A stretch of DNA of 64,000 nt from Caldilineae bacterium (GCA_037446815.1 JBBIHX010000002.1:7641-71640), one strand, 5' to 3'. Positions 1 to 64,000 are shown, numbered from the stretch's first letter. Made by a program: numbers and translations. Notes: generated from the letters alone by a model not told the origin.

Positions 1-113
1 ACTACGGCTAGGGCAATCAGTGCCGTGAAGAACCCGATGACGCCTGCGTACATCATCCCCAGCGGCAGCGTAAACGCATAGATCACGGCGGCCACCAAGA
101 TGAGACCATTCAC
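1..113 (-). CDS. Partial (5' end only) membrane protein. N-terminus VNGLILVAAVIYAFTLPLGMMYAGVIGFFTALIALAV reads off the window start.
   Basis: Hydrophobic TM-like minus-strand translation starts at a GTG (alt. ATG at ~56) and continues past position 1. No stop inside the window. The RBS is weak. Confidence 0.3.
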   Translation of the reverse strand, partial: MNGLILVAAVIYAFTLPLGMMYAGVIGFFTALIALAV

Positions 114-838
114 CGTTCTTAGCGACTTCCCCGCGGGCTGGGTCGCGCTCGGGGCCACCGGCCCTGCCGGTGCATTCGGCGCAGCCGCAGCCACAAGCGC
201 CGCGCCGCAAGACTCGCAGAACCTGGCGTCATCTCTGTTTTTCGCACCGCAGTTTGGACAATACGCCATGACCCTACCTCCTCATCACATGCAATGGCTT
301 TGTACACCCTGTGTACTCATGCCCACTGACGCCGGACTGACAATCGGCCTGCGGGACCCCACCGCGTTCCTCGGCGCGTCGCTGCCGCATCGTGCAACCC
401 AATGGCTACGGCTCGCACGCGTCGGTTGCCCCCTCCTCATCCGGCTGTGCGGGCTCCTGCAAACTCGCCATTCGCCACAGTTGCGCCAGCAACTCTTGCG
501 CGTCGGCGAAGGAATACTCGGCGTTGTCCGCGACGGAATACAGAGAGCCGCGCATTTCGTTTGGGCATTCTGTGTCTACCAGCAACCGCAAGATAAACGT
601 CTGCGTTCTTCGCATGCCGCACCCGCTGCAAGGGATTCGCCTCGCTTCCAGAGCGCATCGATAACCGTCCGCGCCAATGCGCGGATCGCACGTAGCCGTC
701 CGTGCCGCGACGGCTCGCCGCATCGCCTTGGTCGCGACCAGAGGCAGCCCCAACGGACCTCGCAACCGCGTCGGGAATTCACGTCTCGGCGCTACTGTAG
801 CCCGTCGGACTGACACTCGGCTGACAGGCAGACCCCGC

Positions 839-2923
839 CTACGGGGTCGCCGTGCCCTGCTCATCTCGCAGCAGCGAATGGTACAAACGGCGGAGGGGTT
901 CCTGCGGGGTGGTGTTCAACTCCTCACGGAGGGCCTGTTCCAAAGTGCGGTACAATCGCAGCGCGCCGGCCCGATCATGGAGGGACATGCACGCCTCCAT
1001 GCCCAAGAGAACGGCCTCTTCTTGCCATGGGTCCATTTCCAGAATCCTGTGGCAGGCATCCAGCGCCGCCTCAGCCTGGCCCGCCTCCATCCGCGCACGA
1101 GCAGCGCCGTACAGCGCGCTCATGTGCAGACGCCGCAGGCGCTCACGCGGCAGCACAGACCAATCCGCATAGATATCATCGGGGAAGAGGTCGCCCTGGT
1201 ATATGCAAAGAGCGGCTTCCCAGTCCTTGGCTCGCACCCGCGCCTCAAACTCCTCAAAATCCACAACGGATTCCGATGGAAGAGTCAGAACAATCTGTCC
1301 TTCCTCCAGGCGCAGATACTGCGACGGAAACTTGTCCGGCAGGCCCGGCTCCAGGGCGCGGCGCAGCGCCGATGTCGCCTGGTGCAACAGCGCCTGGGCA
1401 GAATCTGGCGGCTTGTTCGGCCACAGCGCTTCCACGACCTGATCCCGCGTCAGGGTACGCCTATGCGCCAGCAGAAGCATACGGAACAGTTCGCCGGCGC
1501 GCCGTTGCCGCCACGCGTGCGCCGGAATCGCGCGCCTGTCCCGCCGCACCTCAAAGCGGCCCAGCGTGAAGACCTGGAGGGGATGAGCGGGAACACGGGC
1601 AAGGTGTTCCAGCAGGTCAGCCGTCAGCGCCGCAATCTCAGCGTCCGAGTGCCGCGCGTATGCGGCGACGAGAGGATAGACCGTCGCGCGCTCCTGATCC
1701 ACGAGAAAGCCGTAGTTCCCCTGGGTGATGCTTCTGGCCGCGTCTCGCCACGCGGCTGTGGCTTCGGCCCGCCCCTGCTGATGCAGAAGGGCCGCAAGAA
1801 ACAGCCGCGCCCGCGCCAGGTCAAACGCTGCACCTATGGTTTGCAGCAACTGAACGGCCGCTCGCCAGTCCGTTTCCGCAGCCAATGCATCGCCCAGTTC
1901 CCACGAGGCGCGCCCGCGCTCAACAAGCGCCATGCCCTCAAGATGCAGATACTCGGCGCGGGCGGCGATCGTCGCGGCGTCGTTCGCCCACTGGTGCGCG
2001 GCAGACGCATTGCCACACGCCCGCTGCAGGCGACTCATTCCCAAGCGCACAAGGACATTCACGCTGATCTCGCCGGTCTTCGTGCCGATAGAGTGAGCCT
2101 GAGCGTAGAGCGCCTCGGCTTGTTCCAAGTCGCCCCTCTCCTGCGCCAGGAGCGCCGACAGGCAGCACCGATACCCCTCCAGGGCGGACCCAGGAGGGAC
2201 CACTGCGCTCAACCGCGCCACGGCCTCGTCGGCCAGGCGCCACTGGCCCTTCAAGCAGTACACCCACCCCAGGATGATGAGGGCAAAGGGGACAAGGTCG
2301 CTGGCATTCGCCTCGTCGGCGAGACGCAACACCTCGGTATCCGCCGCCACCGCCAGGTCAAACTGACCTCGCGGCATGTACACGCCCGCTGCCAGGTTAT
2401 GAAGCCCCCGAAGCAACGCCAGCCGATACCCCAACTGGCGGCTCAAATCAATGGCTTGGCGATAGTACTCCTCACCCGCGTCCAGATCGTCGGTCTCGGT
2501 GGCGCACAGTCCTAGCAGCAGCAGCGCGTCAACGCGGGCTGGCGCGTTACCCCCCGACTGGGCCAGCACCTCCTGCCCCAGCGCTTGCGCTTCCGCGTAG
2601 TGGCCCAGGCGAAAGTGAAGCAGGCCAATCCGAATCAGCGCCGCAAGCGTTGCCGGTAGGTCATCGGCTGCGCGCGCCTGCCCAAGAGCCTCGGCTGCCC
2701 GCTCCATCGCTTGTGCAATGTCGCCCCCGGATTCCAGCCGAACGCTCGCCTCAAGGAGGTCCGCAACCGTGCGATGGATGTCCATGTCCCAGCCCAGAAC
2801 CCAAAACCCAGAAGACAGCCCAATGCACCACGGGAAGACAAGCAGAGGGGCATGCTTGTGAAGGGAATCTGCTCGTATTCCCTGACCCACCCTGCGAGTG
2901 AAGGCAGCCTCGCATTCCGACAC
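839..2923 (-). CDS. TPR-repeat transcriptional regulator with C-terminal OmpR/PhoB-type winged-helix + BTAD (SARP-like) module
   Basis: The C-terminal ~250 aa (VFTLGRFEVRRD...ALWP...SALRRAL, followed by ...ALYGAARARMEAGQAEAALDACHRILEMDPWQEEAVLLGMEAC...) match SARP wHTH + BTAD. The N-terminal ~430 aa are TPR-like helical repeats. The true start may be an internal Met (e.g. MDIHRT). Confidence 0.7.
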   Translation of the reverse strand: MSECEAAFTRRVGQGIRADSLHKHAPLLVFPWCIGLSSGFWVLGWDMDIHRTVADLLEASVRLESGGDIAQAMERAAEALGQARAADDLPATLAALIRIGLLHFRLGHYAEAQALGQEVLAQSGGNAPARVDALLLLGLCATETDDLDAGEEYYRQAIDLSRQLGYRLALLRGLHNLAAGVYMPRGQFDLAVAADTEVLRLADEANASDLVPFALIILGWVYCLKGQWRLADEAVARLSAVVPPGSALEGYRCCLSALLAQERGDLEQAEALYAQAHSIGTKTGEISVNVLVRLGMSRLQRACGNASAAHQWANDAATIAARAEYLHLEGMALVERGRASWELGDALAAETDWRAAVQLLQTIGAAFDLARARLFLAALLHQQGRAEATAAWRDAARSITQGNYGFLVDQERATVYPLVAAYARHSDAEIAALTADLLEHLARVPAHPLQVFTLGRFEVRRDRRAIPAHAWRQRRAGELFRMLLLAHRRTLTRDQVVEALWPNKPPDSAQALLHQATSALRRALEPGLPDKFPSQYLRLEEGQIVLTLPSESVVDFEEFEARVRAKDWEAALCIYQGDLFPDDIYADWSVLPRERLRRLHMSALYGAARARMEAGQAEAALDACHRILEMDPWQEEAVLLGMEACMSLHDRAGALRLYRTLEQALREELNTTPQEPLRRLYHSLLRDEQGTATP

Positions 2924-3058
2924 CCGCTTCCTCGCGGCGCAAGTATAGCGCAGCGGTTATCCCGCGTCAACGCCCTCCGAACGGCACCGTAGGGCTCTGG
3001 AGCGCGGCGCGCTGGCAGGTCTCGCAGCCCACAACCCTTCGCTCCGGCGGATCAGCGC

Positions 3059-6000
3059 CTATCGCAGTTTGGCAACATCGGCCTGTGCTCTGGCCCAGGC
3101 CGCGACAAGCGACTCATCGCATTGGGTAGCCGACGCGAGTTCGGCATCGGCGCTTGCCGTGTCCCCCCGCATCATGTAGGCAAGGGCCAGGGCGAAACGT
3201 GCGCGAGGCCAGAGCGGCACCTGTCGCGCCAGGTCTTGCGCAAGTGCCACAGCCTTGTCCAGCGCGGCCGAGGAATCGGACGACGAGCCTCGGCGAGCCA
3301 ACGCCAGCCCCTTGCGGATTTCCAGGCCAATCACCAGCAATGAGGCCTCATCCTCTCCCATTTGCTGCCCATACCCCGGCAGGAGCGCGCCCACAGACTC
3401 ATAAGCGGTAAGCGCGCCCTCCACATCGCCTTGCCGCAACGCAACGTCGCCCAGGGCCTGCTGCGCGCTGGCGCTGTTCGGGAATGCAGCCAGGGCGGCC
3501 TGGAACTCGCCGGTGGCGGCGATGAACCGCTCCCTCGCGTACTCCACTTTTCCAAGCAACTCATGGGCCAGCGAGAGAAGCAGCGGCGGGTTGTTTGGAG
3601 CCGCCAGCACAGCCTGCACCTGCGCCTCTGCCCCATCCAGGTCGCCCTGGCGCAGCAGAAAATCGGCGGCGAGGAAATGGGCCAGCACGTCGGCCGTTGG
3701 AGATGCCGCAAGTTCCGCGTAGATGGCAGCCGCCTCTTGCGTGCGGCCCCGCGCCTCATAGACCGAGCCCAGGCCCGCCTTGTACAGCGCGGAACCCGGA
3801 GCGGCAACAACCGCGGATTTGAGCGCCTGCTCCATATCACTCAGGTTGCAGCGCCGGTACGCCACGCGCGCTATGCCGTAGAGCGCGTCGGCGCAGTTTG
3901 GGTTCACCGCCAGCGCGGCGCGGTACTCCGCTTCGGCCTCGGAATCGCGGGCGGCCGCCAGGTACAAGTTGGCAAGGGCCACGCGGCTCTGCCAGTCCTG
4001 CGGGTCTAGCGCCACAGCCTTCTGATACTCCGATGCAGCCCTGTCCACATCGCCCAGCAGAATGCAGAGGGCGCCCATCTGACGGCGCAACGGTGCGCTG
4101 TCGGCGATCTTTGCCTGCTCGGCGTAGGCCGCCAGCGCGTCTTGCAGCCGCCCCATCCGGGCATAAGTGTCTCCCAATCCTGCATAGGCAATAGCGGATC
4201 GCGGGTCCGCCGCGATTGCCTTCTGATACTCCGCAATGGCCGCCTCGTATTTCCCCTGCTGAAAATACGTCCCGCCCAAGAACGCCCGCACATCTGGATC
4301 ATCCTGGAGCGCCAATGCCTTCCTATATGCTTCGGCTGCCTTGTCCCAGTCCTGCAGCCGCCAATAGGCATTCCCCAGCGCGGTGTGGTATGCGGGGACA
4401 TCTGGAGCGTACCGAACCGCCAGCGCGTGCTCGGACACGGCTTTCTGGTGCTCGCCCAGGTCGGCATAGACCAACCCCAGCGAGTAGTGAGCCTCGGCCA
4501 TGTCGGCTTGCAACGCGATAGCGGCCTGCAGGTACTGCGCCGCAACATCCAGTTGCCCCTCCAGATAGCTGAGATTGCCAACCAAGTACAGCGTGCTGGG
4601 GTCTTGCGGCTCAATTGCCAACGCCTGCTCAAACTCGCGGATTGCAGCCTGATAGTCCTCCTTCTCCGTGTAGATGAACCCCAACAGCAAGCGCGCCGAC
4701 GGGTCGCATGAGGACAAGGCGGCCGCCTGACGGAGGGCGGCGACAGCCTCATCGATCCTGCCCTGCTCCTTGTACAGCAGGCCCAGCAGGAGGTGCGCGT
4801 TGGCATCCTTGGGCCAGCCAGTAGCCCAGGCTTTGTACTCGGCTTCCGCCCTGTCTAGTCTTCCGCTCCAGTAGTAAGCATTCCCTAGGCCCCAGCGAAC
4901 GCGATGGTCATCGGGTTTCAGTTTCCCCGCGGCCTCGTATTCCGCAACAGCCTTGTCGTACTCACCCGCCGCGACATAGGCATTCGCCAAATCCAGGTGC
5001 GCCTGGAACGGGTCCGGCGGCCTCTGGCTGGCGGCCTTCGCGCGCAGCCCAACGGCCGTGCGACGCGAGTTCTCCGCCTCGGCGGCCAACCCCATCAGCG
5101 ACTGAGTCGCTCCCAGAAGCTCATAGGCATCGGCCCGGTCCGGTGCGATTTCCACAGCCTTCTGGAACTGCGCCAGAGCCTTCTCATGCTGACCCCGCTG
5201 GCGATACAGGTCGCCGAGAAGCAGATGCCCATCGGGCAGGTCAGGCCTGAGGCGCACGGCCTCCTCAGCCTCAGCGATGGCAGCGTCCAGTTGGCGTGCG
5301 GGCGTGCACAGGTCTGCCAGGACAATGGCCAGGTTGTAGTGCGCCTCATACGAATCGGGCTTCAGCGCCAGCACCTGTCTGAGGTCGGCTGCCGCCTCAT
5401 CGGGGCGGCCCAGCGCGTACAGCGCCGCTGCGCGCTGGAAGTACACCGTGTCCACGCCAAGGATGGCCGTGCCGCCCGACGCGGAATGGCCGACGGCCTT
5501 GTCAAACATCATCAGAGCATGCTCCATGTCGCCATTGATGTAAAAGGCCATTCCCAAGATCGCAGACGAAACGTAGGCAACCTGTTGCGGGCCGTTCAGC
5601 GCGAACACCTCAAAGTCCGTCAGGGTTGCCGGCACCCGCACGAAACGGGCCACATCGCTCAGCCCTGCTTCGGGCGCCCCCACAAGCCCGCCCGACACCG
5701 CGTACAGCAGCGACCGACCGATGAGGGGCAGGCCAAGGGCTTCGCGCTGCAGGCTCGGGACGCGCAGAGGCTCGGCCCTCATGCTGACGCCGCGCGCGTC
5801 GTACCACCCCCAAATGACGAGCGTACCCTTGCGTGCTGCACCCGCGGCGCGTGCTTCCGCAGCATCTTCATAAGCCTCCTTCGTCCGCACCACGCGAACC
5901 GTAGTCTCCAGGCCCCGAAGTTCGCTTTCCAGATACTGCTCAAAGTGCCCTGCGAAATCCACCCACGCAAGGCTTGCGTCGGTGCGACGAAAATCGGCAA

Positions 6001-7255
6001 GAACCACAATATATCCGCTCGGAGGACGCAGGCGGTTGTAGCCCGACCACGTGCCCCAGATGAGTCCCGCCGCTGCAATCACACCGAACAGAACAAAGGC
6101 CCGCCTCCGGCGAACCCCTCTGGGCGTCCGCAGTGCCACGTAGAGAGCCAGTCCCGCCCCCGCCAAGAACAGCGGTGCAATCACGTAAGGAAAGTACTTC
6201 ACCAAAGGGGCTATGGGCGCCACAATCGCCTTGAACAATTGGCCGACGATCTGGTACGCAGCGAACAGGATGCTGATGATGCCGAGGATCATCGCTAATC
6301 GGCTGCGAAAATCGGTAGGCGCATGATCCACTGAGGGCGCCGTCTTCCCCGCCAGCGGCGCGATGACACCGATCGCACGCGCCAACTTCACGAGCCAGTC
6401 TTCCTTGGGTCTAGGAGGGGCAGCCTCATGAGGAGCCTCAGGCTTGGCCGCCAGCGCCGTGCGGAACGCCTGTGCCAGTTCTCCCGCGCTTGCGAAACGC
6501 TCGGCAGGGTCCTTCGCCAGCGCACGCAGGATCACCTGCGCCGCCGGTTCCGCGAGGTCGGGCCTGAACTGCCGCGGAGACTGCGGGGGCACAGTGCGAT
6601 GCTGCTCCAGCACCGCCGTAGACGACGCGCCTTGAAACGGAACGCGCCCGGTCGTCATTTCGTACAGCAACACGCCCAGGCAGTAGATATCGCTGGCGAC
6701 GGTTACCGAGCCGCCTGCCGCCTGCTCCGGCGATGCGTACGTAGCGGGAATGGCATCGGCAACACCCACTCGGGCCAGCGTCCTTCCGACGCCAAAGTCG
6801 GTAAGGATAGGATCACCCGAAGCGGTGAACAGAACGTTGCCGGGTTTGACCGCGCCGTGAACAACCCCATGCGCGTGGGCGTAGTCCAGCGCCGCAGCAA
6901 TCCCGTCCAGGATCCGCGAAACCTCCAGGAGGGGGAGGGTTGCGCCGGCCTGTCGCAACTCCGCAAGGCGGTCGCGCAAGGTGCCGCCAGCCAGGAACTC
7001 GGTTACAACGAACGCGCGACCGTCCTCCAGACAATCAAAGTCGTAGAACGGGACGATGTTCGGATGGCGCAGCGCGGCGATTCGTACGGCTTCAGAGCGA
7101 AACGCCTCCAGGAAAGCCCCACCGGCATGCCCAAGGATCACCTTGACGGCAACCCGCCGGTCCAAGACGGGATCCATTGCCTCGTAGACTTCGGCGCGAT
7201 CGCTGCGGTGAACGAGCCGGGTTGCCACATATTTGCCCAATCGCTGCACGCCCAT
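3059..7255 (-). CDS. Ser/Thr protein kinase with TM segments and a ~900-aa C-terminal TPR array
   Basis: Hanks kinase motifs are present (VAVKV, HRD-like HGAVKPGNVLF, DFG, APE), then a Pro-rich linker, 2-3 hydrophobic helices and many TPR repeats. The start is placed at MGVQRLGKY (ORF codon 108 = 7255). The tool ORF extends to 7576 through repeat sequence. Confidence 0.8.
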   Translation of the reverse strand: MGVQRLGKYVATRLVHRSDRAEVYEAMDPVLDRRVAVKVILGHAGGAFLEAFRSEAVRIAALRHPNIVPFYDFDCLEDGRAFVVTEFLAGGTLRDRLAELRQAGATLPLLEVSRILDGIAAALDYAHAHGVVHGAVKPGNVLFTASGDPILTDFGVGRTLARVGVADAIPATYASPEQAAGGSVTVASDIYCLGVLLYEMTTGRVPFQGASSTAVLEQHRTVPPQSPRQFRPDLAEPAAQVILRALAKDPAERFASAGELAQAFRTALAAKPEAPHEAAPPRPKEDWLVKLARAIGVIAPLAGKTAPSVDHAPTDFRSRLAMILGIISILFAAYQIVGQLFKAIVAPIAPLVKYFPYVIAPLFLAGAGLALYVALRTPRGVRRRRAFVLFGVIAAAGLIWGTWSGYNRLRPPSGYIVVLADFRRTDASLAWVDFAGHFEQYLESELRGLETTVRVVRTKEAYEDAAEARAAGAARKGTLVIWGWYDARGVSMRAEPLRVPSLQREALGLPLIGRSLLYAVSGGLVGAPEAGLSDVARFVRVPATLTDFEVFALNGPQQVAYVSSAILGMAFYINGDMEHALMMFDKAVGHSASGGTAILGVDTVYFQRAAALYALGRPDEAAADLRQVLALKPDSYEAHYNLAIVLADLCTPARQLDAAIAEAEEAVRLRPDLPDGHLLLGDLYRQRGQHEKALAQFQKAVEIAPDRADAYELLGATQSLMGLAAEAENSRRTAVGLRAKAASQRPPDPFQAHLDLANAYVAAGEYDKAVAEYEAAGKLKPDDHRVRWGLGNAYYWSGRLDRAEAEYKAWATGWPKDANAHLLLGLLYKEQGRIDEAVAALRQAAALSSCDPSARLLLGFIYTEKEDYQAAIREFEQALAIEPQDPSTLYLVGNLSYLEGQLDVAAQYLQAAIALQADMAEAHYSLGLVYADLGEHQKAVSEHALAVRYAPDVPAYHTALGNAYWRLQDWDKAAEAYRKALALQDDPDVRAFLGGTYFQQGKYEAAIAEYQKAIAADPRSAIAYAGLGDTYARMGRLQDALAAYAEQAKIADSAPLRRQMGALCILLGDVDRAASEYQKAVALDPQDWQSRVALANLYLAAARDSEAEAEYRAALAVNPNCADALYGIARVAYRRCNLSDMEQALKSAVVAAPGSALYKAGLGSVYEARGRTQEAAAIYAELAASPTADVLAHFLAADFLLRQGDLDGAEAQVQAVLAAPNNPPLLLSLAHELLGKVEYARERFIAATGEFQAALAAFPNSASAQQALGDVALRQGDVEGALTAYESVGALLPGYGQQMGEDEASLLVIGLEIRKGLALARRGSSSDSSAALDKAVALAQDLARQVPLWPRARFALALAYMMRGDTASADAELASATQCDESLVAAWARAQADVAKLR

Positions 7256-7427
7256 TTTGCATGCCCTCCCATGCAAGGGGAACCTATCCGCGCCCAGGCT
7301 GGTGTGGCTGGTCCACCGCACCCTGCCGATGCAGCAGCGTGGATGATACTCACCATAGCACGAACACAACAAACCGTCAAGGCGCGCACGCCACGCCGCG
7401 CCGCTGCGCCCAGGCGTCCTCTGGTAC

Positions 7428-7530
7428 TGCCATTGCGAGGGCACGGAGCGCCTGAAGCAACCCCTGGGAACTGTCATTCTGAGCGGCGAAGCCGCGAAGA
7501 ATCTAGGCCACCGAGAGGCTTCGCCTACAT
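7428..7530. repeat. Composite/degenerate repeat with a family-A half (cattgcgagggcacggagcgcctgaagcaacc) joined to a family-B half (ctgtcattctgagcggcgaagccgcgaagaatc...ggcttcgcc)
   Basis: Sequence identity to cores of repeats elsewhere in the window. A terminus-like fragment ccaacacaagccgaacc lies at 7568-7585. Confidence 0.6.
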
Positions 7531-7603
7531 CCCAGCATGGCACAGGGAGAAGCAACGTGCGGGCCACCCAACACAAGCCGAACCCGGCTCACGTTCTCTC
7601 AAG

Positions 7604-7751
7604 TCGGTCCCAAAGTCTGTTGGTGGCTGTCATTGCGAGGGCACGCAGTGCCCGAAGCAATCCCCGGGGCGTGGGGTTGCTTCGCTTCGCTCGCAATGAC
7701 ACACGAGGAGAGTGCGCCTACGGTTCCCCAACACAAGATGAAACCGACTCC
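7604..7751 (+). repeat. Family-A palindromic MITE/REP-like element, copy A1
   Basis: tcggtcccaaagtctgttgg...gtcattgcgagggcacgcagtgcccgaagcaatc...ggttgcttcgcttcgctcgcaatgac...ccaacacaagatgaaaccgactcc. Internal inverted repeats; near-identical to copies A2-A5. Confidence 0.85.
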
Positions 7752-7839
7752 TTCCCTCGGCGCGGTTGACGCCGGCGCTGCGCATCCGCTATAATTGCCA
7801 CGACAACCCATCCAAACCCTGCACAAAGGAGGTCTTCCC

Positions 7840-8610
7840 ATGACGCTCAAAGGAAAACGGGTCGCCGTTCTGGCCGAAGAGATGTATCAGGAATTGGAAC
7901 TCTGGTATCCCGCCTTGCGCATGCGCGAGGCCGGCGCCGAGGTCAAAATCATTGGAACAGGCAGCAGCCCCACCTATGCATCCAAGCACGGGTACCCGGT
8001 TACCGTAGACATAGCCGCAGACCAGGTGTCCGTCACCGAGTTTGACGCCGTCATCGTCCCCGGCGGCTATGCCCCCGACCGTATGCGCCGCTACCCTGCC
8101 CTCCTGAAGTTGGTGCGCGAGGCGTTCGAGCAGGGCAAAGTCGTGGCCGCCATCTGCCACGCAGGTTGGGTGTTGGTATCCGCGGGCATCCTCAAAGGTC
8201 GGCGGGTAACCAGCTTCTTCGCGATCAAGGACGATATGATCAACGCCGGCGCGACTTGGGTTGATGAGCCGGTGGTGCGAGACGGCAATCTCATCACATC
8301 CCGCATGCCCGACGACCTGCCCTACTTCTGCAACGCCATCATCCAGGCGTTGGGCGGCGGCGAGGTCAACGCCGAAATTGTAGAGACGACCACGGCCAAA
8401 GAGGCCCTCGCCATCGCAGTCCGCGCGGAGGAGCAGGCCGCCGCCTTCTACAAGGCCGCCGTCCGCCGCACGCGCGACCCCGAGGCCAAAGCCATGTTTG
8501 AGGAACTGGCAAAGGAAGAACTCGCCCACAAAGCGCGCCTGGAGAAAGAGTACGCACACCTCAGCGGCGATCCCAACTGGGCGCGGTACGAACTGTGGGG
8601 CAACCTGTAG
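7840..8610 (+). CDS. DJ-1/PfpI (ThiJ) family domain fused to a C-terminal ferritin/rubrerythrin-like helical domain
   Basis: Nucleophile elbow AICHAGWVL and PGG motif; C-terminal AEEQAAAFY...EELAKEELAHKARLEKEY (one ExxH half-site). RBS aaaggagg precedes ATG 7840. The tool ORF begins at 7795. Confidence 0.8.
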   Translation: MTLKGKRVAVLAEEMYQELELWYPALRMREAGAEVKIIGTGSSPTYASKHGYPVTVDIAADQVSVTEFDAVIVPGGYAPDRMRRYPALLKLVREAFEQGKVVAAICHAGWVLVSAGILKGRRVTSFFAIKDDMINAGATWVDEPVVRDGNLITSRMPDDLPYFCNAIIQALGGGEVNAEIVETTTAKEALAIAVRAEEQAAAFYKAAVRRTRDPEAKAMFEELAKEELAHKARLEKEYAHLSGDPNWARYELWGNL

Positions 8611-8744
8611 GATGCGCATCACATCCGGCATCTGTGGAATCGCAGCGGCTCGCGCTGGGCCCGGCGGGCGAGCACTGCCCCCCGCCCATGAACCCCATCG
8701 CCCGCTGAGGGGTAACTCTCACAGAGCACACGGAGGGTTACGGG

Positions 8745-9662
8745 GTGATTGAGATCGCAGTCCGGGTAACAAACTTCCGCAAGCAATACGGCGATTTCGT
8801 CGCCGTAGACGGCATAAGTTTTGAGGTGCGGCGGGGGGAAATCTTCGGCCTGCTGGGCCCCAACGGCGCGGGCAAGACCAGCACCCTGGAGACGCTGGAG
8901 GGGCTGAGACGCGCCGACGGCGGCACGCTCAGCGTGATGGGAATAGACCCCACGCGAGAAGCCCGCAAACTGCGCGATATCATCGGCGTGCAACTCCAGA
9001 CCTCGGCGTTGCCCGCCAACATGACGGTGGGCGAAGCCATGCGATTCTTCTGCGCCTACCACGGCGTCCCCGAGCGCCCAGACCTCATCCGGCGCATGGG
9101 CCTCGCCGAAAAGACCTCGGCCCAGTACGCATCGCTATCCACCGGCCAGCAGCGGCGGCTGGCCCTGGCCCTCGCCATCGCCCACAACCCGCCGGTGGTA
9201 TTCCTGGACGAGCCGACAGCAGGGCTGGACGTAGCCACGCGCGCTGAATTGCACGAAATGGTGCGCGAACTCCGGGCGGCGGGGACGACCATCGTCCTCG
9301 CCACCCACGACATGGCGGAGGCCGAGAAGTTGTGCGACCGCGTCGCGATTCTCCTCCGCGGCAGGATCGCTGCCATAGGCACCCCGCGCGAACTCACCGC
9401 GACCGGCTCCGGGTTGACGAAGGTCTCCGTCCGCACCGAGAGCGGCAGCCTAACGCGACTCGCAACCGCGCTCCCCGGCGTGAGGCAACAAACCGTCCAG
9501 GAGGACTACATCGTCTGTTTCACCACGGCCATTGGCCCGACGCTTTCGGCCATTCTTGCCCACATTGAAGCACAGGGCGACTCCCTGGTGGATCTCCGCG
9601 TGGAGCGGCCATCGCTGGAAGAACGATTCCTGGAGATCACAAACGCCGGAGGTCCGCGATGA
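8745..9662 (+). CDS. ABC transporter ATP-binding protein (ABC-2 exporter type)
   Basis: Walker A GPNGAGKTS, signature LSTGQQRRL, Walker B VVFLDEPTAGLD. GTG start with RBS cggaggg. Confidence 0.9.
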   Translation: MIEIAVRVTNFRKQYGDFVAVDGISFEVRRGEIFGLLGPNGAGKTSTLETLEGLRRADGGTLSVMGIDPTREARKLRDIIGVQLQTSALPANMTVGEAMRFFCAYHGVPERPDLIRRMGLAEKTSAQYASLSTGQQRRLALALAIAHNPPVVFLDEPTAGLDVATRAELHEMVRELRAAGTTIVLATHDMAEAEKLCDRVAILLRGRIAAIGTPRELTATGSGLTKVSVRTESGSLTRLATALPGVRQQTVQEDYIVCFTTAIGPTLSAILAHIEAQGDSLVDLRVERPSLEERFLEITNAGGPR

Positions 9663-10468
9663 GAGCATTCATCAATCACTTCGCCTTTGAATTCCGCACC
9701 GGCCTGCGCAACAAGGATCTGCTTCTGCTCAACTACCTGTTCCCCCTGGGGTTCTACCTCATGATGGGCGTGATGATGGGCCAAATCAACCCGCTGTTTG
9801 TGGAGACCATGATACCCGCCATGGCCATCTTCGCGGTCCTATCGGCCACCATACTGGGCCTGCCGAACCCCCTGGTGGAAGCGCGCGAGGGGGGTATCTT
9901 CCGCTCGTTCAAAATCAATGGCGTGCCGGCCATCTCCATCCTGAGTATCCCGGCCCTGACGACGGCCTTCCATGCGGTTATCGTGGCATTCGTCATTGCT
10001 CTCACGGGCACGCCGCTGTTCAAAGCGCCTGCCCCCGTCAACTGGTTTGCTTTCGCGCTGCTGTGCCTGTTGGCAGCGTTCACGTGCGCCGGAGTGGGTG
10101 CGCTCATCGGCGTAATCTCTGCGAACACGCGGGTTACCATCCTGTGGTCCCAACTTATCTACCTGCCCTCCATTATGCTGAGCGGGATGATGGTGCCCAC
10201 AACGATGCTGCCCGCCGCGCTCCGTAAAGTGGGCCTTTTGCTCCCGCCAACGTACGCCCTCCATGCATTTCAAGGCCTGTCGCAGGGGCAGGCGACAGAT
10301 GTCAACCCATGGGCTGCCGTGGCGATTCTGATCGCGGGAGGCCTTCTCGCCTTTGACATGGCCCTGTATCTGTTCAGTTGGGATCGGCAGAACGCGACGC
10401 GGCGGGGGCACCCGGCGATGGCGCTCATTGCGCTTGTGCCGTACATCGTGGGGGCCCTGGCGTTCTAG
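9659..10468 (+). CDS. ABC-2 family transporter permease
   Basis: A 6-TM hydrophobic protein. Its start overlaps the upstream ATPase stop by 4 nt (ATGA coupling). Confidence 0.8.
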   Translation: MRAFINHFAFEFRTGLRNKDLLLLNYLFPLGFYLMMGVMMGQINPLFVETMIPAMAIFAVLSATILGLPNPLVEAREGGIFRSFKINGVPAISILSIPALTTAFHAVIVAFVIALTGTPLFKAPAPVNWFAFALLCLLAAFTCAGVGALIGVISANTRVTILWSQLIYLPSIMLSGMMVPTTMLPAALRKVGLLLPPTYALHAFQGLSQGQATDVNPWAAVAILIAGGLLAFDMALYLFSWDRQNATRRGHPAMALIALVPYIVGALAF

Positions 10469-10650
10469 CCCAACGCGCCCCTCCCATCCGCCGCGCATCG
10501 CGTTGCCGCGTTCGCTACGGTGAGTTTCGGCCAGTCTCTTGCCATGCAGGCGCGGAGACGATCCAATCCGACGGCAAGCAACACATCATCCCGGAGCCCC
10601 CGACGCCGCCAGCCAGACCCATCGCAGCGAGGACACCGAAGGAGGCTACA

Positions 10651-11466
10651 ATGCCTGAATACCCCGACATCTACATCCTGGCCCGCAGCATGAACGAGGC
10701 CCTCGCGGGTCTGACCATCGCCGACGCGCAGGTGAATCAGCCCAAGTGCCTCAACCTGCCGCCCGATGAGTTCTGTCGGGCCATCGTCGGACGCACGTTC
10801 CGCGAGGTCAGCCAGCGGGGCAAGTGGGCGCTCGCCGCGCTTGACGGCGACCTCACCCTTGCCCTCAACCTCGGCATGGGCGGCGAAGTGCGCCTGCACG
10901 GCCCCGCCGAAACGCCCGACCCCACTCGCGAGCGCGTAGCGTTTCGCTTGTCCGACGGCCGCCAACTGTGGGTGCACTTCTGGTGGTTCGGCAACGTGCA
11001 CCTCATCCCCACAGGGCAGTTGAGTGCGCACCCCCAGATTGGCAAAATCGGCCCCGACCCGATGGCAGACGACTTCACCCCGCAGCGCCTCGCCGACATG
11101 CTCCGAGGCAGACGCGGCGCGATCAAGAAGTACCTGCTGGACCAGTCCTTTATCGCCGGCATCGGCAACGTGTACATCCAGGACATCCTCTGGAATGCGC
11201 GGCTGCACCCGCTCCGCGCTGCGAACACCCTCACGGATGCCGACGCGGAGCGCCTGCACGCCGCCATTCGCCAGGTGCTGGCCGAGGGCATCCGCTGGGG
11301 CGGAGGCCCGGGCGAGCAGGACATCTGGGGGAACAAGGGCACGTACCATGAGCACCTTCTCGTAGGCTACCGCACCGGAAAGCCCTGCCCGGCCTGTGGC
11401 GCACCGATTGAGGAACTGCGCGTCGGCTCCACCACCAGTTACATCTGCCCGCGATGCCAGACCTGA
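10651..11466 (+). CDS. Fpg/Nei family DNA glycosylase (formamidopyrimidine-DNA glycosylase-like)
   Basis: N-terminal MPEYPD (catalytic Pro2), H2TH region, C-terminal zinc finger CPACG...CPRCQ. RBS aggagg. The tool ORF starts at 10378. Confidence 0.85.
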   Translation: MPEYPDIYILARSMNEALAGLTIADAQVNQPKCLNLPPDEFCRAIVGRTFREVSQRGKWALAALDGDLTLALNLGMGGEVRLHGPAETPDPTRERVAFRLSDGRQLWVHFWWFGNVHLIPTGQLSAHPQIGKIGPDPMADDFTPQRLADMLRGRRGAIKKYLLDQSFIAGIGNVYIQDILWNARLHPLRAANTLTDADAERLHAAIRQVLAEGIRWGGGPGEQDIWGNKGTYHEHLLVGYRTGKPCPACGAPIEELRVGSTTSYICPRCQT

Positions 11467-11492
11467 TTCGGCGCAGAGCGGAGAACGATCAG

Positions 11493-12668
11493 ATGGCATT
11501 GATACTCCGAAACGCGCGCCTCATCACACCCATAGCCATCGTGGACCGCGGGACCGTCGTCATATCGCAGGATGGCCGCATCGCCTACGCCGGGCCGGCC
11601 GAGGGCGCGCCCGACTCCGCCGGCGACTCGCTGAATCTGGAAGGCTTCACCCTTACGCCGGGTTTCATAGATATCCACACCCACGGCGGCCACGGCGTAG
11701 CCTTCGGAGCCAGCGGCGATGCCCGTGGCGAACTCCGCGCGTACTCCGAGTGGGCGGCGGGCCATGGCGTTACCGCCTTCCTTTGCTCCCTCGCCGCTCC
11801 CGATGCGGATGCTCTATTCCGCCTCGTGCGCGCCTACGCCGATGCGCTGGACACGGAGTTGCCGGGCGCGCAAGCCCTGGGCATCCATCTGGAAGGGCCA
11901 TTCCTGAACCCGGCGAGGAAGGGCGCATTCCCCGCCTCATGGCTCCACGCCCCCGCCGTAGACGAGGCGGAACGCCTGCTCCGTGCGGGCAGAGGCCGCA
12001 TTCGCGTCGTAACCCTAGCCCCCGAACTCCCCGGCGCCATGGCTGTCGCGGCGGCGTTTCGGGAAGCCCGCGTTGTCGTCGCCATGGGGCACACGGATGC
12101 GGACTACCGTGCCGCCGCCGAGGCGCTGAGCGGGCCCTTCTCGCACGTAACCCACGCCTGCAATGCTATGCGTGGGTTGCACCACCGCGAGCCCGGCGCC
12201 CTGGGCGCGGTGCTTGCATCGGACCGCGTGTCTGCCGAACTCATCGCGGACGGCGTCCACGTGGACCCGGGCGCGATGCGGATACTCCTCCGCTGTCTGG
12301 GGCGCCGCCGCATCATCCTCGTAACCGATGCCGCGCCGTGGGCCGGCCTGCCCGATGGGGAGTACGAGTGGCTGGGGCAGTCGGTGCGCGTGAGCGGCGG
12401 GCGGGCGACGCTCCCAGACGGCACGCTGGCCGGAAGCACCGCAACCCTGGACGTTTGCATACGGACCGCCGCGGGGCAGATGGGCATTGGCTTCGCCGAC
12501 GCCGTGCGCATGGCGACGCTCAATCCCGCCCACGTGCTGGGCTTGCACCGACGCACGGGGCGGCTATCCGTCGGCGCGGACGCGAACCTGGTGGCGCTGG
12601 ATGCGGACGGAAATGTTGCAATGACCTTCGTACGGGGCAAGAAGGTCTACGACCGGGCGCTCACGTAG
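11493..12668 (+). CDS. nagA: N-acetylglucosamine-6-phosphate deacetylase
   Basis: Amidohydrolase motifs PGFIDIHTHGG and MGHTDA, with the typical NagA start MALILRNARLI. An alternative start is at 11454. Confidence 0.8.
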   Translation: MALILRNARLITPIAIVDRGTVVISQDGRIAYAGPAEGAPDSAGDSLNLEGFTLTPGFIDIHTHGGHGVAFGASGDARGELRAYSEWAAGHGVTAFLCSLAAPDADALFRLVRAYADALDTELPGAQALGIHLEGPFLNPARKGAFPASWLHAPAVDEAERLLRAGRGRIRVVTLAPELPGAMAVAAAFREARVVVAMGHTDADYRAAAEALSGPFSHVTHACNAMRGLHHREPGALGAVLASDRVSAELIADGVHVDPGAMRILLRCLGRRRIILVTDAAPWAGLPDGEYEWLGQSVRVSGGRATLPDGTLAGSTATLDVCIRTAAGQMGIGFADAVRMATLNPAHVLGLHRRTGRLSVGADANLVALDADGNVAMTFVRGKKVYDRALT

Positions 12669-13918
12669 GGAATCGTCATCGGCCCTTCAGGTAGGACGCA
12701 GATGGTGGCGTCCGGGCCGTAACGTTGCAACAGATGCGCCACAGTGCCCTCTACAGACTCGCAGGGGTGGAGCATAACGCTGCGCAACGCATCGGCATCC
12801 AGGTAGTCGCTCTTCACATACACATCGGCCTTCAACTGCACCTGCGCCTGAATCTGCGCTTCCCACTGATCCTGCACGGGTTCCCTAAAACCCGCGATAA
12901 TCTCCAACAACTCGCGCGGAGTCCGCGCCAGTTGCAGCAGGCGCTTGAACTCGCCGTGCTCCGGAATCCCGTCCCAGCACTCCGCCGCGACGATAATGCT
13001 CCCGCCCGGCTTCACCACCTGCATCGCCGCCGACATTCCCTTCACCGCCTGGTACAGGTTCAAGTCCAGAGGGTACCCGGAGTTGCTGGTAATCACGATG
13101 TCAAACGGCGCGGGAACCGACACCAGCGCACTCTCGGCGGCGAATCGCGTGCCGGCGGCGTGAGCCTGCAGCATGTCGCCGGCGAACACGCCCGTAATCT
13201 GCTTGTCGCGGTTCAGCGTTACGTTGAGCAGGAACGTCGGCGCCGCCATCAGCGCCACTTCCCGCATCTCCTCCCAGACGGGATTGCCCGCCATTATGCC
13301 CCACGTGGCGCGCGAGTCGCCGATCATCCGGGCGCCGTGGTTCCCTAGAACGGCCCCCGCATCGGCAATCCCGGGCAACACCGCCTTGGGCCCGCCCGAG
13401 AAGCCCGCGAAAAAGTGCGGCTCAATGAATCCTGTCAGAATGCGCACATCCGCGCGCATGTATTCGGCGTTGACCGACACCGCATGTCCGTAGGATGTGC
13501 GCCCCAGGGGCACCAAATCCGGCGCCCAGGCGTCGTGCTGGACGATGCGATAGGTGTCCACGATGTCGCGCCCCAGCATGGACACGAGTTCGTCGCGCGT
13601 GTTGGGCCGATGGGTGCCCAGCGCGTTGATGAGGACAACCTGCGCGCGCGGCACGTGGCCGATTTCCTCCAGCAAGACGGGAAGCACGCGGTCACGGGGC
13701 TGGGGCCGCGTCAGGTCGCTGAAAACGATAGCAACCGTGTCCGATGGCTTCACCAAATCCCGCAGCGGCGGGCTGCCGATGGGCGCCCGGAGCGCGGCGC
13801 GGATGGCTTCCGCCTCGTCGGGCAAGCCCGGCACATACCGCGGCTCCACCACGGTAACGTTGCGGTCGGGCAGGCTCACCCACAACCCCCGCTTGCCATA
13901 CGCCAGGCGCACCTTCAT
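12647..13918 (-). CDS. larA: LarA-family nickel-pincer-cofactor-dependent 2-hydroxyacid racemase/epimerase (lactate racemase-like)
   Basis: LarA/DUF2088 N-terminal domain with typical start MKVRLAYGKRGL; full-length ~420 aa architecture. It overlaps the upstream Fe-ADH stop by 4 nt. Confidence 0.7.
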   Translation of the reverse strand: MKVRLAYGKRGLWVSLPDRNVTVVEPRYVPGLPDEAEAIRAALRAPIGSPPLRDLVKPSDTVAIVFSDLTRPQPRDRVLPVLLEEIGHVPRAQVVLINALGTHRPNTRDELVSMLGRDIVDTYRIVQHDAWAPDLVPLGRTSYGHAVSVNAEYMRADVRILTGFIEPHFFAGFSGGPKAVLPGIADAGAVLGNHGARMIGDSRATWGIMAGNPVWEEMREVALMAAPTFLLNVTLNRDKQITGVFAGDMLQAHAAGTRFAAESALVSVPAPFDIVITSNSGYPLDLNLYQAVKGMSAAMQVVKPGGSIIVAAECWDGIPEHGEFKRLLQLARTPRELLEIIAGFREPVQDQWEAQIQAQVQLKADVYVKSDYLDADALRSVMLHPCESVEGTVAHLLQRYGPDATICVLPEGPMTIPYVSARS

Positions 13919-15189
13919 ACGCTCTCCACCAAGCGGATACGGCCCAGGTCGCCGTCGCGGGCCGCCTCCAAGATAGGCCCCATGTACTCGTCCACCATTT
14001 CCGGCGTCAGAGGCACCGGCATGTTCTCCAGTTTCATGCGCAGTTGCGGGTCTTTTGCCGCCTGCAACGCCCGCTGGATATGCGCATCCGAGAACCCGGG
14101 CACCTGGGCTAGCGCGGTGGGCAAGCCAATGCGCCGATGGAACGCCATCATCGCCTCGGCCACGGCGACGCCCAGTTCGCGCCCGTGCAGCCGATCCAGC
14201 GGCGCGGAGGTGAGCCCCGCCTCTCGGAACACGCGACCCACCACGCGCAACGGCTCCTCCACGGCGGGGGCAAAGAACACGGCGTAGTAGGGATTCATGA
14301 TGCCGCAGGCGCGTCCGTGGCTCAGGATGTCCACCAGCGAGAAACTGGTCAGATGCGCGCCGCTGGTCCCGCCCAGCATGATGGCGTAGGCGCCCAGGTC
14401 CGTGGCCAACCCCAGAGCGGTGCGCGCCTCCATGTCATCGGGCTGGCGTTGCGCCCGCTCGGTGAAGCGCACGGCCAGGTAGAACACCAAGCGCGCGATT
14501 TCCGCCACCCGCTCGTAGTTGGCCTTGCCCACCGCGCCGTACAGCACCTCCAACGCGTGGGACATGCCGTCCACTGCCCCATCCGCGGTCAACTCTGCGG
14601 ACATGGACCGCGTAACGCTGTAATCAAACACGGCGCGCGGCGGCACAATGGCCTCATCTACGATGAGCTTCTTCTGGCCGGTCCGCGTGTCGGTGATGTT
14701 GGAGTACTTCGTCAGGTGAGCGCCGGAACTGGCCGCCGTCTGCACCGCCAGCATCGGCGTCAGCGACGCCGCCTCCACATCCAGCCGCTCCGACACCCGC
14801 CCGACGCCGAAGTACTCGTCAATCGCCCCGCCCAGCGTCGCCAGCACACATGCCGCCTTCACGGCGTCCAGCGTGCTCCCGCTCCCGATGGCAACAACGG
14901 CATCCGGCGCCAGGCGGGTCAACTCGGCCGCGATGCGCGACACATCTTCGCGAGGGGCATTGGGCGCGGCGCCGACGATTTCGCCCGCCACATGCGCGCC
15001 CACGTTGGCCAGCGACTGCGCCACCTGCTGCGCGATGGCAGCGCCATGCGATCGCGGCCGCACCAGCGCCACCCGCGAACCCAACTCGGCCGCCAAGACA
15101 CCCGTCCGGCCTAGCACGCCGACGCCGAAAGCGTAGCGGTCGCCTTTGAATTCACGCAGGAGTTCCTTCGCCCGCGCAAATGCATCCAT
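13915..15189 (-). CDS. Iron-containing (group III) alcohol dehydrogenase family protein
   Basis: Fe-ADH fold motifs (GSGSTLD..K and downstream His-rich metal site), 424 aa. Confidence 0.75.
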   Translation of the reverse strand: MDAFARAKELLREFKGDRYAFGVGVLGRTGVLAAELGSRVALVRPRSHGAAIAQQVAQSLANVGAHVAGEIVGAAPNAPREDVSRIAAELTRLAPDAVVAIGSGSTLDAVKAACVLATLGGAIDEYFGVGRVSERLDVEAASLTPMLAVQTAASSGAHLTKYSNITDTRTGQKKLIVDEAIVPPRAVFDYSVTRSMSAELTADGAVDGMSHALEVLYGAVGKANYERVAEIARLVFYLAVRFTERAQRQPDDMEARTALGLATDLGAYAIMLGGTSGAHLTSFSLVDILSHGRACGIMNPYYAVFFAPAVEEPLRVVGRVFREAGLTSAPLDRLHGRELGVAVAEAMMAFHRRIGLPTALAQVPGFSDAHIQRALQAAKDPQLRMKLENMPVPLTPEMVDEYMGPILEAARDGDLGRIRLVESV

Positions 15190-15209
15190 GCTCTCACCCG
15201 TGATTGCGA

Positions 15210-15998
15210 CTACTCCGCCACCAAGCGATGGAATAACGCCTCTGCCTCGTCCGGCGTCGCGCCCTCGTGCACGATCGCCCGCAAAGCCCGCGCCATGGCC
15301 ACCGGGTGGTCATTCTGCCAGATATTGCGCCCCAAGTTGATGCCGATGGCCCCCCGCTGCATCCCGTCGTACACGAAGTCAAACACTTCGCGCTCCGTCT
15401 CGCAGCGCGGGCCGCCCGCCATGACCACCGGCACCGGGCACCCCTCAACCACCTTCTCAAAATCCCCGCACCAGTACGTCTTCACCACTCGCGCCCCCAG
15501 TTCGGCGGCAATGCGGCAACACAGGGCGAGATACCGCGCGTCGCGCTTCTCCAACTCGCGCCCCACCGCGGTAACCGCCATGACCGGAATGCCGTAGTTC
15601 TCGCAAGCGTTGACCAGATTCGCCAGGTTCATGAGCGTCTCATGCTCGTAGTCGCTGCCGACGAAGATGGACACGCCGACCGCCGCGGCGTTCAATCGGA
15701 TGATGTCCTCAATGGACGTGGTAACCCCCTCGTGGGCCAGGTCCTTGCCCACCATGCTCGTGCCGCCCGACACGCGCAGGATGATGGGCTTCGTGTTCGC
15801 AGGATCAATGCACGCGCGCAGCACACCCCGCGTAACGAAGAGCGCGTCGGCATAGGGCAGCAGAGGCTTCGCCGTTTCGCCGGGCTTCTCCAATCGCCGC
15901 GTGGGCCCCTGGAAGTACCCGTGGTCAATCGGCAGGAAAAAACAATGCCCGTCTGGCTGGATCAACTGCGCCAGCCGATTCTTCATTCCCCAGTCCAT
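15210..15998 (-). CDS. Class I aldolase of the DhnA/FbaB/LsrF family
   Basis: The 262-aa protein MDWGMKNRLAQL...VKTYWCGDF...VVMAGGP is typical of DhnA-type aldolases. RBS aggagg. The tool ORF 15210..16763 is artificially extended upstream through antisense of the next gene. Confidence 0.75.
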   Translation of the reverse strand: MDWGMKNRLAQLIQPDGHCFFLPIDHGYFQGPTRRLEKPGETAKPLLPYADALFVTRGVLRACIDPANTKPIILRVSGGTSMVGKDLAHEGVTTSIEDIIRLNAAAVGVSIFVGSDYEHETLMNLANLVNACENYGIPVMAVTAVGRELEKRDARYLALCCRIAAELGARVVKTYWCGDFEKVVEGCPVPVVMAGGPRCETEREVFDFVYDGMQRGAIGINLGRNIWQNDHPVAMARALRAIVHEGATPDEAEALFHRLVAE

Positions 15999-16142
15999 CG
16001 GAACGTCCTCCTGTTCTCCGAAATCTTCTGGGTCAAGTATAGACGGCTCGGCGATATTGCGCAACTGCTTTACAGGCGCTCGCTTATGCTGTACAATGGG
16101 GTTCGCGCGACGGATTGTGCCGCGCGGGAAAGGAGAGGCTGG

Positions 16143-16832
16143 ATGATCGCAACCCGAGGGATGGTCATCTTTCGGGCCTTGCCGACACGCAAGCCGGCAG
16201 TCCTGCACCACGACGTTGGCGCAAGCGGGCCGCAGGCACCCGACCCCGACTGGGTCGCCGATTTCCAATCCGCCCACGGGCGCGACCCCAACGAGCAGGA
16301 CTGGCAGGATCACCTCCTGTCCCTCCGCTACCCGGGCACTGGCCCCAACGGCGAGTGGTTGGAGCGCGACTGGGACGTGTACTACCGGCTTGTGGACCTG
16401 CTGGGCGGCGACCTGCTGAGCCAAATCGGCAAGCCTGGAGCGCGCGGCGCCGGCTTCTACTCCGGTGTCGGCGCGCTCCTCGCCCTGTGGAGATTGGAGC
16501 CAGGCCCCGACGGAACGCGCATCGCCTACGTCCGCAACTTCCCCGCGGGCGGCATCCCCCCAAACACCACCGGCTGGACCTGGGGCAACACGATTCTCAT
16601 CTTGGAGAGCGAGCGCAACAACCGTCCGCTCCTCATGCACGAGTACACGCACGTCCTCCAGTACCGACACAAGGGCCTCGGCTATGTCCCGGACTATCTC
16701 AAGGGCGGTTTGTACAACTGGGACAACAACCCGTATGAGATGCAGGGGGTAGAGGTGCAACAAATCTACGAGTGGAATCCCTGGCTCCCACCCATCTGGG
16801 AACTCGTGTGGGCGGGCGGGAGGTCACGGTAA
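16143..16832 (+). CDS. DUF4157-like zincin protein with an HExxH motif (LLMHEYTHVLQY)
   Basis: RBS aaggagagg precedes ATG 16143. The HEYTHVLQ motif resembles the DUF4157 HExxHxxQ signature. The tool ORF 15267..16832 is a frame run-on upstream. Confidence 0.55.
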   Translation: MIATRGMVIFRALPTRKPAVLHHDVGASGPQAPDPDWVADFQSAHGRDPNEQDWQDHLLSLRYPGTGPNGEWLERDWDVYYRLVDLLGGDLLSQIGKPGARGAGFYSGVGALLALWRLEPGPDGTRIAYVRNFPAGGIPPNTTGWTWGNTILILESERNNRPLLMHEYTHVLQYRHKGLGYVPDYLKGGLYNWDNNPYEMQGVEVQQIYEWNPWLPPIWELVWAGGRSR

Positions 16833-16833
16833 G

Positions 16834-17457
16834 ATGAGGCTGACCCGCGTCTGGACCCGTCTCGGGTTGTGGGCGGTCATCGTCGGCATGGCGTTGCTGC
16901 TCGCCGCCTGCGACACCACCTACGACCTGGTGATAGAGAACCACACCGACAGCCCGATTACCGTTGCGTTATACGACCGCGTCCTGTACGAGTTGCAGCC
17001 GTGTTCCGTGCAAATCGGGACCATCGCGGGGCCTGCAACGCCTACGGGCAAGGGGTTCCGCGTGGCCGTCCGGGGCCCTGACGGCGTCCCCATCGCCCAG
17101 GCCGACGTTCAGCCCCAGCATCTAGAAGGCTATGCCCGGCCGGTCGTCCTCATCCGAGTTCCATCGGACACAACCGACGTTTGCCCGCCGCCCGTGGAGG
17201 GCGTCTTCCTCCTGGTTGTCCGCAACTATTCCCAGAACGAGGCAACGATTTGGCTGGACGACGCGCGCCTGGGCACGGTCGCGCCGCTGGATCAGACCGC
17301 CTTCGGCCCGCTCCCCGGGACGTGGGACGACGTGAAGCGTGTCCAGATTCGCGACGCCGCCGGCAACGCCATCTCCTACAGCCTTCGCGCGGAATACCGC
17401 CTGGGCGAGATTCCGCGTTACTTCGTGGGGTTTACTGCCCCGCGCTCGCGTCCGTGA
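16834..17457 (+). CDS. Hypothetical lipoprotein
   Basis: Signal peptide with lipobox LLAAC. It starts 2 nt after the upstream stop. Confidence 0.6.
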   Translation: MRLTRVWTRLGLWAVIVGMALLLAACDTTYDLVIENHTDSPITVALYDRVLYELQPCSVQIGTIAGPATPTGKGFRVAVRGPDGVPIAQADVQPQHLEGYARPVVLIRVPSDTTDVCPPPVEGVFLLVVRNYSQNEATIWLDDARLGTVAPLDQTAFGPLPGTWDDVKRVQIRDAAGNAISYSLRAEYRLGEIPRYFVGFTAPRSRP

Positions 17458-17506
17458 GCGAGACCTTGCCCCACCGCCACCTTCAGCCATCTGAAAGGAG
17501 ACTCCA

Positions 17507-18004
17507 ATGGCCAAACCGACAAAACACGCCGGCACAATCTGCACCATCTTGGGCGTCGTCGCCCTGGTGGGCATCGTGCTTGGAATCCTGCGCTCAAGCC
17601 CGCTAATCACCGTCCTGCTGCTCATCCCGACCGCCGTGTACGAGGTGTACCGCACGGAAGGCGAATCCACCCGCTGGGCATCCTGGGTGCTCCTGCTCGT
17701 CCTCATCGCCGAGGTGGTCCTGGTGGCCGCGGGAATCCAATTTGACCTGGCCGCGTTCCTGGGCGAGGAAGAGCGCTACGTGGCGGGGTACGAGGTGCCC
17801 ATCGGCGACGTGAAGGTGGTCGGGCCGGCCATTATGGCCGTCCTGTCGCTCATTCTCATCGCGCGAACGCGCGGGCGCTACACCAAGTGGCTGGCCGGCA
17901 TCATCCTGGTAACATCCTTCGCCATCGTGTACGCCATAGACCCCACCGTCTTCGCCCGCTGGATTCGCGTGGCCCTTGACCAGGGGCTGAACCTGCTCCG
18001 ATAG
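17507..18004 (+). CDS. Hypothetical small membrane protein (4 predicted TM helices)
   Basis: Hydrophobic composition. RBS aaaggagact precedes the ATG. Confidence 0.55.
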   Translation: MAKPTKHAGTICTILGVVALVGIVLGILRSSPLITVLLLIPTAVYEVYRTEGESTRWASWVLLLVLIAEVVLVAAGIQFDLAAFLGEEERYVAGYEVPIGDVKVVGPAIMAVLSLILIARTRGRYTKWLAGIILVTSFAIVYAIDPTVFARWIRVALDQGLNLLR

Positions 18005-18060
18005 TGTGGCGGCTTTGGCCCAGGGCAGGGGACGCCCAATCGCGCCCAGCGCGAATGGAT

Positions 18061-18208
18061 TCGGTTCCAAAGTCTGTTGGTATTTGTCATTGCGAGGGCG
18101 CGGAGCGCCCGAAGCAATCTCTGGGGCGTGAGGTTGCTTCGCTTCGCTCGCAACGACACACGAGGAGAGTGTCCACGCGTTTCACCAACACAAGATGAAA
18201 CCGACTCC
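18061..18208 (+). repeat. Family-A palindromic MITE/REP-like element, copy A2
   Basis: Same termini and internal hairpins as A1. It lies immediately downstream of gene 17507..18004. Confidence 0.85.
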
Positions 18209-18222
18209 GCGAATGCGGCGAA

Positions 18223-18251
18223 TTGACATTTTCAGCCACCTGCGGTACACT
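18223..18251 (+). promoter_or_regulatory. Putative sigma70-type promoter (-35 TTGACA, 17-nt spacer, -10 TACACT) for the CpXC gene
   Basis: Consensus-like hexamers ~135 nt upstream of ATG 18386. Confidence 0.45.
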
Positions 18252-18385
18252 GACCACAGGCCTGCGGACCAGCGCAGGCCAAAATGCTGTGAACGACCGC
18301 CACGGGCGCGGTCCAGGGACGAATCCAGCCGAACCTCGGCGGGGGCCGGCCTTGCCCGTGAACTGCCCGACGAAAGGAATCAAGT

Positions 18386-19723
18386 ATGCTGAATCAAGGA
18401 ATCACCCCAGCGACCTGCAGCCGATGTGGCCACCAGTTTGGCGCAACCGCCGAACGCATCCTGGACCTGGAGAAAGACCCAACGGCGAAAACCCGCCTCC
18501 TATCCGGGCGCGTGAACGTGGCGCGGTGTCCCGCCTGTGGGGCCGAAGGTGCGCTGAACCTGCCATTCGTGTATCACGACCGATCCAAGGAGTTGCTTCT
18601 GGCCTACATGCCGCCGTCCTTTGGGGCCAACGAAACCGAACGCCAGCGCGTGCTGGGTGAACTCACCAACGCCGTGATGAACTCGCTGCCGCCCGAGCAC
18701 CGCAAGGCCTACCTCCTCCAGCCCAAGATGTTCTTCACCATGCAGAGCATGGCCGAGACCATTCTCCAGGCCGACGGCGTTACCAAGGAGATGATGGACG
18801 CCCAGCGGGCGCACGTGGACCTCATCAACGAGATGCTCCAGGCCAGAGACCCCTCGGCATTCCAGCAGGTGGTAGATGAGCACCGCGACCAGATTGACTA
18901 CGACTTCTTCCAGACGCTGGCGGCCTCCACGGAAGCAGCCCAGGCCAACGGCCAGGAACGCGTGGCCCAGGTGCTCAACTCGCTGAGCCTTTGGCTCATA
19001 CAAGAATTCGGCCTCCCCGTGGGAGAAGAGATGGCGGGTGAGGGCAGCAAGGGTCTCCTGACCCGCGAGCGACTTGTCTCGCTCCTGGAAAAAGCGGAGG
19101 AAGATGACGATTTCCGTACCCTGGTCAGCCTCGGGCGTCCGCTGATGGATTACACCTTCTTCCAGGAACTCACTGCCCAGATAGAGGCGGCCAAGGCCCT
19201 CGGCGAAGAGGGCCGGGCAAAGCGACTGGAGAACCTGCGCGCGCGAGTCGTGCAGACGGCCGAGGAGATGGAAGCCGCGTCCAAGCAGGTTATCAACCAG
19301 GCCGCATCGCTCCTCAGCGGCGCGCTCCAGGCCGACGATCCCGAAGCCTACATGCGCGAGCATCTGGGCGAGATCAGCGAGGCGTTCTTTGTCGTGTTGA
19401 GCGCGAACCTCAACGCCGCCGAGCGCGAGGGCCAGCAGCAATGGGTGGAGAAGATGGAACGCATCGGCGACATCGCCCTGCGGCTCATCCAGGAGGCGGC
19501 GCCGCCGGAGGTGCAACTGCTCAACCAACTGATGGCAGCGCCGTACCCCGACGGCACGCTCCAGGTCTTGCGGGAGAACGCGGCGCTGGTTACGTCGGAA
19601 CTCCTGGATGCCATGGCAATCATCGCCGACGACCTCGTGCGACAGGGGAACCTACCCGCCGCCGACAAGGTCAAGAAGGTGCTGGCCCAGGCCGAAACGC
19701 TCGCAGCAGACACGAAGGCGTAA
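18386..19723 (+). CDS. CpXC-domain zinc-ribbon protein with long alpha-helical C-terminal region
   Basis: N-terminal CSRCGHQF...CPACG (CxxC/CPxC), then ~380 aa helical repeats. RBS aaagga. Confidence 0.7.
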   Translation: MLNQGITPATCSRCGHQFGATAERILDLEKDPTAKTRLLSGRVNVARCPACGAEGALNLPFVYHDRSKELLLAYMPPSFGANETERQRVLGELTNAVMNSLPPEHRKAYLLQPKMFFTMQSMAETILQADGVTKEMMDAQRAHVDLINEMLQARDPSAFQQVVDEHRDQIDYDFFQTLAASTEAAQANGQERVAQVLNSLSLWLIQEFGLPVGEEMAGEGSKGLLTRERLVSLLEKAEEDDDFRTLVSLGRPLMDYTFFQELTAQIEAAKALGEEGRAKRLENLRARVVQTAEEMEAASKQVINQAASLLSGALQADDPEAYMREHLGEISEAFFVVLSANLNAAEREGQQQWVEKMERIGDIALRLIQEAAPPEVQLLNQLMAAPYPDGTLQVLRENAALVTSELLDAMAIIADDLVRQGNLPAADKVKKVLAQAETLAADTKA

Positions 19724-19748
19724 ATCCGGCGCCCTATCAAGGCGCGAC

Positions 19749-19894
19749 TCGGTTCCAAAGTCTGTTGGCATTTGTCATTGCGAGGGCGCTCCGCGCCCGA
19801 AGCAATCTCTGGGGCGTGAGGTTGCTTCGCTTCGCTCGCAACGACACGCGAGGAGAGTATTCATGCGTTTCACCAACACAAGATGAAACCGACT
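19749..19894 (+). repeat. Family-A palindromic MITE/REP-like element, copy A3
   Basis: Near-identical to A2. It begins 25 nt after the CpXC gene stop. Confidence 0.85.
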
Positions 19895-19907
19895 TAACGC
19901 GCACGGA

Positions 19908-19937
19908 TTGGACAAGCCTGCCGTTTTGTGATATACT
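19908..19937 (+). promoter_or_regulatory. Putative sigma70-type promoter (-35 TTGGAC, 18-nt spacer, -10 TATACT) for the ECF transporter operon
   Basis: Hexamers located by sequence. A ~160-nt leader follows, containing a short hairpin gaccgcaggatcggtc + TTTT at 20033..20052. Confidence 0.45.
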
Positions 19938-20102
19938 GATTCTGCCATCCACCGCACGGGCGGGGGTGAGCCTGAACGCCAAACGAATACTTTCCGCAGA
20001 TCCCAGGCGCTTGGATCCAACGCGACCGAGACGACCGCAGGATCGGTCTTTTCATCGCGGGTTCCCGGCTGCTGGGGCCCGCGATTCGTTTTGTGAGGGA
20101 CG

Positions 20103-21884
20103 ATGGAACCTCTGATACGCGTGGACAACATCCGGTACACGTACCCCGCAGGGACAGGGAAACCTGCCTTGACGGACGTAAGCCTGAGCATTGGCGCGGG
20201 CGAGTACGTCGCCATCGTCGGCGCCAACGGATCGGGCAAGTCCACGCTGGCCCGCCACCTGAACGCGCTGCTCGTCCCCGACCAAGGCGATGTGTGGGTC
20301 AACGGCTGGAACACCCGCGACCGCGCGCACATCCGCGACATCCGCCGCACGGTGGGCATGGTGTTCCAAGTGCCCGACAACCAAATCGTGGCCACAATCG
20401 TAGAGGACGATGTGGCCTTTGGCCCGGAGAACCTCGGCATCCCCGAGGATGAACTGCCCGCCCGCGTGCGGGAGGCCCTGGCGGCAGTCGGGCTGGAAGA
20501 ACACGGGCACCGCGCATCGCATCTCCTCTCCGCGGGGCAGAAGCAACGCCTCGCCATTGCCGCCGCGCTCGCCATGCGCCCCCTGTGCCTGGTGCTAGAC
20601 GAGGCAACGGCCATGCTGGATCCGGCGGGCAAAGCCGACCTCCTGCGCATCGTCCGGCGGCTCCATCGGTCGGGCACAACCATCGTCGCCGTAACCCATT
20701 CCATGAGCGAGGCGCTGGAGGCCGACCGTGTCATCGTCCTCGCGGAAGGGCGCATCGTTATGGACGGCACGCCGGCCCAGGTATTCGCCGACGCTGAGAG
20801 CCTTGAGCGCTATGGGCTGGACGTGCCGCCCGCAGCACGCTTGGCGCACCTCCTGGCGGCCCACTGGCCCGATTTCCCTCGCCATCTGCTTGACGCGGAA
20901 GCGTTGGCGGATGCTGTATGCCGGCATCTCTCCTTGGGCGCGCACGTGCGCACAACCCACCCGCTTGCCGCCACGGACACCGGCGGCCAGCCCGTTCTCC
21001 CGCCCGACGCGAGCGGCCAGGCCCCATACATCGCGCTGGAAGACGTGCACTACACGTACCTAGCAGGCACGCCCCTGGAGACCCGCGCCCTGCGAGGCGT
21101 CTCCATGGACATCCGTCCAGGGGAAACCATCGCGATCATCGGGCCGACCGGCTCCGGCAAATCCACCCTGTTGCAGCACCTGAACGGCCTGCTCCGCCCA
21201 CACGCCGGTCGCGCCCGCGTGCTGGGTGTTGATCTCACCGACCCGCGGGCAGACGTTCGCGCCCTGCGCAGGCGGGTTGGCCTCGTATTCCAGCAGCCCG
21301 AAGCCCAGTTGTTTGAGCGCTACGCCGGCGATGACGTCGCCTTCGGCCCTCTCGCGTTCGGATCATCATTGGAGCAAGCGCGCGAACGGGTTCGCCGAGC
21401 GATGGAGGCCGTCGGCCTGCCGTTTGAGACCTACAAGGACCGCCTGACTCTGACCTTGAGCGGGGGCGAGCGGCGCAGGCTGGCCCTTGCGGGAGTCCTG
21501 GCACTGGAGCCGCAGGTGTTGGTGCTGGACGAGCCGACCGCGGGCCTGGACCCCAGAGGCCGCAACGATCTCCTTGCGCTCCTGCGCCGTTGGCGGGATG
21601 CCGATCGGGCCATCGTCTTCTCTTCGCACAACATGGACGATGTAGCGCTGCTGGCAGACCGAGTGTACATCATCGCGGAGGGACGCATCGCGCACGCGGC
21701 GCCCGTGCGGGAAGCATTTTCTGCGCCGGAGTCCCTTGTGGGGTTCGGCCTGGGGCTGCCCACGGCGATGACGTTCGCCCAAGCCCTGGCGCGCCGCGGT
21801 TGCCCCATCCCCACCGACCTGCTGACGTTGGAAGAACTGGCGCACGCGATTGTGAGGTTGGCCGATGAGCGCATCCGAGTTTGA
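20103..21884 (+). CDS. ECF transporter ATPase, fused EcfA1-EcfA2 (two ABC domains)
   Basis: Two Walker A sites (GANGSGKST, GPTGSGKST) and two signatures (LSAGQKQRL, LSGGERRRL). Confidence 0.9.
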   Translation: MEPLIRVDNIRYTYPAGTGKPALTDVSLSIGAGEYVAIVGANGSGKSTLARHLNALLVPDQGDVWVNGWNTRDRAHIRDIRRTVGMVFQVPDNQIVATIVEDDVAFGPENLGIPEDELPARVREALAAVGLEEHGHRASHLLSAGQKQRLAIAAALAMRPLCLVLDEATAMLDPAGKADLLRIVRRLHRSGTTIVAVTHSMSEALEADRVIVLAEGRIVMDGTPAQVFADAESLERYGLDVPPAARLAHLLAAHWPDFPRHLLDAEALADAVCRHLSLGAHVRTTHPLAATDTGGQPVLPPDASGQAPYIALEDVHYTYLAGTPLETRALRGVSMDIRPGETIAIIGPTGSGKSTLLQHLNGLLRPHAGRARVLGVDLTDPRADVRALRRRVGLVFQQPEAQLFERYAGDDVAFGPLAFGSSLEQARERVRRAMEAVGLPFETYKDRLTLTLSGGERRRLALAGVLALEPQVLVLDEPTAGLDPRGRNDLLALLRRWRDADRAIVFSSHNMDDVALLADRVYIIAEGRIAHAAPVREAFSAPESLVGFGLGLPTAMTFAQALARRGCPIPTDLLTLEELAHAIVRLADERIRV

Positions 21885-22752
21885 CCTGCTGCGCACAGTA
21901 ACGCTGGGGCAGTATTTGCCCACGGGGTCTGCGCTGCACCGAGCCGACCCACGGGTGAAGATAGCCTCCGGAATACTGCTTGTTGTGGCGGTAACCGCCA
22001 CGTCCAGCCTGGCGGGGCTGACGCTGGCGTTTGCCCTGGTGATCGCCGGGTTCGCCGTCGCCCGCATTCCGATAGCATATGCGCTCTCGGGCATCAAACC
22101 CATGCTGCCATTCCTCGCCCTGCTGGGAATCTTCCAGGCCATTGCCATTCCGCAGAACGACGCCAACACAACGGTGTACTGGCGCTGGGCGTTTATCACG
22201 CTCACGGCGCGCGATGCCGTTGCAGTGGCGCTGCTGTTCGCCAAGTTCTCGGTGCTCGTGTGGGGAATCAGCCTGCTGTCGTTCACCACCTCCACCACCG
22301 CACTGACCCACGGAACCGAACACCTTCTGCGCCCGCTCCAGCGCATCGGCCTGCCCGCGCACGAGTTCGCCCTCATGGTCAACATCGCCTTGCGGTTCGT
22401 CCCGCTCCTGGCGCAGGAGACCGAGCGGCTGATGAAGGCCCAGGCGTCGCGCGGCGCGGACTTCGGCGCGGGGCGCAGGCTCAACTTCGTCCAGCGGTTC
22501 CGCAAACTCCTCCCGCTCCTGATTCCCTTGATTCTGGCGACGCTGCAACGGGCCGAGGACTTGATTCTCGCCATGGAGGCGCGCTGCTACACGGGCGGCA
22601 AGGGGCGCACCCACCTCGTACGGTTTCGTGCCCAGGCGTCGGACTACGCGATCCTCGCGTTGGTCCTCATCGTTCTGGCTGCGACGGTCGCTGCCGGCTT
22701 CACCTCTGCCGATGCGACCGTGTGGCGCATTGTGAGCACAGTCTGGAGATAG
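21865..22752 (+). CDS. ecfT: ECF transporter transmembrane (T) component
   Basis: Multi-TM EcfT/CbiQ-like protein. The start overlaps the ecfA stop by 20 nt. Confidence 0.8.
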   Translation: MSASEFDLLRTVTLGQYLPTGSALHRADPRVKIASGILLVVAVTATSSLAGLTLAFALVIAGFAVARIPIAYALSGIKPMLPFLALLGIFQAIAIPQNDANTTVYWRWAFITLTARDAVAVALLFAKFSVLVWGISLLSFTTSTTALTHGTEHLLRPLQRIGLPAHEFALMVNIALRFVPLLAQETERLMKAQASRGADFGAGRRLNFVQRFRKLLPLLIPLILATLQRAEDLILAMEARCYTGGKGRTHLVRFRAQASDYAILALVLIVLAATVAAGFTSADATVWRIVSTVWR

Positions 22753-22767
22753 CAAAGGAGGGATATT

Positions 22768-23343
22768 ATGTCAACTGAAGCGGTCGTACAATCCACCCCG
22801 GCACGGAAGGTCGTCATCGCGGGCGTCATGGGGGCGCTCGCCATCTTCCTCGGCTGGACGCACCTGGGGTTCATCCCCTGGGTCGCGGGCGCGGCGCTCA
22901 CCATTATGCACGTGCCCGTCATCATCGGCGCGGTGCTGGAAGGGCCCATCGTGGGGACCGCCATCGGCCTCATCTTCGGCCTATTCAGCCTGCTCCAGGC
23001 GACTCTAGCCCCGACCGGCCCGGTGGACGTGTGGTTCCAGAACCCCGTCATCTCGGTCCTGCCACGGCTGTTCATCGGTGTCGTGGCGTGGCTAGGCTAC
23101 AAGGCGCTGAGAAAGGTCAACGAGCCACTGGCCCTTGCCGTGGCAGGAATCCTCGGCACTCTGACCAACACCGTCTTGGTGCTGGGGACCATCGGCTTGT
23201 TCGGCCACCTGCCCTGGGCCGCCCTGCCACCCATCGCCATCGCCAACGGCCTGCCCGAGGCGGTGCTGGCCGCCATCCTCACCGTCGCTGTCGTTGTAGC
23301 CTGGAAGCGGATTGAGACCGGCGCGCGCAAGTCGCGGATGTAG
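22768..23343 (+). CDS. ECF transporter substrate-specific (S) component; substrate unknown
   Basis: 191-aa, ~6-TM protein immediately after ecfT. RBS aaggaggg. Confidence 0.7.
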   Translation: MSTEAVVQSTPARKVVIAGVMGALAIFLGWTHLGFIPWVAGAALTIMHVPVIIGAVLEGPIVGTAIGLIFGLFSLLQATLAPTGPVDVWFQNPVISVLPRLFIGVVAWLGYKALRKVNEPLALAVAGILGTLTNTVLVLGTIGLFGHLPWAALPPIAIANGLPEAVLAAILTVAVVVAWKRIETGARKSRM

Positions 23344-23359
23344 AATCCGCACATCGTCA

Positions 23360-23388
23360 GTGGGGGCAGGTCTGAGGCCTGCCCCCAC
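23360..23388. terminator. Perfect 11-bp GC-rich hairpin (GTGGGGGCAGG-N7-CCTGCCCCCAC) between convergent genes
   Basis: Seen directly in the sequence. It lies between the ecfS stop (23343) and the hepT stop (23420). No strong U-tract follows. Confidence 0.5.
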
Positions 23389-23419
23389 TTCACCTGCGCA
23401 TTTCACGCCGGTTGACGAC

Positions 23420-23770
23420 TCACTCGGGCCTCAAACCTTCGTGCGGCAACAAGGATTCTATCTTGCCCAACAACTCGGGCACGTCCCTTGTTGCTGTCCT
23501 CCACACTTCATCCCAGTCCACCACATCATATCCATGAATGAGATGGTCTCGCATTCCTGCTATCAGTGCCCAGGGGATCTCTGAATGGCGCAGGCGCAGC
23601 GCAGCGGACAATCGTTTGACCGCCTCTCCCATCACAATCAGTTGATAAAGCACGGCCGACTGGGTCTTGTAATCCTCCAGGAATTCCTCCTTACGCAGGC
23701 CCTCCACGAATGCCAGCACGGCCCGCGCCGCCCTCGCAATATCCAGTAGAGTGCCTTCATCTCGTCCCAT
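23420..23770 (-). CDS. hepT: HepT-like toxin (DUF86, nucleotidyltransferase-substrate-binding fold)
   Basis: 116 aa. It overlaps the upstream NTase gene by 14 nt, the typical MntA/HepT organisation. Confidence 0.75.
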   Translation of the reverse strand: MGRDEGTLLDIARAARAVLAFVEGLRKEEFLEDYKTQSAVLYQLIVMGEAVKRLSAALRLRHSEIPWALIAGMRDHLIHGYDVVDWDEVWRTATRDVPELLGKIESLLPHEGLRPE

Positions 23771-24095
23771 GGGCCACCTCGTTTCTGGGAAAGAGCACAG
23801 TGGCCGTGCGCAGGATGTCCTTGCGGCGCACCCAATTCTCGCTGTTTTCTACAGCGCGCCTGGTTACCAGGTCCACGTCTCGCTGGAGGAGGTCTTGAAG
23901 TTCCTGCTCCATCCTGATATGATCAAGGAGGCTCCAGTCCGAGTCATCCTCAAAAGTTACCATCACATCAACATCGCTCTCTGGGCTAAAATCGGCGCGC
24001 AACACAGAACCAAATACCGCCAGTTCGCGAATCTTCCAACGCTGACAGAAATCCGCGATGTCCGCCATCGGAAGAATATCCAACACATTGACCAT
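23757..24095 (-). CDS. mntA: MntA-like minimal nucleotidyltransferase antitoxin (Pol-beta superfamily)
   Basis: GS...D.D motif (LAVFGSVLRADFSPESDVDVMV). The start is placed at MVNVLD (ORF codon 25). The tool ORF extends to 24167. Confidence 0.75.
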   Translation of the reverse strand: MVNVLDILPMADIADFCQRWKIRELAVFGSVLRADFSPESDVDVMVTFEDDSDWSLLDHIRMEQELQDLLQRDVDLVTRRAVENSENWVRRKDILRTATVLFPRNEVAHGTR

Positions 24096-24323
24096 CTCGC
24101 GCTGCCTCACACTCTGAACACCCTTACGGAAACCAACTGCGCACGTCAGATTATACCAAGCCGGCATCCGCTGTCAAGGCTTTCGCGCGCTCCGGCGCTC
24201 CTCATCATCCTGGGCGTCGGCCTTGCCCGCCTATCGGGATTCCGAGAGACACCATGCCGCCAGTTGCCGCGTTCCGCCCGTGTGCGTATAATCCGCACGC
24301 ATGCCCACCGGAGGACAACACGC

Positions 24324-24689
24324 ATGGATTATCACATCCGCACCCTTGCAGACATAGACGCGAAGCGCATTGAGGAAAAATGGGGAAGCCTGCGTTGGAT
24401 CGCAGGCCGGGACATCGGCAACGCTGAAGGCGTAGTCGTGGGCCGCGTCCTCATCAAGGTCGGCCACTCCAATCCCAGGCACAGCCACCCCAACTGCGAG
24501 GAGGTGCTCTACCTCTTGCGCGGGCGGCTGGAGCACACCGTGGGCGAGGAGAAGGTCATCACCGACGCGGGCGATGTCATCGTCGTGCCGCCAGGCGTCC
24601 CCCACATCGCCCGCAACATCGGCGACGAGGACGCCGACATGATCGTCGCCTACTCCGCCGGAGTCAGGGGATTTCGCCTGGAGCAGTAG
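24324..24689 (+). CDS. Cupin domain protein
   Basis: Cupin motifs G(X)5HSHP...E and G...PPGVPH. RBS ggagga precedes ATG 24324. The tool ORF starts at 23751. Confidence 0.7.
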   Translation: MDYHIRTLADIDAKRIEEKWGSLRWIAGRDIGNAEGVVVGRVLIKVGHSNPRHSHPNCEEVLYLLRGRLEHTVGEEKVITDAGDVIVVPPGVPHIARNIGDEDADMIVAYSAGVRGFRLEQ

Positions 24690-24715
24690 CGCCGCCTGTA
24701 CCCAGGCAGCCCGCC

Positions 24716-25405
24716 CTATCCCGCGACCTTCGCGGCGAGCACAATCTCCACCGGCAAGCCCCACATGGAGGCGCGCTCGGCCTGCACTGCGGCGAAGCCC
24801 GCCGCTTCCAGGACTTCCCGCACGTAAATCGGCCGGCAATCTATCCAGCGCGGCCAGCGACGGTGCGCCCACTTATACAGCCGCACCATGCGGCCGCTTC
24901 CCTTATGCGACAGGCCAACAACACCGAGGCGGCCATTGGCGCGAAGCACACGGGCGCACTCCGACAAGACGGCGGGAATGTCCGGGACATCAAACAACTC
25001 CAGCGTGAAGGCCATGAAGATAGCATCAAACGTCCCTTCGCTGAAGGGCAGCGCCACCGCATCGGCCATGGTCAGGAGCGATCGCCGAGCCAACCCCGCC
25101 CGCTTCATCCGCACCTGCGCCGCGGCCAACATGCCCTCGGCGATGTCCAGCCCCACCGCCAACCCCGACTGGCCCACCGCCTCCGCAATCGCGGCCAGGG
25201 CGTAACCCGTGCCGCAACCGATTTCCAGCGCACGCTGACCCTCCCGCAGCGATAGCAAACGCACGCCCATGTCCACAAACCGCCGCTCGGAGCGCGCCAG
25301 CGCATCGTACCAGCGACTCATGCGGTTGTAGGCGGCCCTCGCCGCGTGCCTGGGCCGATTGACCGGACTTATCACCCCGCGCATCGTTCTCCGCCTCGGC
25401 GTCAT
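24716..25405 (-). CDS. Class I SAM-dependent methyltransferase (UbiE/COQ5-like)
   Basis: SAM-binding motif LEIGCGTGY and post-I/II motifs. The start may be the downstream Met MRGVISP. Confidence 0.8.
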   Translation of the reverse strand: MTPRRRTMRGVISPVNRPRHAARAAYNRMSRWYDALARSERRFVDMGVRLLSLREGQRALEIGCGTGYALAAIAEAVGQSGLAVGLDIAEGMLAAAQVRMKRAGLARRSLLTMADAVALPFSEGTFDAIFMAFTLELFDVPDIPAVLSECARVLRANGRLGVVGLSHKGSGRMVRLYKWAHRRWPRWIDCRPIYVREVLEAAGFAAVQAERASMWGLPVEIVLAAKVAG

Positions 25406-25463
25406 CTTGCAACGCCATGCTACACGGCTAGGCGCGAAGCGTCAACCCAGCCCCTCGTTAGAT

Positions 25464-25608
25464 TCGGTTCCGCCTTGTGTTGGTCTGTCCCTCGCACCGC
25501 CTCTCTACTCTGTCATGCTGAGCCGGAGGCGAAGCATCTCGGCCAGCGGGATTCTTCGCTCTCCGCCGCTCAGAATGACAGTAGATGCCAACAGACTTTG
25601 GAACCGAG
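25464..25608 (+). repeat. Repeat with family-A termini (ttcggttccgccttgtgttgg ... ccaacagactttggaaccga) but a family-B-like internal palindrome (gtcatgctgagccggaggcgaagcatc / gattcttcgc...gctcagaatgac)
   Basis: Direct sequence comparison with the other copies. Confidence 0.7.
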
Positions 25609-25682
25609 CCGGAAAGGCGCAGGATTTGTAACCGCTCTGTAACTGCGTTGTGCTATCATAAAATCGCGGTTCGGAGGGAACG

Positions 25683-26606
25683 ATGGCTGGACGAAGGCGG
25701 TCGGCAATCGGGTACAAGGCTGGCCCACTGTTGGCGTTTCCGTTCGCCCTGATCATTGCGCCTATCCTCGTGGCATGCTCATCATCCCCGACTCCCACAT
25801 CCCTGCCCACAATCAACGGCGCGGTCAAGGTCAATGGCGTGTCGCTGCACTACGAAATCGTGGGGCAGGGCGAGCCCCTCATCCTGATTGAAGGGCTGGG
25901 CACCGCCACGTGGCTTTGGTGGAAGCAGGTGCCGGAACTTTCGCGCCACTTCCGCGTGGTGGCCTACGACCTGCGCGGCTCCGGCTGGAGCGACAAGCCT
26001 GACGAGCCGTACTCCATCCCCATGTTCGCCGACGACCTGGCGGACCTGATGGACGCCCTCCGAATCAAACAGGCGCACGTCCTGGGCATCTCGCTGGGAG
26101 GCTACATCGCCCAAGAGTTCGCCCTGCGGTATCCGCAGAAGGTCAAGCGCCTGATTCTGTGCTCTACCGGCACCAACGGCCCCCACGCCACCCCACCCAC
26201 TCCCGACATCATCGTCGCCCTCATGACTCCCGTAGCGGGCCAGGGCGATCTTCGCAGCCGCATCGCCCTTTCGCTCAGTGCCGAATACGCCGCGACAAAC
26301 CCGTCCGACGTGGAGCAGATGATGGCGTGGAGGCTGGACAACCCCCAGCCCGCCTATGCCTACAATCGCCAACTGATGAGCGCGGTCGGCTGGACATCGG
26401 AGGGCCGGCTTGGCGAGATCACCATGCCCACGCTGGTCATGGCCGGATCGGAGGACCGCGTCGTGCCGCCGCAGAATGCCGACGTGCTGGTGGCGGGCAT
26501 CCCGCACGCGGAGAAAGTAATTCTGCAAGGCGCAGGGCATCTCATCAACGTGGAGAAGCCAGACCAATTCAACAAGGAGGTCATCCGGTTCCTGACATGG
26601 AAATGA
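25683..26606 (+). CDS. Alpha/beta hydrolase fold lipoprotein
   Basis: Lipobox LVAC, HGxGxS-type region, nucleophile elbow GISLGG. Confidence 0.8.
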   Translation: MAGRRRSAIGYKAGPLLAFPFALIIAPILVACSSSPTPTSLPTINGAVKVNGVSLHYEIVGQGEPLILIEGLGTATWLWWKQVPELSRHFRVVAYDLRGSGWSDKPDEPYSIPMFADDLADLMDALRIKQAHVLGISLGGYIAQEFALRYPQKVKRLILCSTGTNGPHATPPTPDIIVALMTPVAGQGDLRSRIALSLSAEYAATNPSDVEQMMAWRLDNPQPAYAYNRQLMSAVGWTSEGRLGEITMPTLVMAGSEDRVVPPQNADVLVAGIPHAEKVILQGAGHLINVEKPDQFNKEVIRFLTWK

Positions 26607-27079
26607 ACGAAATCAGTGCGGCATCTTTTGAAGCCTTCCTGCAGCGAGCGCGCGCCCACACCTGGGCCAGCGGCGCAGAGCCAACGCGCGTTACGCCCGA
26701 AGGCGAGACGCAGTACGAGTACAAGGAAGAGGTCCGCCTCTATCGGGACACCTACATGGGGACCTCAGGCTCCTTCTTCGGCCAGGAAACCGTGTACGAA
26801 GTAGAGATGCCTCTGTGGAACATCATCTACGCCGGCCAGGTGCACCCAGGCGCCCTCGCGCATCCCGGCCCCAACGCCATCTACGACTTCCTTCGCCGCG
26901 CGCTTCTCGCCACGGGCGAAAACGCTCGCCTGGGCCGCGCCGCCCACTACGAGGAGGGCGACTGGACATACACCGACCAGGGCGAAACCCACGGCAACGA
27001 ATTCTGGGGCAGCGAGTGGATTTCGTACCGCGGAACCGAGGTGTACCGACTGAAGTACGGCGGCGGGTGGATTGGATAA
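26597..27079 (+). CDS. Hypothetical protein (possibly DUF5680-like)
   Basis: 160 aa. It overlaps the upstream stop by 10 nt. Family assignment is uncertain. The tool ORF starts at 26159. Confidence 0.5.
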   Translation: MEMNEISAASFEAFLQRARAHTWASGAEPTRVTPEGETQYEYKEEVRLYRDTYMGTSGSFFGQETVYEVEMPLWNIIYAGQVHPGALAHPGPNAIYDFLRRALLATGENARLGRAAHYEEGDWTYTDQGETHGNEFWGSEWISYRGTEVYRLKYGGGWIG

Positions 27080-27112
27080 CCCGACAGAACCCCAAGCGAT
27101 GGAGATGAGTCT

Positions 27113-27889
27113 ATGGAACGACTGAAAGGCAAAGTGGCCATCATCACCGGCTCGGCCATGGGCATCGGCAAGGCGACGGCCCTGAAGTTCGCCCGCGAGG
27201 GCGCGAAGGTCGCGGTCTGCGATGTCGTGGCCGAGGCTGGCCAGGCCGTGGTGGACGAAATCGCGGCCATGGGCGGCGAGGCGTTCTTTGTCTCGGTGGA
27301 CGTAACCTCGGCAGAGTCTGTGCAAGCCCTTGTGGACGCCGTCATGGCCCGCTGGGGCCGCGTGGACATCCTCGTCAACAACGCCGGCATCACCCGCGAC
27401 GCTCTCCTGGTCAAGGTGAAGGACGGCGAAGTGGTGGATCAGATGAGCGACGCCACCTTTGACGCGGTCATCAGCGTCAACCTCAAAGGCGTCTTCCTCT
27501 GCACCCGCGCCGTGGCGCCCGTGATGATTCGCCAGGGCAGCGGCGTCATCCTGAATGCGGCGTCGGTCGTCGGCCTCTACGGCAACTTCGGGCAGACGAA
27601 CTACGTGGCGACCAAGGCCGGAGTCATCGGCATGACCCGCGTCTGGGCGCGCGAACTGGGGCGCAAGGGCATCCGCGTGAACGCCGTCGCGCCGGGCTTC
27701 ATCCTGACCGACATGGTCAAGAAGATGCCCGAGAAGGTGCTCGCGTCCATGCAGGAGAAAGTGCCGCTGGGACGGCTGGGCGAACCGGAGGATGTCGCCA
27801 ACGCCTACGCCTGGCTGGCCAGCGACGAAGCAGCCTATATCAACGGTGCCGTCATCTCCGTGGACGGCGGCATCGTCATCGGCACATGA
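27113..27889 (+). CDS. fabG: 3-oxoacyl-ACP reductase (SDR family)
   Basis: TGSAMGIG Rossmann motif, NNAG, catalytic YxxxK. Confidence 0.85.
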   Translation: MERLKGKVAIITGSAMGIGKATALKFAREGAKVAVCDVVAEAGQAVVDEIAAMGGEAFFVSVDVTSAESVQALVDAVMARWGRVDILVNNAGITRDALLVKVKDGEVVDQMSDATFDAVISVNLKGVFLCTRAVAPVMIRQGSGVILNAASVVGLYGNFGQTNYVATKAGVIGMTRVWARELGRKGIRVNAVAPGFILTDMVKKMPEKVLASMQEKVPLGRLGEPEDVANAYAWLASDEAAYINGAVISVDGGIVIGT

Positions 27890-27946
27890 ACGCGCAGGCT
27901 CATCGCGAATTCTAGCACTCACAGAGAACACGCAGGAGGAACGCAT

Positions 27947-28954
<1,008 letters not shown>

Positions 28955-28968
28955 GTCAAGGATTGCCT

Positions 28969-30312
28969 ATGACATCGGCCAACGAGTTGTACAGGCGAAA
29001 GCGAATCTCCATCCCGGACGCGGTGGGCCTCGTCCAGTCGCACCAGACCATCGGTGTGGCCATGGCCGCGTCGGAGCCGCCCGGCCTTCTCACCGAACTG
29101 GGGCGGCAGGGCGAGCGGCTGGAAGACGTGCACCTGTGGGTCTGCCTGCCCATGCGCGAGTACGAGGCCGTGCTAAGCCCGCGCATGGCGGGACACATCT
29201 TCGTGGAAAACTGGTTCTACGGCGCGCCCGACCGCAAGGCCCACCCGCAGGGGCGCATGTCCTACATCCCCAACAACCTGCACCAGGCCGCCCGCGACAA
29301 ACTGGCCAGGGACGGCAAGGTCAGCATCTTCTGGGGCACGGCGACGCCGCCGGACCGCTACGGGAACATGTCGCTCTCCCTGGGTCTGGTCATTGAGAAA
29401 GCCCTGATGGAAGCCGCCGACCTGGTCGTGCTGGAAATCAACGAGAACCTGCCCTGGACCCTGGGCGATACGCAAGTGCACATCTCGCAAGTGGACTACG
29501 TGGTAGAGAACACGTGCCCGCTGGTGGAACTTCCGCCCGGGCCATCCACGCCCGAAGAAGAGGCCATCGGCGGGTACATCGCCGACCTGATAGAGGACGG
29601 GGCCACGATTCAGTTGGGCATCGGCGGCATCCCCAACGCCATTACCCGCTATCTCATGAATCGGCACGACCTGGGCGTGCACACCGAAATGTTCACCGAC
29701 GGGATGGTGGACCTCTTTGAGGCCGGCGTCATCACCGGCAAGCGCAAGACCCTGTGGAAAGGCAAGATGGTCGGCGCGTTCGCGCTGGGCACGCAGAAAC
29801 TGTACAACTTCATCCACAACAACGTCGGTGTAGAGTTCCAGCAGGGCAAGGTAACCAACGACCCCTACATCATCGGGCAGAACTACAAGATGGTAAGCGT
29901 CAACACCGCCCTGCAAGTGGACGTCATCGGCCAAGTCTGCTCGCAGTCGCTGGGCGTCCGGCACTTCAGCGGCACGGGCGGCCAGTTGGACACGCACCGA
30001 GGCGCGCAGCGTTCCCCGGGCGGGCGCGGCATCATCGCTCTGCGCTCCACGGCCCGCAACGGCTCCGTCAGCACCATCGTCCCCATCCTGGAGCCCGGCG
30101 CCGAGGTTACCGTGCCCTCCCAGGACGTGGACACCATCGTTACCGAGTTCGGCGTCGCCGAACTGAGGGGGCGGTGCGTGCGAGACCGTGCTGAGGCGCT
30201 GATTCGCATCGCCCACCCGAACTTCCGCGACTACCTGCGCGAAGAGGTAGAGCGCCTGGGCATCGTGCCGCGGCTCGTCGTGCCCGGAGTACAGGTTGGA
30301 ACCGCCAAGTGA
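28969..30312 (+). CDS. Acetyl-CoA hydrolase/transferase family protein (4-hydroxybutyrate CoA-transferase-like)
   Basis: Full-length similarity pattern to AbfT/Cat family, with a conserved glutamate region (GIGGIPNA). ATG 28969 follows a TTG start at 28963. Confidence 0.8.
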   Translation: MTSANELYRRKRISIPDAVGLVQSHQTIGVAMAASEPPGLLTELGRQGERLEDVHLWVCLPMREYEAVLSPRMAGHIFVENWFYGAPDRKAHPQGRMSYIPNNLHQAARDKLARDGKVSIFWGTATPPDRYGNMSLSLGLVIEKALMEAADLVVLEINENLPWTLGDTQVHISQVDYVVENTCPLVELPPGPSTPEEEAIGGYIADLIEDGATIQLGIGGIPNAITRYLMNRHDLGVHTEMFTDGMVDLFEAGVITGKRKTLWKGKMVGAFALGTQKLYNFIHNNVGVEFQQGKVTNDPYIIGQNYKMVSVNTALQVDVIGQVCSQSLGVRHFSGTGGQLDTHRGAQRSPGGRGIIALRSTARNGSVSTIVPILEPGAEVTVPSQDVDTIVTEFGVAELRGRCVRDRAEALIRIAHPNFRDYLREEVERLGIVPRLVVPGVQVGTAK

Positions 30313-30350
30313 ACAGCCGTCGCGCACGCATTTCGTAAGGAGGTTGTCGC

Positions 30351-30677
30351 ATGGACACGCAAGAGAAGATCGTCGGATTGTGGGAGATTCCCGCGGGACA
30401 GGAGTACGCCGGCCTCCGATTCCATTACAAGGCCGACGGAACCTTTGAGGCCGAGTACCCGCCCATGGGCATCAAGTCCAGCGGGACGTGGACGCTGACG
30501 GGCAACGAACTGGACATGGACCAGACCCAGCACACGCTAGGCTGGGTGGGAATCTTCCGCGCCCTGGTGGACATCGCGGAGGATGGCCAGACCATGAAGG
30601 TGGCCGTCTCAGCCGGGCCCAATCAGCCCCGCCCGACGGACTTCAGCCGCTATCGGCTGTACAAGCGGGTGCAGTAG
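30351..30677 (+). CDS. Hypothetical protein
   Basis: 108 aa. Strong RBS aaggagg. Confidence 0.55.
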   Translation: MDTQEKIVGLWEIPAGQEYAGLRFHYKADGTFEAEYPPMGIKSSGTWTLTGNELDMDQTQHTLGWVGIFRALVDIAEDGQTMKVAVSAGPNQPRPTDFSRYRLYKRVQ

Positions 30678-30690
30678 CCCCAGAACGCGG

Positions 30691-31500
30691 ATGGTAGATG
30701 CTATGCCCAGCATCCAGGTCAATGGCGTAACGCTCCACTACGAGTGGCACGGGCCGGAGGGCGCGCCGGTGGTGGTGCTTTCCAACGGCGTGCTGGCCAA
30801 CACGGCCTCGTGGTTCAACCAAACCCCCGTGCTCAGCAAGTACTTCCGGCTCCTGCTGTACGACTGCCGGGGGCAGGGCCGCTCCGAGCACCCCGCCGGG
30901 CCGTACAGCATGGAGATGCACGCGGACGACTTGGCGGCGCTGCTCCGCGCTCTTGGCGTGGAACAGGCCCACATTGGCGGAATCTCCTACGGCGGCGAAA
31001 TCAGCCTGCTGTTCGCCGCCAAGTATCCGCAGATGACCCGTACCGTCATCGCCATGAGCGCGGTGAGCGAGGTGCGACCCTTCCTGAAGGCCCAGATTGA
31101 CCTGTGGACGGCGGCTGCACAGACCCGCGACCCCGCGCTGTTCTTCCAGGCGACGGTTACCCACAACTTCAGCGCGGGCTTCATCGCAGCAAATCAGGCC
31201 TTCTTGCAGGCGTCGGTCCCGCGCTTCGCCGCGCTGGACATAGACGCGGTGCTGGCGCTGTTTGACGCGTTCCAGCGGCTGAACATCACCGAGCAACTTT
31301 CGTCCATCGCCGCGCCCACGCTGCTCCTGTACGGCGCCGAGGATGCCCTGAAGCCGCCCGCCGTCTACGGCCGCATCATCACCGAGCGGATTCCGCACGC
31401 CGAGTTTCTCACCGTGCCCGGCGCGGGGCATGTGGTCATCTGGGAAAAGCCCGACGCAGTCAACTCGGCGCTACTTGGGTTCTTGCTCAAGCACTCGTAG
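30691..31500 (+). CDS. Alpha/beta hydrolase
   Basis: Nucleophile elbow GISYGG. An alternative start is at 30703. Confidence 0.8.
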   Translation: MVDAMPSIQVNGVTLHYEWHGPEGAPVVVLSNGVLANTASWFNQTPVLSKYFRLLLYDCRGQGRSEHPAGPYSMEMHADDLAALLRALGVEQAHIGGISYGGEISLLFAAKYPQMTRTVIAMSAVSEVRPFLKAQIDLWTAAAQTRDPALFFQATVTHNFSAGFIAANQAFLQASVPRFAALDIDAVLALFDAFQRLNITEQLSSIAAPTLLLYGAEDALKPPAVYGRIITERIPHAEFLTVPGAGHVVIWEKPDAVNSALLGFLLKHS

Positions 31501-31532
31501 CGCGACATGCGCCCCTTGCGCGAGGAGGGATT

Positions 31533-31970
31533 ATGTCAAACGACATCCGAATACGCGACGACTTCCAGATCGGCGAGACGGCATCGTTCTCCAAGACCAT
31601 CACGGAGTCGGACATCTACACCTACGCCGGACTAAGCGGCGATTTCAACCCCGTGCACGTCAACGCCGAGTTCGCCCAGAAGACCCGCTTCAAAGAGCGC
31701 ATCGCCCATGGGATGCTGACGGCAAGCCTCATCTCCGCCGTCCTGGGCATGAAACTGCCCGGGCCTGGCGCTATCTACCTCAGCCAGCAGATGGAGTTTC
31801 TGAAGCCCGTGCGCATCGGCGACACCATCACCGCGACGGCAGAGGTGCAGGCCTACAATCCCGACAAGCGCATCCTGACGCTGCGAACCACGTGCACCAA
31901 CCAGCGCGGCGAGCAAGTCCTGGAAGGGCGCGCAGTGGTCATGATGGACCGCATCCAGGCCCAGTCTTGA
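31533..31970 (+). CDS. MaoC-like (R)-specific enoyl-CoA hydratase (hot-dog fold)
   Basis: Hot-dog motif GDFNPVHVN...AHGML. RBS gaggaggg. Confidence 0.85.
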   Translation: MSNDIRIRDDFQIGETASFSKTITESDIYTYAGLSGDFNPVHVNAEFAQKTRFKERIAHGMLTASLISAVLGMKLPGPGAIYLSQQMEFLKPVRIGDTITATAEVQAYNPDKRILTLRTTCTNQRGEQVLEGRAVVMMDRIQAQS

Positions 31971-32139
31971 TTTCTCGTTCCTGTTGGGAATGCGCTGTCC
32001 TTGCAGTGCAGCCCCAAAGGGCCGATTGCAAAGACGGCGGAAAGGAGGTGAGGCCAGCAGAATCAGAAAACCGTGTAGCGATCCGCAAATCCAACCGAAG
32101 GAAACCGGAACCTTGTATGTTTTGAGGAGGAAAAGAAAG

Positions 32140-33504
32140 ATGAAGCGCCTGTTTGGTATTCTGACAGTCCTGGCTCTGCTGGGCATGGTGTTGTCCGGCT
32201 GCGTGCAGAAGGCCACGCCCACCGCCCCGCCGCCCTACCAGGCCAAGCCCACGCCCACCCCGGAACCCACCGTGCCGCCAACACCCACCGAGGCCCCCAA
32301 ACTCGGCCCCGTGCTGAAGATCGGCCAGATTTCCATGCTCTCGGGCGTCATGGCCCTCTACGGCCAGCAGCAGGTACGCGGGTTTGCGCTGGGTCTGGAG
32401 TACGCATCCGGCGGCAAGAAGGACGAGCAGGGCCGCTGGATCATCGCCAACCGCCCGGTTGAGGTCATCACCCGCGACGACGAAGGCAACCCCGAGAAGG
32501 GCGTGCAACTGGCCCGCGAACTGATTGAGAAGGAAGGCGTGGAGATTCTGCAGGGCCCGGTGTCCTCGGCAGTGGCCGCCGCGCTCACAACCGTTGCCCT
32601 GGAGAACAAGATCATCCTCATGGTTGACCCCGCCGCGTCGGCCTTCATCACGGGCGAGTACTTCAACCCCTACGTCTTCCGCACCAGCCGCACCAGTTTT
32701 GACGATACGCTGGTCATCGCCAAGTACCTTGTGGAGAACGTCGGCAAGACCTTCGCCCACATCGGCGTGGACAACGCCTTTGGTCGCGGCAGCGGTGTGG
32801 CCCTGGCCTACTCGGTCGCCAAGTTCGGCGGTCAGGTCATCGCGGACATCTACGCCCCGCTGAACACGACGGACTTCACGCCGTACATCCAGCAGGCCAT
32901 GGACTCCGGCGCCGAGTGCCTGTTCCTCACGTGGTCGGGCACCGGCTACGTAACGCTGTTTCAGCAGTTGGGCGACCTGGGCGCGCTGGAGAAGATGCGC
33001 GTGGCGACCGGCTTTGGCGACAACGCTTCGTTCGCTGCCGTCTACGGCACCGCCGTGGGCCAAATCGGGCTGAACGTGTACCACTACACCGTGCCCAACA
33101 ACCCGGTCAACGATTGGCTGGTCAAGCGGCATCTGGAAGAGTACAATGAGCCGCCAGACCTGTTCACGGCGGGCGGCATGGCCTCGGCCATCGCTTTGGC
33201 GAAGGCCCTGGAGAAGACCGGCGGAGACACCGGCGGCGACAAGATGATCGCGGCGTTGGAAGGGCTGATGTTTGAAGGCCCGAAGGGCACCTACTACATC
33301 CGCCCCGAAGACCATGTCTGCTTGCAGCCCATGAACATCCTGAAACTAGTGGACATCAACCCGCCCAAGGACGAGAAGGGGCGGCCCACGTATAAGTTCT
33401 TTGAGACGGTCTACGTCTCCAAGTACGACGAACTGGGTGTGCCCTGCACGCTGACCGGTCAGTATGCCGACCGTTGCGGCAACCTGCCGAGAATCGGGCA
33501 GTAA
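32140..33504 (+). CDS. ABC transporter substrate-binding protein, LivK/type-I periplasmic binding family (lipoprotein)
   Basis: Signal + lipobox LSGC, Pro/Thr-rich linker. Confidence 0.8.
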   Translation: MKRLFGILTVLALLGMVLSGCVQKATPTAPPPYQAKPTPTPEPTVPPTPTEAPKLGPVLKIGQISMLSGVMALYGQQQVRGFALGLEYASGGKKDEQGRWIIANRPVEVITRDDEGNPEKGVQLARELIEKEGVEILQGPVSSAVAAALTTVALENKIILMVDPAASAFITGEYFNPYVFRTSRTSFDDTLVIAKYLVENVGKTFAHIGVDNAFGRGSGVALAYSVAKFGGQVIADIYAPLNTTDFTPYIQQAMDSGAECLFLTWSGTGYVTLFQQLGDLGALEKMRVATGFGDNASFAAVYGTAVGQIGLNVYHYTVPNNPVNDWLVKRHLEEYNEPPDLFTAGGMASAIALAKALEKTGGDTGGDKMIAALEGLMFEGPKGTYYIRPEDHVCLQPMNILKLVDINPPKDEKGRPTYKFFETVYVSKYDELGVPCTLTGQYADRCGNLPRIGQ

Positions 33505-33593
33505 CTTCGGCTTCCAAGGGGGGCGCTCCACTGCTGCGCCCCCCTTGCCCCTGCAGTAGCAACGGATGTCGCGCGATTTCCGAGGAGAAGGGA

Positions 33594-34394
33594 ATGGCAA
33601 GTGAGCCGAGAGAGCGTGAAATCATCCTTGAAGCGCGCAACCTGCGCAAGGAGTTCGGCGGCCTGGTAGCCGTAGATGACGTCAGCCTCCAGATAGAGGC
33701 GCGAACGCTGCACTCCATCATCGGCCCCAACGGAGCCGGCAAGACAACCCTGTTCAACCTGTTGAGCGGCACCATGCCCCCAACGCGAGGCTCCGTGTTC
33801 TTCAAGGGGCGAGAGATTACCCATCTGCCCCCGCATCGCATCGCGCACCTGGGCCTTGGCCGCTCGTTTCAGATCACCAACATCTTCCCCAACCTCACGG
33901 TTTTGGAGAACGTGCGGCTGGCCGCCCAGGCCATGGGACGACACAATCTGCGCCTCCTCACCCCCGCCGCCAAATACCGCCAGTACCTGGAACAAGCCCT
34001 GCACATCATCGCGCAGGTAGGACTCCGCGGACGCGAGGCCATGCTGGCCGCCAGCCTCCCCCATGGCGACAAGCGCAAACTGGAACTGGGCATCATGCTG
34101 GCGGGCAACCCCGAGGTGCTCCTCCTGGATGAGCCGACCGCCGGAATGTCATCCGAGCAGGTGCCGGCCCTGCTAGAGATTATTCACGACATCATGAAAT
34201 CGGGGAACCGCACCATTGTCCTCGTGGAGCACCGCATGGACATGGTGATGAGCATCTCGGACCGAATCACCGTCATGCACCAGGGTCGCGTGCTGGCCGA
34301 GGGAACCCCGCGCGAAATCGCTGCCAACGAGGTTGTCCAGAGCGCATACCTGGGCGCGCTGTACGGAGACCTGACTGCTCAGGCGGAGAAGTAG
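33594..34394 (+). CDS. Branched-chain amino acid-type ABC ATPase (LivG-like)
   Basis: Walker A GPNGAGKTT, signature, Walker B LLLDEPTAGM. Confidence 0.85.
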   Translation: MASEPREREIILEARNLRKEFGGLVAVDDVSLQIEARTLHSIIGPNGAGKTTLFNLLSGTMPPTRGSVFFKGREITHLPPHRIAHLGLGRSFQITNIFPNLTVLENVRLAAQAMGRHNLRLLTPAAKYRQYLEQALHIIAQVGLRGREAMLAASLPHGDKRKLELGIMLAGNPEVLLLDEPTAGMSSEQVPALLEIIHDIMKSGNRTIVLVEHRMDMVMSISDRITVMHQGRVLAEGTPREIAANEVVQSAYLGALYGDLTAQAEK

Positions 34395-34395
34395 C

Positions 34396-35124
34396 ATGGA
34401 TGCCATCTTGCGCGTTGAGAACATCCACACGTTTATAGGCCAATTCCATATTCTCCAAGACGTATCCCTTGCCGTGGAACGGGGTAGCATCACGGTTCTC
34501 CTGGGTCGCAACGGCGCGGGCAAGACCACGACCCTCAAGTCCATCCTGGGCCTGACGCCGCCGAGCCAGGGCCGCGTCGTGTTTGACGGCGAGGATATCC
34601 GCGGCAGGCGCGCCTTTGAAATCGCCTCCATGGGCATCGGCTACGTCCCGGAGCACCGCGCCATCTTCCGAGACCTCACCGTGGGCGAGAACCTGCGCAT
34701 CGCAGAGCGAAAGCGCGGCGACCTGGACCGAAAGGCAGATTTCATATTCGGCCTATTCCCGGATTTGAAGCGCCTGTACAGACTCCCGGGGAATCACCTC
34801 TCGGGTGGACAGCAGCAGATGCTGGCCATTGCTCGCGCGCTCGTGCCCGACAACAAACTGCTCCTGATAGACGAACCCAGCAATGGCCTGGCGCCCGTGC
34901 TCATTGAGCAGATGATGGAAGCGATACGCGGCCTGAGCGCAACCACAACGGTGCTCCTGGTGGAACAGAACTTCATCATGGCGAGTCAACTGGGGCAGGC
35001 GTACTACATCCTGGACGACGGGCGCACCGTCCACAGTGGCGCGATGGCCGACCTCGTGAAAGACAAGGCGCTCATCCACCGATACCTGGGCGCGGTTGGG
35101 GAATCAGGCGGAGGTGAACGATGA
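34396..35124 (+). CDS. Branched-chain amino acid-type ABC ATPase (LivF-like)
   Basis: Walker A GRNGAGKTT, LSGGQQQML, LLLIDEPSNGL. It starts 2 nt after the LivG-like stop. Confidence 0.85.
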   Translation: MDAILRVENIHTFIGQFHILQDVSLAVERGSITVLLGRNGAGKTTTLKSILGLTPPSQGRVVFDGEDIRGRRAFEIASMGIGYVPEHRAIFRDLTVGENLRIAERKRGDLDRKADFIFGLFPDLKRLYRLPGNHLSGGQQQMLAIARALVPDNKLLLIDEPSNGLAPVLIEQMMEAIRGLSATTTVLLVEQNFIMASQLGQAYYILDDGRTVHSGAMADLVKDKALIHRYLGAVGESGGGER

Positions 35125-36596
35125 ACCTGAAATCCAGCAAGGTATACCTCATCCTTCTCGTGGGGCTCATCGTTCTCAGCGTCGTTGGCTGGCGCGCCAT
35201 GGGGCAGCAGTCCTTCGTGCGCACGGCGCTGTCGGGCCTGACGCTCGGCGCGCTCTATTTTATGGTCGCCGCCGGCCTCACGATTATCTTCGGCCTGATG
35301 GACGTGCTGAACTTCGCCCACGGGGCGATGTTCATGATCGGCGCATATGCCGGCTGGCAGTTCTACACCAACCCCACCTTCCTGTTCGGCCTGGCGCCGC
35401 TTGCGCTGGCCTTCGCGGCGGGCCTGGCCGCAGCGCCGATGATGCAACCCGCGACGATACGCTGGCCCATCCCACTCCGATGGCAGAAGACGGTGCGCGC
35501 TGCGGCCATCCTCGTGGCGGCTCTCATCGTCGTCATTGCGTTCATCGGGCTTGACGTCCGGGGACTGGCCAAGACCGCCATGGTGGCCACCATGGTGGAC
35601 CCCCTGGCCGAGGCCACGCCCCAGGAACCGCTGGCCGTGTTCTGGCGGCGGGCGGCCCTGTTCCTGCTGGCCGGCCTGCTCGTGGCGCTGGCCCAGGCGC
35701 GGCCCGGCGACCGAACGCAGGTCATCCGCCCCGGCAGCGTTCGGCGCAGCGCCATGGCCGTCGCCGTGCTGCTGGCCTTGACTATCGCCGCCGTCCTGAC
35801 GCGCGAGTCGGCGGCCATTGCGGTGCTCAAGATGAACGGCGACTCGCGGTTCTTCCTATCGCTCATTGCGGGCGCGGCAGTGGGGGCAGCCATCGGAGCG
35901 GCCATTGAGATCGGCCTGGTGCGTCCGCTCTACGTTAGGCCCACATTCCTGATCTTGGCAACCATGGGCCTCTCGTTCGTCCTGCGGGAACTGACCCAGT
36001 TGCTGTGGGATCCGCTACCCTACGCCATGAGTCGCCCGCCGCTCTTCTCGCAGCCGGGCAAGGCGGCCAACATCCTGGAGTGGTTCTCCAAGCATACGCT
36101 GACCGTGGAGATTATGGGGGTAACGTTCCCCAGTTATCGCCTGTTCATCATCGCCCTGGGGCTCATCATGTTTCTCGCGCTCACGCTGGTGATGAACTAC
36201 TCGCGGCTGGGCATGACCATCCGCGCCGGGGTGCAGGACCGCGACATGGTGGAGGCCCTGGGCATCAACGTGCGGCGCGTCTTCACGCTGGTATTCGCCC
36301 TCGGCGCGGGGCTGGCGGCGCTCGGCGGCATCGGCGCGGCGCCTTTCGCGCCGGTGGAGCCGGTCATGGGAGACCGCTTCCAAATGCAGGGATTCATCAC
36401 GGTAGTCATCGGCGGGATGGGCAGTTACAGCGGCGCGGCCATCGGAGCACTGCTGTTGGGCCTTGCGCGCGCCTTTGGCGACTTCCTCGCGCTGAAGTTC
36501 AACCTGACGCCCGCCGTGTCCGAGGCGTCCACGGTGCTCATCATGGCGCTGGTGTTGCTGCTGCGACCCGCGGGATTGTTCGGGAAGAAGGAGTGA
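35121..36596 (+). CDS. ABC permease, LivH-like, unusually long (491 aa) with a ~200-aa internal hydrophobic insertion
   Basis: LivH-type N- and C-terminal blocks. 4-nt overlap with the upstream gene. Confidence 0.75.
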   Translation: MNLKSSKVYLILLVGLIVLSVVGWRAMGQQSFVRTALSGLTLGALYFMVAAGLTIIFGLMDVLNFAHGAMFMIGAYAGWQFYTNPTFLFGLAPLALAFAAGLAAAPMMQPATIRWPIPLRWQKTVRAAAILVAALIVVIAFIGLDVRGLAKTAMVATMVDPLAEATPQEPLAVFWRRAALFLLAGLLVALAQARPGDRTQVIRPGSVRRSAMAVAVLLALTIAAVLTRESAAIAVLKMNGDSRFFLSLIAGAAVGAAIGAAIEIGLVRPLYVRPTFLILATMGLSFVLRELTQLLWDPLPYAMSRPPLFSQPGKAANILEWFSKHTLTVEIMGVTFPSYRLFIIALGLIMFLALTLVMNYSRLGMTIRAGVQDRDMVEALGINVRRVFTLVFALGAGLAALGGIGAAPFAPVEPVMGDRFQMQGFITVVIGGMGSYSGAAIGALLLGLARAFGDFLALKFNLTPAVSEASTVLIMALVLLLRPAGLFGKKE

Positions 36597-36600
36597 GCCC

Positions 36601-37731
36601 ATGCCTACGCAGTCCAATCCACGCAAGCAACCTGCCATCATCGGCTCGGCCCTCCAAAGCCTGCGGCGTTCCTACGGGGGACTTCTGCTGCTGGCCGTCC
36701 TGATTCTGTTCCCGTTCGCCTTCGCCAGCATCACGGGAACGTCGGTGAACGAAGGGCCCGCCAAGTACTGGCAAGGGCAACTCATCACCGTATTCATCAT
36801 GGCCATCTTCGCCATGTCCTACGACCTGCTCCTGGGCTACACCGGCATCCTGACCTTCGGGCATGCGGCGTTCTTCGGCGGCGGGGCGTACACCATGGCG
36901 CTGTTCCTCACCCATGTGGCGCCCGGCCTCATCAAGACGTATCGCATAAGCCTGCCCGGCGGCCTGGATATCACCGAGCCTAGCGTGTTCGCGCTGGCTG
37001 TACTCCTCGCCTTCGGCGTCTCGCTGGCGCTGGGCTTGCTATTCAGCGTCGTGTCCGTGCGCGTCAAGGGCGTGTACTTTGCAATCATCACCCTGGCCAT
37101 GGCCGAGGCCATTCACATCCTCTCCAAGGCGACCGATTTCGTAAAGTGGACGGGGGCCGACGAAGGGCTGCACGGGGTCCCGGTCCCCGCATGGATCAAC
37201 CCCACGCAGTATCGCCTGCGCTTCTACTTCATCGCCCTCGCCTTTACCGTGGTGATGTACTGGTTTGCGCGGCGCGTCGTCCATTCGCCAACGGGCCACG
37301 TATTCGTCGCGATACGCGAGAACGAGAGCCGAGCGCGGATGATCGGCTACAACCCCGCGCTGTTCCGCACGATTGCCTTCGTGGTATCGGCGCTCATCGC
37401 GGGCCTGGCAGGGGCGCTCTTCGCCGTCTGGACGGTGAGCGCAACGCCGTCCATGACCTCCGCCGTTACCACGGTCAACGCGCTCATCATGACCATTCTG
37501 GGGGGCATGGGGACACTCGTAGGCCCGATGATCGGCGCCGCCGTGCTTGAGTTCTTCGGGCAGTTCCTCTACCAGTGGTTCGGCGCGCGATGGCCCCTCG
37601 TGTTCGGCATCATCTTCATCGTGCTGGTCATGTTCCTGCCCTATGGCGTCGTCGGCACGTGGAGGCTGCGGAGCGCCGAATGGAAGCGACGCTGGAGCCT
37701 GCGACGGCAGCGCGCCGCAGCGCAGGAATAG
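36601..37731 (+). CDS. ABC permease, LivM-like
   Basis: Multi-TM protein with a LivM-type conserved region. Confidence 0.75.
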   Translation: MPTQSNPRKQPAIIGSALQSLRRSYGGLLLLAVLILFPFAFASITGTSVNEGPAKYWQGQLITVFIMAIFAMSYDLLLGYTGILTFGHAAFFGGGAYTMALFLTHVAPGLIKTYRISLPGGLDITEPSVFALAVLLAFGVSLALGLLFSVVSVRVKGVYFAIITLAMAEAIHILSKATDFVKWTGADEGLHGVPVPAWINPTQYRLRFYFIALAFTVVMYWFARRVVHSPTGHVFVAIRENESRARMIGYNPALFRTIAFVVSALIAGLAGALFAVWTVSATPSMTSAVTTVNALIMTILGGMGTLVGPMIGAAVLEFFGQFLYQWFGARWPLVFGIIFIVLVMFLPYGVVGTWRLRSAEWKRRWSLRRQRAAAQE

Positions 37732-37872
37732 CGACCCTCGCCCCACCGCGCCGAAACACCCCACACACAGCGGCGGCCCCCGAATGTGATGAATGTCACA
37801 GCATTGGGGGCCGACTTGGACTACAATCACGGCGAACATCGCAGACTCGTAAGGATAACGGAGGAGCGCCGC

Positions 37873-39204
37873 ATGTATTCACAAGCCCGTTTCAATCGGC
37901 TTCTCACCACGCCCGAGGGCCTCGCCTTTGTCGCCCTTGCGTGGGTCGGACTCCTGCTCGCGCTGCTTGCCCTGCTCTCGGGCCCTTCGCAAGCCCTGGG
38001 CCTTGCGCGCTACATCCCCATCACCCTGAACGACGCCGAGCGCGTCGGCCGCATCATCATGCTGTATCACAGCCTGGCCATCCCCTTCCTGGCGTCGCTC
38101 GTGTACCTCACCATCGCCTGGGCGGAGATTCCAGACCGAATCGCGCAAGCCGTCAAGCCCCCCATCACCGCGGGTTTCCTGCTGACCAGCATCGGCGGGC
38201 TGACCTTCGGCTATCTGGGTCGCAACTGGCTGTTTCACAGCGTGTATCTCCTCGGCCTCAGCCTCACGTTCTACGGCGGGGTTCTCTTGGCCGTTGGCCT
38301 GTTCCCGCGCAGGGATAGCCCCCATCGGCTGGCCCCCTGGGCCTTCTGGCTCACAGCCGTAGCCCTGCTGATTTCGGCCATCATCGGCGGCGCCGTCGGG
38401 GCCTTTTTCGGCAACGGGTTCAAGGCCATACTGGCCGAGGACATCATCCGCGAGGAACATGACGTCTTCCAGCGCGGCGTCATCGCCCACTTGCACATCA
38501 TGCTCACCCTGATTGACGTGGCGATTCTGCTGCTGGTCGCGCGCATCACGCCCCTGGGCAGGCGTGCATCGCGCTGGGTATATGGTCTGGCGGTCATCGG
38601 CACCATCATCGTGTCGCTGGCCACGTGGAGCGTCATCATCGGCCCCTTGGAGAAGGTCGCGCACAAGGTCATCAACATCGGTGCGGGATTCCTGCTCCCC
38701 GCGGGCATCATCGTGGCCGCAGTGGGGCTTCGCGCCCTGGCCCGTGAGCGCAGCCTGCTCCGAGACCCGTTCCGCCTCGGCCTCTACGGGTTCCTTATCT
38801 TCGTTAACTTCGTCGTTACCGCCCCTGGCGTCTACGTGGCCATGAACCTGGAGACCTACCGCCTGCCCGCCTATCTGGAGGTAGAGCGCACCATCGCCGT
38901 CGGCCACTGGCACGTGCTGGCGACGCTATCCGCGGCGATGGGATTCCTGCTGATTGGGCATCTGCGCGGGTCGCGGACTCGCGCCGCGCGCTTGGCCGCC
39001 TGGGGCATGATCGCCGGAACATCCGTGGCGCTCGTGTTCATCCTGCCCTACATGTTCCGCCGGCCCGAGACCGTCGTCGCATGGCCCAAGCCGTTCTTTG
39101 AGGCCGGGATCGGCGTGGCGATGCTGTCGCTGGCAGTCTACCTGGTTGCCGAGATGGTCGCCTTCTTCCGCGGGCAGACCAGGGAATCCATGGGAGAGGG
39201 TTAG
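37873..39204 (+). CDS. Hypothetical polytopic membrane protein (~12 TM, His-containing helices)
   Basis: RBS ggagga precedes ATG 37873. It ends 3 nt before the UbiA gene start. Confidence 0.6.
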   Translation: MYSQARFNRLLTTPEGLAFVALAWVGLLLALLALLSGPSQALGLARYIPITLNDAERVGRIIMLYHSLAIPFLASLVYLTIAWAEIPDRIAQAVKPPITAGFLLTSIGGLTFGYLGRNWLFHSVYLLGLSLTFYGGVLLAVGLFPRRDSPHRLAPWAFWLTAVALLISAIIGGAVGAFFGNGFKAILAEDIIREEHDVFQRGVIAHLHIMLTLIDVAILLLVARITPLGRRASRWVYGLAVIGTIIVSLATWSVIIGPLEKVAHKVINIGAGFLLPAGIIVAAVGLRALARERSLLRDPFRLGLYGFLIFVNFVVTAPGVYVAMNLETYRLPAYLEVERTIAVGHWHVLATLSAAMGFLLIGHLRGSRTRAARLAAWGMIAGTSVALVFILPYMFRRPETVVAWPKPFFEAGIGVAMLSLAVYLVAEMVAFFRGQTRESMGEG

Positions 39205-39206
39205 CC

Positions 39207-40112
39207 ATGAACAACCTGCGCGACACGCGGACACTTGCCCTGGCGCCTGCCAGGTCGCTACTCCTGCGCGACCTCTTCGCCCTCACCAAGTTCCGCCAGA
39301 CGCTGCTCCTGCTCATCACCGGCGTCTGTGCCTACGCGCTTACGCTGCCGGGGGCGATTCGCTGGGGAGAACTCGCCCTCGCGACGTTCGCCCTGTTCGC
39401 ATCCATATCGGGCTGCACCGCGCTCAACATGGTCGCCGACCGCGACATAGACGCTGCCATGCGACGCACCACGGGAAGGCCCTTGGCCGCGGGTCGCCTG
39501 TCGCTTTCCGCCGCGATGGCGTTCGGGCTTGCGCTGTCGGTGGCCGGGCTTCTGCTCGCGTGGGCGCTGACGCCGCTATTCGGGCTCATCGTAACGACAG
39601 GCTTCGCCCTGGACTTGGGCGTGTACACGCTGTGGCTCAAGCGCCGAACGCCCATGTCTATCCTAATCGGCGGACTGTCCGGCGGCATGCCCGCCCTGGC
39701 GGGCCGCAGCCTTGCGCTGGGTTCCGTGGACATCGTCGGCGTGCTCCTCGCCATGGCGGTGCTGCTTTGGATTCCCGCCCACATCCTCAGCCTGTCCACG
39801 CGCTACGCCGAGGACTATGCGCGGGCGCGCGTGCCCGTGTGGCCCAATGTTTATGGCCTTCGCGCGACGTACCGTCTGGTCGCCGTGGCGACGGTTCTGA
39901 ACGTCGCGGTGCTGCAACTGGCGGGGGTCTTGCTGGCTTTGGGCGTAGCGGCGCTCCTCGCCTTGGGCGCGCTCGGAAGCGTTCTGCTGGCGTTCGCGCT
40001 CATCGCGTGGGCGCGGCCGTCGGACGCCAACACGTGGCGCCTGTTCAAGTTCGCCTCGGTGTACATGCTCGTGTCGTTTGCAATCCTGACGCTCGGAGCG
40101 ATCCTGCGCTGA
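39207..40112 (+). CDS. UbiA-family prenyltransferase, heme O synthase (CtaB/CyoE)-like
   Basis: Motif NMVADRDIDAAMRRTTGRPLAAGRLS; ~9 TM. Confidence 0.7.
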   Translation: MNNLRDTRTLALAPARSLLLRDLFALTKFRQTLLLLITGVCAYALTLPGAIRWGELALATFALFASISGCTALNMVADRDIDAAMRRTTGRPLAAGRLSLSAAMAFGLALSVAGLLLAWALTPLFGLIVTTGFALDLGVYTLWLKRRTPMSILIGGLSGGMPALAGRSLALGSVDIVGVLLAMAVLLWIPAHILSLSTRYAEDYARARVPVWPNVYGLRATYRLVAVATVLNVAVLQLAGVLLALGVAALLALGALGSVLLAFALIAWARPSDANTWRLFKFASVYMLVSFAILTLGAILR

Positions 40113-40179
40113 ACCCACATCGCCCGCGCCGCCGATTTTGACAACACGGGCATGTTGTATAGAATAAAGCCGTAAGGTT

Positions 40180-40252
40180 GCCGAGGTAGCTCAGTTGGAA
40201 GAGCACATCACTGAAAATGATGGGGTCCCCAGTTCAAATCTGGGCTTCGGCA
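40180..40252 (+). tRNA. tRNA-Phe (anticodon GAA)
   Basis: Cloverleaf folded by hand: acceptor GCCGAGG/CTTCGGC, anticodon loop CTGAAAA, T-arm GGTCC/GGGCT. Confidence 0.85.
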
Positions 40253-40257
40253 CCTGG

Positions 40258-40329
40258 GCGGAAGTGGCTCAGCGGTAGAGCATCTCCTTGCCAAGGAGAG
40301 GGTCGCGGGTTCAAATCCCGTCTTCCGCT
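40258..40329 (+). tRNA. tRNA-Gly (anticodon GCC)
   Basis: Acceptor GCGGAAG/CTTCCGC, anticodon loop TTGCCAA. Confidence 0.85.
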
Positions 40330-40344
40330 CCTTTTATTGTCCAG

Positions 40345-40418
40345 GGCGACGTAGCCAAGTGGCAAGGCAGGGGTCTGCAAAACCCCGATCGCGGGTTCAA
40401 GTCCCGCCGTCGCCTCCA
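40345..40418 (+). tRNA. tRNA-Cys (anticodon GCA), CCA encoded
   Basis: Acceptor GGCGACG/CGTCGCC, anticodon loop CTGCAAA, 3' TCCA. Confidence 0.85.
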
Positions 40419-40480
40419 AAAGGCTGTCATTCCGGTGGCAGCCTTTGTTTTTCGCCCCCAAGCATCCCCAACATGACGAC

Positions 40481-40727
40481 TCGGTTCCAAAGCCCGCCGG
40501 CGCCTGCTGTCATTCTGAGCGGCGAAGCCGCGAAGAGTCTCGCGCCCCCGATTCGCGCAATCCGTAGTATCCGTGGATTCCGTTTCCCCATTCCCGTATT
40601 TCGTGCCATTTGCGGTTACTGCTGTTATTCCGAGCGGCGAAGCCGCGAAGAGTCTCGCCCCTCACCCCAGCCCTCTCCCGAAGGGCGAGGGCGTATCGCC
40701 TTCGGCTCAGCATGACAAGACGCAACC
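40481..40727. repeat. tRNA-adjacent composite repeat: family-A-type terminus (tcggttccaaagcc) followed by two family-B cores (tgtcattctgagcggcgaagccgcgaagagtctcgc; tgttattccgagcggcgaagccgcgaagagtctcgcc) and an inverted partner (gccttcggctcagcatgacaag)
   Basis: Sequence comparison with the elements at 7471-7525 and 25464-25608. ORFs predicted here (40359..40715 etc.) are considered spurious. Confidence 0.65.
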
Positions 40728-40806
40728 AAATCAACATGACCCGCGTCATGGTCTTCCTCCCCGCACCCTGCTATACTTGTGCAAAATCCATTGGAGGAGG
40801 AATCCC

Positions 40807-41268
40807 ATGAGCAATATGCCTCAACCCGGCGAGGTCGCGCCGGACTTTGAACTCCCATCAGACAGCGGCCAGAGCGTTCGCCTCTCCGATTTCCGGGGCA
40901 AGAAGGTCGTCCTGTACTTCTACCCGAAGGACATGACCTCAGGCTGCACGAAGGAAGCGTGTTCCTTCAGGGACAACTACCCCCAATACGAGGAAGAAGG
41001 CGCGGTCATCCTCGGCGTCAGCCCCGACCCGCCCCAAAGCCATGTGCGCTTCAAGAGCACGTACAACCTGCCCTTCGTCCTCCTGTCCGACGAAGACCAC
41101 AAGGTCGCCGAAGCCTATGGCGTCTGGGGCGAAAAGCAGATGTACGGTCGCTCCTACTACGGCGTACTCCGAACCACCTTCGTTATCGGTGAGGATGGGA
41201 GAATCGCCAAGGTCTTCGCCAAGGTGAAACCCGACGGCCACGGGGAAGAGGTGCTGGAAGCGTTGTGA
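40807..41268 (+). CDS. bcp: Peroxiredoxin Bcp/PrxQ
   Basis: Peroxidatic Cys in PKDMTSGCTKEAC context. RBS ggaggagg. The tool ORF starts at 40573, inside the repeat. Confidence 0.85.
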   Translation: MSNMPQPGEVAPDFELPSDSGQSVRLSDFRGKKVVLYFYPKDMTSGCTKEACSFRDNYPQYEEEGAVILGVSPDPPQSHVRFKSTYNLPFVLLSDEDHKVAEAYGVWGEKQMYGRSYYGVLRTTFVIGEDGRIAKVFAKVKPDGHGEEVLEAL

Positions 41269-41280
41269 GAGGAGCCCTGC

Positions 41281-42867
41281 CTACGGCTCAATCCGCAACA
41301 AGGCGGGCTGCACCATCTCTATCCAATACCCTGCGCCAGGCGTCATCCGCGTCAGCGAATTCAATTCGGGCGGCACGGTGAAGTCGTACAGCAGCCATGG
41401 AGACTCCGGCTGGCTGGCCTGATACGTGTACACCCGCACGTACTTCCCCGCGATGGAACCCAGGGCGTCGGAGACCTCGCGGGCCTGAAGGGACGGATAG
41501 GCGATCAGATTGAGCCCTGTGATGAGCGGAATCTCGGCCGGCGTCGTGATGGGTAGGCCAGACACCGTCAGCGTGCACGGCTCCGTCGCGCGCAGCCAGA
41601 GCCCATACCGCAAGTCCACACTGTCCAGCCCGCCGGTCTGTGAAGCCAGAGCGGGCTGGTACACTTTCCAGCGCGCGTTGGATGCGAACGCGTCGTACTG
41701 CATGGCCATATCGTACCGCCCCGCGATGGAGGCGAAGACGTTGCTCGGCGCCGTATCGGTGATGACCAGCGGGATGGAAATCAAGTTCCAGCCCGCCTGC
41801 AGCGGCCAGGTAAACGAAGCGACGGGACTGGGCGTTGGCGTCGGCGTTGCGGTCGGCTCCGGTGTCGGCGTGGGCTGTATCCCAAGCAGGCCGATGCCGG
41901 TATAGTAGTGCCGCAGGATCTCGTCAAAGGTTGCGCCGCGTTTGGCCATGGCGATGGCGCCTTCCTGGCACATGCCCACACCGTGCCCCCAGAGCCACGT
42001 GTACCCGCACTCGCAGGCGACGCTGCGACAATACGGCAGCGCCTGCACCCACACATCCTCGCTGTTGCGGGTGCGGCCATCACAGTGCCCGAAGTAGAAA
42101 GCGCGGATGATGCTGCCGCGATACGCCGCGAACACGCCCCTCGTCTCCTCCACAGCCTGATCCGTTCGGGAGAAGTGGGTCGCCTTCCACACCTGGCAGT
42201 GCGTCGTCGTGCAGACATTGGCGCCCTGAGCGGCGTGATTCCACGACGTAACGGCGTAACTGCGCGCGGCGACTGCCTGAGCCTTCAGCGCCTCCATGGG
42301 GGCAGATGGCGGCAACTCCTGCGGCACCACGCCCTTCACGTATTCCTCCAGGTCCATTTCCACCACCTGGCCGTCCGGCATAAGGACGCGAATCGTAGAA
42401 GGAGCGGCGGCGATGCCCACGTTGAAATCGGGCGACCAGGCCTGCTCGGGCGGGGTAACCATGCGGCGGAACAGCGCCTCCTCCTGGGCGGGCGTCGGGT
42501 TCTCCACGACCAGGCCGAAATCCACACGGGTCGCGCGGCCGACCATCACCTGCACATGGGTCTGCGACATCGCCAGGTACCCCGGAGCGCGGAGGTTCAC
42601 CGTGTGCTGCCCCGGCGGCGCGCTGAGGGAATAATAGCCGCCCGCATCCGTGTACACGCCGCCTCGCACCCCCTCCAGGGATACGAAAGCGCCCTCCACA
42701 GGGAGATCCGTCAGGATGTCGCGCACCTGGCCGAAGATGATCCCGCCGTCAGCAGGCGGCACCAAGCCCGCGTCCGCGCCTGAAGTTGGCGACGCCGCCC
42801 ACGCGTTTGGGGCCCACAGAAGGCAAACAAACCCTACGACAACGAGAACCAAACGACGCATACCCAT
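41281..42867 (-). CDS. Secreted SpoIID/LytB-domain protein with an N-terminal carboxypeptidase-regulatory-like domain
   Basis: Signal peptide; SpoIID signature region ...AQAVAARSYAVTS...HCQVW...GHGVGMCQEGA. Confidence 0.75.
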   Translation of the reverse strand: MGMRRLVLVVVGFVCLLWAPNAWAASPTSGADAGLVPPADGGIIFGQVRDILTDLPVEGAFVSLEGVRGGVYTDAGGYYSLSAPPGQHTVNLRAPGYLAMSQTHVQVMVGRATRVDFGLVVENPTPAQEEALFRRMVTPPEQAWSPDFNVGIAAAPSTIRVLMPDGQVVEMDLEEYVKGVVPQELPPSAPMEALKAQAVAARSYAVTSWNHAAQGANVCTTTHCQVWKATHFSRTDQAVEETRGVFAAYRGSIIRAFYFGHCDGRTRNSEDVWVQALPYCRSVACECGYTWLWGHGVGMCQEGAIAMAKRGATFDEILRHYYTGIGLLGIQPTPTPEPTATPTPTPSPVASFTWPLQAGWNLISIPLVITDTAPSNVFASIAGRYDMAMQYDAFASNARWKVYQPALASQTGGLDSVDLRYGLWLRATEPCTLTVSGLPITTPAEIPLITGLNLIAYPSLQAREVSDALGSIAGKYVRVYTYQASQPESPWLLYDFTVPPELNSLTRMTPGAGYWIEMVQPALLRIEP

Positions 42868-42937
42868 AGCGCTTCCCTGGAGCGTAGTCGCGACTCACAA
42901 GAGAAAACGCGCCCAACCCCCAGGAGGTACGGGCGAA

Positions 42938-43825
42938 TCAGCGCCGCGCCGCCTTGAAAACCTGGAACCGATTGGCAACCATGATGCCCAGCAAAATCGC
43001 CCCCATGCCGATGACCGATGTCCAGCGGATGTCCTCGCCCAGCAACAGCCATCCCCAGAACAGCGCGCCGATGGGAATGATATAGGTTACCAGGGAGGCC
43101 TGAACCGCCCCGCCGTGTTCCAGAATCCAGTAGTAGATAAGGTAGGCGATCGCCGTGCCGAGAATGGCCAGTGCCAGCGTGGACGCCCACGCGCGGGGCG
43201 ACGGCGACAGCGCCAGCGGCCGCTCAAACGCAAAGGCCAGCGGTAGCGTGATGATAAACCCTGCCAGCAACATGCCCGTGGACAGCACGGCCGGCTCGTG
43301 CCCGCTCAGATGCCGCCGCGCGAAGACCGCAGCGATGGCGTAACTCAGGCCCGCGCCCACCACCGCCAGGTCACCCAGAACATTATGCATCACGCCGCCG
43401 CGAATGTCGGGAGCAAAGAGCACAATCACCCCCGCGAACCCGATGACAACCCCCGCCGCCTTGAACCCATCCATGCGCTCGTCGTTGCTCCAAAAGTGGG
43501 CCAGGATCACCGTGAACAGCGGCATCGTGCCGGTGAGTATGGCTGCTAGGGCGCTGGAGATGTGCAGTTCGCCCCAGTTGATGAGGCCGTACGGGATAAG
43601 GGTATTGAAAAGCCCCATGACGAACAGAGGCCGCCAGAGCGACCGAGGCGGGAACTGCCGTCCGCGCAGCAGTAGGTATGCGGCCAGCAACCCACCGCCC
43701 AACCCTGTGCGAAGCACCACGAAGGTCAAGGGGGTAATCTCCGCCACGCTCACCTTGATGAACATGTAGGAAGCGCCCCAAATCGTACCCAACAGGAGCA
43801 GCATGAACGCATTCTGCAACGGCAT
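42938..43825 (-). CDS. EamA/DMT family transporter
   Basis: 10-TM EamA duplication. The start is at MPLQNAF (ORF codon 117) with RBS ggggagag. The tool ORF extends to 44173. Confidence 0.75.
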   Translation of the reverse strand: MPLQNAFMLLLLGTIWGASYMFIKVSVAEITPLTFVVLRTGLGGGLLAAYLLLRGRQFPPRSLWRPLFVMGLFNTLIPYGLINWGELHISSALAAILTGTMPLFTVILAHFWSNDERMDGFKAAGVVIGFAGVIVLFAPDIRGGVMHNVLGDLAVVGAGLSYAIAAVFARRHLSGHEPAVLSTGMLLAGFIITLPLAFAFERPLALSPSPRAWASTLALAILGTAIAYLIYYWILEHGGAVQASLVTYIIPIGALFWGWLLLGEDIRWTSVIGMGAILLGIMVANRFQVFKAARR

Positions 43826-43878
43826 AGTCTCTCCCCTACGTGTGAAATGCGAGATGTGCAGCACTGCGCGCCGCTCGG

Positions 43879-44181
43879 CTAGAGCAGCGCGGAGATGAGC
43901 CAGTACGCCAACATGCCTGCCACAATCGTCAGCAGCACCGACCGCGTGCGCCAGGCAACTACCGCCCCCACTACGGCAGCGGGAATCTGAGGTCCCAGCG
44001 TGATCCGACGCTCCGCAAGGAGCACGGCGGGCGCGATGAGCGCAGACAGGATCGCCACGGGCACCAGTTGAAGCCAGCGGAAAACCGGCCGCGGAAGTTC
44101 CCGCGACAGGAGCGGCATCATCGCGAAGCGCGTCAGATACGTTACCAGCGCCATGCCGGCGAATACCACCCACGGATTCAC
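43879..44181 (-). CDS. azlD: AzlD branched-chain amino acid exporter small subunit
   Basis: ~100-aa hydrophobic AzlD-like protein. A GTG start overlaps the azlC stop. An alternative ATG is at 44154. Confidence 0.65.
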   Translation of the reverse strand: MNPWVVFAGMALVTYLTRFAMMPLLSRELPRPVFRWLQLVPVAILSALIAPAVLLAERRITLGPQIPAAVVGAVVAWRTRSVLLTIVAGMLAYWLISALL

Positions 44182-44876
44182 ACCCGCTTGCCTCCTCCGC
44201 GTGCGGCGGCCAGACCCACCAGCGACCCGAGAATCCCCGCGACGATGATGTGCCAATTTCCAGGCAGGTACAAAGCGCCCACCACCGCCGACGCCCCCGC
44301 GACCGCAGCCGCCACAGCCGACGCCCAGCCCTTGAAGAACGATGCGACCAGCCCGATAAACGCCAACGGGAAGACCATCTCCAGCCCGTAGCGGGTCAGG
44401 TCGGGGATGGATTGCCCCGCCAGCGCCCCCAGGAAGCCCGACGGCCACCACGTCAGCCAGATGCAGAGGTTCGCGCCGAGAAAATACCACTCGCTGCCCT
44501 TCCCCCGCTCGTACGCCGCGATGGCCATGGCGTAGGACTCGTCAGACATCCACAGGGCCAAGAGCATCTTCCATCGCAGCGGAAGCCGGTTGAGATACGG
44601 CGCGATGGAAGCGCCCATCAGCAGATGGCGCAGATTGATAATCAACGTCGTCAGGACGATGGCGCCTGGGCTGGAGGAGGCCCACATGCCCAGCGCGGTG
44701 AACTGCGACGAGCCTGCGTGGACAATGGCCGACATGCCGGCCGTCTCCACCGGCGAGAGGCCGATAGCCCTCGCCGCGACGCCGTACACCAGGCCAAAGA
44801 CCACCACGCCCGGCGTCAGCGGCAACGTATCCAGGAAACCGCGTACCAATAGGGCAGGCCCACGTCTTGCGCTCAT
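44178..44876 (-). CDS. azlC: AzlC branched-chain amino acid exporter subunit
   Basis: AzlC family motifs and length (232 aa), with azlD immediately downstream. Confidence 0.8.
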   Translation of the reverse strand: MSARRGPALLVRGFLDTLPLTPGVVVFGLVYGVAARAIGLSPVETAGMSAIVHAGSSQFTALGMWASSSPGAIVLTTLIINLRHLLMGASIAPYLNRLPLRWKMLLALWMSDESYAMAIAAYERGKGSEWYFLGANLCIWLTWWPSGFLGALAGQSIPDLTRYGLEMVFPLAFIGLVASFFKGWASAVAAAVAGASAVVGALYLPGNWHIIVAGILGSLVGLAAARGGGKRV

Positions 44877-44922
44877 TAGCGTTGTATGATACTATTCCGC
44901 GGCCAGAACGCAAAACGGCGAG

Positions 44923-45699
44923 GTGGCCCGCATGACATCATTCCTGAACGCGGACAACGTCATCCTTCTCGCAGCCATCGCCACATTGGGCACCGGCATC
45001 GCCACGGGTCTGGGCGCGCTGCCCGCCCTGCTCACGGTGCGCGTCAGCGACAAGTTGCTGGATGGCCTGCTTGGGTTTGCAGCGGGGGTCATGCTCGCCG
45101 CCACGTCCTTCAGCCTGCTCCTGCCGTCCATTGAAGCCGGAGGCGTGTGGGTTACCGTCACGGGGCTTCTCATCGGGGCCGCGTTTGTTGCCCTGATGGA
45201 CAGGGTCGTGCCTCACGTGCACTTCATCTCCGGCGCGGAAGGCCCGCCTTCGGCCACGTTGAAACGCATCACGCTGCTCATTCTCGCCATCACCATTCAC
45301 AACTTCCCCGAAGGCATGGCCGTGGGGGTTGGGTTTGGTAGCGAGAAGATGGACGTCGCCGTTGCGCTGGCCATTGCCATCGGCCTGCAGAACATGCCCG
45401 AAGGGCTGGCCGTGGCGCTCCCGCTCATGCGCGAGGGCTACTCGCGCTGGAAAGCGGTACTATACGCCCTGATGTCGGGCTTGGTGGAGCCCATCGGCGG
45501 CATCTTGGGCGCGGCGCTGGTATCGGTCGCGCACCCGCTCCTGCCCTGGGGGCTGAGTTTCGCCGCCGGGGCCATGCTCTACGTCATCAGCGAGGAGATG
45601 ATCCCCGAGACGCACCGAAAGGGATTCGCCAAGGTCGGCACGACGGGGCTTCTCGCCGGCTTTGTCGTGATGATGGTGCTGGACAACCTATTCGGCTAG
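44923..45699 (+). CDS. ZIP family metal cation transporter (ZupT-like)
   Basis: HNFPEG and GLQNMPEG metal-binding motifs. An alternative ATG start is at 44932. Confidence 0.85.
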   Translation: MARMTSFLNADNVILLAAIATLGTGIATGLGALPALLTVRVSDKLLDGLLGFAAGVMLAATSFSLLLPSIEAGGVWVTVTGLLIGAAFVALMDRVVPHVHFISGAEGPPSATLKRITLLILAITIHNFPEGMAVGVGFGSEKMDVAVALAIAIGLQNMPEGLAVALPLMREGYSRWKAVLYALMSGLVEPIGGILGAALVSVAHPLLPWGLSFAAGAMLYVISEEMIPETHRKGFAKVGTTGLLAGFVVMMVLDNLFG

Positions 45700-45730
45700 G
45701 CCGGCCGAGCCGTGGTGGTGCGAGGCCATC

Positions 45731-46930
45731 TCATGCCTGCTTCAGCGCACGGGCGAACCGCGCCCCGAATTCCTCCGCGGCGGCCAAATCCTCCCGCGTC
45801 GGCCCGCCGCGGAATTCCAGCGTCTCCACCAGTTCCCACTTGAGCGGGGTGATGAGATCGGTCAGTTCCTTTTGCGCGCCGCCGCTCCAGCCATAACTCC
45901 CGAACCACGCCGCTTTCTTGTTCAGGACCCGCTTGCGCGCCGCGATGTCCAGCAGGTGCGCCATCGGGGGGAACAACCCCACTTCATACGTCGGCGCGCC
46001 CATCATCACGCCCGACTTGGTCCACAGAGAAGGCAGAATGTAACTGTAGTGGGTGCGCGCAACATCAAAGACCCCTATCGGCACGTCCTCGCGCGAAATG
46101 CCCTGGGCCACGGCGTTCATCATCTTTTCCGTGTTCCCGTACATTGAGCCATACACCAACGTAACGCCCGGCTCCGCTGGCTCTGTCGCATAGCGCGCCC
46201 ACTGGGCGTACAGGTCCACGATGCGCTGCGGAGACTTGCGCCAAATGAGCCCATGGGACGGCGCAATCACCTCCACAGGCGTTGACTGCAGTTTCTTGAT
46301 GGCGCGGAGCACAGGGCCGCTGAACTTCGCCACGATGTTCACGTAGTACCGCAGCGCCTCGCGCTCGTAGAAACTCATGTCCACGCACTGGTCATCAAAG
46401 ATCGCGCCGCGAAGCGCGCCGTAACCGCCGAAAGCGTCGCCCGAGAAAAGCACCTTCTCGCCCTGGTCGTAGGTCATCATCGTCTCCGGCCAGTGCACGA
46501 AGGGCGTGGAAAAGAACTGCAGCGTATGGCGGCCCAAGTCAAGCGTGTCTCCATCTTGCACCACGCGGACCGTTTCGGCATCCCCGTAGAACGCCCCCAG
46601 CAATTCCTTCGTCTTCTCCGTGCCGAGAATCGTCGCGCGGGGCGCCAATCGGCGGAAGAGCGTCAGCAGCCCCGAGTGGTCCGGCTCAATGTGATTGACG
46701 ACGATGTAGTCAATCGCGTCCAGTTCGGCCAACTCGGCAACCTGGCCAAGAAACTCATCGGCTTTGAATGCCTTGGCCAGGTCTATCAGGGCAACCTTCT
46801 CATCCCGGATGAGATACGCATTGTAGGAAACGCCGGTCTGGTCAATGGGCCAGAGACCTTCAAACAGGTCAGTGGTCCTGTCATTGACGCCAATCCAGTA
46901 GATGTCGGGGCGAACTTGCACAACGCTCAT
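45731..46930 (-). CDS. Flavodiiron protein (metallo-beta-lactamase-like diiron domain + flavodoxin domain)
   Basis: HxExDH-type diiron motif (NHIEPDHSG), C-terminal flavodoxin (VYGSMYGNTEK). The start is at MSVVQV (ORF codon 34) with RBS aggagg. Confidence 0.85.
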   Translation of the reverse strand: MSVVQVRPDIYWIGVNDRTTDLFEGLWPIDQTGVSYNAYLIRDEKVALIDLAKAFKADEFLGQVAELAELDAIDYIVVNHIEPDHSGLLTLFRRLAPRATILGTEKTKELLGAFYGDAETVRVVQDGDTLDLGRHTLQFFSTPFVHWPETMMTYDQGEKVLFSGDAFGGYGALRGAIFDDQCVDMSFYEREALRYYVNIVAKFSGPVLRAIKKLQSTPVEVIAPSHGLIWRKSPQRIVDLYAQWARYATEPAEPGVTLVYGSMYGNTEKMMNAVAQGISREDVPIGVFDVARTHYSYILPSLWTKSGVMMGAPTYEVGLFPPMAHLLDIAARKRVLNKKAAWFGSYGWSGGAQKELTDLITPLKWELVETLEFRGGPTREDLAAAEEFGARFARALKQA

Positions 46931-47070
46931 GACGTTACCTCCTGATGCGATGCCTTCTCGTTCCACCGCACATGATACCCCACCTATGCGAGTTTTGCAA
47001 AGCCCATTCACACGGAACTGAAACCGCACCCGTGCCGTTCACCAACACAGCCCCGAATCACGCCCTGGAC

Positions 47071-47216
47071 TCGGTTCCAAACTGTGTTGGTGAAACGCAG
47101 ACACACTCTCCTCACGTGTCATTGCGAGCGAAGCGAAGCAATCGCACGTCCCGGAGATTGCTTCGGGCGCTCCGCGCCCTCGCAATGACAGCCACCAACA
47201 GACTTTGGAACCGAAC
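47071..47216 (-). repeat. Family-A palindromic element, copy A4 (inverted relative to A1-A3)
   Basis: tcggttccaaactgtgttggtgaa...gtcattgcgagcgaagcgaagcaatc...gattgcttcgggcgctccgcgccctcgcaatgac...ccaacagactttggaaccga. Confidence 0.85.
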
Positions 47217-47327
47217 CACGCCCTGCACGCCTTTGACAAAGGGCCGTCCGGATAGTAGAATGCGTCCAGATGGCCCATCTGCCGGGACTCGGCCCGATGG
47301 CCATCCCGACAACTCCGGAGATCTTCT

Positions 47328-48326
47328 GTGATTGCCAATCATGCGGAGAGCACGCTTCACGTCTTTGTTGAGGTGCGGCCCCCTCACGCCATGGGGCGTG
47401 GCGCACCGCCGCTCCTCGCCAATGCCCGCCACCGCGCCGCACTACGGATGGCCCAAGCGGCCCAGGCGTGCGGCGCCCGCGCGGCACTGCTGAACGGAGG
47501 CCGCCGATTCTCTCGTGCGGCGGCGCATGGGAATGCCCTCTGGGTCCGATGGGGCGGGGGAGCGTTGCTGGACGGCGAGGCCATACGCCGCTTGGGTTCC
47601 GCCGCGAGCGACGGCTGCATCTGGGGCAACCGTACCCCCAACGCGGACCTGTGGGCGTTTCCGGCGCGGACATGGCCGCAGCCCGGCAGCGCGCCGCAGA
47701 GATTCTTCCCGCCCTCTGCCGCAACGATGTTCCGCCTTGCCACCGCCGCAGACCTCTGCCTGCTCGCCGCGCTGGGCCCGCACGAACTGGCGCGCGATGC
47801 TGGGCGCGTCGCAGCTCCCGCCGTACTCCACAACATCCGCGCCGCTACGCGCCTGTTGACCCGTCGCACCGCCGAACTGGTTGTCGTAGGAGACACAGGC
47901 GCCGACGGATGGCATCACCTGGAGCAAGAGACCGCTTGCCGCGTTCGGCTTCTGGGCGATGCGCGCGGCGGATTGCTCGCCCATCTGCTCGCATCGGTGG
48001 GAGCCGAGCGTTTCGTCCGCTACCTATCCGAACTGGGCCAGGCACTCCTGGTCAACACCCGCATCCTGTTCGGAGAATCCGCCCCACCAACGCCGCGCGA
48101 CTTCTTCTACTCGGACATGGGGCTGACCGAGCGCATCGCCCATCGCGGGCTACGGGCGCTCACCGAAGCGCTGATTGGCGGCGACCGGCCAGCCATCCTG
48201 GGCGGCCAAAGCCTGCTCACGGGCGGCGTGTACCTGCTGATAGAACGCGCGTGGGAGGGCGAGGAATTGCCACGGCAGTACGAAACCCTCGCCATGCCCT
48301 CCGCCAAGCAAACCACAAAGGAGTGA
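47328..48326 (+). CDS. Hypothetical protein, possibly translationally coupled to the downstream SHMT-GcvT gene
   Basis: 332-aa ORF with a GTG start. It ends 5 nt before the 48331 start. No recognisable motif; coding status is uncertain. Confidence 0.4.
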   Translation: MIANHAESTLHVFVEVRPPHAMGRGAPPLLANARHRAALRMAQAAQACGARAALLNGGRRFSRAAAHGNALWVRWGGGALLDGEAIRRLGSAASDGCIWGNRTPNADLWAFPARTWPQPGSAPQRFFPPSAATMFRLATAADLCLLAALGPHELARDAGRVAAPAVLHNIRAATRLLTRRTAELVVVGDTGADGWHHLEQETACRVRLLGDARGGLLAHLLASVGAERFVRYLSELGQALLVNTRILFGESAPPTPRDFFYSDMGLTERIAHRGLRALTEALIGGDRPAILGGQSLLTGGVYLLIERAWEGEELPRQYETLAMPSAKQTTKE

Positions 48327-48330
48327 GGAA

Positions 48331-51300
48331 ATGCAAAACCGTCGCGATTTCCTGTTCCAGGGCCCCTTGGCCCTGCTAGACCCTGACGTTCAGGCGCTGA
48401 TTGACCTGGAAAGGGAGCGCCAATCTCGGCGAATCATCTTGATTCCCTCGGAGAGCATGGCCCCCGCTGCCGTGCGCGAGGCGCTTTCCTCCGAGTTCTC
48501 CCACATCTACGCCGAAGGGTATCCCCCGACGCGGATGACGCGCGAACCCGAGGACCTGCTGCTGGATCACGACTATCAACTGGCGCACTATCGCCGCTAC
48601 GCGGACCGTCGCTTCTACAAGGGCGCAGATTATGTCAACTTTGTGGAAGCCCTGGCCCAGCGCCGCGCCGCAGCCTGCTTCGCCAACGACCGCGTGCGCG
48701 CTGACCAAATCTTCGTCAACGTCCAGCCCCTCTCCGGCGCCGCCGCCAACAACGCCATCTACGAGGCATTTGTCAGGCCCGGCGACACCGTGATGGGCAT
48801 GAACCTGATGCACGGCGGCCACCTCACACACGGCAGCCAATTCAACCGCTCGGGCAAGCAATACCGCATCGTGTCCTACACCGTTGACCCGAAAACCGAG
48901 CGGTTGGACTACGATGCCATCCGCGAGTTGGCCCTCCAGCACCGCCCGAAGATGATCATCGCGGGCTACACCTCCTACCCGTGGGCCCCGGACTGGGAGA
49001 AGTTCCGCGACATCGCCGATGCGGTCGGGGCCATCCTCATGGCCGACATCGCCCACACCGCCGGCATGGTCATCGGCGGCGTGTATCCCAGCCCGGTGGG
49101 CATTGCCGATGTTACCGTCTTCACCACGCACAAGACCATCTGTGGCCCGCGCGCAGCCGTCATCCTGACAACGTCGGAGGAACACGCCGCGAGGGTTGAC
49201 AACGCCGTGTTCCCCGGCGAGCAGGGCGGGCCTCATGTCAACACCTTCGCCGCCCTCGCCGTCGCCTTCAAACTCGCCCAGACGCCGCAATTTGCCGCGC
49301 TCCAGAGGCAGATTGTCGTCAACGCGCGGGCGCTGGCCCAGAGCCTACAGCATCGCGGCCTGCGCCTGGCCTATGGCGGCACCGACACGCACCTCCTCCT
49401 CGTGGACCTCAAGTCGGTCAAATCGGCGAACGGCGAGTTCCCCAGGGGCGAAGTAGCCGCCCGCCTGCTGGAAATCTGCGGCATCATCGTCAACAAGAAC
49501 ACAATCCCCGGCGATGAAATCACTGCCCTTGCCAGCGGCATTCGGCTCGGCACCCCGTGGGTTACGCAGCGGGGCATGCGCGAGCAGGACATGGACCAAA
49601 TCGCCGATTTCATCTTCCGCGTCGTGAGGGAGATTCGCCCGTTCCAGTACCTCGGTCTCAGCGGCGTACTCCCGCGCGGCAAAGTTCCCTTCTCCCTGAT
49701 TCGGCAGGTGCGGCGCGAGGTGGACGAGTTTGCGTCGCGCTTCGAGCCGAAAACCGAGCAGCGGTCCGCGTACCCCCATTACCACCTGCCCCCCGCGGAG
49801 AAACCGCCCGCCTGGCTGGCCCAGGCCCACGAAGCGGATACGGCCGCGGTCTCGCACGCCTTGCGCGAAGGCGCAGCCGTGATTGACCCCTCGCATTTCA
49901 CCGTGCTCCTGGTGCGCGGCGCTCGGGCGCGGGCATTCCTGCAAGAGGCCTCCACCGCGAACCTGGCGACGCTGGAGCCGGGTCGGGCAGCCCATGCCGC
50001 GCTTCTGGATGGCGATGGCCGGCTGCTGGATGACGTGCTCATCATCCGCCTGGCTCCGACGCCGCGCGGCGAAGACTGCTACTACGTGGTGGCCAACGCC
50101 GCCAACGCCGACACCGTCAGGGACTGGTTCCGAGCCTTGAGCGATGGCTATGTGCTCTTTGACAATCACGATGTGCTCCGCAAAGTGCAAGGCCCTGCTG
50201 TTGTGGTGGACGCCACTGCCGAAGCACAAGCCCCGGACGCCGCACGGGTGGCCGTGGCCGTCGTGGGGCCGGCGGCAAGCGCGCTTGTGGAGGCGGCTGT
50301 GTCGCCGAGCCGCGGCGACAGCAACCCCGCAGAAGCGCCGGTTGCCGAGAGGATTCGGCTGATCGGCCCCGTGCCCTTCCTGCGCGACGGATTCCTGTGC
50401 GTGGGCGACCCCGACGCCGTGCGTGCCCTGGAGGAGCGACTCTTGCAGGCAGGCGCGGTGCCCGGCGGCAGGAGCGCCTGGCTTGCCGCGCGGCGGGCGG
50501 CGGGACTGCCCACCTATGACGGCGACGCGCCTCGCCCCAGCGGCCTGGCCCTGCTCCAGGGCGGGCACGAGCGCATGTTTGACCTGCGCAAGCCCTACTT
50601 CGTGGGACAGGATTCTCTGGCCCCCTCGGCCCCTGTGGAACGATTGCCCGAGTTCGTGTGGCAACCGCTGGAGAACGAAGAACTCAAGCGCACCCCCCTA
50701 TACGAAGAGCACAAGAAGCGCACACGCAAGTTGATTCCCTTCGCCGGCTGGGAGATGCCGGTCTGGTACACCAGCGTAAGCGAAGAACATGCCGCCGTTC
50801 GCAAGGCCGCCGGGCTCTTTGACGTGGCCCACATGGGAGTGCTTGAGGTCTCAGGCTCCCACGCCTCCGCGTTCCTGGATGTGGTGGCCTCCAACTACGT
50901 GCGCTGGCTGGAGCCGGGGCAGTCCCAGTACGCCTACCTGCTGGACCCCGACGGCAACGTGCTGGACGATGTCATCATCTACTGCCTGACCCGCGAACGC
51001 TACATGATGGTGGTCAACGCAGCCAATGCCGACAAAGACTGGGCCTGGCTCAACGCGGTGAACGAGGGGCGCGTGCTCATTGACCGCAGCCGCCCATATG
51101 TGCGCGTTGAGACGCCGGCCGTTCTGCGAGACCTGAAAGACCCGCGCTGGGGCAAGGATTGCCGGGTTGACCTGGCGCTGCAAGGCCCTGCGTCGCTGGC
51201 TATTCTGCAAAGCCTTGCCCGCCACGCCCGGCAGGCCACGGATTTGGCCCACATCCGCCGCACCGAGTTGATAGAGACCACCCTCGCGGGCATGCCCATC

Positions 51301-51936
51301 GTCATCTCGCGAACGGGATACACCGGCGAGCCTGTGGGCTATGAACTGTTCGTGCACCCCGACGAAGCCGTGCGCCTGTGGAACCTGCTGCTGGAGAAGG
51401 GCGAGCCGTTCGGGCTGAAACCCGCCGGCTTGGCGGCCCGCGACTCTACCCGCATTGAGGCCGGCCTCCCGCTGTACGGGCACGAACTCGCCGGGGATTA
51501 CGGCATCACGCCGATTGAGGCGGGGTTTGAGCCTTATGTCAAGTATCACAAGCCATTCTTCGTCGGGCGCGAGGCCATCCTACGCCACTCGGCGAGCGCG
51601 ACCCACACCATCGTGCGGTTCCGGGTCAACTCGCCCAACGCGCGCGCGCTCCGGGGCCACGAGCCTGTGGTCAACAAGCGCGGGCAATACATCGGGCGTG
51701 TTACCAGCTGCACCCTCGTGGGCGAAACGCAAATCGGCATGGCCCTCGTGGACAAACGCTACGCGCAGGAGGGCGCGGAGATCGCCGTCTTCCCGACCGC
51801 GGCAGCCAAGAGCAGCGGGCCCATCTCCCTGGCCGACCTGCAACGCGGCGACCAGGTCCTCCTCCCCGAGTGGTGCACGATCCTGGCTCGGTTCCCCAGG
51901 CTGGGCATGCCCCCTAGCGCAGAGGGCGGAGAATAG
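48331..51936 (+). CDS. glyA-gcvT: Fusion protein: serine hydroxymethyltransferase (GlyA) + degenerate GcvT/YgfZ-like folate-binding module + full aminomethyltransferase (GcvT, glycine cleavage T protein)
   Basis: The first ~440 aa carry the SHMT PLP-Lys region (FTTHKTICGPR). The final ~400 aa carry the GcvT N-terminal motif (GLFDVAHMGVLEVSG). They sit in a single 1201-aa ORF with RBS aaaggag. Confidence 0.8.
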   Translation: MQNRRDFLFQGPLALLDPDVQALIDLERERQSRRIILIPSESMAPAAVREALSSEFSHIYAEGYPPTRMTREPEDLLLDHDYQLAHYRRYADRRFYKGADYVNFVEALAQRRAAACFANDRVRADQIFVNVQPLSGAAANNAIYEAFVRPGDTVMGMNLMHGGHLTHGSQFNRSGKQYRIVSYTVDPKTERLDYDAIRELALQHRPKMIIAGYTSYPWAPDWEKFRDIADAVGAILMADIAHTAGMVIGGVYPSPVGIADVTVFTTHKTICGPRAAVILTTSEEHAARVDNAVFPGEQGGPHVNTFAALAVAFKLAQTPQFAALQRQIVVNARALAQSLQHRGLRLAYGGTDTHLLLVDLKSVKSANGEFPRGEVAARLLEICGIIVNKNTIPGDEITALASGIRLGTPWVTQRGMREQDMDQIADFIFRVVREIRPFQYLGLSGVLPRGKVPFSLIRQVRREVDEFASRFEPKTEQRSAYPHYHLPPAEKPPAWLAQAHEADTAAVSHALREGAAVIDPSHFTVLLVRGARARAFLQEASTANLATLEPGRAAHAALLDGDGRLLDDVLIIRLAPTPRGEDCYYVVANAANADTVRDWFRALSDGYVLFDNHDVLRKVQGPAVVVDATAEAQAPDAARVAVAVVGPAASALVEAAVSPSRGDSNPAEAPVAERIRLIGPVPFLRDGFLCVGDPDAVRALEERLLQAGAVPGGRSAWLAARRAAGLPTYDGDAPRPSGLALLQGGHERMFDLRKPYFVGQDSLAPSAPVERLPEFVWQPLENEELKRTPLYEEHKKRTRKLIPFAGWEMPVWYTSVSEEHAAVRKAAGLFDVAHMGVLEVSGSHASAFLDVVASNYVRWLEPGQSQYAYLLDPDGNVLDDVIIYCLTRERYMMVVNAANADKDWAWLNAVNEGRVLIDRSRPYVRVETPAVLRDLKDPRWGKDCRVDLALQGPASLAILQSLARHARQATDLAHIRRTELIETTLAGMPIVISRTGYTGEPVGYELFVHPDEAVRLWNLLLEKGEPFGLKPAGLAARDSTRIEAGLPLYGHELAGDYGITPIEAGFEPYVKYHKPFFVGREAILRHSASATHTIVRFRVNSPNARALRGHEPVVNKRGQYIGRVTSCTLVGETQIGMALVDKRYAQEGAEIAVFPTAAAKSSGPISLADLQRGDQVLLPEWCTILARFPRLGMPPSAEGGE

Positions 51937-51969
51937 CACACCCCATACAGCCGCACGCAAGCCACACAC

Positions 51970-52007
51970 AAGGCAAGGGAGAGGCCTGCGCGCCTCTCCC
52001 TTGCCTT
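51970..52007. terminator. 15-bp perfect hairpin (AAGGCAAGGGAGAGG-N8-CCTCTCCCTTGCCTT) between convergent operons; candidate bidirectional terminator
   Basis: Seen directly. It lies between the fusion gene stop (51936) and the minus-strand gene stop (52033). Confidence 0.6.
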
Positions 52008-52032
52008 GTTCAGCGCCGAATTCGCACGGGTC

Positions 52033-53172
52033 TCAGCGATCCGCAGCAATCTTCTCGGCCAGTTGACGAACCCCCCGCGCGGCCTTGTTGCGCGGGTTCA
52101 TGAGGAAGATAGGGCTCCCCTGATTCGCCGCCAGCGCCACCTCTACGCCGCCAGATTCCAGGGAGAATGGCTCTCGCCCGCCCAGCACGCGCTTCACATC
52201 CTGCTCGCGGATGCCCGTTTCCACGCCCGTGCCGTTGAGGACGGGCATCACCTTATCCGCAGGGTAGCCCAGCGTGCGCGCCAGCGTCAGGAACAGGCTC
52301 GCGTTGCGCAGCGCGCCGATGTCGGCGGTCAGAACGAGCAGGACGATCGCAGCCTTGTCCAGCACCATCAGCGTTCGATCGTCATACACCCGCTGGGTGT
52401 CCACGACGATGTAGTCAAACATGTAGGAGGCGATGTCCAGAACCCGCCCGATGAGACGGGCCGACACCTCCTCGGCGCGCTCCGGGCGTGGAGGCGACAG
52501 GAGAACGCGAATCCCAGACGGATGCTCCACCATCGCCTGGGCAAGCATCGCGGAGTCCAGTTCATCCACATACTGCACCAGGTCGTTGATGGTGTGCACA
52601 GGGGGAACGTTCAGGTGCAGGCCCACATCCCCGAACGACAGGTCAGCGTCCATGAGGGCCACCGTGCCGCGCGTAACCTCCCGCAGCGCCAGGGCCAGAT
52701 TCACGGCCAGCGTCGTCGTCCCAACGCCCCCCTTGCAGCCGAACACGGCGATGATGGTCGCGGGCTGCGCCTGCACAGTGCTCGGCACCGTGGCAGCGCC
52801 ATGCCGCGCCAGCAGCGCCTTGAGCCGCACCTCCAACTCCACCGGCTCAAAGGGCTTCACCATGTAGTCATCGGCGCCGGCCTCAAAACCGGCCACCTTG
52901 TCCGCCACATCGCCCCGCGACGTGAGAAGCAATACGGGGACAGCGCCAACCCGCGGGTCCTTGCGTATCCGGCGCACCAGTTCGTAGCCATCCATGTCCG
53001 GCATGACTACGTCGGTGATGACCACATCTATAGGTCGCGTGCCCAGGATGTTCAGTGCCTCGGGGCCGCTGCTGGCTTCTACAACTTGCAGCCCCGACCG
53101 CGCCAGCGTCGCCTTCACAAACGCTCGCGCCGTCGCGCTATCGTCTACGATAAGGGCCGTCGGGGCGCCCAT
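52033..53172 (-). CDS. Response-regulator receiver domain fused to a ParA/MinD-like (CpaE-type) P-loop ATPase
   Basis: Receiver: LIVDDS...VITDVVMPDMDG...K. ATPase: deviant Walker A GCKGGVGTTT. Confidence 0.8.
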   Translation of the reverse strand: MGAPTALIVDDSATARAFVKATLARSGLQVVEASSGPEALNILGTRPIDVVITDVVMPDMDGYELVRRIRKDPRVGAVPVLLLTSRGDVADKVAGFEAGADDYMVKPFEPVELEVRLKALLARHGAATVPSTVQAQPATIIAVFGCKGGVGTTTLAVNLALALREVTRGTVALMDADLSFGDVGLHLNVPPVHTINDLVQYVDELDSAMLAQAMVEHPSGIRVLLSPPRPERAEEVSARLIGRVLDIASYMFDYIVVDTQRVYDDRTLMVLDKAAIVLLVLTADIGALRNASLFLTLARTLGYPADKVMPVLNGTGVETGIREQDVKRVLGGREPFSLESGGVEVALAANQGSPIFLMNPRNKAARGVRQLAEKIAADR

Positions 53173-53201
53173 CGGTATCCCCTTCCCCTCAAAGGTCTCT
53201 C

Positions 53202-54659
53202 CTAAGGTTGCCAGCGCAGTTTGGGTTCGCGTGCCGCCCGCACGTCATCCAGTCGGCGGAGCGGCGTGGTATGGGGCGCGTTGTGCAGCAACTCCGGCTG
53301 GGTGCGCGCCTCCTCCGCGATTTGCAGCATGGCGTCGGCGAAGGCGTCCAGGGTCTCAAGGGATTCCGTCTCCGTCGGCTCTATCATCAAGGCCTCCGGC
53401 ACGATCAACGGGAAATAGATGGTCGGCGGATGGAAGCCGAAATCCATCAGGCGCTTGGCGATGTCAATCGTGCGCACACCCTCTGCCCCGGGAATCTTCC
53501 CCGACAGGACAAACTCGTGCATGCACGTTCGCTTGTAGGGCAGCGGATACGTGTCCTGGAGGCGCACGCGCAGGTAATTCGCGTTGAGCACCGCATGCTC
53601 TGCCACCTGTCGCAACCCCTCAATGCCCAGGTGGAGGATGTAGGCGCAGGCGCGTACCAGCACCCCGAAGTTCCCGTAAAACGCCTTGACGCGGCCGATG
53701 CTCTTCGGCGGCATGAAGGGGTAGAAATAGAGCCCCTCGTCCAAAGACTCCTCGTCCGGAATCTCCACACGCACAATAGGGCCTGGCAGATAGTCCGCCA
53801 GCGCCTTCGTAACGCCCACCGGCCCCGCCCCCGGACCACCGCCGCCATGGGGCGTGGAGAACGTCTTGTGCAGGTTGAAGTGCATGATGTCAAACCCGAG
53901 GTCGGCGGGTCGCACGACTCCCACAATGGCGTTGAGGTTCGCACCATCGCCGTACAGAAGCCCGCCGCACCCATGCACAATCTTCGCGATCTCCAGGATG
54001 TTCTCATCAAAGAGGCCCAACGTGTTGGGATTGGTCAGCATCATCCCGGCCACGTGCTCGTCGCAATGCGCCTTGAGATCCTCCAAGTCCACGTTGCCGC
54101 GCGCATCGGACCGAATCTCCACCACCTCAAAGCCGCACATGGCAGTGGAGGCAGGATTGGTGCCGTGGGCTGAATCGGGCACCAGAACCTTCGTGCGCCC
54201 CAGGTCGCCCCTATCCCGATGGTAGGCCCGAACCATGAGCATGCCAGTAAATTCGCCGTGTGCCCCCGCAGCAGGCTGCAAGGAGATGGCTGCAAACCCG
54301 CTAATCTCCTGCAACAACCCTTGCAGCACGTACATCACGTAGAGGCAGCCCTGGACCATATGGGCGGGCTGGTAGGGGTGAACCGCAGCAAACCCCTCCA
54401 GGCGCGAGATCACCTCGTTGATTTTTGGATTGTACTTCATCGTGCAGGACCCCAGCGGGTAGAAGCCGGTATCCACCGCGTGGTTCAGGTGCGACAGGCG
54501 CACATAGTGGCGCACCAGGTCCGGTTCGCTCACCTCGGGCAATGGCAGATCGTTGCGGAGAAAGGCCTGGGGTAGTCTCGCCTCGGGCACGTCCAACTCC
54601 GGCAACGACGCAGCGCATCGTCCCGGCCTGCTGATTTCAAAGATGAGAGGCTCTGTCAT
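53202..54659 (-). CDS. gcvPB: Glycine dehydrogenase (decarboxylating) subunit 2
   Basis: GcvPB family conservation including the PLP-Lys region. An ATG at 54659 overlaps the gcvPA stop (ATGA). Confidence 0.9.
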
Positions 54660-55993
54660 CAACTCACCTCCTTGAGCGCCCGAACCAGCGTATCAATCTC
54701 CAGGCGCGAGTTCCGCTCCGTAACGCACACCAGCATGTGATTCGCCATCTCCGGATAGTCGCGGCCCAGGTCATACCCGCCGATGATATCCCGTTCCAGC
54801 AATGCCTCGTTCATCTCGGCGACCGGCTTAGGACATCTGACCACGAACTCCCTGAAGAAGGGCTTTGTCGTTACGACCTCGTAGTGGCGGAGTTTGGAGA
54901 TTTCCCTGGCCAGGTAGTGCGCTTTGTGATAGCAGATTTCGGCGAGTTGGCGAAGCCCGCATTTGCCCAACGCGGCCAGATACACCGCCGCCGCCAGTGC
55001 ATTCAGCGCCTCGTTGCTGCAGATGTTGGACGTGGCGCGCTCGCGGCGAATGTGCTGCTCCCGGGCCGAGAGGGTCAGCACAAACCCGCGCTTCCCCTCC
55101 GCATCCACCGTCTCGCCGACAAGTCGCCCGGCCATCTTGTGCACGTACTGCTCTCGCGTGGCGAAGAAGCCGAGGTAGGGACCACCGAAACTTAGCGGAT
55201 TGCCCAGCGGCTGGCCCTCGCCTACGACGATGTCGGCCCCGTAATCGCCCGGCGCCTTGAACAGCCCTAAGGCGATGGGATCGGCCACGACCACCCACAA
55301 CGCGCCTTTGTCGTGCACGTGCTCGGCTATCCCCCGGAAGTCCTCCAACTCACCCAGGAAGTTGGGGAACTGGGTAACAAAGCAGGCGGTCTCCTCGTCA
55401 ACCAGGCTTAGGAGCGATTGCGCATCCTGTCGCGTGTCGTCGCCCACGATCTCCAGGTCAAGCCCCTGCACATAGGTGCGCGTCGTCGCCCGATACTCCG
55501 GGTGCACGAACGGGGACATCACCACCTTGTTGCGCTTCTTCCGCAGCACGTTGTACGCCATCACAACGGCCTCGGCCACGGCGGTCGCCCCATCGTAGTG
55601 CGAAGCGTTGGCGACCTCCATGCCGGTCAGCGCGCAGATCATGCTCTGGTACTCAAAGATCGCCTGCAGCGTGCCCTGGCTAATCTCCGGCTGGTACGGC
55701 GTGTAGGCGGTATAGAACTCGGAGCGACTGACGATGTGGTCCACAACGCTAGGAATGAAGTGCCTATAGGCGCCCGCGCCCAGGAAGCACATATAATCGT
55801 TGACATTCGCATTGTTATCGCTGGCAAATCGGAAATGCTCCAGCAATGTCTGTTCGTCAAGCGGAGGGGGAAACTTAAACTTAGGGTAAAGCACCTTGGC
55901 CGGCACATCGGCGAAGAGGTTCTTGATGTGCTTCACCCCGATGGCGTCCAGCATGGCGGCGCGGTCGGCGTCGCTGTGGGGAATGTACGGCAT
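54659..55993 (-). CDS. gcvPA: Glycine dehydrogenase (decarboxylating) subunit 1
   Basis: GcvPA family conservation (MPYIPHSD...). Confidence 0.9.
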
Positions 55994-56394
55994 TAGTGCC
56001 CTCCCTTCTTGGCCTCCTCGGCGAGGAACTTCGCATAAGCGTCGGCGTCCAGCAGGGACTTGGCCTCATCCGGATCGCTCACCTTGATGCGCACGAACCA
56101 GCCCTTGCCGTAGGGGTCCTCGTTCACCAGTTGTGGCGAGTCCTCCAACTCCTTGTTGACCGCGATGATCTCGCCGCTCAGGGGGAGATACACGTCCGAC
56201 GCGGCCTTCACCGACTCCACCGTGCCGAACACATCGCCCTGGGCGAAGGTGTCGCCGACCTCGGGAAGTTCCACATAGACCACGTCGTTCAGTTCCTCCT
56301 GGGCGAAATCCGAGATGCCCACCACGGCCTCGTCGCCCTCTAGCCGCACCCACTCGTGGCTCTCCATGTACAACAGTCCTTGCTCTACTTTCAT
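55993..56394 (-). CDS. gcvH: Glycine cleavage system H protein
   Basis: Lipoyl-lysine motif ESVKAASD; 133 aa. Confidence 0.9.
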   Translation of the reverse strand: MKVEQGLLYMESHEWVRLEGDEAVVGISDFAQEELNDVVYVELPEVGDTFAQGDVFGTVESVKAASDVYLPLSGEIIAVNKELEDSPQLVNEDPYGKGWFVRIKVSDPDEAKSLLDADAYAKFLAEEAKKGGH

Positions 56395-56431
56395 CTTTGC
56401 GCCTCCTTGTGAACGATATGTTCGTATGGGT

Positions 56432-57463
56432 CTAGAAAAACACCTGCGCCAGGCGATACAAGTCCAGGTCTACCTGGCGGATACCCGCCTTCAGAACGCT
56501 CAAGGGCACCGGCTCAATCTTGTTCCCGTGCAAGGCGGTCATCTGCCCGAAGCGCCCCTCACGGATCAAATCCACGGCGCCAACGCCCATACGCGTGGCC
56601 ATCACGCGGTCAAAGACGGTGGGCGTGCCGCCGCGCTGCAAGTGCCCCACCACCACGAACCGCGCCTCAAACTGGGCGCACGTCTCAATGCCCTGGGCCA
56701 CCGCCTCGCCGATGCCCCGCATGTCCATGCGCGGCCGGCCAAACGAATCGGGCGGGCCGGGCTCCAACGTGTTCGGCAAGTCCGACAGGCGCGCCCCCTC
56801 CGCCACCACGATGATGCTGTGATGTTTGCCCGCTTCCGCTCGGCGGCGCAGGTGCTCGCAGATCTCGGCAACGCTGGTGGGGACCTCAGGGATGACGATG
56901 AAATCCGCCCCGCCTGCCAGGCCACCCACCGTGGCCAGCCAGCCCGCCTCGCGGCCCATCACCTCCACCACAATGGCCCGACTGTGCGCGCTAGCGGTCG
57001 TGTGCAACTTATCCAGGGCCTCGGCAATCGTCGCCACAGCCGAGTCAAACCCAATGCACTGGTCGGTGCCTGGCACGTTGTTGTCAATCGTCTTGGGGAT
57101 TCCAACCAGCGGCGCATCATGCTCTTCGTACAGTTTCTGCGCGATGCCTAGCGTGTCAATCCCGCCGATAACGACGACGGCGTCCAGGCCATGCGCTTTG
57201 ATGGTGTTCAGCACCTTTTGGACCCCGTCGGGCACGGCAAATACATTCGTCCTCGTCGCGCCGAGAATCGTGCCGCCCGTGTGCATAATGCCCGAAACCG
57301 AATAGCGGGTGAACTCGGTTACTTGATCTTCCAGCAAACCGAGCCAGCCGTTCTGGATGCCGCACACCTGATACCCGTACTGGAACGCGCGTCGGGCCAC
57401 CGCACGGATGGCCGCATTGAGGCCGGGAGCGTCTCCTCCCCCCGTAAGCACTCCGATACGCAC
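56432..57463 (-). CDS. pfk: 6-phosphofructokinase (ATP- or PPi-dependent not resolved)
   Basis: GGDAPGLNA and MGR motifs. The start is placed at the internal GTG (VRIGVLTGGG, ORF codon 41) preceded by a ggagg RBS. The tool ORF extends to 57583 into repeat A5. Confidence 0.8.
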   Translation of the reverse strand: MRIGVLTGGGDAPGLNAAIRAVARRAFQYGYQVCGIQNGWLGLLEDQVTEFTRYSVSGIMHTGGTILGATRTNVFAVPDGVQKVLNTIKAHGLDAVVVIGGIDTLGIAQKLYEEHDAPLVGIPKTIDNNVPGTDQCIGFDSAVATIAEALDKLHTTASAHSRAIVVEVMGREAGWLATVGGLAGGADFIVIPEVPTSVAEICEHLRRRAEAGKHHSIIVVAEGARLSDLPNTLEPGPPDSFGRPRMDMRGIGEAVAQGIETCAQFEARFVVVGHLQRGGTPTVFDRVMATRMGVGAVDLIREGRFGQMTALHGNKIEPVPLSVLKAGIRQVDLDLYRLAQVFF

Positions 57464-57547
57464 CTCACACCTCCGTTGACGCAAATTGCCTTCACGAAGC
57501 AGTATAGCACAAACTGCGGCGCAGGGAAAGACCCTTTCGGGCAGGAG

Positions 57548-57694
57548 TCGGTTTGATCTTGTGTTGGTGAACCGTAGACGCACTCTCCTCGTGTGTCATT
57601 GCGAGCGAAGCGAAGCAATCCCACGCCCCGGAGATTGCTTCGGGCACTGCGTGCCCTCGCAATGACGGGTACCAACAGACTTTGGAACCGACTC
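57548..57694 (-). repeat. Family-A palindromic element, copy A5 (inverted)
   Basis: tcggtttgatcttgtgttggtgaa...gtcattgcgagcgaagcgaagcaatc...gattgcttcgggcactgcgtgccctcgcaatgac...ccaacagactttggaaccgactc. It lies between pfk and the DUF362 gene. Confidence 0.85.
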
Positions 57695-57719
57695 TCGGGC
57701 AGGCCACGCGATGCCCTCG

Positions 57720-58976
57720 CTACTCGCTCCCCAGGCTCATCAGCCGCCCCAGCAGCGAACGCCGCAGTTCCACCGCGTTCTCGGGACAGACCTCGTGGCA
57801 GCAGTAGCAGCGGATGCACTTGTTCCAATCCATGCGGGCGCGGCCGTTGACCAGCGTAATCGCCTGCACGGGGCAACTCCGCACGCACACGCCGCACCCG
57901 ACGCACCGCTCCGTCGCCTGCGGGTTCGCCACAATCTGCCGCGTTACCCAACCGCGGATGGATTTCGGCGCCGTACCCACGTCCAGCGCGGCGTAGTCCT
58001 CGGCCTCGCACGCGGGCTTGCCGTCCACGGTTCGCGCGGCCACCAGCCTCCGCCCCAAGCGCCGGATTGCCCGCGGGAAGATGCCCGTGTCCATCGTCGT
58101 CGCTGTGCCAAATCGGAAGCCCGACAGCCTGGCTTCCGCCAGAGGCAGCCCCAGGATGGGCACGTCTTCCACGGTGCAGGATGTAAGCCCGCGCGCTGCC
58201 GCCACCTTTAGGGGCGGGATGCTGAAAGGATCCATCCCGACCAGCGTTGCGCACACCACGTCCATCGCAAACGGATCGGCCGACGCAAGAAGCAGATTCG
58301 CCACATACGGATCCCCGCCCGACGGGCCGTTGCCATGCATGCCCACGATGGCATCCATGACCGTGAGCACGGGCTTCACGTAGGTGATGATGTCCACCAG
58401 CGCCTCGGAGAAGCGCATGGCATCCTGCAACTTGGCGTGGTAACCGAACTTGGTTACCCCAGGCACGACGCCGAACAGGATTTTCGTCGCGCCGGTAATG
58501 CGGGTCAGGTTGTGGGTCTTGAACTTTGGGAGCGCGATGACCGCGTCGGCCTCGGCCACCGCCTTCAGGATGTCCAGCCGCTTGATGAGGTGTCCCTCGG
58601 GGTGCGAAACCTGCAACGTGGACACGTCGTAGTTCAGTTCCATCCCCACTTCTTCGGCAACCTTATCGTAGCCCCCGCGGGTGTAGGCCAGCCGCAAGGC
58701 CGCCTTGTTGAACGGCCCCGCGGGACTCTCGGCGAGCACAGGCGTGGCCCCCGCCTCCCGCACCAGAATCGCAACCGCGCGCACCACAGCGGGATGGGTG
58801 ATGATCGCGGAATCGGGCGAGGCGGCGCGCAAGATGTTCGGCTTCAGCACAACCCGCCACCCGGGCTTGACAAACGAACTCATGCCGCCGAGCATGTCCA
58901 CCGCCGATCGCACGGCGCGCTCAACAGCCTCGGCATCGTAGGTGGTGCAACGTAGCATGGCAACCGTACCGGGCAT
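57720..58976 (-). CDS. DUF362 domain protein with C-terminal 2x[4Fe-4S] ferredoxin domain
   Basis: C-terminal CVGCGVCVRSCP...CIRCYCCHEVCP. The start is at MPGTVAM (ORF codon 172) with RBS ggaggtc. The tool ORF extends to 59489. Confidence 0.7.
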   Translation of the reverse strand: MPGTVAMLRCTTYDAEAVERAVRSAVDMLGGMSSFVKPGWRVVLKPNILRAASPDSAIITHPAVVRAVAILVREAGATPVLAESPAGPFNKAALRLAYTRGGYDKVAEEVGMELNYDVSTLQVSHPEGHLIKRLDILKAVAEADAVIALPKFKTHNLTRITGATKILFGVVPGVTKFGYHAKLQDAMRFSEALVDIITYVKPVLTVMDAIVGMHGNGPSGGDPYVANLLLASADPFAMDVVCATLVGMDPFSIPPLKVAAARGLTSCTVEDVPILGLPLAEARLSGFRFGTATTMDTGIFPRAIRRLGRRLVAARTVDGKPACEAEDYAALDVGTAPKSIRGWVTRQIVANPQATERCVGCGVCVRSCPVQAITLVNGRARMDWNKCIRCYCCHEVCPENAVELRRSLLGRLMSLGSE

Positions 58977-59062
58977 GTCCACAAGACCTCCGATCGGAAT
59001 GGGAAAGGCAACAACGCGTTGGTGTGGAGTATAGCACGTCCCTGGGCCTAGACCAAAAGCGG

Positions 59063-59935
59063 CTACTTGGACTCTGCGTTCCCGAGAATGCGCTCCTCCA
59101 GCCGCGGCGCGCCGAAACGAATCGCCACGACGCCCTCCAGCGAGCGCAGGGGCGTCTCGGCCGTGATCGTCGTGGAGCCGCGTGCGACGTAGGTAACGCG
59201 CCCCACCCCGCGGCACAATCCCTCCGCATCCACGAACCCGCAGATGCGTTGCGCCGTCGGCAGAAGCCAGTTCACGGCCGCGATAGACTGCAGCGGGAAC
59301 GTTAGGGGGATGGCCTGCTTGAAGTAGGCCTCCCAGCGCTCCCGCCGCCACGCCACGCGCTCGGCCCGGCTGCGGATGCGCGCATGGGGCGAGACGCGCA
59401 GCGTAGTAATTCGCACCAGCGGGTGATTGCGCCAGGACGCGAGGATGGGGTTCAACTCCGCGCCCCGCACCAGCGCGATCACATAGCACGGCATCAGCAG
59501 GTCAATCTTGGCCTGTTTCAGCGCCAAGCCGCCCTGCCCGGGGTCCACAAGGCCGGTGGAATCCACGATGACCGTTTCCGCGCCCAGGGACAGCGCCTTC
59601 TCGTACAGCGTGTGCACGCCCACGAGGATGCGCAGCATGTGGCCGCGGGGGGAAATTGCGCCCACAAAGTACGTGTAGTCCGTGCACTGCGCGCCCGTGA
59701 TGACGCGCAGCGTCATGGTGGCAGGCAGCCCGAGCGCGCCCTGGCCCACATCGCAGTCCATGAGCGCGATGGCCCGGGCGCGCGGGGCCCATTGCTGCAG
59801 CAGATAGTGCGCCAGCGAGGTCTTCCCGCTGTCGGTGCCGCCGACGAGGAGCACCGCGCCTCGCATATCCTGTGCGGCCAGCGATTCCCACTCCGGCGGC
59901 ACAATGAGATTGGAAGCGACGTTTGCCTGTACCAT
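59063..59935 (-). CDS. Clp1/Grc3-like P-loop NTPase (putative polynucleotide kinase)
   Basis: Walker A VGGTDSGKTS; Walker B-like VIVDSTG. 290 aa. Confidence 0.55.
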   Translation of the reverse strand: MVQANVASNLIVPPEWESLAAQDMRGAVLLVGGTDSGKTSLAHYLLQQWAPRARAIALMDCDVGQGALGLPATMTLRVITGAQCTDYTYFVGAISPRGHMLRILVGVHTLYEKALSLGAETVIVDSTGLVDPGQGGLALKQAKIDLLMPCYVIALVRGAELNPILASWRNHPLVRITTLRVSPHARIRSRAERVAWRRERWEAYFKQAIPLTFPLQSIAAVNWLLPTAQRICGFVDAEGLCRGVGRVTYVARGSTTITAETPLRSLEGVVAIRFGAPRLEERILGNAESK

Positions 59936-60026
59936 TCTCGCCCCTCACAAGCCCAACGCAGCCGAATTATACCAGCCACAGGCGCGGCTGACAAGACTGC
60001 GCCAGGCCAGACCCTCGGCGAAAGCC

Positions 60027-60060
60027 AGTAGTTGACAAAATCAGTCAACTACTCTAGAAT
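60027..60060 (+). promoter_or_regulatory. Promoter (-35 TTGACA 60032-37, 17-nt spacer, -10 TAGAAT 60055-60) overlapped by a 10-7-10 palindrome AGTAGTTGAC-aaaatca-GTCAACTACT; putative Rrf2 operator
   Basis: Seen in the sequence immediately upstream of the Rrf2 gene start (60077). Confidence 0.6.
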
Positions 60061-60076
60061 GGCGACGGAGGGGCAT

Positions 60077-60517
60077 ATGCGAATCACGACAAAAGGCCGC
60101 TACGCCGTAAGGGTTCTGGTGGACATCGCCCAGAGCAGCGGGGCCCCCGTGAGCCGCCGCGATCTGTCCCTGCGCCAGCGAATCCCGCCCGACTACCTGG
60201 CGCAGATTCTGCAGCCCCTGCGCGCCGCGGGGTTCGTGGTCAGCGTGAAGGGGCCAGGCGGCGGATATGCCCTTGCGCGCGACGCGACGCAGATTCGCAT
60301 CGGCGATGTGCTGCGGGCGACCGAGGGCCCCGTCGCCCTATCCGACTGCACCACCGACGCCCCAACCGTAACATGCCAGTTCATGGAAACGTGCAGAAGC
60401 CGCCTGTTCTGGGAGGGCCTATCGCGGGCCATCGCGGATTACGCCGACGGCTGGACGATTGCCGACCTCTGCCAAAGTCCACCCATCAGAGCCACCTCGC
60501 AGGAGCATGAGCCATGA
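60077..60517 (+). CDS. Rrf2 family transcriptional regulator (CymR/IscR-like)
   Basis: Typical start [12 protein letters not shown], wHTH. RBS ggagggg. The tool ORF starts at TTG 60032, inside the promoter. Confidence 0.8.
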
Positions 60518-61440
60518 GAATCTACAACGACATCTCGGAAACCATCGGAAACACGCCCCTGGTCAGGCTGAACCGAGTAACCGCCGGACTCCAGGCCACC
60601 GTCGTCGCCAAGATTGAGGCGTTCAACCCCCTGGGCAGCGTGAAGGACCGCATCGGCGCCGCGATGATCCGCGCTGCCGAGCAAGCCGGCCTCATCCATG
60701 AAGACACCATCATCCTGGAGCCCACCAGCGGGAATACCGGCATCGCCCTGGCGGCGGTCTGCGCGGCCAGGGGATATCGCCTCGTGCTCACCATGCCCGA
60801 GACCATGAGCGTGGAACGGCGCAAATTGCTCCAGGCGCTTGGCGCGGAACTCATCCTCACCCCCGGAGCCGAGGGCATGGCCGGGGCCGTCCGCAGGGCC
60901 GAAGAGATGGCAGCGGCGGACAGCCGCTATTTTATCCCGCAGCAGTTCCGCAATCCGGCGAACCCCGACATCCATCGCCGCACCACGGCAGAGGAAATCT
61001 GGCGCGACACCGACGGCCAGGTGGACATCTTCGTGGCGGGCGTCGGCACGGGCGGCACCATCACGGGCGTGGCCGAGCGGCTGAAGCAGTACAAGCCCGG
61101 GCTCCTTGCCGTGGCCGTGGAACCGGCGGCGTCGCCCGTGCTGTCGGGAGGGCAGCGCGGACCCCACAAGATACAGGGCATCGGCGCGGGGTTCATCCCC
61201 GATGTACTGCGGCTAGACCTCGTGGATGAGATTGTTCGGGTTGCGGACAGCGACGCGATGGCAATGGCGAGACGGCTCGCCAGGGAGGAGGGCCTTCTGG
61301 TGGGCATCTCCTCGGGCGCGGCGGCGTTCGCGGCATTACAGGTGGCCGCCCGTGCCGAGAATGCCGGCCGTCTCATCGTCGTCGTGCTGCCCGACACGGG
61401 CGAACGCTACCTCAGCACCGAGTTGTTCGCGCCTGCGTAG
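60514..61440 (+). CDS. cysK: Cysteine synthase A (O-acetylserine sulfhydrylase)
   Basis: PLP-Lys motif SVKDR, GTGGT loop; 4-nt overlap with the rrf2 stop. Confidence 0.9.
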
Positions 61441-61471
61441 GAATTAGGCCGAGTGGGAACCCGGAGGACCC

Positions 61472-62461
61472 ATGCTCGCACGCATCAAGGAAGACATCGC
61501 TACCGTTTTTGCCAAAGACCCAGCGGCTCGTACCGTGTGGGAAGTGCTGTTCTGCTATCCGGGGCTGCACGCGATCTGGCTACATCGCATCGCGCACGCC
61601 CTATGGGTGCGGCGGCTTCACTTCATCGCCCGCCTGGTTTCCCACGTCAACCGCTGGCTCACGGGCGTGGAGATTCACCCGGGCGCCAAGATCGGCCGTC
61701 GCTGCTTTATCGACCACGGGATGGGTGTCGTCATCGGCGAGACGGCGGAAATCGGGGATGACGTGCTGCTCTACCAGGGGGTTGTCCTGGGTGGCACCAG
61801 TTCGGAGAAGGTGAAGCGGCATCCCACCGTGGGCAATCACGTCGTCATCGGGGCGGGCGCCATCGTGCTGGGGCCCATCCACATCGGCGACCGCGCGCGG
61901 ATTGGCGCGGGATCCGTCGTCGTTAAGTCAGTCCCGCCCGGCATGACCGTGGTCGGCGTCCCGGGCCGCTTCGCCGAACCCGAGCGCGAGGCTGCACCCA
62001 AACCCGACCTGGCCCACGGCGACCTGCCCGACCCCGCGCTCAAGACCCTGGCCGAGGTCCTGGCGCGGCAGAGCCAGTTGGAACAGCGCCTGCAGGACCT
62101 TGAGAAGACGCTGGCGACGGTGGCCGGTGCCGCCCTGGCGACGGAGGCCAGGCGCGAGGGCATTGACCAGGGCCACGTGCTGGCCGCGCTGCGAGAGGTG
62201 ATTGACCCCGAAGTGGGCATCAGCGTCGTGGACCTGGGCCTGATTCGCGACATCGCCGTCAACGGCAACCGCGTGGACATCACGATGACGCTGACAACGG
62301 CGGCGTGCCCCCTGGCCGACTATCTGGTGGAGCAGGTGCGGCGCAAGATCAGCGCCATCCGCCCGGATGCCCGGGTGGAGGTAACGCTGAAAGGCCCCGC
62401 GCACAACGGGACACAAATCCCGGAGTCCGCCGGCGCGAACGCTAGCCCACCGCGTCAATGA
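61472..62461 (+). CDS. cysE: Serine O-acetyltransferase (CysE) fused to a C-terminal DUF59/MIP18-family (Fe-S assembly-associated) domain
   Basis: Hexapeptide-repeat region ([28 protein letters not shown]...). C-terminal ~95 aa [22 protein letters not shown]...[13 protein letters not shown], as in DUF59 proteins. Confidence 0.8.
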
Positions 62462-62918
62462 GTTCCGCGTCCACCGCGCGGATGAGGTCGTGAGGCGAAA
62501 GCCGCAGGTTCACCCCGCGCTTGCCCGCGCTGACCATGACGCGTTCATGCGCGAGCGCGGAGCGGTCCAAGTACACCGGGAACCGCTTATCGCGGAGCGC
62601 CAGCGCGGAGATTCCGCCCACTTGCAACCCGGTCAACGCCTCGGCTTCCCGATGCGAAGCCATCGCGACCTTCTTCTCCCCGACCGCCGCCGCCACCTTG
62701 CGCAGATCCACTTCGCTATCACCGGGAGCGATGACCAGCAACGGCTTTCCGCTGGGCTGCAGAAGGACTAGCGTCTTGAACACTTCGTTCGCCGGCAGCC
62801 CTGTGGCTTCTGCCACGCCCACGGCCGAATGGATGTCGGGCGAGAACGTGTAGACCTCGTAGGGGATGCCCAGCCGGTCCAGAAGTCGCATGCTGTTCGT
62901 CTTTTCCATGTCCGCCAT
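62442..62918 (-). CDS. YbaK/ProX-type aminoacyl-tRNA deacylase domain protein
   Basis: YbaK/EbsC family length and conserved GxxxK/...GG motifs. Confidence 0.75.
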
Positions 62919-62931
62919 ACCTCGCGAGGAA

Positions 62932-64000
62932 TCAGGGCATGTAGTCGGCCAGGATGGAATCGCCGATGAACTCTCGCAAGATGGAGTTGTCCGGGACGAG
63001 GTGGGAGTCGCACGGCAAGAACCACTGCAGAAACGCCAGCAGCCGCTTGGCTTCCACGTACTCCGGCGTCCCCGGCTCCACCTGTCGCAGAAGCGGCTCC
63101 GCGAAAGGCTTTAGCACCGCCAACTCGTACGCCAGCGCCGAGTTGAACATCGCATCGGCGTTCTCCTGGTAGGGGAAAATGCGCATCGCCTCGCTCCGCG
63201 TTACGCTCCCCCAGCGGCCGATGGTATTCGCCGCATCGTAGCCCCGCGTGCGGGCATCGCGCACAATGCGCCGCAACAGGCGAGTGTCCGTCGTGGGGAT
63301 ACGATTGTGTCGGTCCAAGTTCAGTTGCGTCAGCGCCGACACGTAAATCCGAAAAACGCTCCCCTGCGGGAGTTCAGGGAGCAACTCCGGGTTCAGGCCG
63401 TGAATCCCCTCGGCGATGACAATCTGGTCCTCCTTGAGGCGAACCCGAGGGCCATCCTCGCGCTTCCCCAGGCGGAAATTGTAATGGGGAAGCATGACCT
63501 CATCTCCGCGGAACAGTTGCAGCAGTTGGCGGTTCAGCAGCGAGCGATCCAGCGCGTCTAGCGACTCAAAGTCGTATGCGCCGTGCTCGTCCACCGGCGT
63601 CTTCTCCCGGTCCACGAAGTAGTCATCCATCGCCAGCGTGAACGGACGCACCCCGTGGGCGAGCAACTGCACCGCCAGGCGCTTGGAGAACGTCGTCTTG
63701 CCGGAGGATGTAGGCCCGGCGATGAGCACAAGCCGCACCTGAGGCCACAGGTCGGCGATCTGGTGAGCAATCGCAGCGATGCGGTCCTCATGAAGCGCCT
63801 CCGAAACGAGCACCGCCTCGCGAATCCGTCGGCTCTCAACCGCCTCGTTCAGCGACCCCACGTCGTTGATGTGCAACAGATTCATCCACGTCGTGTGCTC
63901 GCTGAAAACCGCCGCGAGTTTGGGCGAATCGCGGTACTCCGGCAGAACCAACGGGTTCTCCCTGCGGGGGAAGCGCAGGATGAACCCCGGCGGGTAGGAA
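62932..64000 (-). CDS. Uridine kinase/phosphoribulokinase-family P-loop protein with N-terminal extension; partial (frame open to window end)
   Basis: Walker A GPTSSGKTTFSKRL; Udk-like downstream motifs. No in-frame stop between the tool's TTG start (63951) and position 64000. Confidence 0.6.
   Translation of the reverse strand, partial: SYPPGFILRFPRRENPLVLPEYRDSPKLAAVFSEHTTWMNLLHINDVGSLNEAVESRRIREAVLVSEALHEDRIAAIAHQIADLWPQVRLVLIAGPTSSGKTTFSKRLAVQLLAHGVRPFTLAMDDYFVDREKTPVDEHGAYDFESLDALDRSLLNRQLLQLFRGDEVMLPHYNFRLGKREDGPRVRLKEDQIVIAEGIHGLNPELLPELPQGSVFRIYVSALTQLNLDRHNRIPTTDTRLLRRIVRDARTRGYDAANTIGRWGSVTRSEAMRIFPYQENADAMFNSALAYELAVLKPFAEPLLRQVEPGTPEYVEAKRLLAFLQWFLPCDSHLVPDNSILREFIGDSILADYMP

Follow-up and report, generated by a model that had tools for sequence, protein, structure and literature searches.

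Organisation of the locus

The analysed window, a stretch of 64,000 nucleotides from a Caldilineae bacterium, contains two convergent transcription units (Table 1). The plus-strand unit consists of an upstream gene and a long open reading frame (ORF) that encodes a serine hydroxymethyltransferase (SHMT) module, a degenerate GcvT-type middle module (MID) and a complete T-protein (GcvT) module in one chain; its translation has no internal stop. The minus-strand unit encodes the H-protein and both glycine dehydrogenase subunits.

Table 1. Positions of the genes, modules and sequence elements, counted from the first nucleotide of the window
Feature	Position	Strand	Details
Promoter-like site	47233..47261	+	TTGACA-17 nt-TAGAAT; 11/12 matches; upstream of the two-gene unit
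Upstream gene	47328..48326	+	332 aa; stop codon 4 nt before the fusion ATG
Fusion ORF SHMT-MID-GcvT	48331..51936	+	1201 aa, complete, ATG start
SHMT module	48331..49740	+	aa 1-470
25-aa insertion, family-conserved	48532..48606	+	aa 68-92; between YAEGYPpt and RRFYKG; predicted helical, pLDDT 60-80
Linker	49741..49845	+	aa 471-505; near-invariant YPH motif aa 481-483; pLDDT 62-68
MID module	49846..50646	+	aa ~506-772; degenerate GCV_T domain without C-terminal barrel
MID conserved core	49894..50220	+	aa 522-630; equivalent of GcvT domain 2
Complete GcvT (T-protein) module	50683..51840	+	aa 785-1170; GCV_T + GCV_T_C barrel
Inverted repeat	51968-52009		perfect 18-bp stem, 6-nt loop; between the two convergent operons
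Response-regulator receiver + ParA/MinD-like ATPase gene	52033..53172	-	379 aa; 29 nt downstream of gcvPB
gcvPB, glycine dehydrogenase subunit 2	53202..54662	-	NF003346 749 bits, cut-off 441
gcvPA, glycine dehydrogenase subunit 1	54659..55993	-	NF001696 638 bits, cut-off 364
gcvH, lipoyl carrier H-protein	55993..56394	-	gene upstream is pfkA

The site upstream of the two-gene unit is a putative promoter, judged from its match to the consensus. The earlier note had regarded the upstream ORF as translationally coupled to the fusion, and the 4-nt spacing and the conserved synteny are consistent with such coupling; an AGGAG lies near the 3' end of the upstream ORF. The upstream gene is a divergent member of an uncharacterised family of about 385 amino acid residues, which has a CofC/IspD/MobA-like nucleotidyltransferase fold and is linked to the fusion. 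A search of Pfam and NCBIfam with this family returned no match at E <= 1.

No gcvT was found in the local gcvH-PA-PB cluster, and the window contains no SHMT or GcvT homolog beyond the fusion. A 383-aa ORF upstream of gcvH, considered as a candidate standalone gcvT, proved to be a phosphofructokinase gene (pfkA). The last gene of the gcv operon is probably the response-regulator/ParA gene, whose presence at this position is conserved only in close relatives (L004-L006). The P and H genes had been described as lying on the opposite strand and converging on the same hairpin. The strand and the convergence of the operon were borne out, but since the response-regulator/ParA gene separates gcvPB from the hairpin, it is the operon and not gcvPB itself that converges on it. 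The hairpin (-43.9 kcal/mol, z = -5.5; only a weak T-tract in the scan) looks like a bidirectional terminator. As for regulatory RNAs, including the glycine riboswitch, an Rfam scan of the window at gathering thresholds returned three tRNAs only, and a relaxed scan of positions 46900-48400 returned nothing.

Modules of the fusion protein

A Pfam search of the whole protein matched SHMT (E = 5e-120), GCV_T in two stretches (E = 1e-101) and GCV_T_C, so that the HMM annotation asked for in the earlier note recovered every expected domain in the ORF. Together with alignments to solved structures and the retention of the architecture in hundreds of genomes, this upholds the earlier description, in which SHMT is followed on a single polypeptide by a degenerate GcvT-type module and then by a complete GcvT.

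The SHMT module scored above the curated cut-offs of PF00464 (401 bits against 27) and NF000586 (441 bits against 335), and all of the motifs YAEGYP, GGHLTHG, MADIAH, TTHKT (with the PLP lysine), FPGEQGGP and SGIRLGTP are present. The residues of the PLP- and folate-site motifs align to those of bsSHMT and are invariant in a family alignment of 71 sequences. The AlphaFold2 model of the module superposes on SHMT crystal structures with target-normalised TM scores of 0.92-0.94, and its dN/dS of 0.04-0.08 indicates strong purifying selection. The loop that bears active-site residues of the partner subunit in known SHMTs is the site of the conserved 25-aa insertion; from this position, the insertion could alter the specificity of the enzyme. 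The match of the profile of the standalone SHMT subfamily PRK13580/NF010094 is confined to the part past the insertion, where it is broken into separate stretches.

The C-terminal module has the three-domain layout of a T-protein (GCV_T, aa 790-1066; GCV_T_C, aa 1094-1153) and exceeded the NCBIfam cut-offs of the equivalog model TIGR00528 (318.5 bits against 235.85) and of NF001567 (364.9 bits against 300). D879/D880, RTGYTGE (994-1000) and ARDSTRIEAG (1036-1045) are invariant in this module. D879/D880, N896/N899, E1000 and R1037 align to the T-proteins of E. coli, T. maritima and B. subtilis and are invariant in the family; we take these positions to be the catalytic Asp (the E. coli D97 / human D101 region) and the folate-contact motifs. 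Considered together, the hallmark motifs of SHMT and T-protein, aligned to solved enzymes, are invariant across 71-120 homologs. The GcvT module is also under strong purifying selection (dN/dS 0.07-0.09).

When scanned alone, MID matched Pfam GCV_T (PF01571; E = 2.3e-26, 93 bits against a cut-off of 25.6) over profile positions 31-240 of 255, and had no Pfam match to GCV_T_C. It remained below the level of a full T-protein in TIGR00528 (53.9 bits against 235.85) and reached 69 bits against a 300-bit GcvT cut-off. RTGYTGE is replaced by GPVPFLRDG. The C-terminal module of the same protein aligns to MID with 34% identity (E = 5e-33, 113 bits), any GcvT in the PDB with at most 48 bits, and a lineage-specific insertion is common to the two modules. 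By sequence comparison, MID is thus an internal duplication of the C-terminal GcvT of the fusion, with subsequent loss of the barrel and of the RTGYTGE motif. The earlier note had described a degenerate GcvT/YgfZ-like module. Its GcvT-derived and degenerate nature stands, but the likeness to YgfZ does not: only GcvT-type families were matched, no YgfZ match was present among the PDB hits or the NCBIfam hits at E <= 0.1, and the signature cysteine is missing. The YgfZ signature is K-G-C-Y/F-x-G-Q-E, with a conserved Cys, and the stretch of MID at this place reads RKPYFVGQD, without Cys.

The two parts of MID differ in constraint. The core of about 110 residues, present in every family member, keeps a DD pair (567-568; at least 90% conserved) and a NAAN-like motif and has a dN/dS of 0.10-0.17, against 0.51-0.63 for the variable half. 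Relatives vary in residues 628-710 or lack them, and the variable half is absent from a subclass of the family of about 1040-1110 residues. In the alignment of the two modules, R721 lies close to the ARD arginine of the C-terminal one. In the best full-length AlphaFold2 model (pLDDT 85.4, pTM 0.85 over 1190 residues), MID is well folded; the remaining four models had lower pLDDT values (75-82). The pTM and pLDDT values tentatively suggest that the whole chain forms a defined assembly.

Distribution and proposed function

The database search for orthologous fusions, another check named in the earlier note, found the colinear SHMT-MID-GcvT arrangement in no fewer than 231 GTDB species genomes, the majority from Anaerolineae/Chloroflexota and additionally from Aerophobetes and a few others. 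All 80 GTDB loci compared have the arrangement, as do 89 of the 150 representative clusters; most of the shorter representatives are fragments. The order of the modules never varies in either set. MID-GcvT proteins without SHMT and SHMT-GcvT proteins without MID were considered and rejected, as nearly all of the short proteins among the 150 representatives begin inside the SHMT or MID profile; a few proteins of 575-670 residues that start with Met are ambiguous as alternative architectures. The statement that this is not a standard architecture is therefore right with respect to model organisms, but within a large uncultured clade the fusion is the usual form. We found no description of an SHMT-GcvT fusion, or of the glycine cleavage system (GCS) or SHMT in Anaerolineae, in the literature; the fusion is natural, conserved and apparently undescribed, and its two catalytic families are already known. 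Database labels of the fusions of about 1200 residues read merely 'GcvT' or 'glycine hydroxymethyltransferase', and reconstructions from metagenome-assembled genomes (MAGs) may therefore wrongly call glyA or gcvT missing in Anaerolineae.

The genes gcvH-PA-PB lie within 10 kb of the fusion in only 21 of the 80 GTDB loci. In eight of these 21, the fusion holds the canonical gcvT slot, with gcvH starting on the same strand 96-186 nt past the end of the GcvT-module alignment. At one locus (L085), it adjoins gcvPB-PA-H-lplA-radical SAM, where there is no other gcvT, and no second SHMT or GcvT was found within 10 kb on either side in any of the 80 loci. Neighbourhoods of the fusion are otherwise variable and include genes for PALP enzymes, aminotransferases and glycerate kinase.

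We propose, with a probability of roughly 0.7, that the protein is a bifunctional SHMT/T-protein fusion whose T module serves the gcv system of the convergent operon and whose MID is a non-catalytic, GcvT-derived bridge. The SHMT module would catalyse Ser + THF <-> Gly + CH2-THF, and the T module would catalyse aminomethyl-H-protein + THF <-> NH3 + CH2-THF + reduced H-protein. Because the convergent operon has no gcvT of its own, the T module would be its T-protein, with GcvH and GcvPA/PB as partners. MID is a product of tandem duplication of the T module, followed by loss of the barrel and of RTGYTGE with retention of the domain-2-like core. As a structural spacer or a docking piece, it may hold the T module in a set geometry to the SHMT core, which is presumably a dimer. 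The fusion could secure 1:1 expression of SHMT and T-protein and bring the folate sites into proximity, so that CH2-THF from one site would be used at the other. In the coupled mode, the net reaction would be 2 Gly + NAD+ <-> Ser + CO2 + NH3 + NADH; alternatively, both sites might run in the same direction, with full conversion of serine to two C1 units. The architecture, the integrity of the motifs, the purifying selection, the operon position and the wide conservation are the grounds for this proposal; from them we infer the in vitro SHMT and T-protein activities, the oligomeric state, the role of MID, and whatever channelling or preferred direction there may be. Folate channelling, as suggested in the earlier note, is a plausible hypothesis.

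A possible, although distinctly less probable, explanation is that the fusion serves co-expression only, with independent modules like beads on a string, no kinetic coupling or channelling, and MID as a decaying spacer that a duplication left behind. The variable half of MID is nearly neutral and is deleted in the shorter subclass, the linker (aa 470-500) has low pLDDT, and classical work on pea-leaf mitochondria reportedly found that unfused T-protein and SHMT exchange folate via the free pool and not by channelling. Direct folate exchange between unfused plant SHMT and the glycine cleavage system is debated. If MID were a pure spacer, its loss or replacement would be expected; however, the MID core is under purifying selection and kept in every member over deep divergence; the invariant module order and the pTM over 1190 residues, which favours a fixed arrangement, also speak against independent modules.

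Going beyond the bridge proposed above, one may imagine a self-contained serine-glycine C1 machine, an idea that we put forward as speculative and rather unlikely. An SHMT dimer core would carry two T-protein arms, the MID core and the SHMT insertion would form a bridge or tunnel, a (polyglutamylated) folate would stay inside the protein while it shuttles from the SHMT site to the T site and back, and the outcome would be a closed THF/CH2-THF cycle for 2 Gly <-> Ser + CO2 + NH3, with the nucleotidyltransferase-fold protein as an accessory factor. If true, such a cycle could lie at the heart of a reductive-glycine-type route in anaerobic Chloroflexota.

We consider it unlikely that MID is a working ligand-binding site, either a second site for folate or its polyglutamate tail or a dock for GcvH, that passes the cofactor or the lipoyl arm between the catalytic sites. 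D567/D568, the NAAN-like motif and R721 are kept, and the core is constrained and confidently folded. The folate cavity of solved T-proteins, however, is formed by all three domains; MID lacks the C-terminal barrel, its RTGYTGE is replaced, in many members half of its domain 1 is variable or missing, and its score is far under the GcvT cut-offs.

It is very improbable that the protein has acquired a new function, with its GcvT-type modules, its SHMT-like module or both working on different substrates in the manner of THF-dependent demethylases, sarcosine/dimethylglycine-type systems or SHMT-like aldolases/transaldolases, instead of serving as the housekeeping SHMT or T-protein. In favour of this reading, GCV_T domains recur in DmdA, LigM, TMAO demethylase and sarcosine oxidase, which match the protein more weakly, the conserved insertion adjoins SHMT active-site residues, and the gene neighbourhoods vary. 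Against this, the C-terminal module is over the GcvT equivalog cut-off whereas the demethylase and oxidase models are far under theirs, the SHMT catalytic motifs are all intact, and the fusion occupies the gcvT slot before gcvH-PA-PB in eight loci and is the sole T-protein in clusters of GCS and lipoylation genes. An assembly join or sequencing frameshift merging separate glyA and gcvT genes, proposed in the earlier note as a refutation and favoured by nothing beyond the unusual length of the ORF, is effectively refuted, because the same colinear ORF recurs across the GTDB species genomes as well as hundreds of separate metagenome assemblies (NCBI, JGI, ENA, Logan), and because the GC content (0.62-0.70) is continuous across the modules and no repeats were found at their junctions.

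Comparison with known systems

One-carbon units enter folate metabolism mainly through SHMT and the glycine cleavage system, which are likewise central to the reductive glycine pathway now being engineered for formate/CO2 assimilation. A natural fusion that replaces gcvT in the operon and is fixed in a large uncultured clade is a ready test case for folate channelling and a template for engineered fusions, and it reveals the uncharacterised nucleotidyltransferase-fold family genetically linked to it.

Canonical GlyA (B. stearothermophilus 1KKJ, E. coli 1DFO) has the same fold as the SHMT module, with 38-43% identity, and shares with it the motifs GGHLTHG, D-x-x-H, FPGxQGGP and SGIRxGT and the TTHKT lysine. 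The fusion differs from GlyA by the insertion at aa 68-92, by a eukaryote-like C-terminal extension (aa ~438-472) and by the covalent attachment of about 730 residues of GcvT-type modules. Known GcvT proteins (B. subtilis 1YX2, T. maritima 1WOO, P. horikoshii 1V5V, E. coli 3A8I) share all three domains with the C-terminal module, in which their motifs DD, NAAN, RTGYTGE and ARDxxRxEAG are invariant, and the gene of the fusion, like theirs, is linked to gcvH/gcvP and stands in the operon where gcvT would. They are, however, standalone proteins of about 360 residues, whereas the module of the fusion has an insertion of about 25 residues after the NAAN helix (only the P. horikoshii enzyme aligns in one stretch), a C-terminal tail of about 30 residues and a truncated duplicate of itself in front. 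YgfZ/CAF17 (COG0354) belongs with these proteins and MID to a distant GcvT-like fold family.

Protozoan DHFR-TS and formiminotransferase-cyclodeaminase are bifunctional folate enzymes with substrate channelling. Like the fusion, they combine two consecutive folate activities in one chain, and they are a precedent for the transfer of an intermediate between sites; their fold and chemistry are unrelated to those of the fusion, and the channelling is theirs, a hypothesis only where the fusion is concerned. The fusion also shares its design with dimethylglycine oxidase (1PJ5), DMGDH, the alpha subunit of heterotetrameric sarcosine oxidase and TMAO demethylase (9Q59), in which a catalytic domain is joined to GCV_T/GCV_T_C domains that load C1 onto THF, and sequence similarity between the GcvT-type modules of the fusion and this group is detectable. 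There, iminium or formaldehyde is released by an upstream flavoprotein or metalloenzyme domain, and the GcvT-like part works without the H-protein. In the fusion, by contrast, the upstream domain is itself of a folate-dependent family (SHMT), and the C-terminal part is, by its score, a true GcvT.

The fused reading frame and its catalytic modules

The ORF at 48331..51936 (+) encodes 1201 amino acid residues from an ATG start without interruption, and a Pfam scan of the whole protein gave serine hydroxymethyltransferase (SHMT; E 5e-120), two separate GCV_T stretches and GCV_T_C. When the scan was repeated on three segments singly, the N-terminal 470 residues matched SHMT (E 2e-121), the middle 350 residues matched GCV_T (E 2.3e-26, profile positions 31-240 of 255) with no match to the barrel, and the C-terminal 421 residues matched both GCV_T (E 1.9e-75) and GCV_T_C. 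Among the NCBIfam models, the protein exceeded the curated cut-offs of SHMT (NF000586; 441 bits, cut-off 335) and of the GcvT equivalog (TIGR00528; 318.5 bits, cut-off 235.85), and scored far under those of the demethylase and oxidase relatives. The domain annotation thus recovered every module that an earlier note, made from the sequence alone, had placed in this one ORF. The GC content is unbroken along the whole ORF, and a search for repeats at the module junctions found none.

In an alignment with the SHMTs of B. stearothermophilus and E. coli, the SHMT module keeps YAEGYP, GGHLTHG, MADIAH, TTHKT (the PLP lysine motif), FPGEQGGP and SGIRLGTP, and the SHMT hallmark residues are invariant family-wide. 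A 25-residue insertion (residues 68-92) between YAEGYPpt and RRFYKG, across which no SHMT in the PDB aligns, is a feature of the fusion; R68, M69, T70, Q83, Y87, R88, R89, Y90 and D92 are highly conserved within it. The C-terminal module aligns to the T-proteins of B. subtilis, T. maritima, P. horikoshii and E. coli, with D879/D880, the NAAN motif, RTGYTGE and ARDSTRIEAG invariant. Both modules are intact, and their dN/dS values against three close relatives (SHMT, 0.04-0.08; GcvT, 0.07-0.09) indicate strong purifying selection.

Distribution of the fusion

A search of 5.8 billion proteins with the fusion returned 6634 matches. The best 120 of these are all 1095-1252 residues long (most about 1190-1250), most with 98-100% query coverage at 52-100% identity, and come from independent assemblies in NCBI, JGI, ENA and Logan. 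Where these 120 carry any name, it is 'GcvT' or 'glycine hydroxymethyltransferase'; fusion sequences are already in public databases, filed under single-function names. GTDB species genomes were scanned with an alignment specific to the junction (SHMT C-terminus, linker and core of the middle module), and at least 231 of them encode the fusion, so that the orthologs which the earlier note had proposed to seek are numerous. The 80 genomes listed are all MAGs. Chloroflexota labels account for 61 (43 Anaerolineae-type, 10 Chloroflexia, 7 Chloroflexota and 1 Ardenticatenia), Aerophobetes for eight and Acetothermia for one, and a few others are labelled Thermodesulfobacteriota, Thermoplasmata, Pirellulales or Clostridia, or are unclassified; the order SHMT, middle module, GcvT on one strand holds in 80/80. 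With the middle module alone as query, an exhaustive search gave 69 representative clusters (clustered at 50% identity) at E <= 1e-30; at E <= 1e-10 there were 186. Mapping with three purpose-built HMMs, one per module, found the complete architecture in 89 of 150 representatives, and almost all of the shorter ones start inside the SHMT or the middle-module profile and are thus contig-end fragments. An assembly join or a frameshift as the source of the long ORF is excluded, because the same colinear architecture is widespread across independent genomes and assemblies.

In the Aerophobetes MAG E44_bin3, three separate contigs each bear the fusion (loci L036, L046 and L075); the three may be paralogs or come from mixed strains. 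Two MAGs labelled Thermoplasmata archaeon (loci L060 and L071) have 50-55%-identical fusions, through either horizontal transfer or, possibly, mis-binning.

Genomic context

Among the 80 GTDB loci, each read with 10-kb flanks, 21 have gcvH-PA-PB within 10 kb of the fusion. In eight of the 21, gcvH is on the strand of the fusion and starts 96-186 nt after the GcvT-module alignment ends, and therefore the fusion occupies the gcvT position of a canonical gcvT-H-PA-PB operon. In four, gcvH is also downstream on that strand, but at a distance of 1.1-2.4 kb; in seven, the gcv genes are convergent with the fusion, as in the window; and in two they are upstream. No second SHMT or GcvT was found in the flanks of any of the 80 loci, nor a further homolog of either within the 64-kb window, where the gene upstream of gcvH, a candidate gcvT by position, is a phosphofructokinase gene. 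At locus L085, the fusion adjoins gcvPB-gcvPA-gcvH-lplA-radical SAM without another gcvT. The earlier note had the P and H genes converging with the fusion on a hairpin (Table); the gcv operon does converge there, but a response-regulator/ParA gene, apparently the last gene of the operon, intervenes after gcvPB. Only the closest relatives (L004-L006) have this gene in the same place.

Neighbours at other loci differ; among them are genes for a PALP enzyme, an aminotransferase, glycerate kinase and fatty-acid synthesis. The gene directly upstream of the fusion is PF00291 (PALP) in the class with a short middle module (L084, 8798-9931); in Aerophobetes (L003, 8772-9965) it is a class I/II aminotransferase. 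These different PLP enzymes hint at lineage-specific serine/glycine-related operons in some distant lineages. No glycine riboswitch was present in an Rfam scan of the window or a relaxed scan of 46900-48400.

The gene ending 4 nt before the ATG of the fusion belongs to a family of about 385 residues, found upstream on the same strand in 20/60 loci and without a Pfam or NCBIfam match. Its AlphaFold2 model (pLDDT 92) has an N-terminal CofC/FbiD/IspD/MobA-like nucleotidyltransferase fold and a second alpha/beta domain; the copy in the window is a shortened, divergent ortholog without the EERGMRASGR motif. A REP/MITE-like element (core CATTGCGAGCGAAGCGAAGCAATC) occurs in five copies in the window, where chance would give 0. 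The one at 47071-47214 has 22-nt inverted repeats on both sides and lies in the space that separates the fprA-like gene from the divergently transcribed fusion operon. Synteny of the flavodiiron and ZupT genes with the fusion operon is also seen in L004-L006 and L086.

Table. Features of the window around the fusion gene and elsewhere
Feature	Position	Strand	Remark
Very long ORF, 1505 aa, TTG start	3059-7576	-	mechanical ORF list
Three clustered tRNA genes	40180-40415	+	Rfam
ZupT zinc transporter gene	44923-45699	+	adjoins flavodiiron gene
Flavodiiron (FprA/flavorubredoxin-like) protein gene	45731-47029	-	divergent from fusion operon
REP/MITE-like element copies	47071-47214; 7675-7698; 18132-18155; 19820-19843; 57597-57620		
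Upstream gene, uncharacterised ~385-aa family	47328-48326	+	homologs in L014, L019, L035, L042, L057, L072, L081, L085 and others
Perfect 18-bp hairpin	51968-52009		meeting point of convergent gcv and fusion operons
Response-regulator receiver fused to ParA/MinD-like P-loop ATPase	52033-53172	-	29 nt downstream of gcvPB
gcvH, gcvPA, gcvPB, then response-regulator/ParA-like gene		-	gene order
589-aa protein, Npun_F2552-family region and C-terminal 2x[4Fe-4S] ferredoxin domain	57720-59489	-	adjoins pfkA, upstream of gcv operon

The middle module and the proposed function

The middle module is 34% identical to the C-terminal module of its own protein over 286 residues (113 bits, E 5e-33), its best match to any solved GcvT is at most 48 bits, and the two modules share an unusual extension after the NAAN helix, which makes it a tandem copy of the T module that arose within the protein. 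The earlier note had called it a degenerate GcvT/YgfZ-like module; the degenerate GcvT copy stands, but the YgfZ identity is rejected, as the module on its own gave no YgfZ match in NCBIfam or the PDB. It ends with K-P-Y-F-V-G-Q exactly where the barrel domain would start, lacks RTGYTGE and alone scores far under the GcvT cut-offs. Good conservation across the family is limited to residues ~522-630, the domain-2 equivalent, in which D567/D568 and a NAAN-like motif lie; residues 628-710 vary among members, and a common subclass of ~1040-1110 residues has lost them. Against the three relatives, the core has a dN/dS of 0.10-0.17 and the variable half one of 0.51-0.63. A catalytic role as another T site is therefore very unlikely for the module, but its core is under functional constraint.

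The AlphaFold2 model of residues 1-1190, built from a 71-sequence alignment, has mean pLDDT 85.4 and pTM 0.85 (confidence was lower in the other four models). The middle module is confident (pLDDT about 85-93 for residues 500-640), the linker at 470-500 is weaker, and 659-672 are disordered. Since this pTM is high for a three-module chain, the model suggests that the modules may hold a defined mutual arrangement. The SHMT part superposes on SHMT crystal structures with TM 0.92-0.94, and chains in the PDB cover one module at most (query-normalised TM <= 0.33).

The best-supported reading is that the fusion would be a bifunctional enzyme, serving both as SHMT and as the T-protein of the glycine cleavage system, in which the middle module is a conserved non-catalytic bridge. 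Both activities are predicted, and the protein probably dimerises via SHMT; we infer roles for the middle module and the SHMT insertion as well. CH2-THF/THF may be channelled between the two sites. Both sites could work in the same direction, taking serine to two C1 units, or folate could cycle between them (2 Gly <-> Ser + CO2 + NH3). Full-text searches of the literature turned up no account of an SHMT-GcvT fusion, which is of interest to folate enzymology, pathway engineering and MAG annotation. What is new here is that two textbook enzymes are fused, in an undescribed architecture found clade-wide, with a domesticated duplicate inside the chain.
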